Made by a program: the position numbers and the translations under genes
Shown: positions 1 to 64,000 of the stretch, one piece after another
Layout: each line of letters opens with the position of its first letter
How positions within the stretch are numbered: position 1 is the first letter of the stretch
The notes under the pieces: generated by a model
What the model was told of the DNA's origin: nothing
The model's input: only the letters and a program-made list of their open reading frames with translations
Databases searched by the model: none
Source: Squalus acanthias
Lineage: Eukaryota
Direction of reading: 5' to 3'
Length of the DNA: 64,000 nt
Assembly (NCBI GenBank): GCA_030390025.1
Contig: CM059432.1
Coordinates: forward strand, 100,442,001-100,506,000

Positions 1-196
1 TACAGAAGCTGATGATGATGATCTTGCTGTGCATTAGAAGCTTTTTCATTTTTATTTTAAAATTGGAAGTGGTTCTTACAAGGTTATGAAATGGATCAAA
101 ATGAGCTATGGAACAAAAGTAAAAATCGTTATTACTTTCCTAATCTGTTTACATTACAGTTCTGCTTTTAGATGCAATGCTGTAATAAAAACAAGG

Positions 197-287
197 TAAG
201 AACATAAGAACATAAGAAATAAGAGCAGGAGTAGGCCATGCGGCCCCTCGAGCCTGCTCCGCCATTCAATAAGATCATGGCTGATCC
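197..287 (-). mobile_element. CR1/HER1-like LINE 3' end fragment
   Basis: Same 3' UTR (gatcagccatgatc...ggcctactcctgctc) and (TTCTTATG)n tail as the longer CR1 copies. Confidence 0.8.
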
Positions 288-1748
288 AGGTAGTACTAGT
301 GCATCCAGAGTGGGTTTCCAAAAGAGCCTCTAGAGGCAAATGGATTGTTGACACTTAATATTGCTGGCTGCCAATTGTTGACCACAGAACGTCAGAAATA
401 AAGTTTTTAACATCACTGTCCTTTCCATTACATTGGGGGAGGTCTGCAGTTAAAAATTTTAAAGTCACCGATGTGGCTTGTGAGCAACTGTGCATGGATA
501 ATAGTGTGTATGCTTGTGTCACCTCCAGTGTTACCTGGAAATGGTTCCACTATATAAATATCGTCTTAGTTATATTCTACAGTTTCATCATTTGGAAATC
601 AAGTTCAATTTTACACATACTTGAAATGTGGATTTTTGAAGGCAAATTCAAACCCATATTTCAAGAATGATATTCTCGCTGACATGCAGTTCCCAATATT
701 TAATAAGAGGAACAATTTCAGTTGAGGTTCATGGGCTTGTATTGCTTCAAACTCACCATTAAGTCCTAAAGATGTGTGCAAAATTAAGAACATTGTGAAA
801 TTATATAAACTCATACAGTTCAAAACCGAGCAGAGCTAAATTATCATGGTGTGCACTGCAAAGAAAATATGCATTTGAAATATGCTTTTAACACATATGG
901 AAATCAGTTTCTGTAATGTGATTAAAATGTACTTAAACAGATAGCTTAATATAGGAAGTTGCTCATATTGTTTGTTTCCTTTTAATTGCAAATATGCAAC
1001 TGTTTTCTCAGGTCCCATTGAAATCTAAACTCAGGATTACAGCAGTCTATTCAATTTATGCTATCCTTTTTCATCTGTACATAGAGCAAAGTTTCACATC
1101 ATCCTACAAATCATAATGTGCTGTATTTTCATCTAACTACTCGCTATATAGTGCAGAATGCAATGTAACCTTTTTTGTACCTGTGCAGGAAAGAATTACC
1201 TCTTCTAACCATTACCCAGCATTTTCAATTTATTTGAATTATGTGGCCATATAGAAACGACCAAGTTGAAATTGGTGTCAGACGAAAATTGGACATCAGG
1301 CATAAAGCAAAAGTAAAAATGAAACACTTCCTTGAAAAACACTTTCTATTCAAACAAGAAAAGTCTACTCGTACTCCTATTGTATCGTGGGGCAGATATC
1401 TCGCTGTTATATTTGTTCATTTGAAAAATTCTGACTTTTCATTTTGTTGACACTAGCTCTCAGCTTGCATCAAATGCTGAGGAGGAATCTGGTGGCCTCA
1501 GTACTAAGGGGGCTGACTACTCATTTCTTAAATGAACTATCCCTTCCCCACTAAAAAGGTGCCGATGCTAGCTCCCTAGAGTTGTGGCTATAGGACAAGC
1601 AAAAATATCAGCTTATTCTAACATGAGACCTAATGATGCATTAATACTAACAAGTATAGCTCTTGTATCTTGTTACAAATGTCGGCTGGTTATTGCCAAA
1701 TAAGCTTGCAAATCTTACAGACATTTTTGTGATAATACATTAAAAAAA

Positions 1749-1851
1749 AGAAAGACTTGCATTTATATAGCGCCTTTCCCGATCTCAGGACGTCGCAAAG
1801 CGCTTTACAACCAATGAAGTACTTTTGAAGTGTAGTCACTGTTGTAATGTA
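1749..1851 (-). mobile_element. 3' end of a Deu-domain SINE (SacSINE1-like)
   Basis: aagacttgcatttatatagcgcc...gaagtgtagtcactgttgtaatgtag matches the copies at 18925 and 39876-40160. Confidence 0.75.
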
Positions 1852-2053
1852 GTTTTAACATAGGATTGCTTTTCAAAACGTGAGTTTTGTTGTGAGTAAA
1901 TGCTCTTCAGATAATGAGTTAAATTTTATTTGATATCTGTTGCAGCAGGAATGTATGTTTAATTTCACAATTCAAATGTCTTGTGTAACCATGACCCAGA
2001 AATTAGCTGTGAAATACAAGCTTACAAGTGGTAACACATTCATCTATCAACCT

Positions 2054-2240
2054 TAGCTCAATGGTAGCGCTCAAGCCTCTGCGACAGAAGGTGTGGGAAC
2101 AAGCCCCACTCCAGGACTAGAGCACATAATCTTGGCTGATACTGTAGTATAGCACTGAGATAGTACTCCACTGTCGGAGGTGAGTCTTTTGGGTAAAACT
2201 GAGGCCCCATCTGTCCTCTTAGGTAGATCTAAAAGCTCCT
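2054..2240 (+). mobile_element. 5' part of a SacSINE1-like SINE (tRNA-like head), degenerate
   Basis: A-box-like agctcaatggtagc, then aagccccactccaggactagagcacataat...cactgtcggaggtg as in the other copies. Confidence 0.65.
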
Positions 2241-2290
2241 CGTCTGGAATTTCCATGGGGTTCTCATAGTGTTCCTGATACACAGGATAT

Positions 2291-5103
2291 GATGGCCTGG
2301 GAAATTAGATTAAAAGGTATGACAGTCGATAAGCAGTGGAAAACATTTAAAGAATATTTCAAAATTCTCAACGAATATACATTCCATTGAGAAATAAAAA
2401 CTCCACGGGAAAAGTTATTCATCCGTGGCTAACTAAAGAAGTTAAGCATAGTATCAGATTAAAAGAAGAGGCTTATAATGTTGCGAAGAATAGTAGTAAG
2501 CCTGAGGATTGGGAGAGCTTTAGAAACCAGCAAAGGATGACCAAAAAATTGATTAAAAAAAGGAGAAAGCAGAATAGGAGAGTAAACTAGCAAGAAATAT
2601 AAAAACAGATTATAAGAGCTTCTACAAGTATATAAAAAGGAAGAGAATAGCAAAAGTTAGCATTGGTCCCTTAGAGGCTGAGACAGGAGAAATTACAATG
2701 GGGAATAAATTTGGTTGCTTTGTGCCTCCCTAAGGCGGCGCAAAGCAACTAGCACCCAGGTGCGGCGTTGCTAACGCCTCCCGCGAAATTCAGCGGGAGG
2801 TTAGTAGCGACGTTAACCGGTAGCGCCCCGTGGTGCTGCGCCTCCAGCGATGACCTCATCGCCGTGCACAGCACCCCGGCCGTGAACTTTGGTAGCGCCC
2901 CCTGACTTACTGCCGGACGCTATATCCGACAGGGTCAGGGGTTGTACGTGCGGCCGGGGTGGCGATATTTAAAGGGGAGGTGCTTGGCGGCCATTTTTGT
3001 TGCTGGTCACCTGCCAGCACCTGCCCCCTTTGCCATCTCCGGCCTCCTATGCAGCCCTCCCGCGGGGTGTCAGCCTGGCACTCCTCTTGAGTGCCGTGCT
3101 CTTTTGCCAGCACCCCGATTCCTGGTGGCCCAGCTGGGCCCCGGGTCACGCTGCAAGGCCTGCAGTACCACGGCGCTATGTGCCACAGTGCCACGTAGCA
3201 CCGCGATATTCACTGGTAGTGCCCCAAGATGGAGGGGGAACGCGTCCAGTAGCGCCCCGCCTCCCTCTTGGGGTGCCACCAGTGAATTTCGGGCGTGGGG
3301 GAGCTAACTTTTTCAGGCGCTAAAAATAGTGCCCCAGTGAAGTTAGCGCCCCAAAGGGAGCGCAACCAATTTTTTCCCCCAAGGACTTTAAACAAATATT
3401 TTGTATCTGTCGTCACAGTAGAAGACTCAAAAAGCATACCCAAAATACTGGGTAACCAAGGGGCTAAAGAGAGTGAAGAGCTTAAAGTAATTAAGATCAG
3501 TAGAGAAAAAGTACTTGAGAAACAAATGGGACTAAAAAGCCAACAAATCTCCTGGAACTGATGGCTTACATCCTCGGGTTCTAAAAGAGGTGGCTGCAGA
3601 GATAGTGGATGCATTAGTTGCGATTTTGCAAAATTCCCTAGATTCTAGAACGGTCCCAGCGGATTGGAAGGTAGCACATGTAACACCGCTATTCAAGAAA
3701 GGAGGGAGAGAAAACAGGGAATGACAGTCCAGTTAACCTGACATCAGTTGTCGGAAAAATGCTGGAATCCATTATTAAGGAAGTGGTAACAGGGCATTTA
3801 GAAAATCATAATATGATTAGGCAGAGTCAACATGGTTTTATGAAAGGGAAATCATGTTTAACAAATTTATTGGAGATTTTTGAGGATGTAACCAGCAGGG
3901 TAGATAAAGGGGAACCAGTGGATGTAGTATATTTGGATTTCCAAAAGGCATTCGATAAGGTGCCACATAAAAGGTCGTTATGAAAGATAAGGGCTCATGG
4001 GATTGGGAGTAATATATTAGCATGGATAGATTATTGGTTAACAAACAGAAAACAGAGAGTAGGGATAAACGGGTCATTTTCTAGTCGGCAGGTGGTGACT
4101 AGTGGGGTACTGCAGGGATCAGTGCTTGGGCCCCAGCTATTCACAATATATATCAATGATTTGGATGAGGGAACCAAATGTAATATTTCCAAGTTTGCTG
4201 ACGACATGAAACCAGGTGGGATTGTGAGTTGTGAGGCTTCAAGGCGATTTAGACAGGATGAGTGGGAAAATACATGGCAGATGCAGTATAACGTGGATAA
4301 ATGTGAAGTTATCCACTTCGGTAGGAAAAACAGTAAGGTAGAGTATTATTTAAATGGTGATAGACTGGGAAATGTTGATTTACAAAGGGATCTGTGTGTC
4401 CTTGTACACCAGTCACTGAAAGCAAACATGCAGGTGCAGCAAGCAGTTAGGAAGGCAAATGGTATGTTGGCCTTCATTGCAAGAGGATTTGAGTACAGGA
4501 GCAAGGATGTCTTACTACAGTTATACAGGACCTTGGTGAGACCACACCTGGAGTACTGTGTGCAGTTTTGGTCTCCTTACCTAAGGAAGGATATACTTGC
4601 CATAGAGGGAGTGCAGCGAAGGTTCACCAGACTGATTCCTGGGATGGCAGGACTGTAGTATGAGGAGAGATTGGGTCGACTAGGCCTGTATTCACTAGAG
4701 TTTAGAAGAATGAGAGGGGATCTCATTGAAACGTATAAAATTCTGACAGGGTTAGACAGACTGGATGCAGGGAGGATGTTTCCCCTGGCTGGGGGCTCTA
4801 GAACGAGGGGTCACAGTCTCAGGATACGGGGTAGGACATTTAGGACTGAGATGAGGAAAAATTTCTTCACTCAGAGGGTGGTGAACCTATGGAATTCTCT
4901 ACCACAGAAGGCTGTGGAGGTCAAATCACTGAATATATTTAAGAAGGAGATAGATAGATTTTTAGACACAAAAGGCATCAAGAGGTATGGGAAGAGAGCG
5001 AGAATATGGTATTGAGATAGAGGATCAGCCATGATCATATTGAATGGCGGAGCAGGCTTGAAGGGCCGAATGGCCTACTCTTGCTCTTATTTTTCTATGT
5101 TTT
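2291..5103 (+). mobile_element. 5'-truncated CR1 LINE (ORF2 reverse transcriptase), interrupted by a MITE at about 2700-3380
   Basis: Frameshifted ORF2 pieces: PWLTKEVK, SQHGFMKGKSCLTNLL, YLDFQKAFDKVPH, GVLQGSVLGP, KFADD, RPHLEYCVQFWSP, FFTQRVVNLWNSLP; CR1 3' UTR and tttctatg tail. Confidence 0.95.
2700..3380. mobile_element. GC-rich Harbinger-type MITE inside CR1
   Basis: Imperfect TIRs GGGGAATAAATTTGGTTGC / GCAACCAATTTTTTCCCCC; ends resemble the right end of the 23111 family; CR1 frame resumes afterwards. Confidence 0.8.
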
Positions 5104-5408
5104 CAATGAGAGGGTTATCCTATGAGGAGAGATCGAGTAGATTGGGCCTATACTCTCTGGAGTTTAAGAATGAGAGGTGATCTCATTGAAGCATATATGA
5201 TTCTGAGGGGGATTGTCAGGGTAGATGCTGAGAGGTCGTTTCCCCTGGATGGAGAGACTAGAACTTGGGGGCATAGTCTCAAGACAAGGAGTCGGCCATT
5301 TAAGATTGAGATGAGGAGAAATTTCTTCACTCAGAGGGTTGTGAATCTTTGGAATTCTCTACCCCAAAGGTGATGAATCGTTGAGTATATTCAAGGTTGA
5401 GAAAGATA

Positions 5409-6127
5409 GGGTTAGAAATTCCCCTGGTTTGCGCCTCCCGTTAGTGCCTCCGGGGGGCGATAACGGGGTGCTACCGGCTTTGCAACCGGGCGTGGCGAGA
5501 GTACCACCACCTGCGAACTTCCCCTGCGGGTTAGTGGCGGCGGTAAACCCCAATGCCGTGATCTCCTGCGCCCCGGAGATCGTGACATAATCCGGTGCAC
5601 AGTGCCCCGGTACCGCCCCGGATGCGAACTTGGCTTCCGCCCGCTGCAACATCGCTGGGCATCAACACCGGCAGCTGCAGGAGGCGTTGTCACCACAGAT
5701 GGCCGCTTGGGGTGTGGTAGTTAAAGGGATTACCGGTGAGGTAGGCGAAAATTGTTTTATCAAGACTCTGCATTTTCTTCTATTTTTCAGGTGCCGTGAT
5801 TGATCAGCCCTGCACTGTTAGAGTGCTTGGGGCTGATCGGCGCCAATCAGAGGTGCCGTCGGCGATCAAAGGATTTGTTTTCTTGCAGAGCCTGCAGCAA
5901 TGGCCCTTCTCTTTAAGGGAGGGAAGGAGCCTCTGATCCCGACAGCACCGCACTGGACATAGTGCAGCGCTCTGCCGCTACTGCCCCTCTTCCATGGTTT
6001 AACGCTCCAAGGGAAGTGGTAGCGCCTGATGTAGCGCTCCACTTCCCTCCTGGAGCGCTAAACTGGAAGTTTGCGTCCGTTAGAATTGGGTAGCGCCCAG
6101 CGATAGTTGATACCCAATTTCTTCCCC
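5409..6127. mobile_element. Harbinger-type MITE, TSD ATA
   Basis: ATA|GGGTTAGAAATT ... AATTTCTTCCCC|ATA; related to 37518-38263 and 55699-55939. Confidence 0.85.
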
Positions 6128-6139
6128 ATAGACTTTGTA

Positions 6140-6985
6140 GGCTGGATTTTGAAGTTGGAGTCGTGTTGGGGTCGGGAATCACACATTCTGGCTTGTGAAC
6201 CCGCCTCCATCGAGATGTGGCCAACCCACTGTATTTTCCCTTGATTGACCTTGTTGAGCCCGCCCAGTGGGCTCAGCAGGCCAATTAAGGGCCACCCGGC
6301 AACAGGTGACGTCACAGACTGACATTTCATCTGTCAAGAGCTTTTGACAGATGAAATATCAGCGTTTGACAGCTCTGTGAAGCTGTCAAACACTCACAAT
6401 ATGATTTCTAACTTCAGTCCTTCCTTTCAGGCTGAGTTAGAAATCATTCCAGCACAGAAAACAGAAGGCTGCAGGTTTTGACAGAACCACGGCTTTCCTG
6501 CTTTCTGTGCCAGTGAGATTTCTAACTCCCGAGAACTGAAGGGCTGACACCTGCAGGAGGAAGTTAAGGTAAGTAAAACTTTTTCCAACACTTAGCACTT
6601 ACCTTACACACTTACCTCTGCACACATGCACCCATCACTCACCTGCCCACCGGACATATCGACCCCTCCAACCCCTGCAGACTCACGGCCCGACCCGATA
6701 ACTTGGAGTGTTTGCCACCCGTCGGGAAGCCCACACTTCTGTTTTTAAAATAGGGATTATGCAAAAAACTGCCTGTTAACTACCTGTTAACAGGCAGTTA
6801 ATTGTCACTAATTCCCTTCCCGCCTCGGGGAGTCGGGTCTCAGACCAGGTCGGGTACCCGCCGCCAGAGAAACTGGCATGGAGGCGGGTTGGAGTCGGGA
6901 TGGGGTCGGGACCCCCGAATCTGCAACTTTAACCCCCCCCGGCCGACTCCAAACCCGACGCCACGGGTCATTCAAAATCCAGCCC
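6140..6985. mobile_element. Harbinger-type MITE
   Basis: TIRs GGCTGGATTTTGAA / TTCAAAATCCAGCC; subterminal ggaggcgggttggagtcggg shared with the 45235 element; internal palindromes at about 6325-6540. Confidence 0.8.
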
Positions 6986-7809
6986 TTAGACTCTAGGGGA
7001 ATCAAGGGATATGGAGATCAGACAGGAAAGTGGAGTTAAGGTCGAAGATCAGCCATGATCTTATTGAATGGTGGAGCAGGCTTGAGAGGCCTTATGGCCC
7101 ACACCTGCTCCTAATTCTTATGTTCTTATGATAGTGAATAATGTAAAAGAGCCTTTGAAAGAATGAGGTGAATGCACTATTTGTTACAAAAAGTCAATTT
7201 TACTCTGGCAAGACTTTTTCTCAATAGTTCAGAATATTGGTCCCAAAAATCGGCACGCTTGCAATCGCGGCCGCCAAGAGCTTCTGCCACGGATCCTGGC
7301 AGACCTCCTGGGGTTAGAAGTAGGTTTCCTAATTATATTGTTATTGGTGGGTGGGGTGCCACTAGAGATGCATCTAGAGCACTCTCCATTCGAAAAGGTC
7401 AGAAATTCCAGCCAAAGATTCCCCTCTCTCCCAAACCCGTGAACAAATTATACATATCCTTGCAGCCCCCATTGTAAATAATCTGCTTTAAAAAAAAGGA
7501 AATTCTTCCCACATTTTCAGGGGTCCAGACCACAATCTCAGCCTGGACTCCCCAGGTGGGTCGTATAACCAATGGTGTTCAGGGAGGCATATCTGGTCTG
7601 ACCAGGCATATCTCTGCTGACACTACACTGGTTCCAGTGAAAGCGTATGGGAACTCCTTAAATAAGAAGTCCACCCCCACCAGACAACAATAACCATATT
7701 TGGGGCAGGCATAGGCTCCAACCCCGTGCAGGCTGTCAAGGGGACTTCTGCCCAAGACTGGGACACAGCAAATCCAGGTGTCGGCCATTCTGATGGACTG
7801 TTACGAAGT

Positions 7810-8650
7810 TATTGTTTTCGGTCCCCGCCACAAACTCCGTTCCCTAGCCACTGACTCCATCCCGCTCCCTAATATCTGTCTGAGGCTGAATCACACTGTT
7901 CGCAACCTTGGTGTCATATTTGACACTGAAATGAGCTTCTGACCACATATCCGCAGCATAACTAAGACATCCTATTTCCACCGCCATAACATCGCCCGCC
8001 TCTGCCCTTGCCTCAGCACATCCGCTGCTGAAACCTCATCCATGCCTACCTCTAGACTTGACTATTCCAATGCACTCCTGGCTGGCCTCCCACATTCTAC
8101 CCTACGTAAACTTGAGGTTATCCAAAACTCGGCTGCCCGTGTCCTAACTCACACCAAGTCCCGTTCCCCCATCACCCCTGTGCTCGCTGACCTACATTGG
8201 CTCCCGGTTAAACAAAGCCTCGATTTCAAAATTCTTATCCTTGTTTTCAAATCCCTCCATGGCCTCGTCCCTCCCTATCTCTGTAATCTCCTTCAGCCCC
8301 ACAAACCCCCCCCCGCCCCCCACCGAGATATCTGCACTCCTCTAATTCTGCCGTCTTGAGCATCCCTGATTATAATCGCTCAACTATTGGTGGCTGTGCC
8401 TTCTGTTGCCTAGGTCTAGGACCCTAAGCTCTGGAATTCCCTGCCTAAACCTCTCCGCCTCACTACCTCTCTTTCCTCCATTAAGATGCTCCTTAAAACC
8501 TACCTCTTTGACCAAGCTTTTGATCACCTGCCCTAACTTCTCCTTATGTGGCTCGGTGTCAAATGTTTTGTCTTTTAATACTCCTGTGAAGCGTCATGGG
8601 ACGTTTTACTACTACGTTAAAGGCTGTATATATAAATACATGTTGTTGTT
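7810..8650 (+). mobile_element. L2-clade LINE 3' fragment
   Basis: VRNLGVIFD, SRLDYSNALLAGLP, IQNSAARVLT, ITPVLADLHWLPV; L2-type tail ...ctacgttaaagg...tataaata...tgttgttg. Confidence 0.9.
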
Positions 8651-8764
8651 ACTGCAGCAGCAGTACGTCAGATCTGCCATAGATTTTCAGAGCTATTTGG
8701 GTTGAGTTTCCGCTTGTTATATCAGCATAGTCCAGGCAGAATCGGCTGAACCAGCGCAAAAGAT

Positions 8765-10688
8765 GGGGGAATTTTAAACGCAAGTGGGTTACAACCAAAA
8801 CCACTTACGCTCATGTATTCTGTGATTTTTTTGCTAGTTTATGATTCAATTTGCTGAATCAGGCCCCGCTCATAAAACTGGCCACAGCAACAAGTTGAAA
8901 TTGCGAGATTCTGCTAGTTAGGGAAGGCTCTTCAAATTGCGCTTAATTTTCATAGACACACAGGCACTAGTCGGCACATTTAAAAGTGTTTTCATATCAA
9001 ATAGTATTTAAGAACATAAGAACATAAGAAATAGGAGCAGGTGCAGGCCATTCGGCCCTTCGAGCCTGCTCCGCCATTCCATGAGATCATGGCTGATCTT
9101 CTGCCTCAACTCCATTCACCGGCCCTATCGCCATATCCCTTGATGCCCTTACTAGTCAGAAATCTATTGACTTCTGTTTTGAATATACCCAATGACTGAG
9201 CCTCCACAGCCCTCTGGGGTAGAGAATTCCAAAGATTCACCACCCTCTGTGTGAAGAAATGTCTTCTCATCTCAGTCCTGAATGGCCTACCCTTTATCCT
9301 GAGGCTGTGGCCCCTGGTTCTAGACTCCCCAGCCAAGGGAAACATTCTCCCAGCATCCACCCTATCAGGTCCTGTAATGATTTTGTATGCTTCAATGAGA
9401 TCCCCTCTCATTCTTTTGAATTCAAGAGAATACAGGCCTAGTTTACTCAATCTCTTCTCATACGACAGTCCCACCATCCCAGGAATCAATCTCGTGAACC
9501 TTTGTTGCACTCCCTCTATGGCAAGTATATCCTTCCTTAGGTAAGGAGACCAAAATTGGACACAGTACTCCAGGTGTGGTCTCACCAAGACCCTATATAA
9601 TTGGAGTAAGACTTCTTTACTCCTGTACTCAAATCCTCTTGTAATGAAGGCCAGCATACCATTTGCCTTCCTAATGGCTTGCTGCACCTGCACATTCACT
9701 TTCGGTGACTCATGTACAAGGACACCCAGGTCCCTTTAAGCATCTGCATTCCCCAATCTTTCAGCATTTAGGAAATACTCTGCCTTTCTGTTTTTTCTAC
9801 CAAAGTGGATAACTTCACATTTATCCACATTATATTCCATCTGCCATGCTCTCGCCCACTCACTGAGCCTGTCGCGATCCCCTTGAAGCCTCTTCACATC
9901 TGACACTGCCACCTAGCTTTGTATCATCAGCAAATTTGGAAATGTTACATTTAGTCCCCTCATCCAAATCACTGATATAGATTGTGAATAGCTGGGGCCC
10001 AAGCACCGCTCCTTGCGGTACCCCACTAGTCACAGCCTGCCATCCTGAAAAAGACCTGTTTATTCCTACTCTTTGTTTTCTGTCTGTTAACCAATTCTCA
10101 ATCCATGCGAGTATATTACCCCCAATTCCATGTGCCCTAATTTTGTTCACCAACCTCTTGTGTGGGACCTTATCGAAGACCTTCTGAAAATCCAAATACG
10201 CCACATCTACTGGTTCCCCTTTGTCTACTCCACTAGTTACATCCTCAAAGAACTCCAATAGGTTTGTTAAACAGGAAATTTAATTTACTATGAAACTGAC
10301 TAGTGTACACCAATGAAACTATTAAATGGTTCAGTATAGTTTTTTTTAAGTCATTTTCAGCGATTTTAAATCAGGTTACTCACAGGTGGAGGATTGGTCA
10401 CACTTATTAAAAAAGCTTATTTTTGGTGATAAACCCATTTGCAGCTGTATTAATAAAACTGCACAAGGTTACGACTCTTAAAAACATCAAAGAATACCTT
10501 TTAATGGAAAGGGAAAAAAAGATTGCGTTCTATTATGCTGTCCAATTGCGCTGGTTCATGGAAGATTTTACGTTTGTGATTATGCAAATGAGTTTGAGAG
10601 GAAACTTGAAATGTAGCCTAACCAGCGCAGTTTCAAACGCATTTTGGGCACAATTTCTTGATTACGCCCAAAGCGGGAACTTTACCCC
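8765..10688. mobile_element. Probable older TIR element split by a CR1 insertion
   Basis: GGGGGAATTTT at 8765 and AACTTTACCCC at 10688 bracket the CR1; TSD unclear. Confidence 0.4.
9009..10273 (-). mobile_element. 5'-truncated CR1 LINE (RT C-terminal half plus 3' UTR)
   Basis: ORFs 9860-10258 and 9106-9699 ([33 protein letters not shown]); (TTCTTATG)n tail. Confidence 0.95.
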
Positions 10689-11427
10689 ATTATGATTAGT
10701 ACAAGCCCTCAAATGTGGACGCCATTAAAGATGCTCCTCTTTCCATTTTTTTCTGCTGGCACTAAAATATTTGGTGACCTACATCAGAACGTGTTGTGGT
10801 AGGATGGCAGTGGGGCGCCACAAGATATTCAAAGATGCAAATGAGATTATAGTTCTTTCAAATTCCGCTTCAGGCTACTCACTAACTGTACATCATGATT
10901 TGTGAGATTAGACCAATCTTGTGTAAACTGCAGTAAGTGACACCCGTTGAATTTCTTTCTACTCTCTTCTCCTTGTGATTAGATATTTTGCTCTCCAGGC
11001 CTGCCCTGTTGGGATTTGAATTTAAAAATTCAAACTAATCAAAATTGCAATGAATAGATCATCAAAATGGCCTCTCTGCAGGAGATGTGGCATAAGGCTA
11101 ATAATTTGCGCTTATCTTCTCTGAACATTTTATGAAGTTCAAAAATTTTTGAACTACAAGGAGAATTTTTCAAGTACATGTGTCGCTTTCTCCAACTTTA
11201 TCTGTCCTTTGGTGAACCAACTATTGATAAACTAACTATTCAGGGTTCCTGATCAGATTTTATTTCTTGACTTGACTGAGAAAACCATTTAATTAAGTTT
11301 CTGCACATGCCTTTAGGAAATTAAAGAAAGTAATAATTCCAGAGAGAATTTAATATTGACTAATTGGAGTGTGCCAAGTTCCTTACTAGAAACATTATAA
11401 AGTAATGGGCTCCTGACAAAACACCAG

Positions 11428-11480
11428 CGACCTGAAACGTTAACCCTCTCTCCATGGTGCTGCCTGCCCTGCTGAGTGTT
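11428..11480 (+). mobile_element. Short Penelope-like terminal-repeat fragment (ribozyme core lost)
   Basis: gacctgaaacgttaac...gctgcctgccctgctgagtgtttccagcattttctgtttt matches 59505-59585. Confidence 0.7.
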
Positions 11481-11802
11481 TCCAGCATTTTCTGTTTTAA
11501 TTATAAAGTAGAGCCACTTTGAGGATGATGTGCAATATGGATAAATTGGTAATATCCGAGTATTCTTTTATGGCCCAGGAACTTGCTCGCAGATAAATCT
11601 GGAGGGATGGGTGGGTGGCGGGGGGGTGACAATTCAGCATAGAATATCTAGCGCTTGAAGGTACTGGAAATCCTGGTTCTGGTTATTATTTTACCACAGA
11701 CTCAACCAAAATATTACACTGATACATGGAAATGAATGTAAAGATAAATGAAACAATGAGGCTGTGGGTGAGTGCAGGTAAAGAAATCTTGAATGCCGTT
11801 TA

Positions 11803-12063
<261 letters not shown>

Positions 12064-12375
12064 TCAGCATACTTACTCTTGTGAATAAGCCAAATGAGAT
12101 CCTGAACTATAGGATATGCCTAGAGGATAAAGTTATTGGATTTTCAATGCACTAAAATCCAAATAGTTATAAAGATTTACTCGAGTACCGTTTTTATTGA
12201 TTTTGATTAAATATTTCTTTTATATGGCCTGCATGGACTGAAAAGTGTTGGCTTATTATTCTGTCGCGGTAACTTTTGAAGTTTCAAGAATTATCTTGTG
12301 CTTTCAGGCCCTTAGTCAATTCCTTATTGAGGAATTCATGACAGTGATGGAGAAGAGCACACGCAATTGGATTTA

Positions 12376-12475
12376 CTTTCCCTCAGTCGCTAATGCCCGT
12401 GTGAGTGTAAAATGGCTTTCTGCGTTTTATACTCACGCCAACCTTTGCACTCACATTAGTGACTGGAGGAAAGTA
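12376..12475. repeat. Short hairpin / old MITE core
   Basis: actttccctcagtcgctaatg ... cattagtgactggaggaaagt inverted arms. Confidence 0.55.
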
Positions 12476-12931
12476 TTCTCAATGTATCTAAAACACTCTC
12501 ATATTTCATCTTGACAACATAATGCATGACATTGAGGTTATATGCAATAACGCTCAGTAGCTTACTTAAAAAAGACGTATTGAGTCAGAGGTACCAAACC
12601 TTCATCCTTTTGCTTCTGTGGGCTACGTGCCCTGTGTCACTCTGTGGTTTATTTTTTTCTAGGAACTGTGAATCCTGATAAGTGGTCTCTAATTTATATA
12701 ATAACATAATTGGGAGAAATGTCTGTAGAATCTATTCAGTCCAGTGAAAGTGAATTAATACAGTAGCCACAGTCATATAAGCAGGATGCTTCAGCAATCT
12801 TATCATTTCAAACATTAGTGTGACTTTTGCTCCCTTCAAGCTCAGTAACTATTCCAAGCCAGCTGCCCAAATAGGTCATCAGGGCTGACTGTTCATACAA
12901 AAATATTTAAATTAAATTTAATAAAGATATA

Positions 12932-13792
12932 GGCCGCGATTTTATCAATGGAAGGCGGGTTGGGTGCGGGGAAGGTGGTTTCCGGCTTCCAGTCCCGTCC
13001 CCAGCTGCATCCGGCCCACAGACGTGATTTTACGTTGATTGACCTTGTTAAGCCTGCCCTGCGGGCTTGCCGGCCAATTAAGAGGAAGCGGGTCAGATGA
13101 CATCATTTGATGATGCGTCATCTGCCGGTTTTCTTAAAGGGACCACACACAATTTTTTTTGACAGTTGATTTCTCAGTGTTTGACAGCATTGAGGTGCTG
13201 CAAATACTGGCAATCACTGCACAAAGGTCACCTCTTGCACCCAGGCTCTCCAATGACTCCCTGCATAGGTTGGAATAGATGGCAGCTGCAGGTGAGGTGA
13301 CAGAAGCGATCTGTCACTGGTGAGAGGTTCTCCCAATGAGGTGGCACTGGACATGGATTTCAAAACTTATAACCTAAAGAAATGTGTAAATGTATTAAAA
13401 ATGCATTTCCCAAAGTTTTCTTACCTCTGAGACTCACCAGTGCAACATTGGATCCTTCATACCACTTCTGCAGCTGTCATCAATCCAAAAACATTACAGC
13501 AGACTCACAACACGCCACACTAACCTGGCGTGGTGTCCGGACGTCGGGAAACCCGAGGCAGAAGCAGCAAAATCAAAAATAGCCTGTCAACTACTGGCAA
13601 CTACCTGTTAATAGGCAGGTAATAGTCTTTAATCCTCTTCCCGCCGCTAGGTGTTGGGTCCCTGTGCAAATCAGGGACCCAACACTTGGGAAAATTGTTT
13701 GGAGGCGGGTTGACGGCGGGATCGCAACCCGCCGTCAATCAAAACGATTTTACCCTTTGACCCGCCCTCTGAGCGCCGGCAAAATCGCGGCC
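12932..13792. mobile_element. Non-autonomous Harbinger deletion derivative, TSD ATA
   Basis: Perfect 12-bp TIRs GGCCGCGATTTT / AAAATCGCGGCC with ATA on both sides; Myb-ORF remnant (cccaggctctccaatgactccctgcat); right subterminal region matches 48250-48350. Confidence 0.9.
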
Positions 13793-13919
13793 ATAGTATT
13801 TTATGTTAATATATAAAATCCTACCTGCAGGTCTCTGGCAATCATGTTGTGAATTGACCATTACGAGGTGAAGAGCCTTGACAACAAATGTCTGTCGAGG
13901 CAAATATTTGGCCACAACT

Positions 13920-14132
13920 AAGCCCAATTCTGCACTGCATATTACCAGCAAAGGTCACAGGATGGTGATCAGGGAGTGACATAACCCAGGGCTACTTTGA
14001 GGCCAATAGTAGAATCCTTACTGCTCTGGTTGAGATCAGCTAACTCAGCAGACCAGAGATTGAATTTAGTGTTTGCTTGTCTACGTGACTGGACCAATCA
14101 TGAGATAAACTCACCGAGTCACTGGAGGAGCC
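13920..14132 (-). mobile_element. Old degenerate SINE-like repeat (also at about 56995-57290, plus strand)
   Basis: Shared motif ttc/tgatc(c/t)ctggt...(g)ctgagttagctgatctca; family not determined. Confidence 0.4.
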
Positions 14133-14443
14133 CAAGGTCAAATTATAAACTGTGCAAAATTTTCAAGGCGGTGAGATTAATTGTCCAAAAGGTGGCTGGA
14201 ATTGCGGTTGTCTTCCTTTGATTTAATAGACGGGGAGAGGGGCATCGTGTACTACTGTGATGTTAAGGGGAGAATCTCACCATAACTATAGCTTTTTTAA
14301 AAATCAGATGGCTATAAAGAATTCTGATTCCTGTTAGTTTCCTCATAATAATTACTAATTGCATCATCTACAAAAATGGGTTAGAGGGAGTCATTCAACC
14401 TGACAGTGTTAAGGAGCTGAAATACACAAGCTTCTGACACATG

Positions 14444-15363
14444 GGCCCCAATACGTATGGGGAGGCGGGGAGGCAGCGGGAGAGCCAGGGTGAAACCCGG
14501 AAATCCCGGGGACGCAAAGGTCTTGCTGAATTTAACGGCAGGACCTCATTATCATTTTTGTCTTCAGTTTCCTGTCCGGAAGTCGGACAAATTGTCAGTT
14601 GGGGATGGTCCCCGCAACCGGGAAAGATCAGGGCTTAGTGGAGGGCGGATCGGCCGATCGCAGGACAGGAGGCTAGAGATCGGGGTTGGAGGAGGGGGAA
14701 ATTGGCTGATCGCGGGGCTAGAGGGTGGGTCAGCCGATTGTGGGGTAGGAGGCGAGAGATCGTTGGAGGGGGGGTGGGGGGGCTGGAGGATAGGGGTCGC
14801 CGGTCACGATAGCAATTGGCAGAAGGGAGGCCAAAGGTTTGTTTGCGGGGACGGGGGGAGCACTCTTTCTCCTCCTGACCCACAAGGAGTGCTCTAAAAA
14901 GCACTTACCTTCTGCAGTCGGCTGCTCCCATCTCTTTTTTGCTGCCGGGTTTCCCGAACCCTGGGATACCCAGCCGGCAGCTGTTAAATTTAAATCAGGC
15001 TCCAAACTGCGCGGTGGGAGCCTGATTTAAATATTATAATGAAATGTCTCCAACGCGGGACACACACGGCATGATAGCTGCCGCTGTAAAAATGGTGGCA
15101 GGCACATATGCAGCAGGTTGGGGACACCTTGACCTGTAATAAATTCTTATTTATTACAATAAATAAACTCCGCCCTAGTTCTGACGAAGGGTCATCGACC
15201 TGAAATATTAACTCTGTTTCTCTCTCCACAGATGCTGCCCGACCTGCTGAGTTTCTCCAGCATTTTCTGTTTTTATTATTGGGGACACGTTTCCTGATTT
15301 TTAAGTTTTAACCTCCCCTCACCGACCGTCTCCCACCCATTGTGGGGGGTTAATATCGCCTCC
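14444..15363. mobile_element. GC-rich MITE (TSD ATG) containing a Penelope fragment
   Basis: ATG|GGCCCCAATA ... TATCGCCTCC|ATG, degenerate TIRs; internal cacttacctt motif. Confidence 0.6.
15177..15213 (+). ncRNA. Minimal type I hammerhead ribozyme motif (Penelope-derived fragment 15177-15278)
   Basis: AGTT-CTGACGA-A-GGGTC-ATC-GACCT-GAAA-TA-TT-AACT: stem I AGTT/AACT, stem II, conserved core. Confidence 0.6.
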
Positions 15364-15835
15364 ATGTTTTCTTGTGGCAAAGTTTATTTTAAAGCAAAGG
15401 TTTTGAACAAGTAATACGAGGAGAAATTAAAAGTTCTGAAGGAATTGGAAGGACACTGAAGAATTTATTACAGGTCATAGGCATCTTCAACACTATTCAG
15501 TGGTCTTTGCACTGGAAGTGCACATGTGGCCATTCTGTCGGGACATAATTGATTTTGGTCTCAGAATATATAAACAGTACTGGGAAACAAGCAGGAGAGT
15601 GGATTAAAATAGATGGCTCATGTGGAGAAAACCACTGGCATGGACTAGATGGACTAAATGCCTGTTTCAGTGCTGTAACATTCTATGATTCATTATTAGG
15701 TCCTTAATGAATGTATGATGAAGGCATTATGAAGTTATTTTAATAGCATGCCTATGATTTACAAATAGTTTTGTGCATATCATAGAGAGAGTAAAGGATG
15801 ATAGGAGAAAATATAGACATCCAGGAAAGAAAGAA

Positions 15836-16245
15836 CAAACTTTCATTTATATAGCACCATTTAAATTCTCGGGAAGTTCTAAAGCACTTCACAGTCAACA
15901 ATTACTTTTGAAGTGTAGTCACTTGTTTTCTTAGAATATGTGGCAGTCAATTTGCAAACAGCATATGAGATAAATGACCTATGAATCTATTTTTGGTGTT
16001 GTTGATTAAGAGATGAATGTTGCCAAGACACAGAGAGCTTCTTGTCTTGTCCAAATAATGACATAGGATTTTTGACAGCTACTTGAACAGGTAGGCAGGA
16101 CATTCCAAAGACTGGATCTCTGACAATACAGCACCCTCTTAGTACAGCACGAGAGTGTCAGTGTGCACAAGTCCTGGAGTAAGGCATTAATTCATAACGT
16201 TTTGACTCAGTGGTAAGGGTGTTACCACTGAGCCAAGCTGACACA
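15836..16245 (-). mobile_element. Degenerate full-length SacSINE1-like SINE
   Basis: Collinear with 18925-20384 from the tail (catttatatagc) to the head (ccactgagccaagctgacac). Confidence 0.7.
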
Positions 16246-17803
16246 GGAGTGTGTTATATCACAGTGAAATATTGAGGATTAGAATGGTATCAACGATGAG
16301 AAGGGAGAAGTGATTGTTGTTTATTAACATTGTCTCAAACCAGAGAAATGTTGATATCTTGAAATATGCCAAGATGTATTTTTTCTTTACAGTACATACA
16401 CAATCAAATTCTTACAGGAGGAAAAATCTGTGAAGGTTTGGAGGTAACAGGTGATAATGAGGAATTAAAAGGCCCTGTATTGTATGTGACTGGAAATAAT
16501 AGTCAATTGTTGACCATTGAGCCCATAAACTTTTACGTGACTGATAGCAGGAAATACTATGCCTTTATTGATTATCAAGTCTGCAACATAATTGTGATGT
16601 TCTGAAGGTTACAGAGACATTGAATAAAACACTCTCAGCTGCTGTTTGTTTTCTGCAATATGTACAATTTATTGTTTACATCTTGCCATTGATTTTGGAG
16701 TTTCTGTCTTCTACTCTTATTACTGTGCTTTGCTGGACAAGGTTCCAAATTCTGGTATCAAATCAAATTTAGCCGTGCAGTTTGAATTCTGGTAACAGTA
16801 AGGGCGGGGGCAACTTCATTAGACAGACAAACAGCATCACACACTTCAGATGATTCATTAGGACAGGAGTATGAGGACACAGAAAATTACTTTAAAAATA
16901 ACCATGTAAACTGTCCAAAGTGCTGATTAATGCAGAAAGCTCTACTTACTGTCCTTTATAGGTAACTATACAGATTCTCTTCAATAAAAAGTTTAATTGT
17001 TCCAATTTTAAAGAAACTTTGAAGTCAGGGAAAACACTCACTTGATTTGTGTTTATGTTATATAATACGATTCTGTGAAATAAAAACCCTACAGGTATTA
17101 CCGTCGATCGAATTTCTTTCATTTGATCTCACAGGACCATATGCCTGAAATCTGATCCAGGCCAAGGTGCAGCTAGGCAGGATTTCTGGTCAAGGGACCA
17201 ATGGGACAAAACCAGGTTGCACCTGGAAGCTGCCTCCTTTCTTTTTTCTTTTTTAGCTCCAGCCATTTTCCGGTTGACAGGACCGTATGTGTATTTTTCG
17301 ACCAAATAACCCCGCCTCCCTGCACCGCATCAAGGGAGCATGCCATGGACAAGGTCTTGGCCGGCCCTGGGAATTCCATCCTTTACAAACGAGTCCTGCT
17401 GAGGCCCCAGTAAAGCCCCCAGACTTTGCCAGGGGTATCAATAATATCACTGTCCCAGAGTTATGGCTCCCGTAGGAGTCAAAGATCCCTTGAAGCCAAT
17501 TTGTTTTGTCCTGGAAAGACATCTAGGTGACCCTAGAGCAGGGGCTGTATGCAGTCACATTTCTGTTGGTGGATCAAGGGGGCCGCTGCTGATGTGCCAT
17601 CCTGAACAAGCCAATGGCCCAGTTTCTCAGGATTTAAGACAAGGCCAGCATTTATGGCTTCACGCAGTGGAGTCGAAACCCTGAAATTTCAGCTCCTATA
17701 TTTTTTTTTTTTAGAGCAGTACAATAAACACTTTTCAGAAATATGATAGGATGGAAATCAATCATTTATATTAACATGCAACAACGGATTTGGGATTGTA
17801 TTA

Positions 17804-17995
<192 letters not shown>

Positions 17996-18060
17996 TTAAT
18001 CTAAACTTTGTGATTTCAAAGACTTCATAACAGAAATTTTAGCCATTGACCTGAATCTAT

Positions 18061-18754
18061 GAGGGGAATTTTAACCTAAAAAAAGGATGGGTTCGGGGCA
18101 TGTGGTTAGTTAAAGTGTTAAAAATCTGAATCCCGACCTGAACCCGCCAGCAACCTGCCCACTTCTGGTTTTAATATAGGCGGGATGGGGGGGTTGGGTC
18201 GGGGGGGGGGGGGGGGGCGGTGGGCAGCCAACCCAATGCCAGGAGGCGGGTCATCCAATTAAATATAATGAGGCTGGAAGCCTCTGCTTTAACCTCCATT
18301 TTGTATTTAACTTTAGCTGTTCGGGTTTTGCAGGCCTCGTGAAACCCGCCAGCTAATGCAAGCCGAGGAATACTGGATCCAGGAGGCAAGTACCTTTACA
18401 CTTATCTCCTGAATCCAGGGTCTCTGCCTAACCCACCCCCGCGATCAGTGACCCCTTCCCCAAGCCACCAATCCCACCCCCCTCCAGGCCTCTGAGCCCC
18501 ACCACGAGTTAATCCCCACCCTGTTCTTCCAGCTGATCCCTGGCCCCCACGCTATCCCTCCCTTCTCCCTGCGGCCTAGCGCCGCAGGCCCATGCGCCGG
18601 GAGCCAGCCAGCCTCTCAATCTGGCTGGCTGTGGGTGTGAAACAGAGGCTTCCCATGCAAATCAAGCCCTGCCATTAAATTCAACAGGGTCTGCAGGAAA
18701 CCCGTTCTCCCGACCGCCTCGGAGGCCCCCGCCTTCTCCATTAAAATTCAGTTC
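18061..18754. mobile_element. Degenerate Harbinger-type MITE, TSD TAT
   Basis: TAT|GAGGGGAATTTTAA ... TTAAAATTCAGTTC|TAT. Confidence 0.6.
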
Positions 18755-18924
18755 TATTTACTTGTGCCTTTAATCAAATAGACTTCAAATAAAGGTACTT
18801 AGCAAGACTGAAGAAATCTGAATCCAAATCAATGTAAAATGAGGCATGGGTGTTTAGAGTGGCCAGATTTGGAGTTTCAAGTATTTCTGCTGGGATGGGC
18901 AAACTCTAAACTTAGTTAGAAAGG

Positions 18925-20384
18925 AAAAAGACTTGCATTTATATAGCGCCTTTCATGACCACCTGATGTCCCAAAGCGTTTTAAAGCCACTGAAGTACTT
19001 TTGAAGTGTAGTCACTGTTGTAATGTAGGAAATACGGCAGCCAATTTGCACACAGCAAGCTCCCACAAACAGCAATATGATAATAACCAGATAATCTGTT
19101 TTAGTGATGTTGGTTCATCCGAAAGGTGGAACCTCTGACAGTGCAGCACTCCCTCAGTACTGCACTGGAATGTCAGCCTAGATTTTTGTGCTCAAGTCTC
19201 TAGAGCGGGACTTGAACCCACAAACTTCTGATTCAGAGATGAGGGTGCTACCCACTTTTTTATATATATTATTGAACATTAAAAACATTTACAACTTCAT
19301 CATTCCACTGAATCATACAAATCCATTCCGCCGCTCTGCACAGCCATTCCTCCACCACATATAAACATCAAAATATGAAGTTTAATTTATCTCCCATAAC
19401 ATATTGTACTTTAAAAATTGATCAGTAATCATGGCTCCAAATAAGGGAAGTGTGCCTGATAATCCCCCCATCATTTAATCTCCGGCCCTTCCCTCCTCTC
19501 ATGCTCCTTCCAAACTTTTTGGACAGCTGTTGCTTTCTCCTGCAGCCTCCGGCTCTTTTTCACCTCCTGTTTGAACCTTCCCTGCAGTTTCAGCCTCTTC
19601 CTTACATTAGGTTTGGGCCGAGGAGCTGCCCCTTCTCCCTCCTTCTGCCCCTCACTAATCTTTTCCTTTCCACACGATGCCACCCCAGCCCCCACTTCCA
19701 TGTCTCTGTCCCCCTCTGACTCCTCACTCTTGAGCTCTTCTGTAACCTGCCGTCCCTGCTCCCCGTCAGATACATAATCTCCCTTAGAGAGTCTTCGTGC
19801 TATCACGGATTCTCCAACAGTGCCACTCCCTTCGGCCTCATCTCCACCGCTGACCCTTGCTCCCTGTTTCTTCTCTCTCTGGGACAATGGCGCATCTGCA
19901 CCTATCTTGCTCCCTTCTGGCGTCTTTGTCTCCCCACTCCCGTCCTGCTGCCCCTTTAAGGCTCCTACCTCTTTCACCCTCTCCTTGTCTTCCCCCCTCC
20001 TGCTGCCAGAGATGCCGACTCCCCGTCTTTCTTTGGAGTGCTTACACTTACCCCGCTCCCACCTCCTCTCCCCCCGAGAACAAAACCTCCTGGGGTCCTG
20101 GCCCAAATCTTTGGGCCTTTTTTTCTCCCTTCCCCCAACATTTTCTCCCCTGACTAAATTCATCCTGGGAACATTGTCCTCTAAGGGGCCTGGCACTCCT
20201 GGCCCCTCATCAGCCATCTGGTTGCTGTTTAAGGACCAACAAGACCCTAAAACCTGAAAAAAAACACCACCAACTTCTTACAAACTCACTCCAACTCCCT
20301 GCAGTAATCAAGCATCCAGCAGCATCTGCTCACTCCTAGCCCCTCCCACCTAGAGAGTGCTACCCACTGAGCCACAGCTGACAC
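18925..20384 (-). mobile_element. SacSINE1-like Deu-domain SINE, interrupted in its tRNA-like head
   Basis: Body 18925-19256 with B-box-like gggttcaagtccc; head gtgtcagctgtggctcagtgggtagcactctc at 20353-20384. Confidence 0.85.
19257..20352 (-). mobile_element. 1.1-kb non-autonomous non-LTR retro-insert with a 248-aa charged ORF (possibly derived from an L1/Tx1-type ORF1)
   Basis: 16-bp TSD GAG(G/A)GTGCTACCCACT at 19241-19256 and 20353-20368; A-rich 3' end (atatataaaaaa); true ATG at 20217, open to 19471. Confidence 0.7.
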
Positions 20385-20439
20385 TAGTTAGGCTGAACTG
20401 AATTGAACCAACCAAACCATCCTAATCTGCTTCTCAACA

Positions 20440-21141
20440 AATGATTCTAGAGTGTTAGATTTTTAGTGATGTCGTGATTTGAAGAGGGAGAGTCTACATG
20501 CATTAAAAAGAAACTAAGCTGTAACTAAAGATGTCCTAATTTTACCAAAATGTATTGTTTACATCCCCCGTACCGATAGGGAAACATGCATTTTTCTTGT
20601 GCAGTATATGCAGGCTTGACATATGCCCTATGGAACTTAAGTAAAGGGTCAGCTGCTGTTAATGTTAGTTATGTCAGCTAAAGGAAATAACAATTACTGC
20701 ATAGCTTATTTTCAGAGCTGGGAGAACAAGTTATAGCTTCTCTATCTGTAACATGTGATTCTCTTCACCAGTCAGTGCTGAAGTTGCCATGCTCCCTTCT
20801 CCTCTCCTCCCTTGTCCTATTCTGTATAAAATTATGTTTTATCTGCCAAACTGTCGAAATTATTGACATTGTTTTCAAAAAAGTTTCTCCTAATAAATAC
20901 ACTTTCATACTTTTCTAATGTTGCACCAACATAAATTAGTTCCCACTTTTCCATGTTTGGCCCTATAGTCCAACCAATCTCAAACATCAAGAACAATGAT
21001 TCTAGAGTGTTAGATTTTTAGTGATGTTGTGATTTGAAGAGGGAGAGTCTACATGCACTAAAAAGAAACTAAACTGTAACCAAAGATGTCCTAATTTTAC
21101 CAAAATGTATTGTTTACATCCTCCGTACCGATAGGGAAACA
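20440..21141 (+). repeat. 147-bp direct duplication (20440-20586 and 20995-21141)
   Basis: aatgattctagagtg...gatagggaaaca occurs twice; I count 5 substitutions. Confidence 0.9.
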
Positions 21142-22226
21142 GTAGCGAAGTGAAGGCGTTCACAGTGCACAGCGCAGCCAGTTTTGGAGTTGTCATTGAC
21201 AGATCGCAACTTCGGGATCTCCGCTTGTGCCTGCGCACTCGCAAAATCTCGAAGTTGCAGTCAGTTTCAAAGGCGGAATGACGGCGAGCACTGCCAGTTC
21301 GCCGTCATCCCAACCGCAAATTCCAGGCCAATATCTCATCTTCATAATGGGCATTATACAGGTCTCTGAATACTGACTGCAACAAGGTCTAATCACTTTT
21401 CCTGTTGGATTCTCCCAAAATGAATCCTTCAGATTCCATTGGTTTCCTATCCATTTTGGGCCCATATCTAACCCACACCTTTGTCTTTCCACTACCTTTT
21501 CTGATGCCTGACTAAGACAGTATACAGCATGTTACACCTCATACAGCATTGTAAAAATATGTTTACAGTCTATAAAAGCTCTTTTTGAAAACAATTACCA
21601 GGCCTTTACAATGAATTGAATGAAAATCAGGCTGGTTCTAAAAAGAGTGGGTGATCTGCTCCAACAGATTATTGAACACAGTGGGGGGGGGCGGGGGGGG
21701 GGTAATTTTTCGGGCCGTCAGTGGACGCGTTTCGTGGCGGGTCGGGTGGGAATAATTTTTTTTTGACAGCGGGTAGGGAACCGCTGTCAACCCACGCCAT
21801 GCTAGTTTCCCAGATGTCGGGTCTGTCATCGCTGAACAGACCCGACGCCAAGCAGCAGGGGAGGGAATCTAGATGATTAAGAGCTTGTTAATAGGCACTT
21901 AAAAACTATTTTAAGCTCACGTTTAGATTTTAAGAGTTCACCCACGGCTTCCCCGCTGCTCGGGGATCACGTCAGGTAAACAGGTCGGGTGTTGTGTCAG
22001 CATGGGATGATTTCGTAACGTGACAGCTGCAAATGTTCGACAAAAGCTCCCATTTCATAGCTATTCATTTTCCAAGGTCAGAAGCTGTTGCTTACTGCAT
22101 TTGGAAGACAGCTTGAGCTTTATGCAGGCTGCAAGTGTTTGGCGCAAACTCTCTATCCAGTGTCACCTCATTGGAACAACCTCCCCATTGACAGATCGCT
22201 CCTGTCATCTCAACTTCACCTACCAT

Positions 22227-22657
22227 GGGCAACACGGTGGCATAGTGGTTAGCACTGGTGCCTCACAGCGCCAGGGACCTGGGTTCGAATCTGACCTCGG
22301 GTGACTGTCTGTGTGGAGTTTGCACATTCTCCCCGTGTCTGCGTGGGTTTCCTCCGGGTGCTCCGGTTTCCTCCCACAATCCAAAAATGTGCGGGTTAGG
22401 TTGAATTGGCTATGATAAATTGACCCTTAGTGTTAGGGGGGGATTAAATATGTGGGGTTATGGGGATAGGATGGGATATGTTAGGGGGAATTAAATACGT
22501 GGGGTTACGGGGGTAGGGTGGGATATGTGTACTGTGGGGATTAAAGCAGGGACAGGGTACTGGATTTGGATGATCAGCCATGATCGTATTGAATGGTGGA
22601 GCAGGCTCGACGGGCCGAATGGCCTACTCCTGCTCCTAGATTCTATGTTTCTATGTT
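22227..22657 (+). mobile_element. HE1-like V-SINE (tRNA head, V domain, CR1-derived tail), TSD TACCAT
   Basis: A box tggcatagtgg, B box gggttcgaatc, V-domain gtggagtttgcacattctccccgtgtctgcgtgggtttcctccggg, CR1 3' UTR and tttctatg tail; TACCAT at 22221 and 22658. Confidence 0.9.
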
Positions 22658-23849
22658 TACCATCTATTCCATCAGCATCGGTGCCCTTGAAACTATCTCA
22701 CCTTGGTCTTCAGAATCCCACCACGATCAGCCGCAATACCAGCAGCACCAGGCACACCAGCAGCACCAACAACAACACCAACCTTCTCTGCAATCAACTG
22801 ATGCTGCACAGGACACAGGGCATCAGCACCCGACCACATTTCTGCCCGGGACGCCAGGGATGACCTCCCCATAACCAGATTTACTTCACTTGACGCTGTA
22901 CACCCTGGCTGCCACATGATGCGCCAGGTTGGCACCACCCCACACCAACACCATAAAGCATCCCTACAATGCCCAAGCCATTCCTTTCACACTCATCGCC
23001 ATTGCGGGGGGTACCATAATGTCTCACCATTCACTGCAACTCACTAAGCCACTTCCAAAGGTGCACACAAATCTGTCCAAGGACGCAAAGTGTTGAAAAT
23101 AAAGATTTCAGGGGGAGAAATTCTGTATCACCCCGTTTGGGGCACAATTATTGGCCGGGCGCAAAGTTTAGCGCCTGGCGCTAATTATCGCCTCCGACTG
23201 CAAACTTGGCCTCTATAGCCCCTGGAGGTGATTTGAGCGCTAAATCAAGCGCTACACTCCTCTCTTAAGGCGCTAACGCCGAGGAGCGAGGCACTACCTC
23301 AGAGCACTGGCGAAGCTCAGGTGATGTCAGTTAGCAATGGAACACAGACAGACTGGCGCCGGCCAGTTCTTAAAGGGGAGGGTCGATCTTGCTCTCCAGC
23401 CACACCCTGCTCATTGCAGCCCTGAATCTCGGCCTGGAGAGACCTGTACATCAATTCTGCAGGAACCAACAATGGCGAGGCCCAGCGAAAGAGCTCAGCG
23501 CTTCAGCGACTGGGCCTTGGTGGCTCTGGTTGGCACTGTGGAGCGGTGAAGGGCTAAGTTCTACCCACAGAGTGGGAGGAGGCCATGGCCACGCGAATAC
23601 AGAAGAGTCTGCAGGGAGGTGGCTCAGCACGCCTCCTCGAGGAGCATGGTGCCCAGGACCAACACCCAATGTCGGAAGAAGTTCAACGACTTCACTCGGG
23701 TGGTCAGGGTGAGTGGCTGCTTTTCAATACCTCTACATCCCTCCATCTCAACTTCACTCTGTGCCCAGAGGGTTTAAAAACCCCAAATGCCCAACACTCA
23801 TCCAAGACCTATGGCCATCTCATAAAACACACATGCACATTCCACACCT

Positions 23850-23957
23850 TGCATACATTAAGGGCTATTCAACTATGGGATGCACATCAGGCAAGCACAT
23901 GGCTGCATACATTAAGGGCTATTCAACTATGGGAGGCACATCAGGCAAGCACATGGC
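23850..23957 (+). repeat. Tandem duplication, 2 x 54 bp, in the Myb-gene intron
   Basis: tgcatacattaagggctattcaactatggga(t/g)gcacatcaggcaagcacatggc twice. Confidence 0.9.
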
Positions 23958-24347
23958 TGCACATTCACTCAGATGCCGTCCTTTTTCTTGCAGGCCAAGC
24001 TATCTCATAACAAGCACCAGCAGCAACGCATGGGAAGAGGACCGGCTGAGCTACACACCCTCAGCGATTTGCAGGCGCGCTCACACAGGATCGTTGTCAG
24101 CCAGGTGATAGGTGTCATGGCCGCTGGAGAGGTCGACCCCCTTGGGGACAGCAATGGTATGTTCATCAGCTTTCTCTCCTCTCTCATTCCACTTGCTCCT
24201 CACAACACCAGCCTTTTACACTTTCAATCCAACTTACTAAATGTCTCCAGTCCTTGCTCCCTTACTGCCCCCCTGCCCTGACGCTAAAGCCACTCTTGTA
24301 TCTCCCTGCTTTCAGATAGTGAACCACCAGCTGACCAGCCTGTCCCT

Positions 24348-25483
24348 CTTCTTCTTCTTAGGCAGTCCCTCGGAACCGAGGATGACTTGCTTCCACGTTA
24401 AAAATGAGTTCTCGGGTGACTGATGAGCCCAATGCGGGACCTACAGTCTCTGTCACAGGTGGGGCAGACGGTGGTTGAAGGGCCGGGTGGGTGGGGTGCT
24501 TGGGTTGACGTGCGCTCCTTGCGCTGCCTGCGCTTGGCTTCCGCTTGATCCCGGCGAAGAGACTCGAGGTGTTCGACGCCTTCCCGGATGCTTCTCCTCC
24601 ACTTTTTGCGGTCTTGGGCCAGGGATTCCCAGGTGTCGGTGGGGATGTTACACTTTTTCAAGGAGGCTTTGAGGGTGTCCTTGAAGCGTTTCTTCTGCCC
24701 ACTTGGGGCTCTCTTGCCGTGCCGGAGCTCCGAGTAGAGCGCTTGTTTTGGGAGTCTCGTATCGGGCATGCCGACAATGTGACCTGTCCATTGGAGCTGA
24801 TCGAGCGTGGTCAAAGCTTCGATGCCGGGGATGTTGGCCTGAGCAAGAACACTGACGTTAATGCGCCTATCCTGCTAATGGATTTGCAGGATCTTGCGGA
24901 GGCAGCATTGGTGGTACCTCACCAGTGCTTTGAGGTGCCTGCTGTACATGGTCCATGTCTCTGAGGCATACAGCATGGCGGGCATCACTGCTGCTCTGTA
25001 GACCATGAGCTTAGTGCCGGGTTTGAGGTCCTGGTCTTCAAACACTCTCTTCCTCAGGCGACCGAAGGCTGCACTGGCACACTGAAGGCGGTGTTGGACT
25101 TCGTCATCGACGTCTGCCCTTGTTGACAGTAGGCTCCCGAGGTATGGAAAGTGGTCCATGTTGTCCAAGGCCTTGTCGTGGATTTTGATAATCGGGGGGC
25201 AGTACTGTGTGGCGGGGGCAGGTTGGTAGAGGACCTTTGTCTTACGGATGTTTAGTGTAAGGCCCATGCTCTCGTACGCTTCGGTGAAGGTGCTGACGAT
25301 GGTTTGGAGTTCGACCTCCGAGTGAGCGCAGACGCAAGCATCATCTGCATACTGTAATTCGACGACAGAGGATGGGACGACCTTGGATCTGGACTGGAGG
25401 TGACGGAGGTTGAACAGTTTCCTGATTGTTCTGTAAATCAGCTCCACTCCAGCGGGGAGCTTACTGAGGGTGAGATGGAGCAA
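24348..25483 (-). mobile_element. 5'-truncated RTE-clade LINE inserted in Harbinger B
   Basis: LQYADDAC, FPYLGS, LYASETWT, MPDTRLPKQALYSEL, C-terminal CPTCDRDCRSRIGLISH; (GAA)n 3' tail. Confidence 0.93.
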
Positions 25484-26639
25484 CCAATCAGTGACAGCGA
25501 CGCCCCAGGCGAGGAGGAAGAGGAAGCCGGAGCCTCACCGCCTGCGTCTCCCGAGGGAGCCCATGCCCACACTGGGACCACGCTTTCCCTGGAGGGGAGC
25601 ACGGGGGAAGGGTCTGATGAGGACGAAGCTCCGGGACCCAGCGGGCTACAGCAACGCCATGGGAGTAGAGAAGCTCGGGGCTATCTCCCCGGAGGGCGAG
25701 TAGGCGACTCCTGCTGCGCTGGACTCAGAGGAGGAGCACGTCATCGTGGAAATGAATAGCCAGGCCTTGAGCATGCACACTGAGCTCATGGGTGCAATGG
25801 CAAGGGTGCCCGAAAGCATTGATGGACTGGCAAAGAGCGTGGAGCACTCCGCTGCAGCACAGGCTGACACAACGCAACAGCTTAGTGCTGCAATTCAGTC
25901 ACTGGCTGCTGCCATCCAGTCTCAGACTGCTCTCATGCAGTCTCAGATTGATGTAACGCAAGCACTAACTGCTGCCATCCTCGCTGGGTCAGCCACATTG
26001 CCCCGGGGCTCTCAGACCAGCAATCTGTGCTCACGCAGATTGCTCCAGATGCTGAGGTACTACCCCGTGGGAGTGCTAGTGTGTCGGTCGAGCAGGAAGG
26101 TGCTGTCCTCTCTCAGGATGACAACATTCCTGCTCCCACCACTGGCACTTCCCCATTGCACTTGCCACCGCTTGCAACACAGCCAGCCCAGGCTGCTGCC
26201 ACCCAGGCAGAGTTGGTGCAGTCTGCAGCCGGGGCCTCCAGGCCCAGAGCTAGTCGAGGGCGTCCTTCAAGGGCATCTGTAGTCTGTGCATCTGACATTC
26301 AGCAGCCTTCCACCAGCCTTGCTGCAGCCACTGGGGCCCCATTACGGAGGAGCAGTAGGGTGGGAAGGGGGGGAAGTGCGCAGGGGATGGAGATCACCCT
26401 CGAAGGGCAAACAGTAGGAGGTCTAAATAAATGGTGGGAATGTTTGTAGTAAAGGTCAAGGTTCATATGATTATATTTGTTTACTGTTTTGCCGTTTATC
26501 TCCATCTTGTGAGAACCAGTTCTGTTAATTCATGATTTGTTGTGTTTGTTTCAAATTGTTTGTCGTGAATAAATGACACACATTTTTGGCCTTTGGAATG
26601 ATTCCAGCTTTGGCTGGCAATAGGGGGTGCGGGTGCCAT

Positions 26640-27826
26640 CTTCTGAGTAGTGGCCTAGAAGCGGCTTGTTATCAGCCGTTGACGGACGGCCCTTGCAGTG
26701 GCAACATTGTGCGCCTCCCTCCCACGTTGGTGCTGCTACTGATCCTCCTCCTCATCCTCCTCCTCCTCAGGTGGTGCACCAATCCCTGGTGGCATTGGCT
26801 GGGTCCTCAGGATTGCCAGGTTGTGAAGCATGCAGCACACAACTATGAAGAGGGAGACTCGCTCAGGAGAGTACTGCAGGGCTCCTCCTGACTGGTCCAG
26901 ATATTTTGCGGCGGCGCTAAACACTACCGCCATGATCTCCTGCGCCCGCCGATCGTCTGCTCAATTAGGTTCCTGGTGGCGATATGGCTCTCATTATCCC
27001 GCAGCTTGGCAGGGGTGTTGGGGTTGGTTACGGAGCGGTGTCATCAGCCAGGTGCAGAGTGGATAACCCTTGTCCCCGAGGAGCTATCCACTTGTGTGAT
27101 GCAGTGCCTGGAAAAGGTCAGGCACACCACTCTGGCGCAGGATGAAAGCATCGTGGCTGCTGCCAGGATAGCGGGAATTGATGGCGAGTATCAGCTGTCT
27201 GTGGTCACAGACCAACTGCACATTTAAGGAGTAGTAGCCCTTGCGGTTTCGGAATACCTCTGCATTTTCATGCGGTGCCCACAATGCTACATGCGTGCAG
27301 TCAATGGCGCCCTGCACCATGGAGAAGCCCGCTATCCTTGCAAAGCCCAATGCGCGTTCATGCTGTTGAGCCCGGGTCGTGGGGAAAGAGATGTACTGGC
27401 GTCACCTTTTATACAGGGCATTTGTCACCTCCCGGATACAACAATGGACAGCGAACTGGGAGATATTGGCAATGTCCCCAGTAGATGCTTGAAAGGAGCC
27501 GGTGGCATAAAAGTTCAGAGCCACCGTCACCTTCACTGCCACCGACAGAGACATCCTGGTCCTCAGTTGAGGCTGCAGATCTGGTTGCAGCAGGTGGCAG
27601 AACTCAGTGATCACCTCCTTGCTGAAGCGCAGCCTGCGTAAACACTGCTTCTCAGACAAATGAATGTAGGAGAATTGCTCCCGGAATACCCTGGGAGGGT
27701 AAGGTCTCCTGTGCAGAGGCCGTTGGCCCTCCACCCTCTGGCCATGTTTGCCACTCTCTCTCTGCATCTCTGCTGCCTCCGATTCTGCAGGTGCAGGGCG
27801 ACGCCCCGATTCAGTGCAGCCCCCAT
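26640..27826 (-). pseudogene. Harbinger B transposase (HARBI1-like DDE), frameshifted
   Basis: KVTVALNFYATGSFQ, GAIDCTHV, NRKGYYSLNVQLVCD, YPGSSHDAFIL, GDKGYP, CCMLHNLA and an acidic tail. Confidence 0.9.
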
Positions 27827-29094
27827 GGTCTCTTCTAAATCGATGCAAGGATGGTCAAATCAAAATGAACCTGCAAAATGTTGCTCAGTATCCAAAACTC
27901 CTTCACACAGCTTTGAATCTCCCCAGAAGTCTCTCTCTTTCTCAGAATGCATGGTGCAAAAATGTCGCCGACAAAAAAAGGCAGGAAGTGGCCGCCTTTA
28001 AATAGTACTCCCCCAGCCCCTTCCCGCCTGCAAATGTTCCTCTCTACCTGTCGTTGCTAGTGGCAGGTGGAAAGGCAGGGAGCGCCACTCCGGGACGCTA
28101 CCGGGGCGTTGCACACTTGACTGACGTCACGATCTGCGGGCGCAGGAGATCATGGCGGTAGTGTTTAGCGCCGCCGCAAAATGTCTGGTCAATTTCGCGA
28201 GCGGCGCAAACATCGTCGCGCTTGGGCGCTAGTTGCTTTGCGCCCCTCTTAGGGCACTAACGGGAGGCGCTAATGAACCGAATTTTTCCCCCTCAATGTT
28301 TGACAGCACATTAACAGAAACTTCACATGAACATTGGCTAAAACACCCAAGTGCCTACCCTTGTGTGTTGTTACTTGGTATGATTGAACTAGGATGAGGG
28401 TGAGTGTGAGGGGTGGCTAGTGAGATGGGGCAATGATAATGTAGATAGAGAGGGATAGGTGGAGCTGCAAGGTAAGTTGGTGTGAGTAAGGATGTGCAGG
28501 AGTAGGGTAGGGAAGGCAAAGTGATGTGGATGTGATGAGTGGCACAGCAGGATGAGGTTGAGTGTGGCTTTGCAGTAACGTTTCGTGATCTACTGAGATC
28601 ATTGAAAGGTTTGCGCCACTGCAGCCAGGTCCTCCTAACGACATTCCTGCTTGTGTCCTCCTGTGCAATCAGGCTGCATTGATCTCATGGAGGTCTCTTC
28701 CGCCCATGGGAAAGGAAGAGAACCTCCCTGCGTGCTGTGACTCTCTCCAGAAGCATATGGAGGGAGTCATGGGAGAGCCTGGGTGCAGCCGTGCACCTCT
28801 ATGCAGTGCTCGTCAGTGTTTGCAGCACCTCAATGCTGTAGAACACTGACAGCTCAACTGTCAAAAGCAATTTGCGCATGGTCCCTTGAAGGAAACCAGC
28901 TGATGACGCGTCATCAAGTGACGTCATCAGACCAGCTTCCTCCAATTGGCCGGGAAACGCGCTAGGCAGGCTTACCAAGCCAAATCAGTGTAAGATCACT
29001 TTGGACAGCGGGCTGGAGCCAGCAGCAGGTTCGCACCCCGGCCGCACCGGACCTGCTGAGGTAGGGGAAATCGCGGCCTGGGTGCAGACAAAAT

Positions 29095-29762
29095 GCCGAT
29101 GTATCTGTCACAACTGAGTTTCCTTATAAAGTGAATATTCTCCATAGGATCTCTGTCTTTGGTATTTATTGAAGGTTGATTGCCTCAGGATATTATGGAT
29201 CTGCTATTTCAGATTCTCAATTGTACTGATACTCCTAACTTTGACTTCTTGTTCTCCTTTAGTTGATTTTCCAAGTCCTGCAAAGGAGCTTCTCCAGCCT
29301 GACTATGCCAGTCTGCTAAAGGAGCACTTTCAAAATATTAACGTATTTTTTTCTTTCAGATCTTAACTTATCTGCAATACATTGCTAGTACTTTCTGATT
29401 TATTTCAGATTTCCAGCATTCAGTTTTTGTTTTAATATGTGGTGTAAACCTCTTCGCCTTTCACTCCTCCTTTAAGATGCTCCTTAAAACCTACCTCTTT
29501 GACCAAGCTTTTGGTCACCTGTCCTAATATCTCCTTACGTGGCTTGCTGTCAAATTTTGTCTGATTATGTTCCTGTGAAGCGCCTTGGGACGTTTTACTA
29601 CGTTAAAGACGCTATATAAATAAAAGTTGTTGTCTGAATATCAACACAGCTGAGAATCTGAGATAGCAGACCAAAATGTCCTGAGGATATCAACCTTCAA
29701 TAAATACCAAAGACAGAGATCCCATTTCATGAGGAAACTCAGTTATGACAGATACATGGGGG
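29095..29762. repeat. Long inverted repeat (arms about 29095-29230 and 29640-29762) enclosing an L2 3' end (about 29455-29632)
   Basis: ggatctctgtctttggtatttattgaaggttgat versus atcaaccttcaataaataccaaagacagagatcc (32-bp perfect core) plus similarity on both sides. Confidence 0.85.
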
Positions 29763-30340
29763 TTTTAGTTTTCATCCCGTGTTCGATAATTTGTTAATCT
29801 GCTAAATTTGCTGGAAAAAAAAAATCAGACTTGTACAATGCTCTATGGTTTCATAAGTACATAAGAAAGTATGAAAAGAGAAATGGCACTTTGGCCCATC
29901 AACCCTGGTCCTTCAACAGACCATCTACAATCTGCTCTATCTAGGACTCTACCCAAACCATTTAATCTTTTGAGGAAAGCTTCTGGAAAGTAGGGACTCC
30001 TCCACCAAACATAAATCAAGCAAAATTTCAGAATATTTTTCTAAAATTACATCCTTGCTTATTTATCACTGATCGGTTGCACTCATTTGTGTGACACTTT
30101 GAAGTTCTCAAATGTTCATGAACTATCATATTCCACACAGCATTCAATCATCTTTATCTGTACCTATCCTTATAACCTTAAACCCATTTCTAACCAGATG
30201 TCAATCAATACAGAATCAACTAGTCTATCTGGGAATCAAGGTGAAAAAGTCAACCTGAACTTTATTCTCAATAGGTTTATATTGGATTCAATGTTCAAGA
30301 TATTAGTAAAACACTCCAGGTCTTTTTGCTTCAAACACTA

Positions 30341-30470
30341 GGGGGATCATTTTAATCTCACCCGCCCAGTGGAAAACTGATGGGATGGGATCAGCCTCCT
30401 GTTTTATATCGCACCCGATTCTACTTTCTATTGAAGTCAGTTTCCCGCCAGGCAGGTTAAAATTATCCCC
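30341..30470. mobile_element. Approximately 130-bp hairpin MITE
   Basis: GGGGATCATTTTAA ... TTAAAATTATCCCC; inner arms cccagtggaaaactga / tcagtttcccgccagg. Confidence 0.6.
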
Positions 30471-32827
30471 ATGACATTTGGTAGAATGCAAAATTTGCTT
30501 CTTAAGAAGTAAACTCTTGTTTGAAAAATGAAGCTATATCTGAAGGATATCAACGTCAGCAATAAAGTCTTGTTTGAGAAACTGAACACAACTGCGAAGG
30601 TGAAACAGAAAGAATGAGATGTAAATTGTAGGATCCAAAATAAATGCATCTCTCCTGTTCTGTTTTCAAAAGCCAGTGGTGAGGTGAAAGGAGAAGGTGG
30701 ACTGTAGACCAACAATGGGATGTTTTTTAAAAAGGAGATTTCAATGCTGCAGAGTAAATATGTATCATTAAAAAAGGAGACTACTTCAAGTTTCAGGATG
30801 CTATGGGTAAATAATGTGCTTAGAAACAAACTACAATTGAAAATGTGGGCATATGGGGAAGTCACCCAGTTCCTTGGCTGGAAATGTGGTGGTAACAGGA
30901 GCAAGGTGAGAGTTAATGACTTCTCACTTCTGCACATATTTCATGGCAGAAAACTAAGTTGGGAATTGCCGCACCCTCTGGAAGATGCCAGTTGAAGCAT
31001 TGGGGACAACCACTGCCCTTTTGCGCACATGCTTTCTTTGTACTCAAACAGCATGCAGCACTGTGCCTTATGGTTGAGCTGACAGCCAAGGAACAACAAG
31101 CAGATGCTGAGGTGCTCCTCTGCGGTTAGGGGCTTTCTCAATGGGATCATTGTTGCAGTGGATAGAGACCTAAGAGGCATCTGCCCAGTGTTTCTTCTTC
31201 AAATAATGTGGGCACCAGGGTCTGTCATATAATGAAGGCATAATAGTTGTTTCCTGGATAACAGCTGTTGGACATACATAATTATGTTTCTGTGGTCATA
31301 CCACCTGGACATTGATTGAGTATAAACCTTTACTCTTCATGAAGGTCATTGGGTTGAAATGAATAGCCACAATATCCAGATGTGTACCAGGTGTGACTCT
31401 GTACTCAAGGGAACCATGTCATATGCTGAAAATTGCATCTCCTATCTAGCTGATGCCTCCTTTCCAGAAGAAAAATGACAGAGTTGCAAATATATTGGTT
31501 TTCGCTCCCCTTATATATCTATGCATTGCAGATTGCCTGATATGGCAAATGTCTCCTGAGGTGGCTTAAAATGGCGTGGTAGCATTAAAGCTTCAAGGCG
31601 TGACAACTTTGACTTCTAAGGAAAGAGTCATTCCTGATATTATCTGCAGGTCATTGAGCTGCAGATTGTACAACTCTGTGGCAGACTGCCTTGTGAAGTG
31701 GAGGCGTTGAAGAAAGGTCTCTTGTGACATGTCCAGGAACAACTTACGGGGTCATGATAGCTGTGACTTGTATTTGCTGACCCCTCATTAACACCTCTTC
31801 TTCATCTCAATTATGCAACATTTTTTGAACCACTAAAGGATTCCCCGTTCTCACCTCTTTGCAAGGTGTGATACCAAAGCCAGCAGCAACCGAGAATAAT
31901 GAAACAACGTATTGGGGGAGGAAGCAAAAATGCAAAACTAATGAATGCACGGAGCAAAATGCAGCCATGGGTACAGGAAAACACAAAAATAAAATAAAAA
32001 TATATATCTTCTCCCTTAAAGAGGGCTATTTGTACAGGCCAGGTCCCAAGGACTCTGGTGCACCCAGTTTTTATGGACAACCCTCGCATTGTGGATGAAG
32101 CATGGCCCAAAATCATAAAGTTTGGATGGAACATTTAAAATGGTATTTAAATGGTGGTGTGGAGCTTCACAAAATTCATCACGTTGAATGTTAATGAAGT
32201 AACACTGTATAAATGCCACTTCCTTTACCTGCATTTGTGTTGCTGCAATGCAGTAAAACAGCATGTTATTAATCACAATCTATAGAATCACAGAATCAAA
32301 GTACTTATAGCTCAGGAGGCCATTTGACAGATCATGCCTGTGCCAATGCTAGCTCTTCAAGTACAAATATCTACTTGAATTGTATTTCCCTACTCTTTTC
32401 CATATCGTAAAAGAATGGTGTGGCATGTTCTATAAATGCTAAGGATATTCAGCTGCTCTCTGCGAATGTGGTTGCAATTATTTTGATGATTGAATTGTTT
32501 GCAGTTCTGACCAATTATTTTAAACTAAATTGTTGTATTGGTAATTTTGAACTTTTAACTTATTTTTGAACTTTTAACTTATTTGAAGCAGATATGAAAA
32601 GGCTTGCGGAGAATGCTATGATTACAGTTTATTTATTGTAAACTAGAATTGTAATGGCCATATGTATAATGAGCTATATGTTAAGCAGTAAAAGAATTTA
32701 CTTTAACAATTATTACGGAGACTGTTTGCATTTTAATTGGCTGTGTCAAGTACTTAACCATGCACTTAACTTTCCTTCTTGCCATTTATTGATTAGTAAA
32801 TATACCACTTGGATCATAAATCACTTT

Positions 32828-33718
32828 GGGGGAGAAATTCAGTATCGCCCCGTTTGGGGCGCAATTATTGGCCAGGCGCAAAGTTTAGCGCCTGGCGCTA
32901 ATTATCGCCTCCGACTGCAAACTTGGCTTCTATCGCCCCTGGAAGTGATTGGAGCGCTAAATCAGGCGCTACACACCTCTCTTAAGGTGCTAACGCCGAG
33001 GAGCGAGGCGCTACCTCAGAGCGCTGGTGAAGCTCATGTGATGTCAGTCAGCAATGGAACACACACACTGGCGCCGGCCAGTTCTTAAAGGGGAGGGTCA
33101 ATCTTGCTCTCCATCCACACCTTGCTCATTGCAGCCTTGAAACTCAGCCTGGAGAGACCTGTACATCAATTCTGCTGGAAAGAACAATGGAGAGGCCCAG
33201 GGAAAGAGCTCAGAGTGCAGCCCCCTAAGTCTCTTCTAAATCGATGCAAGGAAGTTCAAATCAAAATGAACCTGCAAAGTGCTGCTCAGTACCCAAAACT
33301 CCTTCACAGTGTTGAATCTCTCCAGAAGTCTCTCTCTCTCTCTCTCAAATGCGTGGTGCAAAAATGTCGCCGACAAAAAAAGGCAGGAAGCGATCACATT
33401 TAAATAGTGCTTCCCCCAGTCCCTTCCCAACTGCAAAACATTCCCCTCAACCTGTCGTTGCCAGCGGCAGGTGGAAAGGTAGGGGGTGCCACTCAATATC
33501 CAGTCCGGGGCGCTACCGGGGCATTGCACGCTCAACTGACGTCACGATCTGCGGGCGCAGGAGATCATGGCGGTAGTGTTTAGCGTCACCACAAAATATC
33601 TGGTCAATTTCGCGAGCGGCGCAAACATCGCCGCACCCGGGCGCTAGCTGCTTTGCACCCCATTAGCGCCTTCTTAGGGAGCTAACAGGAGGCGCAAAGC
33701 AACCAAATTTTTCCCCCC
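32828..33718. mobile_element. MITE derived from the Harbinger B family by internal deletion
   Basis: Left part matches 23111-23496, right part matches 27814-28292, same TIRs. Confidence 0.92.
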
Positions 33719-35714
33719 TTGTCTCCTTAGTCTCATGTGTATAAGTGTTCTCAAACCCCTGCTGGCTGATGTTATCTCAAGTAAGTTTCCTATGTCACCT
33801 ACAATTCTGCTATTTGAGATTACCCTCAAGCTTGAGAACCTCGTTCACTAGAAATTAGTTCTAAGCAGTTGGCTTTACAACAGCAGGAGAGGGGTCTCTC
33901 ACTGTTGGCTTCTAACATACCTTCAAAAATAATTGACCCTGGAAATAGTGGAGGTGCACTGCCAGAATGTGGTGGGGCGAGACTTCTTCCCAGCTGTCTG
34001 CCCAACTGATTAACCCATTTCAAACCTGGGGACAGGATCGTTGGCTTAAACAGTACCAGTGCCCATGCCATTTATTATAATACTGGGATATCTGCCCGGA
34101 AGTGCATTGGAATTTTGGAGTGGCACCTTGGCGCTATGTCTAGGCAGGGGAGCTCATACATGAGCTAACATTGCCGAAGTTTAAAATTCTTATCCTGATC
34201 TTCTGCAATAATATGCAGCACTCTTAGCAGCAATCAATCTCTCTGTGAATGATTGCTGTTGAGATATGACATTGTGGGGCCCAGTTATGGACGTTGTACA
34301 GTGCCTGTTTCATGGAGGTGGGAGGGCAGAACAAGCACTCATGTCCTGTCTAAATTGCAGTGCCTGGACATAAAGGAGTGGAAATATATTAGCACCACCC
34401 AACCCCCCGTCCCCCACCCCCAGGTGATGTCTATTTTGTGCCCAAAATGGGCCAGAGCTTCTTGCACATGATTTTTTCAATACTTTTCTAAAAATTTCCA
34501 TAGATTCTTTGAAAATATTGTTCTTGTGGAAAGTAAAACTCTGCAGAAAATATGACTCTTTGAAAATAGGGTCCTTTATTCTTTGATTTCAAATTGTTTA
34601 TTATTGCCAACAAATCTTACCTACACAAGTCATTTCAACTCTGCACTGGGGATGCAGATCAATGAACTGAAAATTATTAAATAGAAACTTGCTTATTATT
34701 AATTGAAACTGATGTGAGTATTCTCTGAGAGAATAAATAATAATAATAGTCTGCTAGAATTATACCTCATCAGTCTTCAAAATGATTCCCCATATCAGCG
34801 ATGAATACATGCATCAGTAAAGCACTAATCTGCTAAAATGAACAGCTGCTAAGTGGATATTTCTGTTCCCCATCTTCTTGCTACATTAATGGTATTTTTT
34901 GCAGTCAACAGAATGCTCTTAGCTTGATTTAAGGAAACATGCTATATGAAATCTATTTACTTAGGTTACAGATTGCACAATAACTGCATGGCTTCTTGGT
35001 ATCTTTAAATGTGAAGATTGAGCAAATAAAACTTAAGGTAAAATGAATAAATGTAATTAATTCAGTATTCTTGTTTTGTTTTGCTTTTCTCTTTCTTCAA
35101 ATATTCCCAGGGCATGCAACATTTTCTATCAAGGATTCCAGACCATTATATGGCAATCAACTAGATGCATGCAAATGTGCCCTCTGACTCTTATTCCAAC
35201 CACCTCCCTGCCCAGCACACACAAGTACAAATAATTTACCTCTTGCTTATCTTGGGAAATGTGTAATCGTAACTTGGGTTCCTACTGTGATAGTGTGGTT
35301 GAAATCAAGAAATTACCAACTAAGGAAGCAAAGGTTAGAACCTCTCTCCTTTACATAACACAAAGTGCATCCCCATCAAATGCCTACCACCTGAATTCCA
35401 GGCCCATTTTAAAATCTAAAATGATGTGCATCATGTGGAAAAGTAATAGTATCCTGTGATACAGTACCATGAAGCACCAATGTGCTATTCCAATATGCTG
35501 CATGAATAACATGGCATACAAAGAAAATGCTCCAAGTTTTAGCTGCAAAACATTTCATTTCATTCTGAATTTGTGTGTGAAGACACCTGAATAGCAAAAG
35601 TGAGGAACGGAATCATTCACACACCAGGAAATGTAAATCATACCAGAGTAGCAGATAAGTGAAGTTAGAAATTGGCTTTCATCGAGAAGCTCAGACAGGG
35701 CTTCTACTCCTAAT

Positions 35715-35892
35715 TGCTTTCCAGCAGAGAGAGAGAGTGTGAGTGAGTGAGTGAGTGGATGTATGTGCTTTCCAGCAGAGAGAGAGAGAGAATGTGAGTG
35801 AGTGAGTGAGTATGGATGTGGGTGTATGTGTGTTTGTGTGGATGTGGGTGCATGTGTGTGGATGTCGGTGTTTGTGTGTGGATGTGTGTGCA
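35715..35892. repeat. Compound microsatellite (GA)n/(GTGA)n/(TG)n with duplicated tgctttccagcagagag
   Basis: Directly visible. Confidence 0.9.
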
Positions 35893-36242
35893 TATACGTA
35901 CATATGGGAGTTGAAATTTTCTGCGCACTATTTTTATTTTAAGTGGGTTAGCATTTGTTAAAATAGCACATCCAAGACATTCATAGGAATACGCCAGCTA
36001 AAATTAATGCACACTGGAATTTGAACTCCGTGATGTGACCAAGATTAGTGACAATTATGATATCTTGCCTATCAGATTTGAACAGCCTGAGGAGTGTTTG
36101 GACAAAGTATACGTAAGGCAGCCAATATCTATAGAATTTCACCCTGACATGAAGCAGTACAATTGAGAGGAGGGAAAAAGATTTTCAGAACAAAAAAAAA
36201 CACAAAAGGATTTAATGAAGGAAAGGATCCCAAAATGGTGCT

Positions 36243-36835
36243 TCACAGGAGCCTACTCACACAGAAATGGACATCAAGCCAAAGAAGCAGATATTGAAAT
36301 GGTAAACTAAAAGCTTGGTCAAAGAGGTAGGTTTTAAGGAGGGTCTTAAAGGAGGAGAAAGAGGTGGAGAAGCAAAGAGGTTTAGAGAGGGAACTCCAGA
36401 GCTTAGGGCCAAGATGGCTGAAGGCACAGCCACCAATGGTGCAGCGAAGAGAGTGGAGGATGCACAAGTAGAGTTCTTTGGTGTGTTGTAGGGCTGGAGG
36501 AGGTTACAGAGATAGGGAGGGATGTCACCATGGAGGGATTTGAACACGTGGATGAGAATTTTAAAATCAAGGCATTGGTGCACCGGGAGCCAATGTAGGT
36601 CAGCGAATATAGGGGAGATGGATGAGCGGGACTTAGTGTGAGTTGGGACACGGGCAGCAGAGTTTTGGATGAGGGCAAGTTTAAGGAAGGTGGAAGATGG
36701 GAGGCCAAACCAGGAGAACATTGGAATAGTCAAATTTCGAGGTTACAAAAGCTTGGATGAAGGTATCAGCAGCAGATGGGCTGAAATAGGGGTGGAGATG
36801 GGCGATATCACAGAGGTGGAAGTAGGTGGTCTTCG
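36243..36835 (-). mobile_element. L2-clade LINE 3' fragment
   Basis: IQNSAARV, ADLHWLPV, FKILIHVFKSLHG; similar to 7810-8650. Confidence 0.88.
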
Positions 36836-37517
36836 TGAGGGTAATTCACTTTACTGAGCACCCCTTAGCCACTAAAGAGATAGCTGACATCACCAGGACA
36901 GGACTCTAGCCATACATTCCTTCAATTGTTTAAGAAAATAAATGGAAGTAGAAGACGGACAGATTTCCAATCATGCATTGCTGGTAGCAAAGGAATGTGG
37001 TCGTCACAAGATATATAAATGGCTGGGCATTTATACGTTGACATTTTTTTTTCACTATGACTTAGGGCAAGAATCGAGAATCACAGCAGCAGAAATTCTG
37101 CTGTTTCTGATGACAGTAAATCCAAAAGCATATGCTAAAAGAGAAAAAAAAGTGTCACTGCTGGGGTGATATCATGAGAGCTTTAAACTTCACTTAACCT
37201 ATGATATACCTGTCCAGAAAACATTTGATATCATTTGCAAACAATAGGAATTGCCCCATTTCTCAAAACTTTCAATGGGCATAAAATTTACAAATAAACT
37301 TGAAAAATTAATGGTAGAGTCTGAGCTCAAAAGCAAATGACCATCTTGGTTCATTTGTTCTTCTTTGGTGGTTGCTATGATCTTGTTACATTGATAAATA
37401 TATTTAAATATTTTCAAAATATTTTAAAATGTTATCCCTGAAACCTCACAAGGTAAGGTCCTCTTCAAACTCAATTACATGAAAAATTTGAATGTAGCTG
37501 TTGAAATAAAATACATA

Positions 37518-38263
37518 GGGCTAGAAATTCATCTCCTCTGCGCCTGCCATTATCGCCTCCGGGGGGGGCAAAGGGCTTATCGCCCGGGGGGTGAAAAAAG
37601 CACCTCCCGAGAAATTCGACAGGGCGTTGCTGAGGTGATACCCAATAGTGCCGCGCCACTGGCGATGATGTCATCGGCGTGCACCGCAACCCCTTACCGC
37701 CCCGTGGCAGAAATTCGGCTGCGCCCCACAAGGCTACCGCGGGCGATGTCAGGGCCAGCCTCGCGGGTCGCGAACAGGGACGACCTCCACTCGCGGGGTG
37801 GTATTTAAAGGGGAGGCGCAGCCGCGACCTGCACCACCATTTTCTTTTTTTGAGGTCGGCCCTCTGTGGTGGACCGTGGCATGGTCCTGTCCGCCATCGT
37901 GTAGCCCGGCACCGCGTCTCAGTGCTGGGCTGTGGCCGCAGCACCACGCTGCCCTGGTGGCCTAGTATGGGCCATTGGAGGCCCTGAAGTGTGCGCAACG
38001 GCCCTCCTCTTTAACAGAAGGGGAGGGGCGTTGAAATGCTATAATGCTCCACAGAGCCTCCGTGGAGTGCTGCCGATCGCGCCCCGACATCGCCTCGGTT
38101 ATCGCCCCACCAGGAAGTGGAGAGCCCAAGATTGTGCTCCACTTCCTGTGTGGGGCGGTAAGCCGAATTTAGCGGCCGGGGCGGTACTTCCTCGCCGGGC
38201 GCTAAATGTCCGGCCTTAACTCAGTTACCGCCCCCAAACGGGGCGTAACCGAATTTCACGCCC
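37518..38263. mobile_element. Harbinger-type MITE, TSD ATA
   Basis: ATA|GGGCTAGAAATTC ... GAATTTCACGCCC|ATA. Confidence 0.88.
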
Positions 38264-38701
38264 ATAGTCTACAACTGACATAGCACTTCTGGCAACTGAC
38301 ATCAAACAGTGCCTTGAATTGTCAGAAAATATGATTCTCAGAAGCTGCTTTGAAAATAATATTATTTGAGGCAAACATTTTAACATTCTTTTTAAAAATA
38401 GCTTCTGCTTGTATTAGAGTCAGTTATGGCTCTTTTAATAGCTAGTTTCAACACAATCGAATAACAGGTAATAAGGAACCTGTGTAGTTAATTGCTTCAA
38501 GGTTTACAGAAGTCATTTAAAAATAATCTCTTCAATTCATATTAGATATTTTAAATAGTTAAGCAGTTTATTGACATTATTATAAAATATGAAATACTTT
38601 AACCCCAAAAAGAATTTGGTTAGTGCAGTTGACCATTTCATAATGTCGGATTGCCGTCATTCGGATGAGACGTTAAACAAACTAGGGGTGCCTAAAAATA
38701 C

Positions 38702-39873
38702 TGTGTTTAAATGATAAGTTTTGTTTTCCTGGAAAGCTTGCATTAGAATTTGAGACAGTCTTTTTAATCAGTTAGATTAGGTGAAACATAAACATTCCAC
38801 ACTGGGGCCCATAGGATGGTCCTGCCAGGCTAGTTATCTGTTGTTTGTAAGTTAGGGTTTTGACTTTGTTAATGTATCTTTAATTTGGCCAGTGAAGGTC
38901 CAACCTATGTTTCTTCCATTATTACTAATAATCATATTATAATCTCCACAGATAGAATTTGGAGTTTTGTTTAGCAGAACTGCTTGTGAAGATTAAAAGT
39001 TAATTAGGAAAAGACATAGAATGAAAGGAATTTGAAGAGGCTAAGGTATCCATCTTAGAATGGGCCATTTGCTAGATGAAGGTGAGAGAGCCCAAGCAGC
39101 TGCAAATTGCTATGTATTTTGAAAGGGAAAAAAAGGTATAAAACAACAGCTATTGAACACTGAAAGCAGCGTAATTCATGGGAAGTCTGGCTATGTGAAA
39201 GTTCTGAGAGAAAAGATCACAGCAGAAAAGGGGAGGGAATCATGAGGGTCAGAATGGTGAGATAGCGACTGGTTAATGTGCGACAGCTCTGGCTGGGGCC
39301 AGAAGGACAGGGCCGGGCCTTGTACTTGCTGGGTTAAGGGGGGGAGAGTAAAAAGAGACAAGATGGATTCCAGTGGAGGAACCTTCAAAATGTAAAAACA
39401 AGCATGAAGTAATGAGACCCTCTTTTGGGGAGGGCTTTCATCCAAGCACCAACACAAAGAACTTGAGCTGTCATTGGTTGATGAAGTTTTGGAGGAACCT
39501 CTATAGGTTAAATGGTCTTGTCAATAACTTTGCCTCAGGCCCACCCCTAAAAAGAGATTAAAAAGTGACACCCCAAGGGCTTGCACACAGACGGTGGAAG
39601 GGAGAGCCAAACAGAAGTTAAAAAGAGAAGTTGGGCTGGTCGAACGCTCTTTTGAGAGTGATCCCATGCTCACCATCGAAGGCCCTATAGAGAGAGAGAG
39701 AGAGGCCAGAAGCCAGAGAACTGTTCACGCATGCCAGCCGTCTGTCTGATCGTATGTTTTTGCTGTATTACTAGTGTGTTATATTCCGTCCTAAACTCTG
39801 ATTAAACACAATATACCCACCATATTGGTTTGCACTCGATCCTGTTTATCAGAGATACGTGAATCTCTACACA
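38702..39873 (+). mobile_element. Probable solo LTR (about 1.17 kb) splitting a SacSINE1-like copy
   Basis: SINE stops at ...ggatgagacgttaaac (38678) and resumes at ctgctctctcaggtggacg (39877); insert bounded by TGTGT...ACACA with atac/agac flanks; ATTAAA about 70 bp from the right end. Confidence 0.45.
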
Positions 39874-39875
39874 AG

Positions 39876-40160
39876 ACTGCTCTCTCAGGTGGACGTAAAA
39901 GATCCCATGGCACTATTTCGAAGAAGAGCAGTGGGGTTATCCCCAGTGTCCTGGCCAATCTTTATCCCTCAATCAACATCACTAAAAACAGATTATCTGG
40001 TCATTATCACATTGCTGTTTGTGGGAGCTTGCTGTGCACAAATTGGCTGCCGCGTTTCCCACATTACAACAGTGACTACACTCCAAAAGTACTTCATTGG
40101 CTGTAAAGCGCTTTGAGACGTCCGGTGGTCAAGAAAGTCATGCAAGTCTTTCTTTCTTTT
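39876..40160 (+). mobile_element. SacSINE1-like SINE 3' half
   Basis: ctctcaggtggacgtaaaagatcccatggc...cattggctgtaaagcgcttt...gcaagtctttctttc. Confidence 0.85.
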
Positions 40161-40449
40161 AATATCATTATTCTAATTTGCTTTAATCATATAAGGTTGG
40201 AACATACTTAGCTCATTTTTAAAGGCTCCAGCTATATGGATAGCAGTAGGCGAGAGTAGTTCATTTTCAAATATGAGAAGCCTACTAAATTTGTTACGAT
40301 TCATAATAGGATATCCATTTTTACCTCGTTAATGAGACATGAGTGAAGCTGTGGAATACTAGTTTATGAACGCTTATCACTTTCATTTGAAATTCACTCT
40401 TCCACTATTTTAATGAAGGCATTAAGCTATTTAAAATAAAATGGGTTAA

Positions 40450-41005
40450 TAGGAACATACAAAGTTTACGGGCAGGAAAAGACCAGCTGGTCCATCAAGC
40501 CTGCCCCACACCATGATGGCCGGAGCATCATGACTAAACACATCCTCCCCTTCTCAGCCATGTAATCCCTGGGAGAGGCAAAAAAAAAGATAAAAAACCC
40601 AGGGCCAATAAGGGAAAAAAAAGTACTCTTGAAAATTCCTCTCCGACCCCCTCAGGCAATCAAAACTAGTCCAGGAGATCACATGGAACAAGTGTTATCA
40701 ATAAAGACACTTACCTTCTATATGATGCAATCTCAGCCCCAGTCAAGAACTGGTCCAGATCCCTCTTAAAGGCATACAGAGAGTTAACACCCACCAGACC
40801 AGCAGGCAATGTATTCCAGAGGCTCGCAATTCTCTGGCGAAAGAAGAACCGCCTAACGTCCAGTCTTTTCCTACACTTACAGTAGTTTAAACTTGTGTCC
40901 CCTGGTCATCCCCAATCTGTTATACTGGAATAATCTATCAATAGGCATGCTATCAAGCCCTTTATTTATTTTATAGAACTCTATCAGGTCATCTCTAATG
41001 CCTCT
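40450..41005 (-). mobile_element. Older CR1-type LINE 3' fragment (different subfamily)
   Basis: RGIRDDLIEFYKINKGLD...TRGHKFKL. Confidence 0.7.
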
Positions 41006-41211
41006 AGAGGAAGAAGGAATTTCATGAGAATGTCTTAAGTGTTCATACACTATATTATGCTTGTGAAGTATCATGGTATGGAACTGTTCCAAATTCACTC
41101 TTGTTTAGTAATCCTTAAAATGGATTTAAATTGAAATCAGAGGAACGTTACAGAATAGAGACAAAGTACAAAAGCATGGATCCAGAGGACTGTAAGATCT
41201 AAAAAGCATAC

Positions 41212-41292
41212 CTATCTCAAATTCCTCATCCTCCGTCAAATTTTGCCCAGTGAGCATCGCTGGTGGAGGTTGGCAGATTCGTAGTTGATAGG
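41212..41292 (-). CDS. CSMD3: CSMD3 coding exon, N-terminal part of a Sushi domain (81 bp, phase 1-1)
   Basis: ttttgcAG|CC TAT... (A)YQLRICQPPPAMLTGQNLTEDEEFEI G|GTATG. Confidence 0.93.
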
Positions 41293-42635
41293 CTGCAAAA
41301 ATCAAAAGTTCATTATTCACAGACGCAGCTTATAAAAGATCCAGTTGTTATTTACTAAAATAGATCCTATGTTATATACCAAATAATGTTTTGAGGGAAA
41401 GAAATGGATTTTTGTTCAATGAAAAGACCACACATAAAACCAAGCTACTTGAATTAGAATTAACGCAACACATATTTTAGGTGAAAGCAGTAATTACCTG
41501 TGCAGTACTGACTTTCAGGTAACTTTTACACAGGTAGATTTTTATGAATACTTCCTTGACTATATTGCTAAATTCGGATTCTTGATCTGCAACATACCTT
41601 ATTGGCTATAAATGTATATGAACAGGCAACTTAACAATTTGTTAAATGGCTCAAAACTTGGTAAACTACAAGAAGCCAGGCTGCAGATTAATTTTACACT
41701 TTAAATATTACTTTGAAGATTGCTATAGAAGTAGTCAGATTCTTAATCCTTAAGATATCTCTGACCAATGAAGGGTGATTCTGTGTGCCCGTGCTCACTA
41801 AGGGTAATTTTGTGATCCTGCACTCCCAGTGCTTGCTGGGAGTACAGGTCGGAGAAATACCCAATCTTTAGCCTGCATTCCCATTGAGCGCAACTGCCCC
41901 ACTGAGAACACAAGATCAGGAAGCACCCCTGCTATGCCATCTCTGATAACCTCCATCATTCCCTTCTGCCACTTTATAACCAAATACCTGATAATAAATT
42001 ACAAGGCACACTTTTTTTGCAATAATAGAGGAAGGATTTCCTCTTTTTGCTATATGCAGCAACACTAATTGCAAGGAGTGAGCCATTGCTTCCTTGTGGG
42101 GTCAGGTGGAGCATTTTCCCAGCGACATCATGACCACGTCGGCTCCTCCTGGAAGGAAACTAAAAACGCAGCTTGCTGTGCCTTCTCTGGCCCCGTCTGC
42201 TGTTCCCGGCAGGTTTTACATGGTGGGGAAGCTAATAATGCTCCACCACTCAGGCCTCAGGTTAAAATGGCAGGTCAGGCTCCAGTGTCATCATTGGAGC
42301 CTGACCTGCATATTTAAAGAGAACCCTACCGGCTTGGGACGGGTGTACTTCCCGTCTGTATTTTAAAATTTCGGTCGGGTAGGAAATGAGTGGATGTCCC
42401 CACTCCATTTTAACTGCCCCAACTCCTGTTTACCCCTAGGTGGGGAAGTAAAAAAAAAAAATCAAGGCCTTAGTTTCATTTAGTAAATGGAGTAGAACTA
42501 CATATTATTCTGTGTCAATGCAGGTAGAAAACACGCAAACATTAGCTTATGTAACTTAAAGTTAAATAAAATATTACTTGATAACTTAATTCCACGTATA
42601 CTGAAGAGATTGATGAATGCAGAGCAAAAACTAAC

Positions 42636-42781
42636 CATGGTAACTGAGGATGAAGGAGCCACCTGTTGTGAAATCACTGTGGAATTTGATTAGGATCTGG
42701 TTTGATGTACTGTAGACAGACTCCAAAGCTGTATTGCCACTAAATTGTCCAATCTGAGGAGCAGTCTGCTCTGGCCCATCC
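42636..42781 (-). CDS. CSMD3: CSMD3 coding exon, C-terminal half of the CUB domain (146 bp, phase 2-1)
   Basis: cttatttAG|G GAT GGG... (W)DGPEQTAPQIGQFSGNTALESVYSTSNQILIKFHSDFTTGGSFILSYH G|GTTAG. Not in the ORF track; its first base completes the split TGG codon. Confidence 0.95.
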
Positions 42782-42936
42782 CTAAATAAGACAGTGTCAT
42801 TGTTAGGATTAATTCAGGCTGTTAACTGATCAGCAGGTTCCAGCACAACTGTGGTAAAATAATAGCACCATTTAACTGCAAGGAGTGCATTTCTGCTTCT
42901 GTACATTTGATAATTAATGCATTGTGTAAGGCTATG

Positions 42937-43540
42937 GGGTCGATTTTTTTATCCTACCTGCCTGGATGAGCAGTTAAATTGAGCAAGTTACTTACTTGCT
43001 CAGATACTGAACATTTCCGATATCGACCTGTAGCGTTTTTCAGGCAGAGGAGGCACCCGTCTATAATTTGCCTAATAAATTTATGAAAAGATCCCGAAGC
43101 AGTTTCAACCTGGGCCTGAGCAGGGAAGTTGCTGCAGCTTTCCCACTAGGCAAAAGCAGATCTTAAGATGGAAGAGTAATTCTAAAACTTTCCCTTGTGT
43201 GGCTAGGGGGACCAAGATTGTTTCTCTGGACCTCACAATGAAAGTTGCTGCCTCCCCTACCACAGACGCCCTCCCACCTTTGCTCCTGCGAGACCTCCTG
43301 AAACCCCCACCATGCCACTTACATGGAAGCTAGTGGGCAGCCAAGGGCCACCCGATCTTCACCTGCTAGCAGCTGCTCTGTGCCCTCTTCCTGCCCATTC
43401 TAGGTGGGAAGTGGGCCGGTGCATTTAAATGAGGCCCATCGATTAAAATTGCTATGGCCTCCTGTTGCCTTTGCCGGGTGGGAAATCAACTCACTGGAGC
43501 ATTTCCTGCTGGTAACCCATTCTGAGTTAAAATCCGTCCC
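42937..43540. mobile_element. Degenerate Harbinger-type MITE, TSD ATG
   Basis: ATG|GGGTCGATTTT ... AAAATCCGTCCC|ATG. Confidence 0.6.
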
Positions 43541-43880
43541 ATGTCTCACCAGTTAAGTCATGAACACTACTCTGTATTATCTTTCACATCATTCTTGAAA
43601 GTGTATTCACTTTTTACAGATCTGTTGCACACACAAATTTGTAAATTGCTTGCACTTACAACTCTCTAGTGCAACAATATCCACATGTATATCTATCTGT
43701 GCATTCTGACATGTGCAATTGATAGAATTCCCCAGCATGCAGCTGGATTTGAAGGGTAGTATAGTGAATCTCCTCATCCTGAGGATTTGACAGTTTCTTC
43801 TTCTCTTGTCCCAACAGAGTTTGAAAGAAACTGGAGAGTGAAATTCAAAGCTTTATTTCAGGAAAATGATGACATTTATT

Positions 43881-44297
43881 AACATAGAAACATAGAACAG
43901 GAGTAGGCCATTCGGCCCGTCGAGTCTGCTCCACCATTCAATACGATCATGGCTGATCATCCAAATCCAGTACCCTGTCCCTGCTTTAATCCCCACAGTA
44001 CACATATCCCACCCTACCCCCGTAACCCCACGTATTTAATTCCCCCTAACATATCCCATCCTATCCCCATAACCCCACATATTTAATCCCCCCCTAACAC
44101 TAAGGGTCAATTTATCATAGCCAAATCAACCTAACCCGCACATTTTTGGACTGTGGGAGGAAACCGGAGCACCCGGAGGAAACCCACGCAGACACGGGGA
44201 GAATGTGCAAACTCCACACAGACAGTCACCCGAGGTCAGATTTGAACCCGGGTTCCTGGCGCTGTGAGACACCAGTGCTAACCACTATGCCACCGTG
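43881..44297 (-). mobile_element. HE1-like V-SINE, near-identical to 22227-22657
   Basis: Reverse complement matches the first copy, including the internal duplicated ttaaata(c/t)gtggggtta unit; only a few substitutions. Confidence 0.92.
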
Positions 44298-44407
44298 AAA
44301 TGCTTTTTTTTGTGTCCAGCTACTCAGACTGGCACCACCTGTAAGAAGCAATGAGTGGTAACAGCAATGCCTGATATCATTGTTTTTTAACAAATTCAAT
44401 TTACAAT

Positions 44408-45151
44408 GGCCCAGAAATTGATCTCGCTCTGTTCCCGCGGGGGTAAGCCTTCCCCGCGATGTCTCACCTCGCTTATGCTTTTTCTGATCCAGCTCGCACG
44501 AACTTGATGTTCCAGACATCAGCTGTGCTGGGCTTGCGTATCCCAGCGGCGTAGTTAATTCGTGCGAGCTGTGGGATCACGTGACTCAGTTAGAGCCAAT
44601 GGCAGCACACCATCTTCCATTCATAAGTCTCACAGCATGGCTGTGAGACTTATGAATCTTACACCCCCCCAAAATAACAGCTAAACCTCAATTAAATTAA
44701 AAAAAAAAACCATCACATTAATAAAATAAGTATAGTTAATTAAATTAACCATTTTAAATAAAAAATTAAATTTTTGAAAAAATTTAAAATCTTTTAAAAA
44801 GTTATAAAAATAAACTTACCTGTCTTTAAAGTCTATAAAAAAGATATACCTGCAAAAAAAAATTCAAAAAAATACTTAATTCACTACTTACCTTCTTAAA
44901 AGCGGGTCTTACTCCTCCTTTTTACATTTCCAAAATCTTCCCTACTTACCTGCGCGTCCAAAGCATGAAGTGCACAGCGTGCGCGCAGCCTGTAGCGCGC
45001 ACGCGATGCACCCAGGCCCCGCCCCCTTTTCGGAAGAGCAATTGCCGGTTTTCAGCGCATGCGCAGGGCATGCAGAAAACCGGCAATTGGAGTGGGAATA
45101 CGCGAGAGTATGCAGTGCGTACTCTCGCGTCCCAGGATCAATTTTTGGCCC
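44408..45151. mobile_element. TIR MITE with AT-rich core, TSD AAT
   Basis: AAT|GGCCCAGAAATTGATC ... GATCAATTTTTGGCCC|AAT; related to 49344 and 56016. Confidence 0.88.
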
Positions 45152-45503
45152 AATAATTTACAAGCGAAAACATTGGGGCAATTTTAGTGGCTAAGATGGA
45201 GCCAGTAATTACTGATTATAAAAAGGAACACTATAGCCGCGATTTTATTGGAGGAGGCGGGTTGGAGTCGGGTCACCTGGTGGGTGGGTTCCAGTCCTGC
45301 TGCCGGTTTCAGCCACTCCCAAATAACAATTTTGCATTAAGTGGCCTCATTAATCCCGCCGTGTGCGCTACCCGGACCAATGAGTGGGAGCGGGTCTGAT
45401 GCTCGCCTCTGCTGACGTCATTCATTCAGTAGTTTTTAAGGGGCCCATGTAGCCTTAGCTTCTCATTTCGTTTGTGCTGCTCGGGAAATTGGCCCAGGTC
45501 ACC

Positions 45504-46690
45504 ATGACTGCTGCAAGAGCAAAGACTGCTCCTCGTTTTGCTGAAGACTCCCTCCAAGCTCTTGTGGAGGGAGTAAGAGGGCGCAGGGAGATTCTCTTCC
45601 CTCTCGATGGCCAGGGGAAGCCTCCTCAGCAGACAAAGGCAGCCTGGCTGCGAATTGCTGAGGAGGTCAGCGCTAGGTAAGTTTGCTCACGCACATGGGT
45701 CCAGTGCTGAAAACGCTTAAATGATCTGCTGCGCTCAGCAAAAGTGAGTATCACATCACACTTACCTTCAATCTACTTCCCTTCTCTTCTCATCAGCAGC
45801 ACTCTGCATTGTCAGTCTGTTCCTCCACATCCCACCTTACCCTTAATTCCCTTGCACCCTTACCTATCCATCTCTCTCTATGTACTGAATCACTTCACCA
45901 TCCTACTCTGCACCCCTCACACTCGCTCTCACTGTTAAGCAATGACAACAACTAACAACGCACAGGGAGGCACCTTCCTCTTGGCACCTCACTCCATCTT
46001 GGTCTCCCTCTAAGCTTCTATGTTATGGATTCTTCACACTCACTCCATCAATCTCGCTGAAACTCCACTTGTTTCCCTCCTTGCAGGAAAAGATAGCCCA
46101 CAATAAGAGGGAGAGAGGGAGGACAGGAGGAGGCCAACCATCCCTGACAACTTTGACAAGCTCTGAGGAGGCTGCTCACGACATCGCGGGAGGTGGCGAG
46201 GAGCTGGAAGTGGGGGACGGAGAGACGGGTGCAGTAGAGGAAGCTGGTGACAGAATAGATTTGTAACCCTCTCAGTTAGATTTCATGATTGACTGAAATG
46301 GCATCTGATGTGCATAGAGATTGACTTTTGATCATCTGCACAATAGGATGTGTCTGCTACCTAAATATCAGATGTCTAACTCATGCTTTTACTCTCCCAC
46401 AGGACCATCGAGAGCCCCATCCCCACTGTCCAGGAGGAAGAGCCAGACGACTCCTCAGCGGAACCTGGAGCCTCTGAGGGAGCAGCGTCACCTGAAATCA
46501 GCGCACCCAAGCACCAGCGCAGAAACGCACACCTCGGTGGGTCCTTTGCCACATAGAGTAGTGTTGTCACCTGGTGTATCACAGCTCACAAGTGAGCATC
46601 AGCAGATGGTGGAGACAGCGACAGCAGTGGAGAGTCCTCGTCAGAGGTCACAAGACACTTCTAGCTCTGCTCAGCTGTATGTAGACGCTG
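45504..46690 (+). pseudogene. Harbinger C Myb/SANT-like gene (3 exons, stops, 3' truncated)
   Basis: MTAARAKTAPRFAEDSLQALVEGVRGRREILFP...AAWLRIAEEVS; intron gtgagt 45744 to tgcag 46086; EKIAHNKRERGRTGGG. Confidence 0.82.
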
Positions 46691-46699
46691 TGGCTCGAG

Positions 46700-47811
46700 G
46701 AGGCTGTGCGCTGAGCCACTTGTTCCTCAGGCAGCGCTAAGCCACGCTGCTGTGCGATGTTGTGCAGTGCGATGTTGTGCAGTGCTCAGCAGACAACGAT
46801 GATTCTGGAGACCCTGGCTGGGGCGTAGTGGAGGGCTCCACCTGATCTGTTGAAGCATCTGAATCGCATTTTGAGCAAGCCGATGGTTTGCTCAATGATG
46901 CATCTGGTGGAAATGTGGCTCACATTGTACCACTCCTCAGCTTCGTTTGATGGCCTCCTCATTGGTGTCATTAGCTACTTTTTCAGGGGATAGCCCTTGT
47001 CTCCAAGTAGCCATCCGGAAAGTTGGGTTGGCGGATTGAAGAGCTGAGGCACAGTAGACTGCCGCAGGATGAACGAGTCATGGCAGCTGCCAGGGTACTT
47101 GGCGCAAACATGCATAATGTCCTTCCTGTGGTTACACACCAGCTGGACGTTAAGGAAGTGGAAGCCCTTGCGGTTGACAAATACAGCTGGGTTGTGATGG
47201 GGTGCCCTAATGGCCACATGTGTGCAGTCTACAACGCCCTGCACCCTTGGCAAGCCTGCCATATATGCAAAGCCAACCGTGCGCGCAGTTACACTTGCTT
47301 CATCCGTGGAGAAGTGGATGTAATTGTGCGCATTTGCAAAGAGGGCATCGGTAACCTGCGTGACGCAGGTGTGTGCGGCCGACTGGGAGATGCCGCTGAT
47401 GTCTGCTGCTGATTTCTGGAAGGAGCCCGAAGCAAAGAAGTTGAGTGCGGTGGTGACTTTGACAGCCACTGGTAAGGAGTGTCCACCCGCTCCTCTGGGC
47501 TCCAGGTGTTGGTGCAGCATTGTGCAGATGTCAGCGACTACGTCTTGCGAAAGTCTCAGCTTCCTTTGGCACTGCTGCTCACTCATGTTGAGGAACCTCA
47601 TCCTCGGCCTGTAAACCCTAAGTTGGGGATATCTCCTGTGGCACGGTGTAGCCCTGCGCTGATGCCCTCTGCCCTGTGCAGTATCAGGTGGCTGAGGAGA
47701 AGGTTGGCGCTCCTGTTGTTGCTGCTGCTGTTGTGCCTGGTTGTGCTGCTGCCGCGGCTGCTCTTCCTCCGAATTGGACGACCAGGATGAGAGGATATAA
47801 ACGGTTCCCAT
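46700..47811 (-). pseudogene. Harbinger C transposase (HARBI1-like DDE), two nonsense codons, no frameshift seen
   Basis: 278-aa ORF ([27 protein letters not shown]), TAG in place of W, continues in frame through IIEQTIGLLKMRFRC, TGA, then a 15-bp duplication (LHNIA twice). Confidence 0.92.
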
Positions 47812-49343
47812 TTCGCTGGTATATATCTCGGTTGAGGAATAGAGGTTGCAAGCGCTCAGTCAAAGTGGCCAGAGGATATTCCAAGGAGATCATACTGCAG
47901 ATGGATCTCAGCTTGAACACTCACAAGATCAGTAGAGTTGCAAAATATTTGCCAAAACTTCAAAGCACTAAGTTGTGGCATCTGAACTCAGCCATGTTGC
48001 AGGACTGCTTTTAAGCTGCTGTAGCAGCTGCCAACAATTGAGCTCCTCGCTAAACCCGGCACAATGCAGTTGGGGTGTTTGTCAGACGACGGGCAACACA
48101 CAGAAAATGCTCCAAAATCGGAATAGGCTGTTAAAATAAGATTATCAAGGCAGTTAACAAGCTGTTAACTGCCTTAAGAGCATCTCCCGCCATTTGGTGT
48201 GGGGTCTGATCAGGACTCGCAGACCTGACAATTGGTAAAGTAGTGTGGAGGTGGGATGGCGGCGGGTTTGCAACCCGCCGTCAATCATTTAGATATTTAC
48301 TCCCGACCCGCCTCCAAACCTGCCCTCTGAGCGCCGGCAAATTCACGGCCTATATTCCTAGGCTTACATTTATCAATCAAAGGAAAGCAAATGATAACCC
48401 TATCAACTAAGTATGGTTTCTCAACCTCATTGTTAGCTAGTTATTATTGATTACAAGTGCAACTACTAACTCCTTTTCATCATTTTCAATATTCCTTGCT
48501 CCTGATAAGTGTGCAGCTTTTGATTGCTTGCCCTTTCCCAGAAAACACTTGGCTTGAAATCATAATATGCAATTTTAGTACTGAATGTGTTCATTCATTT
48601 TGTATGAAATTCATTTATTTGAAAATTTAAATGCCTTTTTTAAAATAACAGAGCAATATCTTGCAAACAAGTTAATGCATTCAGTACTTGTATCACACAT
48701 TTCACCCTAGCTAGCATTTCATTGCTTCAAGCCTGGATCGATGCTTTCCTTAGATGACCCTCATTTCTTTTATCTCATGTCTTCTAGTACCTTATTTGAC
48801 AATTGAACACCACTTGTCGAACTCCATATATTGTAAGTACCCAAGCTTTGCCTTGGCACTCTTTCCTCTTTTAAGATCCAGTTTTCATAAACAGATCGAC
48901 TTAACCTTAATTCAGTTCAAGACTCTTTATTGAGTTGCAGCAATTATTAAACAAGTATCAGCAAGTATTCTTCTAAAGAGCCACCATTATCTATTTTCTT
49001 CAAAGTCACATTCAGGTCCATACAAATAGAGAAAATGAACTAGCACCTTTACCAGTCTTCATGTAAGCATTACTCATATTTTGTCAGCTCAGCCATCTTA
49101 CTCCTTATCAAACACCATTTATTTTCTTTACCTCTACACTATATTCATCATTTTCTATCTTGTTTGATCCAATTTAAGTAAATCAGCTCACTGGATCAAT
49201 GTCCTTTTCTCTTACTGAGATTGCTACACTGCTGTGATGTCTGCACTTGTCTATTAATATTTTTTTCATGGTTTAGCAGTTAGTTTGTAGTTGCTATTTC
49301 TTCCCTTTTTGTTAACATTTGCCAGAAACCCAACTTAAACAAT

Positions 49344-50077
49344 GGCCCATATTTTCCGATCCCTATGGGTGTGTATGCGCTGTGTACACACCCGTAGGGA
49401 CTTCGCAAGTGCCGGTTTCAGGCATTCGAAGCGCATGCATTGAAAACCGGCATTTCCGATCTGTCAAGAATCCTCTTGACAGATTGCACGCCTGCCCTGG
49501 GGAAGGGCCTCTGCGGGTGGAGAGTTCCGCTTTTTGCAGAACCTCCGCCCGCTGAAATCCCTTAAAAATCTTACGCCTGGTAAAAGTAGGTGTAAGGCCT
49601 GCTTTTATCAGCATAAGAGTTTAAAAAAAAGTTAAAAAAATACATTTTTTCACTCATTTATAATTTAAAAACACTTTTAAAAAAGGTAAGTTTATTTTTA
49701 GCCCCGTAAAAACTTTAGTTTTTTTTCAATATATATTTTAATGTAATTTTAACTCATTTTAAAAAAGTGATTTAAAAAAAATATTTAATGTTTTGATGTG
49801 TTTTTCAAGTGATCTCCATTCATACTTTTGACAGGTCTAAGCTGTCAAAAGTATGAAGGGAGATTCCCTTCTCCCATTGGTTACCCATGGCCCATGTGAT
49901 CCCAGGGACGCTTGCGAACCGCATGCGCCCCTGGGATACCTGGGCCCTGCGCATTTCGTCGTGGAGAGGCCCAGGAGCGGAAATGGCCGGACCTCTGGAG
50001 CCCTCAATAACGGCGTAGATTTTTTCCAGATCGGAGGCCTCCGCACGCAGGAAGCCTCTGATCGGAAAATACAGGCC
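49344..50077. mobile_element. TIR MITE with AT-rich core, TSD AAT
   Basis: AAT|GGCCCATATTTTCCGATC ... GATCGGAAAATACAGGCC|AAT. Confidence 0.9.
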
Positions 50078-50246
50078 AATACTTTTGAGGAGTTTCACGT
50101 CTCAAAGAATCGAATAGTTCCATGTAATGAATAAACACCAAGAACATTTCTCATTTATCTCTCGTCGTTTTAATCAGTACCCACAGACAATCATAGATTT
50201 CATTTCTCCTCCTTGTCTGGATGCTTCTTGCTCCTCAACAAGTTCT

Positions 50247-51507
50247 TAGAAACATAGAAAAATAGGAGCAGGAGTAGGCCATTCGGCCCGTCGAGCCTGC
50301 TCCGCCATTCAATATGATCAGGGCTGATCCTCTATCTCAATACCATATTCCCGCTCTCTCCCCATACCCCTTGATGCCTTTTGTGTCTAGAAATCTATCT
50401 ATCTCCTTCTTAAATATATTCAGTGACTTGGCCTCCACAGCCTTCTGTGGTAGAGAATTCCACAGGTTCACCACCCTCTGAGTGAAGAAATTTCTCCTCA
50501 CCTCAGTCTTAAATGTCCTACCCCGTATCCTGAGACTGTGACCCCTCGTTCTAGACCCCCCGCAGCAGGGGAAACATCCTCCCTGCATCCAGTCTGTCTA
50601 GCCCTGTCAGAATTTTATACATTTCTATGAAATCCCCTCTCATTTTTCTAAACTCCAGTGAATACAGGCCTAGTCGACCCAATCTCTCCTCATGCGACAG
50701 TCCTGCCATCCCAGGAATCAGTCTGGTGAATCTTTGCTGCACTCCTTCTATGGCAAGTATATCCTTTCTTAGGTAAGGAGACCAAAACTGCACACAGTAC
50801 TCCAGGTGTGGTCTCACCAAGGCCCTGTATAACTGGAGTAAGACATCCTTGCTCCTGTTCTCAAATCCTCTTGCAATGAAGGCAAACATACCATTTGCCT
50901 TCCTAACTGCTTGCTGCACCTGCATGTTTGCTTTCAGTGACTGGTGTACAAGGACCCAAGTCCCTTTGTACATCAACATTTCCCAATCTATCACCATTTA
51001 AATAATACTCTGCCTTTCTGTTTTTTCTACCGAAGTGGATAACATCACATTTATCCATGTTATACTGCATCTGCCATGTATTTGCCCACTCATTCAACTT
51101 GTCTAAATCACCCTGAAGCCTCTTTGCATCCTCCTCACAACTCACAATCCCACCTAGTTTCATGTCGTCAGCAAACTTGAAAATAATACATTTGGTTCCC
51201 TCATCCAAATCATTGATATATATTGTGAATATCTGGGGCCCGAGCACTGATCCCTGCGGTACCCCACTAGTCACCGCCTGCCACCCCGAAAAAGACCCAT
51301 TTATTCCTACTCTCTGTTTCCTGTCTGTTAACCAATTTTCAATCCATGCCAGTATATTACTCCAAATCTCTTGTGCTTTAATTTTGCACACTAACCTCTT
51401 ATGTGGGACTTTATCAAAGGCCTTCTGAAAATCCAAATACACCACATCCACTGGTTCTCCCTTATCTATTCTACCAGTTACATCCTCAAAAAACTCCAGT
51501 AGGTTTG
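50247..51507 (-). mobile_element. 5'-truncated CR1 LINE
   Basis: ORFs 50903-51451, 50551-50997 and 50337-50588; very similar to 3870-5103. Confidence 0.95.
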
Positions 51508-51720
51508 GTTTACTTCCACATCACATTCAATATTATTTTACTTGCATGACTAATCAAGATACTTGTTTAATAATTACTGCAACTGACAGATACATTTTTC
51601 AACAAGATTATATACATATTGATTTGGTCCTTTCTCCTGTTTTCTAGATCTTCATTCCTAACACATCAACAGAAATCCAGAAGCTTTTTTGATGCTCTTG
51701 CTTTCCTCCCAGTGACAGTG

Positions 51721-53326
51721 TCATAGAGTTATACAGCACAGAAAGAGGCCCTTCGGTCCATCGTGTCCGCGCCGGCCATCAAGCCCTGTCTATTCTAATC
51801 CCATTTTCCAGCACTTGGTCCGTAGCCTTGTATGCTATGGCGTTTCAAGTGCTCATCTAAATGCTTCTTGAATGTTGTGAGGGTTCCTGCCTCTACCACC
51901 CTTTCAGGCAGTGAGTTCCAGATTCCAACCACCCTCTGGGTGAAAAAGTTTTACCTCAAATCCCCTCTAAACCTCCTGCCCCTTACCTTGAAACTATGCC
52001 CCCTGGTTATTGACCCCTCCACTGAGGGGAAAAGTTCCTTTCTATCTACCCTATCTATGCCCCTCATAATTTTGTACACCTCAATCAGGTCCCCCCTCAG
52101 CCTTCTCTGCTCTAAGGAAAACAACCCCAGCCTGTCCAGTCTCTCTTCACAGCTGAAGTGCTCCAGCCCAGGTAACATCCTGGTGAATCTCCTCTGCACC
52201 CTCTCCAATGCAATCACATCCTTCCTATATTGTGGTGACCAGAACTGCACACAGTATTCCAGCTGTGGCCTAACTCGCGTTTTGTACAGCTCCATCATAA
52301 CCTCACTGCTCTTATATTCTATGCCTCGGCTAATGAGGCAAGTATCCCATATGCCTTTTTAACCACCTTATCTACCTGTCCTGCTGCCTTATGGGATCTA
52401 TGTACATGCACACCAAGGTCCCTCTGATCCTCTGTCCTTCCTAGGGTCCGACCATTCATTGTGTATTCCCTTGCCTTGTTAGTCCTCCCAAAATGCATCA
52501 CCTCACACTTTTCAGGGTTAAATTCATTTGCCACTGTTCTGCCCATCTGACCAACCTGTCTATATCGTCCTGTAGCCTGAGGCTTCCCTCCTCGCTATTT
52601 ACCACTCCGCCAATTTTCGTGTCATCTGCAAACTTACTGATCATGCCTCCTACATTCATATCTAAATCATTAATGTACACTACAAACAGCAAAGGACCCA
52701 GCACCGATCCCTGCGGTACGCCACTGGACACAGGCTTCCAGTCACAAAAACAACCTTCGACCATCACCCTCTGCCTTCTGCCACTAAGCCAATTTTGGAT
52801 CCAATGTGCCAAGTTGCCCTGGATCTCATGGGCTCTGACCTTCTTGACCAGTCTCCCATGAAGTCCATGTAGACGACATCAACTGCACTACCCTCATCCA
52901 CACACCTAGTCACCCCCTCGAAAAATTCAATCAAATTGGTTAGACATGATCTCCCCCTGATTAATCCTTGCCTCTCCAAGTGGAGACTAATTCTGTCCCT
53001 CAGATTTTTTTCCAATAATTTCCCTACCACTGATGTTAGGCTCACTGGCCTGTAATTCCCTGGGGTTTATCCCTACTACCCTTCTTAAATAATGGTACTA
53101 CGTTAGCTGTCCTCCAGTCCTCTGGCACCTCCCCTGTGGCCAGAGAGGTTCTGAAAATTTGTGTCAGAGCCCCTGCAATCTCCTCCCTTGCCTCACACAG
53201 CAGCCTGGGATACATCTCGTCTGGGCCTGGGGACTTATCCACTTTTAAGCCCGCTAAAACCGCTAGTACCTCCTCCTTCTCAATACTAATTTATTCAATT
53301 ATATCACAATCCCCCTGCCTGATTTC
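51721..53326 (-). mobile_element. 5'-truncated CR1 LINE, second subfamily
   Basis: [49 protein letters not shown]; different 3' UTR. Confidence 0.93.
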
Positions 53327-54974
53327 TATGCCATGCTTTTCAGGCTTCTGTACTTCCTATTGGCTCTTCGCTTTCATTTCATATTTAAATAACCAAATTT
53401 ACCTAAGTTATAATGTGCAATCAATCTTTCTTTCATTTTTTTCTTCAATGTTATCCTTAATTTGATCATCATTGCGTAATTACTATCCACATTCATTCCA
53501 GATAATGTCTTGCCATTAATAAAACTTAACTTCCATCAGAGATGAAGATCACAAATGGCTAATTTGGTTACCAGATTGTTATTGTCAGCTGATATCTAAG
53601 TGTGGGATCGTGGTGAGTGATGGTTGAACAGAGTTTCAGCTGTCATCAATTCTGAAAAAATTCACGAACCTCTCGCTTTCATTGTTAACAACAGACTAAA
53701 ATCTTCTTCCACTCCATCATCTTTGCCAGCTCTTACTTCTATATTTAATGGCTGATTTTGCTAATTTTATCCAAAACCATGTGTTTTTAGTCATAAAATT
53801 ATCCTGCTACACCATCATGTTATACCGTGCTTGGAACATACAATTAAATATGTGGGCTCATCTGGGGGTGGACCCTGGAAGAGGAACAATTTAAACTCTT
53901 ATATTGAGGGGCGGGGGTGGCACAAATGCCCCCTACCTGCGTGCAGATGACGTGACCTTCCTGTATATTCTGGCAGGGTCAACAGTGGAGGTCACCTGCG
54001 GGTACGATCCCAACGTAATTGTTGGGATTGCAGCACAAGAAATATCAAGACCATTGACATTTAACTTGTCTGTTCGGATCTTGATTACTTCAATAAGGTC
54101 AGTTTAACCCTCTCTTCTCCAGTGGAAACATTCTCCGTCTTTGTAGCATCTCCTCAAAAGTCAGGTGCCCAATAGGAGCTATTTGTCCAGTTGCCCTTCA
54201 TGTCTTTTTTCAGATTCTTGTTATCTCCACCTCCTCTCCAGCTACCTCTTGACGGCAATGCCACTTTCCCCCATCTCCTTCAATGTTCAGATATTACAGG
54301 TGCCACATTTGCTCAATTTATTGAGAAGATTGAAGCCACAATGATTTGACAACACTGAAATCCATGACAACACTGAAATCCAGCCTTATTTCTTTGTCTA
54401 GACAGAGTTTGTTATTGCCTCATTATAACAATGAGCCACTCCGTGCTGTGGACAATTCCATCCCCAGCAACATGATTACCAGCTAGCCTGATGAACTCAA
54501 CAAATTGTAATATCATTTTCCTATCATTATATGTATTCCATGTTGTAATTAACATATGGAGCAGTGACGTTGTGGGCTTCTCTGTTCTTCTACAATTGAA
54601 GTGTAAAAATACTTAAGAGCCTACAACCCACTTCCAGGTGTTCTTTTCAATGAAACCTTTGGCATGTCTTCGGTGAACTTCATCTGCCAAAGAACTGATA
54701 CCACCATCCACTGACATCTTATCACTATGCAAAGACTTTGAAGGTGACGAGTGAAGAGTCTTAACATGTCCCTGCTTATAGGAACACTGAAGTACTGAGT
54801 GGTGCAGAATCTTCCTCAGTGTAGTAACATAAGGGGAGACCAGCTCATGCCAGTAGAACAGATAGTGAAATTGTGCATGTCCAGCCCATGAACTTCTGTC
54901 TTTAAAAAAAAAATCAATCAATAGGTAAAAAATTACAGGCTGGAGGCATGCAACTTCCCAATAGAATTTCTAGA

Positions 54975-55610
54975 ATTACAACATAGAAACAAACCAGTCA
55001 GCCCAACCAATCCACGTTGTTTACCTTCCACAAGAGCAATAGTCCTCATCCTATATGCCTACTTTGTTCCCCAAAGCCTTTATTCCCCTTTCCTTCCACC
55101 TATCTAACCTATTCTTAAATGTTGACATGGTCTTTGTTTCAACCGTTATTCTGTTGGTGCATTCTGTAGCCTCACAACACTGTGTGAAACAACTTTCTCC
55201 TGAATAACAACAGAAAACGCTGGAAAAACTCAGCAGGCCAGGCAGCATCCGTGGAGAGAGAAAGAGAGTTAACGTTTCAGGTCGATGACCTTTCATCAGA
55301 ACTTTCTCCTGATCTTTGTCTTAATTCTCTTACATTTAATCTTGTATCTACATCCCTTCATTCTAGACCCTTCGATCACAAGAAACAGTCTGTTTCTATC
55401 TAAACTATCCCATCACTACATAATTTTAAACACCTCTATCAAATCACCCCATAATCTTTTCTGTTGGAACAAACTGTCACAGTTTTTCAAGTCTTTCTTC
55501 ATATTTGTATTTTCTCATGCCAGGCAGCATCTTAGTGAATCTGTGCTGTACCCTCTCTATTGCCTCAACTGGGCTTGGAAACCAAAACTGCACACAGCAC
55601 TCCAGCCGTG
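54975..55610 (-). mobile_element. Old CR1 3' fragment, interrupted at 55204-55299
   Basis: gctggagtgctgtgtgcagttttgg...gggtctagaa...tttaagaataggttagatagg. Confidence 0.7.
55267..55303 (-). ncRNA. Minimal type I hammerhead ribozyme motif in a 96-bp Penelope-derived insert (13-bp TSD)
   Basis: Minus strand AGTT-CTGATGA-A-AGGTC-ATC-GACCT-GAAA-CG-TT-AACT; TSD AACTTTCTCCTGA at 55191-55203 and 55300-55312. Confidence 0.72.
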
Positions 55611-55698
55611 ATATATGCTGCTGGACATTCCCAGCCTACACTGGAAGTGTTGAAGTAGAAAATCTCCTGACAGTTCAACATAATTTCTAAGATATATT

Positions 55699-55939
55699 GG
55701 GGGTGAAATTGGGTTTGCGACTGGGCGTGGCACTGACTCCCGCCATATTCGGTGAGAGTTTTGCGGTGGCGCTACGACCTTGTGCCCCGATCTCCTTTGC
55801 CGGAGATCGTGATTCCCCGAGCGCTTTAGTGCTCCACTTCCCTCTTGGGGAGCTAAAACTCAATTTCGCGGTCGCCAGCGCTAATAAGCGCCCAGGCAAT
55901 GTTAGCGCCCCAAAATGGCCAATAGCAAATTTTTCTCCC
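55699..55939. mobile_element. 241-bp Harbinger-type MITE, TSD ATT
   Basis: ATT|GGGGGTGAAATT ... AATTTTTCTCCC|ATT. Confidence 0.85.
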
Positions 55940-56015
55940 ATTCTCCTTAACTATTTAAAAATTAAACAGATGAAATGAAAGAATGATCTACTTAGACTGG
56001 GAAGACATAGATAAT

Positions 56016-56781
56016 GGGCCAAAAATTCGGCCCTTCCCGGGTGAGTACGCGCTCTGTACTCACCCGTAATGCTTCCCGAAGTGCCGGTTTCCTGCATGCA
56101 CTGCGCATGCGCGGGAAACCGGAACTTCCGGTGTGGTGAAGGGGGCGGTTCCTAGGTGAACTGCGTGCGTGGTAGAGGCTGCGCGCACGCAGCAAACTTA
56201 GATTTTTTTTCAGGTTTCTACACGAGGGTAAGTATTGAAGAAGCTACGCTAATAAAAAGGAGGCGCAAGGCCCATTTTCAACAAGGTAAGTGGTTAATTA
56301 AGTATAATTTTAAATTTTTTTCAACAGGTTTATCTTTTTTAGATACTTTAAAGAAAGGTAAGTTTATTTTTATCACTTTTAAAAAGTATTTTAATTTTTT
56401 CAAAAATAAAAATTTTTGTTTAAAGTGGTTAATTTATTTAACTATAGTTATTTTATAAACGTGATGGTTTTTAAAAAAAATTTATTTTAAGTTTAGCTGT
56501 TCTTTTGGGGCCGATTTCAATTCACAGATTTGACAGGTCTCCTGTCAAATCTATGAATGAAAGATGGTCTGCTGCCATTGGCTCTCCATGGCCCATGTGA
56601 TCCCAGGGGACGCATCGCACTAACTATGCCCCTGGGACATGCAAGCACTGCGCGCCGGCAGTTGGGAGAGGCCCAGGAGCTGAAGTTCCCGTGGGCCCAA
56701 AACACAACGGCAGGCGCGGTAGGTAAGAGCGCGCGCTGATCCTTACCCCCACGGCAAGCCGGAGAGGCGAATTTCTGGGCC
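56016..56781. mobile_element. TIR MITE with AT-rich core (44408/49344 group)
   Basis: GGGCCAAAAATTCG ... CGAATTTCTGGGCC; shares ccatggcccatgtgatcccaggg with 49344. Confidence 0.85.
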
Positions 56782-58293
56782 ATGTCAAACACTTGCACAT
56801 GCCTGGAGTGATTCCCCGAGCAGCAATGTAAATGCTACAGACCTTACACCATTTTCGAACCGGTATGTAGGCACAGACGAAGGAAGGCAAGGCAGTAACA
56901 CTAATTACAAGAGTGACATCTGATTTAATCTTATCACAGGCAGCATCAAACCTTACTCTAGTTTCAATCAGAATGTATTTACTTAGTTCCCCCAAAGGCT
57001 CAGCAAATTTATCCAGTGTGTGCTTCAGCCATACCGATCAGGAAGATCCAAAGTTTGATCCCTGGTTTGTACTGCTAGCTAATCTCAGCTGGCTGGGGCA
57101 GTAGGGCTGCTATAATAGCTCTCAGTCTCTGGAATGGGGAAGGGAACATTGGCCAGAGCTGTATGAATGTTGTATAGCAACAGCTACTGGAACTGTGCAT
57201 TTGTGGCTACCAGTACAGAATTGGATTCAATTGGCTATGATGCTCCATGTCTCTGAATAGCTTTTTGACACTTACTGTTATGGTCTAAACATGAATAAAG
57301 GCTACTTGAGAGAGGTGACAAAGGCTGCTGGGCACATATGGAATTGATCCTCAGCAAAAAGACAATGGGCCCAAAAATATGCAGGCGGCATGCACCCACC
57401 TGAAGCTGACCCCTTTGAAGTTTGTGAGGTCAGGAGGGAGCGGGGGGGCAGCACCATGAAAAGCAGGCATTTGGAGCAACTGGGGCATGCCCACCACAAG
57501 AGGACGTATAGTGCGGCGTAACTGGCAAGCCGGAAGGGGTGCCAGCCTCCTCCACCGAAACAGAATCTGTAAGGGGGCTGCACTTACTTAAAATAAAACC
57601 TTCACCTTCAGGGGTCAACGTCCCAAACCTAGCCTGGACACTTACACCAGCACCGCCCCCACCCCCTCCCACCCCATACTCCCTTCCCGGTGGGGTCCTC
57701 TTGGTTCGGAATTGGAGGTAGGTACAGCTCCTCCCCTTTGGCATACCAGCCTCCAACATCACACTGGACCCTCTCTAGGCTGGGGGCATGGGATCGCCCA
57801 ATGTCAGTAGTCCCCTCCTTTGGTCCTACCCCATGATGCAAGTGCCCAAGCAAGGAGCAGGTGGAGGTTCCTTCGCTTACTAGGCCCCGGGAACTCCTGG
57901 AAACAGAAGAAACTGATGTGCCCCCACACTGCCAAATATCTGCTTCTTCTGGTCACACTTCTTAACCTTGAGAACCTTTGGTGGTCAACGGCAATGGCTG
58001 TGGGTGGTTGTGTCCCAACACTTGCACCGGGAGGCAGGGCCCCACAGATTTTCAGGGCCATTCTTTTTGAACATGTTATCCATTTGTTTGAAATAGCAAA
58101 CATAGGATATCTTTTTGCTATCTTTACAATGCCACTACAAATAGCAACCAGAGGAAATCTTCCCCACTAGTTTAAAGCTACAGGATAACATTGTACAATA
58201 GCAAAATACTGTGGATGTTGGAAATCTGAAATAACAACAGAAAATGCTGTAAGCACTCAGCAGGCCAGGCAGCATCCGTGGAGAGAGAAACAG

Positions 58294-58330
58294 AGTTAAC
58301 GTTTCAGGTCTGTGACCCTTCATCAGAACT
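58294..58330 (-). ncRNA. Minimal type I hammerhead ribozyme motif (inverted Penelope repeat)
   Basis: Minus strand AGTT-CTGATGA-A-GGGTC-ACA-GACCT-GAAA-CG-TT-AACT. Confidence 0.72.
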
Positions 58331-59486
58331 GGAAAAAGTTAGAGATGTAACAGATTTTAAGCAGGTGCAGAGGCAAGGAAAGGGGGAGGGGAGGAAAGAA
58401 CAAAAGGGACGGTCTGTGATAGGGTGGAAGGTAGGAGTGGTTAAATGTTGCAAATGGGGATGGCAGAATCATCAACACCTGCCGCCTGAAAAATAGGGGC
58501 AGAGGTTATGGTCTGAAATTGTTGAACTCAATGTTGAGTCCAGAAGGCTGTGAAGTGCCTATTCGAAAGATGAGGTGCTGTTCCTCGAGCTTACGTTGAG
58601 CTTCATTTGAACAGTGTAAAAGACCGAGGACAGAGAGGTCAGAGTGGGAGTGGAGCGAGAATTAAAGTGACAGGCGACCGGAAGCTCTGCCGAGGACAGA
58701 GAGGTCAGATCTTTCCCTCACCTCCCCTTTCAGCATTCCGAAGGGACCGCTCCCTCCGCGATACCCTGGTCCACTCCTCAATCACCCCCAACAGCCCTTC
58801 CCCTTCGCCCGGCACCTTCCCGTGCAAGCACAGGAGATGCAACACCTGCCCTTTTACCTCTTCTCTTCCCACTGTCCAGGGCCCCAAACACCCCTTCCAG
58901 GTGAAACAGCGATTTACTTGTACTTCTTGCAATTTAGTATACTGTATTCGCTGCTCACGATGCGGTCTCCTCTACATTGGGGAGACCAAACGCAGATTGG
59001 GCGACCGCTTTGTGGAACACCTCCGTTCAGTCCGTAAGGGTGACCCCGAGCTTCCGGTCACCTGTCACTTTAATTCTCCGCTCCACTCCCACACTGACCT
59101 CTCTGTCCTTGGCCTCTTACACTGTTCCAATGAAGCTCGAGGAACAGCACCTCATCTTTCGATTAGGCACTTTGCAGCCTTCTGGACTCAACATCGAGTT
59201 CAACAATTTCAGACCATAACCTCTGCCCCTATCACTTTTTTTCTCTCTCTTACATGGCAGCTGCTGATCATCCTACCATTGCCATTTACACTTCATCTAG
59301 AGTCATCTTTTGTTTCTTAACTTGTCCCATTACCATCTCCTTTTGCCTTGCACCATCATCCCTTTTGTCTCTTAATCTCTCCTGCCTTCCATCCTATCAC
59401 AGACCTTCCCTTTTGTTCTTTCCTCCCCTCCCCCTCTCCCTGCCCCTACACTTGCTTAAAAACCTGTTACATGTCCAACTTTTTCT

Positions 59487-59523
59487 AGTTCTGACGAAGA
59501 GTCATCGACCTGAAACGTTAACT
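59487..59523 (+). ncRNA. Minimal type I hammerhead ribozyme motif (one stem II mismatch)
   Basis: AGTT-CTGACGA-A-GAGTC-ATC-GACCT-GAAA-CG-TT-AACT. Confidence 0.62.
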
Positions 59524-59873
59524 CTATTTCTCTCTCTACAGATGCTGCCTGATCTGCTGAGTATTTCCAGCATTTTCTGTTTTTATTTCAGATTTTCCAT
59601 TGGATGCTGCTAGAGTGCCATTACTCTGGTAGTTCTATCCCAATGTCTAATACAATAATTAATGGCTAAAATGAAATATATTTTAAAAATAGGAACGTAG
59701 ACGATACTGACTTTGTGACAAAGAGCCCCTTTGTGTAGAGGCTATAATTATTCTTGTTTACAGCTAACTAGCTCAGGAATACAGTAACAAAGCAGCAGTG
59801 TTATAACTTATCAGAGCTCAGTTTAATTTCATGACTGCTCCAATAAATCAGTAAGAGAATATTTATGGCCTAC

Positions 59874-60051
59874 CATACTGTAATGAAGTCATAGATAGGT
59901 TCCGTTTGTAAGACAGTGAAGTTGATGTAGATTCCATTGCCTGGAGGTACTTTGACAATCCACAGGCAGTCCTGAAAGTTAGGGTACTCATCAGGGTACC
60001 CAGGAGAGTAGATAGTGCCATTTAGTGCAGTTATATTACCTCCACAGAGAG
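59874..60051 (-). CDS. CSMD3: CSMD3 coding exon, N-terminal half of a CUB domain (178 bp, phase 1-2)
   Basis: tttgtctAG|CT CTC TGT... (A)LCGGNITALNGTIYSPGYPDEYPNFQDCLWIVKVPPGNGIYINFTVLQTEPIYDFITV TG|GTAGG; in phase with both neighbours. Confidence 0.95.
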
Positions 60052-60402
60052 CTAGACAAACAACAAAAATCAATCTGTTAGAAAATGCAATCTATTTATT
60101 CACACTCCTGCCTGTTTGTATTTCAGTCAATATACATTCAAACGGCAAAAATATTGACAGTTGCAAAAATATGTGGAAGATCGAATCTATTAAAATGTGT
60201 CATTTTTGCTTTTATTCTGTTTTCCCTTTGGCAATTTTCTGCAAGTACGTTTTGAAGACACTATCTACCATGACACAAAAACCTCAATGACTTGGGTGTT
60301 GTAATTACTTTGAGCACCATTTCACTGCACTGGTTAAGTCACCAGTTTAACATTCCTGTATGCACTATTTTTAATGTGGCTTTTTCCATTAGAGCAATGT
60401 AG

Positions 60403-60775
60403 ATTATAGGGTGATATGATAGAAGTGTTTAAAATTACAAATGGATGGGACAAGATAGAAGGAAGCAGACTGTTTCCAACATTTTAGGGGTCTAGAATGA
60501 GGGGCTATAGATATAAGATTTAATGTAAGAGATTTAGAACAGAGAGTAAGAGAAACTTCTTTTCACATAAAGTTGTGAGGTTGTGGAATTTACTTCCAGG
60601 ATTCGAAGTTGAAGCAGAAACTATGTCAATAGTCAAGATTAGTTTGGAAAAGTGGGTAAAGGGATATGGGAACAGGGCAGGTAAATGTGATTAGGACTAT
60701 TTACTTGCATGGAAGGTAAATGCCGATGTGGATTAGTTGGGCCAAGTGGCCTGTTTCTGTGTTGTAACATCTATG
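60403..60775 (+). mobile_element. Old CR1 3' fragment
   Basis: agggtgatatgatagaagtgtttaaaatt...gggtctagaatgagggg...gttgtgaggttgtggaatt. Confidence 0.7.
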
Positions 60776-60961
60776 AGTAATTAAAAATTGCCCAAAAATT
60801 CAATTTAGTTCAATTTTAGCTCTTTGATCCTGCCGGAATAATTTGTGTTAAAGCAGAAAAGTTCTTTCAATATCAAATACGCATTGCCTCATTTAAATTA
60901 ATCCACCAAAATTTTCTTAATTTTCCTTTTAAACTAGTCTCTGCAACCTTCTGGACACCTA

Positions 60962-61843
60962 GGGGGAGAAATTCGGTATCGCCCCGTTTGGGGGCGCAAT
61001 TATCGGCCGGGCGCAAAGTTTAGCGCCTGCCGCTAATTATCGCCTCCGACTGCAAACTTGGCTTCTATCGCCCCTGGAGGTGATTGGAGCGCTAAATCAG
61101 GCGCTATGCACTCTCTTAAGGCGCTAACGCCGAGGAGCGAGGCGCTACCTCAGAGCACTGGTGAAGCTCATGTGATGTCAGTCAGCAATGGAACACACAC
61201 ACACTGGCGCCGGCCAGTTCTTAAAGGGGAGGGTCGATCTTGCTCTCCATCCACACCCTGCCCATTGCAGCCTTGAATCTCAGCCTGGAGAGACCTGCAC
61301 ATCAATTCTGCAGGAAAGAACAATGGAGAGGCCCAGGGAAATAGCTCAGAGTGCAGCCCCCAAGTCTTCTAAATCGATGCAAGGAAGGTCAAATCAAAAT
61401 GAACCTGCAAAGTGCTGTTTCAGTACCCAAAACTCCTTCACACAGCGTTGAAACTCTCCAGAAGTGTGTCTCTCTCTCTCTCAGAATGCGTGGTGCAAAA
61501 ATGTCGCCGACAAAAAAAGGCAGTAAGTGACCGCCTTTAAATAACGCTCCCCCAGTCCCTTCTCGACTGCAAAACGTTCCTCTCTACCTGTCGTTGCTAG
61601 CGGCAGGCGGAAAGGCAGGGGGCGCCACTCAATATCTGGTCCAGGGCGCTGAACGCTTGACTGACGTCACGATCTGCGAGCGCAGGAGATCGTGGCAGTA
61701 GTTTTTAGCGCCGCCGCAAAATGTCTGGTCAATTTCGCGAGCGGCACAAACATCGCCGCGTCCGGGCGCTAGTAGCTTTGCACCCCGTTAGCACCCTCTT
61801 AGGGCGCTAATGGGAGGCGCAAAGCAACCGAATGTTTCCCCCC
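60962..61843. mobile_element. MITE derived from the Harbinger B family, TSD CTA
   Basis: CTA|GGGGGAGAAATTCGG ... CCGAATGTTTCCCCCC|CTA; same internal junction as 32828-33718. Confidence 0.92.
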
Positions 61844-63882
61844 CTAGCATTTTAAATCTGAGGGACTATCTGAGAGCCAGTCAGCTAACATCAGCAATAT
61901 GTTCCGTCAGTGAGCAACTCTGTTAATTTAATGGTGAATGATGCTTACAATACTCAGCTGGGGCAATCAGTGCCTTGAAATTTAGTGCTGCAGTATATGT
62001 TATCAGGACTAACAGTTCTCCAGACAGTAGGCCATCCTAGCTGCAGCAACATATATTTTCGATTTTAAAAAGTGATACTTGTGAAGCTAATTTTAAAAAT
62101 GGACCCGACTGGAAAATACCAATGGTAAGCATTCTAGCAACTTCTTTTGGTAGAAAGGCTTTAGGTAAGATTTATGGCATAAAGCTTATTCAACACTTAT
62201 TTTCTTATGAATTTCTTCTGAACATACACCTTAAAATAAAAGTGACAGGCTTTTGTTGGCACTTCATACCTCTGAGTTAGGACCATTGTACAGCCTATTT
62301 CACTGTTTTATTATGTAGGATAATATTTTAGATATCCCTTAGACTGAAATGCAATTAGGCTCTGAACACTGCATCATCGGTACTTATTTTGAAAATATAT
62401 AAAGCATACTTTTTTCATTCAATTTCCCCCCTTCTTTTCCTGAAAGCACGAACTCATTCTACACCAGTCACCTTCTGGTAATGCACCCAAAAGCACATCT
62501 TCTTTCTGCCAAGCAAAAGGCCAAAGACTTTTAAGTTAAAAATTGGTCATAGAAAATTCAGCACCCAATCTCAATTCTAGTCTTCTTTCCTCAAACTTGA
62601 ATATAACCAGTGCTGCAGCAATCTCTCTATCAAATCACTGACTAAACAGGGTACTGATGCCTGGAGATTATGATCCCTTTTTTCAGATATTTGTGCTCTC
62701 CATGAATATCTTGCAGCTTCTGAAATCATGTGCTATTTTTGTGCCAAGGCATTAATCTTCCCTTTTAGTTGATTGTTACATTTTAGTCACCTCTTCTAAT
62801 CAGGCATGATATGACGCCGAAACGCTAGTGGAAAATTATAAACAGGATGCATCATTTTGTTGATTGAAAAATGTAACAAATTAGAAAAAAAAATACATTT
62901 TACATCAGAAAACCTTGGGTTCAATGTCTGTACAAATACATTGCTTCTACACATTTTTAATTCATTATGCAGGATGGTAATATTTGATTTAAAAGCTTAT
63001 TTATAAAATTCATGCTTCCAGTTATAGTATTTAATTCAAATTCAGGCCGATTTTCCTGGGCAATTGAGATGCAGTACATCAGAACTGGAGTATAAGCATC
63101 TTGTTTTAGAACATGTTTATAATTTTGTTACAAATTCAAAAAAGGAAGTCTTCACAAGTTGATTGATCTGGCCACTACACATAGTGATGAGGGAAATTGT
63201 TGCTCTGGGTCATTTGCTCTTGCTTGCTGCTTACAAAGGGAACTGGGCATTAACAACCCTTACTTAATTTCTCCTCATGAGGAATATGCATTGAATCTTT
63301 TCTGCATCAGGAAGCTTGATTTTCCTACTGAATTGCTTAAATGCTATGGGCTGTTTCTTCAGTTAACATCTCCTGTATTTTCAGTTCACTCAAGTAAGCA
63401 ACCAACAGAAACTTGTGGGAACCTTGTGAAAAATAAATGCTAATAAGCTTCTCACAATGCTTAATGACAGAAAAATTCTACTTTAATAACCATTTCTCTC
63501 AGGAAGATTAAATCGTAAATATATTAAACAGTTGGGAATCAGTTATTACTTCCAGACCTTTTCATTAGGAATATTTGAAACCAGGATTTCTCCTTTTAAG
63601 TGGGTTTCCTTTTATTGGAGTTGATGGTTAATAGGCTGCATTGTTGTTGCTCACCTGAGCAAAATAACAGCAGGAGAAATTGAGAAGATTCATGCCTGTA
63701 CTACACGACAAGCATCCCAAATACTGTACTCAGCATAGATTTGCTCTAAAGTCTTCAAATAGTGGTGGATTACAACAGTGGATCAGTGAAGCAACCATTA
63801 AATATCCACACGGGCAAATGTCACTCACATAGATATCAAACATACATGACAGAAGCATAGCAAACGTTTGTTTATTACATAC

Positions 63883-64000
63883 CTTCACATCTAGGTATAG
63901 GGTGGTTCCAGTTACGGCTTATACCATGCAGACAAGTGAGTGCTGCCTCCCCAATTAAAGTGTAACCAAGGAGACACTCAAACGAGATGGTTCGTCCCAC
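63883..64000 (-). CDS. CSMD3: CSMD3 coding exon (5' part outside window); C-terminal half of a Sushi/CCP domain
   Basis: Minus strand reads VGRTISFECLLGYTLIGEAALTCLHGISRNWNHPIPRCE, then G|GTATGT donor (phase 1). Missed by the ORF track. Confidence 0.92.

What the first reader, a model, noticed from the sequence alone, without database searches (positions are those of the whole stretch)
55267..58330. Two sense-oriented minimal hammerhead ribozymes 3 kb apart in one CSMD3 intron
Seen: at 55267-55303 and 58294-58330 the minus (CSMD3 pre-mRNA) strand reads AGUU-CUGAUGA-A-RGGUC-nnn-GACCU-GAAA-CG-UU-AACU. This is an intact hammerhead core with a 4-bp stem I, a 5-bp stem II, one extra A after A9, and a loopless palindromic stem III (ACGU) before a GUU site. 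Established: Penelope-like elements carry minimal type I hammerheads that cleave efficiently as dimers through the palindromic stem III. Inference: two copies on one nascent transcript could pair in cis as a double hammerhead and cut this 17-kb intron co-transcriptionally. GUU is a weaker triplet and the spacing is long, so activity is uncertain.
Basis: partly seen in the sequence, partly recalled or inferred. Interest (0 to 1): 0.75.

Follow-up and report, generated by a model that had tools for sequence, protein, structure and literature searches.

The report
Penelope retroelement hammerheads in shark CSMD3
The two small hammerhead-ribozyme motifs in this shark-type CSMD3 intron are real, but they are tail pieces of a very abundant Penelope-like jumping gene, and one of them is predicted to be locked up by a third, reversed copy next to it, so they likely do not cut the CSMD3 transcript.

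Summary
Observation confirmed; interpretation not supported. Both 37-nt motifs lie on the minus strand of a 17,092-nt CSMD3 intron and are not chance (0 in 300 shuffles). They are pseudo-LTR hammerheads of a Neptune-type Penelope-like element: five copies lie in the window, and the summed contig depth is about 10^4 to 10^5 times single-copy depth in four runs. The 55.3-kb copy is a 101-nt solo insert with a 12-13-nt target duplication. The 58.3-kb copy is the inverted arm of a separate truncated element that has a GIY-YIG endonuclease remnant. Its antisense arm is transcribed first and pairs with the 58.3-kb arm over 458 aligned nt at 90% identity, with predicted pairing of 0.96 or more at 35 of 37 motif bases. 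Published minimal Penelope hammerheads cleave weakly even as dimers. Cis double-hammerhead cleavage is therefore unlikely but was not tested. The scan already noted this kind of motif in several other introns of this genome. Ordinary.

The parts
59874..60051 (-). CSMD3 exon (first half of a CUB domain), upstream of the intron
42782..59873 (-). CSMD3 intron, 17,092 nt, GT-AG, phase 2
42636..42781 (-). CSMD3 exon (second half of the CUB domain), downstream of the intron
58710..59595 (+). 5'-truncated Neptune-type Penelope-like element: end of the ORF plus pseudo-LTR; antisense to CSMD3 and transcribed first on the pre-mRNA
58706..59213 (+). Remnant of the linker zinc finger (CKHRRCNTC, C-X4-C-X2-C) and GIY-YIG endonuclease with two Cys between the motifs; frameshifted near 59133-59137, where it is 11 nt shorter than the other arm
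   Evidence: PF01541 E 8e-4, below the curated cut-off; 68% to P0002
59487..59523 (+). Third hammerhead copy (core intact, one mismatch in stem II); its complement on the pre-mRNA pairs with the 58.3-kb motif
58688..58709 (.). 22-nt junction filler between the arms, repeating 58624-58643
   Evidence: (D13)
58196..58687 (-). Inverted arm: ORF 3' end, pseudo-LTR and tail; sense to CSMD3
58294..58330 (-). Minimal type I hammerhead motif 1 (G.U at 10.1-11.1, GUU triplet; predicted cut between 58298 and 58297)
58196..58229 (-). 34-nt tail extension, present in full only at this end of the insertion
   Evidence: sequence compared with the loose-end consensus and the organism I flank boundary; tails of 30-40 bp described in PMC8557442
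55203..55303 (-). 101-nt solo pseudo-LTR fragment, an independent insertion into an older LINE 3' relic
55267..55303 (-). Minimal type I hammerhead motif 2 (A-U at 10.1-11.1, GUU triplet; predicted cut between 55271 and 55270)
55191..55202 (-). Downstream copy of the 12-13-nt target-site duplication; the upstream copy is 55300-55311 and overlaps the first 4 nt of the insert
   Evidence: empty paralogous site near 60548-60581
15177..15277 (+). Fourth copy: 101-nt solo with a full descriptor match, antisense to CSMD3
11413..11502 (+). Fifth copy: decayed solo with a changed core (G8 to A), antisense to CSMD3

Best explanation
The two motifs are pseudo-LTR hammerheads of a very high-copy Penelope-like retroelement (likely Neptune clade), left by two likely independent insertions in one CSMD3 intron, and they likely do not cut the pre-mRNA. 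Shown: the motifs, the host intron, the endonuclease remnant, the inverted arrangement, the target duplication of the solo copy and the extreme repetitiveness. Inferred: as polymerase moves down the minus strand, it first makes the antisense arm (59595 to 59048) and then the sense arm. These would zip into a long duplex that buries motif 1 about 0.75-3 minutes (at an assumed 4-1 kb/min) before motif 2 exists. Motif 2 would be left as a lone monomer, predicted to fold into an inactive extended hairpin (UGAUG paired with CGUUA). Any function of the motif belongs to the transposition cycle of the parent element and not to CSMD3.
For: Motif context: plus-strand ORF remnant with a C-X4-C-X2-C linker and GIY-YIG. 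81 relatives among 321 candidates; the closest by identity (62-75%) are named from sharks, skates and rays; longer relatives carry RT (PF00078), and this region is C-terminal in P0033 and P0054. Inverted 5'-truncated copy plus a one-sided tail is the described PLE layout (PMC8557442; PMC3846280). Arms: 413 of 458 aligned nt identical. Duplex energies: -57 kcal/mol for the 37-nt motif alone and -742 for the arms; pairing probability 0.96 or more at 35 of 37 positions in the nascent 1.4-kb RNA. Double hammerhead -9.1 against -16.0 kcal/mol for two monomers. Stem I probability in local context 0.00 (motif 1) and 0.03-0.05 (motif 2). Solo copy with a 12-13-nt duplication. No RT or endonuclease between the motifs. 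Depth in the motif bins is 1.5e4 to 4e5 times the unique bins in 4 of 4 runs (summed contig depth, not a copy number). In organism I both flanks run on for 854 and 563 letters into other sequence, so the inverted element looks absent there and lineage-limited (table 8). Low activity of PLE minimal hammerheads.
Against: Both sense copies keep all 11 core positions. Among the four ungapped copies 0 of 11 core columns vary, against 12 of 64 downstream columns (p = 0.19; the fifth, gapped copy was left out and has a core change). Nearest-neighbour folding ignores tertiary contacts, Mg2+ and proteins and penalises three-way junctions; no positive control was run, so the dimer energies are only indicative. 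Helicases, hnRNP proteins or ADAR could loosen the duplex. The Anolis PLE hammerhead cleaves when its protein is added. No cleavage or RNA-end data exist for this locus.
Confidence: 0.88

Rival explanations
1. One reading: motifs 1 and 2 pair in cis through the palindromic stem III as a double hammerhead and cut the intron during transcription.
For: Both cores are intact and sense-oriented in one intron, and a nested double-hammerhead fold can be drawn. Dimeric and trimeric minimal hammerheads show some low activity. Axolotl retrozyme dimers cleave much better than monomers (PMC7229834), but those are canonical motifs a few hundred nt apart.
Against: Motif 1 is predicted to be buried in the inverted-repeat duplex before motif 2 is made. 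The double-hammerhead fold is predicted less stable than the misfolds. The pair at 10.1-11.1 is not G-C. GUC and GUA are the fastest triplets (PMC3138052). Such pairs are expected by chance at this density.
Confidence: 0.04
2. Motif 2, the unprotected solo copy, cleaves slowly only when helped by the element's own protein or a host chaperone, or by pairing in trans with another copy of this abundant family. This would give low-level leakage with no regulatory role.
For: The Anolis PLE hammerhead is protein-assisted. The family is extremely abundant. Motif 2 has Watson-Crick pairs throughout stem II.
Against: Motif 2 can also pair with the antisense arm (-58.5 kcal/mol) and forms a local inactive hairpin. 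In Anolis no RNA-seq reads ended at the cut site. In the PAc assay the protein is thought to act by binding the element's RT-initiation region, and whether a 101-nt solo offers such a site is unknown.
Confidence: 0.06
3. The two sense copies are the two direct pseudo-LTRs of one composite element (inverted arm + pLTR + 2.9-kb captured DNA + pLTR), as described for Adineta vaga Penelope transductions.
For: [quoted passage not shown] The two sense copies are the most alike pair (93 of 101 nt) and share several variants.
Against: Motif 2's copy has its own target duplication inside a collinear LINE relic. The non-repetitive part of the spacer is at single-copy depth and is present in organism I, which appears to lack the inverted element.
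Confidence: 0.02

Closest known systems
Minimal hammerheads (min-HHR) in pseudo-LTRs of metazoan Penelope-like elements, including fish Neptune, Poseidon and Xena (Cervera & de la Pena 2014, PMC4209133; parts 1-2 of 4 read, supplements not read)
   Same: Type I topology, no loop 3, palindromic 15.2-16.2, one extra nucleotide between 9 and 10.1, short helix I, position in the pseudo-LTR, mostly solo truncated copies, and opposite-strand pairs close together.
   Different: The 10.1-11.1 pair is G.U or A-U instead of the conserved G-C; the triplet is GUU; helix II is 5 bp. The parts read do not mention a shark family.
Neptune-clade EN+ PLEs (Craig et al. 2021, PMC8557442; passages read)
   Same: C-terminal GIY-YIG with cysteines between the motifs, CX2-5CxxC linker, 5' truncation, adjacent inverted truncated copy, and a 30-40-bp tail at one end.
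   Different: No RT survives at this locus, so the clade was assigned from the linker and domain order only; no tree was built.
PAc Poseidon element of Anolis carolinensis (PMC11167929; passages and part 2 of the main text read)
   Same: A pseudo-LTR hammerhead with insertion ends about 100-130 nt downstream of it, and two end classes that differ by a tail.
   Different: A different clade (Poseidon lacks the linker zinc finger). PAc is active and biochemically tested; these copies are dead fragments.
Domesticated intronic ribozymes: amniote RECK, CTCL and DTNB hammerheads (PMC6155905, passages) and the CPEB3 HDV-like ribozyme (PMC10919898, abstract)
   Same: A self-cleaving motif in the sense strand of an intron.
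   Different: Those are conserved across distant species, and the amniote motifs resemble canonical type I hammerheads. These are minimal, lack loop-loop contacts, belong to a huge repeat family, and one appears absent in a relative 6-11% diverged in the flanks.

Membership tests
PLE minimal hammerhead (min-HHR) | Core CUGANGA...GAAA...UH with helices I and II and no loop 3 | tested here: met
PLE minimal hammerhead (min-HHR) | [quoted passage not shown] | tested here: met
   extra A and CG in both copies; features
PLE minimal hammerhead (min-HHR) | Highly conserved G10.1-C11.1 pair (typical, not part of the descriptor) | tested here: not met
   G.U in motif 1 and A-U in motif 2; U11.1 in all five window copies
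PLE minimal hammerhead (min-HHR) | Located in the pseudo-LTR of a Penelope-like element | tested here: met
PLE minimal hammerhead (min-HHR) | Self-cleavage as a dimer | not testable with these tools
   folding predictions only
PLE minimal hammerhead (min-HHR) | Core better conserved than flanks across copies | tested here: inconclusive
   0 of 11 against 12 of 64 variable columns in 4 of 5 copies, p = 0.19; the fifth copy has a core change
Rfam hammerhead families | Match to a curated covariance model | tested here: not met
   no hammerhead match at E up to 5 in 45000-64000
Neptune-clade EN+ PLE | C-terminal GIY-YIG endonuclease with two Cys between GIY and YIG | tested here: met
   VYCIRCSRCGLLYIG; PF01541 E 8e-4, below the curated cut-off; C-terminal in RT-bearing relatives
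Neptune-clade EN+ PLE | CX2-5CxxC zinc-finger linker before the endonuclease (absent in Penelope/Poseidon) | tested here: met
   CKHRRCNTC; definition
Neptune-clade EN+ PLE | Placement by RT phylogeny | not tested
   RT is absent from this truncated copy
Neptune-clade EN+ PLE | Inverted truncated copy and one-sided 30-40-bp tail | tested here: met
Non-LTR retrozyme | Short tandem repeats of 150-450 bp with canonical type I hammerheads | tested here: not met
   copies are dispersed or inverted, none in tandem; definition
Domesticated intronic ribozyme (RECK or CPEB3 type) | Kept at the orthologous position in distant species | tested here: inconclusive
   The inverted element with motif 1 appears absent in organism I (table 8, which lists only some records). 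Motif 2 lies inside a repeat and could not be traced.

The most novel reading that the evidence does not exclude
The many sense-oriented intronic copies of this shark Penelope hammerhead are latent cut sites that become active when the element's own protein is expressed, as shown in vitro for the Anolis element. The 55.3-kb copy would then cut CSMD3 pre-mRNA alone or with a partner, while the inverted arm acts as a built-in antisense lock on the 58.3-kb copy.
Probability: 0.05. Interest if true: 0.65.

Novelty: new member of a known kind. Interest (0 to 1): 0.1.

Why it matters
As found, it matters little: it is one more example of an RNA class described in 2014, in a genome that is full of it. 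If cis cleavage at this distance were real, a very large number of transposon relics in cartilaginous-fish introns could act as co-transcriptional cut sites, and the open question of what PLE minimal hammerheads do in vivo would have a defined test locus. The locus does offer a natural control pair: one motif predicted to be locked by an antisense arm and one free.

Tried and rejected
No whole genome is held for this window, so no genome-wide count, orientation bias or copy alignment was possible; the density figures come from this 64-kb window only. The Rfam scan found no hammerhead. An exact 27-base family pattern had 0 matches in metagenome contigs. The look-up of sequencing runs listed no RNA holder; this says nothing on expression. 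Read laying on four runs of contigs cannot show RNA ends, and its variant table was cut (598 rows not shown), so family-wide core conservation was not obtained. Contigs of organism A (second sample) and organism E run 21-33 letters from both flanks into the inverted element. That suggests the element is present there, but mostly falls short of the tool's 31-letter bridging rule. Organism B had no listed record at these junctions. Loose ends at 55302/55303 are a mixture (agreement 0.34-0.36) and were not taken as proof of a fixed 5' boundary. Orientation of the five copies (2 sense, 3 antisense) shows no bias (p = 1.0). The Lunse et al. 2016 paper was not held. A search for shark + Penelope + hammerhead ribozyme gave 1 paper, where 'shark' refers to the ribozyme's name; most subscription papers are outside the library, so this does not show that the family is unpublished. 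The exon-tethering idea (a cut intron may still be spliced) was found only as a reference title and is otherwise recalled. Look-ups of earlier findings near this place and by sequence gave nothing. Rejected: one composite element spanning both motifs; a retrozyme array; a chance match.

Full report
1. Observation. Each motif has a 4-bp stem I, CUGAUGA, an extra A, a 5-bp stem II with a 3-nt loop, GAAA, CG, UU and stem I'. A generic minimal-hammerhead descriptor found 3 sites in the window (these two and 15181 on +) and none in 300 shuffles. Rfam found no hammerhead in 45000-64000 at E up to 5. The host gene is CSMD3 on the minus strand. The exon 60051-59874 is 91-95% identical to several proteins named CSMD3, with one 95% hit labelled CSMD1. 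It joins exon 42781-42636 in frame across a 17,092-nt GT-AG intron.

2. What the motifs belong to. The unit occurs five times in the window: 55203-55303 (-), 58196-58687 (-), 58710-59595 (+), 15177-15277 (+) and 11413-11502 (+). The plus-strand copy ends an ORF remnant with a C-X4-C-X2-C linker and a GIY-YIG endonuclease that has two cysteines between the motifs. The Pfam score is below the curated cut-off. The remnant has 81 relatives among 321 candidates. The closest by identity (62-75%) are named from sharks, skates and rays, and longer ones carry reverse transcriptase, with this region at their C-terminus. By the definitions in PMC8557442 (passages) this is a Neptune-type Penelope-like element. 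No RT survives here and no tree was built. The remnant is frameshifted near 59135.

3. Anatomy. Motif 1 lies in the inverted arm of this truncated element. The arms align at 413 of 458 positions, are joined by a 22-nt filler, and the minus arm carries a 34-nt tail. This inverted, one-tailed layout is the described one. Motif 2 lies in a 101-nt solo fragment with a 12-13-nt target duplication, inside an older LINE relic whose paralogue near 60.5 kb lacks the insert (the CR1-like label is recalled, not tested). The 2.9 kb between the motifs holds no Penelope ORF. The two motifs are therefore not the two ends of one element, and the 3-kb spacing, which resembles the length of a full element, is a coincidence.

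4. Abundance and age. Contigs of four runs were laid on 55000-59800 (4 of the 24 runs listed). The two motif bins have 1.5e4 to 4e5 times the depth of the unique bins. This is summed contig depth, not a copy number, but it marks a huge repeat family. At the density of this window, two or more sense copies in a 17-kb intron are expected 6-15% of the time, and a same-strand neighbour within 3 kb 13-21% of the time. The inverted element thus appears absent there. Contigs of a second organism A sample and of organism E enter the element by 21-33 letters, mostly short of the tool's bridging rule. Table 8 lists only a few of more than 564,000 records. Motif 2 could not be traced in relatives.

5. 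Could the two motifs cut in cis? On the pre-mRNA its complement is made first, about 1.2 kb before motif 1. The predicted duplex is -57 kcal/mol for the 37-nt motif and -742 for the arms, with pairing probability 0.96 or more at 35 of 37 motif positions. Motif 2 appears 3 kb later, 45-182 s at an assumed 4-1 kb/min (the rate is recalled). Even without the arm, each monomer is predicted to misfold, with UGAUG paired to CGUUA. Stem I has probability 0.05 or less in local context. The drawn double hammerhead scores -9.1 kcal/mol against -16.0 for two monomers and -19.3 for a misfolded dimer. These are nearest-neighbour energies without tertiary contacts, Mg2+ or proteins, with no positive control, so only the long duplex is a robust prediction. 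Sequence features also point to weak activity: the 10.1-11.1 pair is G.U or A-U where G-C is highly conserved, and GUC and GUA are the fastest triplets (PMC3138052, passages).

6. Literature on activity. Cervera & de la Pena 2014 (PMC4209133, parts 1-2 of 4; supplements not read, and they hold the cleavage gels) found no monomer cleavage and low cleavage of dimers and trimers for a Schistosoma motif. They report such motifs in fish Neptune elements and thousands of copies in coelacanth and Xenopus. [quoted passage not shown] The Anolis PAc hammerhead cuts only with protein, is dispensable for insertion in vitro, and no RNA-seq reads ended at its cut site (PMC11167929, passages and main text part 2). 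Lunse et al. 2016 was seen only as a title, so its rates may be higher than those cited. Axolotl retrozyme dimers cleave well but are canonical motifs in short tandem repeats (PMC7229834, passages). In Xenopus 42-44% of retrozyme copies overlap introns, somewhat depleted relative to intergenic DNA (bioRxiv 10.64898/2026.07.22.740005, abstract and Results part 1). That depletion leaves room for weak selection against intronic copies.

7. Results against my reading. Both sense cores are intact. Core columns vary less than downstream columns (0 of 11 against 12 of 64 in four copies, p = 0.19); the fifth copy, left out because it is gapped, has a core change. The two sense copies are the most alike pair (93 of 101) and share variants that the plus arm lacks, so the arms may come from different subfamilies or separate events; I could not settle this. 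No experiment or RNA-end data exist for the locus.

8. Verdict. Real motifs of a known class, at an ordinary locus. Most likely (0.88) they are inert relics, one of them predicted to be locked by its own inverted arm. Cis double-hammerhead cleavage gets 0.04. Earlier notes of this scan report the same kind of motif in the PCCA, NALCN, TBC1D4, UBAC2 and collagen introns of this genome. They are unchecked, were seen after my reading was formed, and are not counted as support. Interest 0.1.

Noticed in passing
window 55203-55303, 15177-15277, 11413-11502: The three solo copies all start within a few bases of the 5' strand of stem I and end at the same TTATT-type end; 0 of 5 copies start at the predicted cleavage site. 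In the longer copies the start lies in an initiator-like context (YYANWYY, recalled). This would fit a transcript start at stem I, reverse transcription primed about 100 nt downstream as in PAc, and uncleaved templates. The sample is small, and the loose ends are mixed.
   Followed up: partly
window 59520-59545 (+) and 15210-15235 (+), against 58272-58297 (-) and 55245-55270 (-): Just after the hammerhead the unit carries a branch-point-like TTAAC, a pyrimidine tract and CAG, resembling a 3' splice site. The AG is intact in both antisense copies and changed to GG in both sense copies. This could reflect selection against cryptic acceptors or simply a subfamily variant (2 against 2).
   Followed up: partly
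window 58196-59595: The ~460-nt, 90% inverted repeat ends about 280 nt from the 5' splice site at 59873. It is a likely long double-stranded RNA and possible ADAR substrate; no reads were available to look for editing.
   Followed up: no
window 58195/59593 junctions: In organism I at least 854 letters of other sequence follow the left flank and 563 precede the right flank, so the insertion in this lineage seems to have replaced host DNA. No target duplication is seen.
   Followed up: partly
window 46975-47859 (-) and 27402-27854 (-): ORFs that look like Harbinger/PIF-type transposase remnants (label recalled).
   Followed up: no
window 3852-5101, 9021-10276, 50250-51507, 51889-52878: Several LINE reverse-transcriptase remnants, 82-90% alike among the first three (CR1-like label recalled).
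   Followed up: no
window 23110-23498 + 27813-28292, 32822-33718, 60956-61843: A ~900-nt repeat in three copies; the first appears split by an insertion of about 4.3 kb.
   Followed up: no
window 20440-20586 and 20995-21141: A 147-nt direct repeat at 97% identity, 555 nt apart; nature not examined.
   Followed up: no
window 17995-42636 (-): Further CSMD3 exons lie near 17804-17995, 11803-12063 and 63878-64000. A short exon for the first half of a Sushi domain is expected between 42.6 kb and 18 kb (recalled gene structure) and was not located.
   Followed up: no
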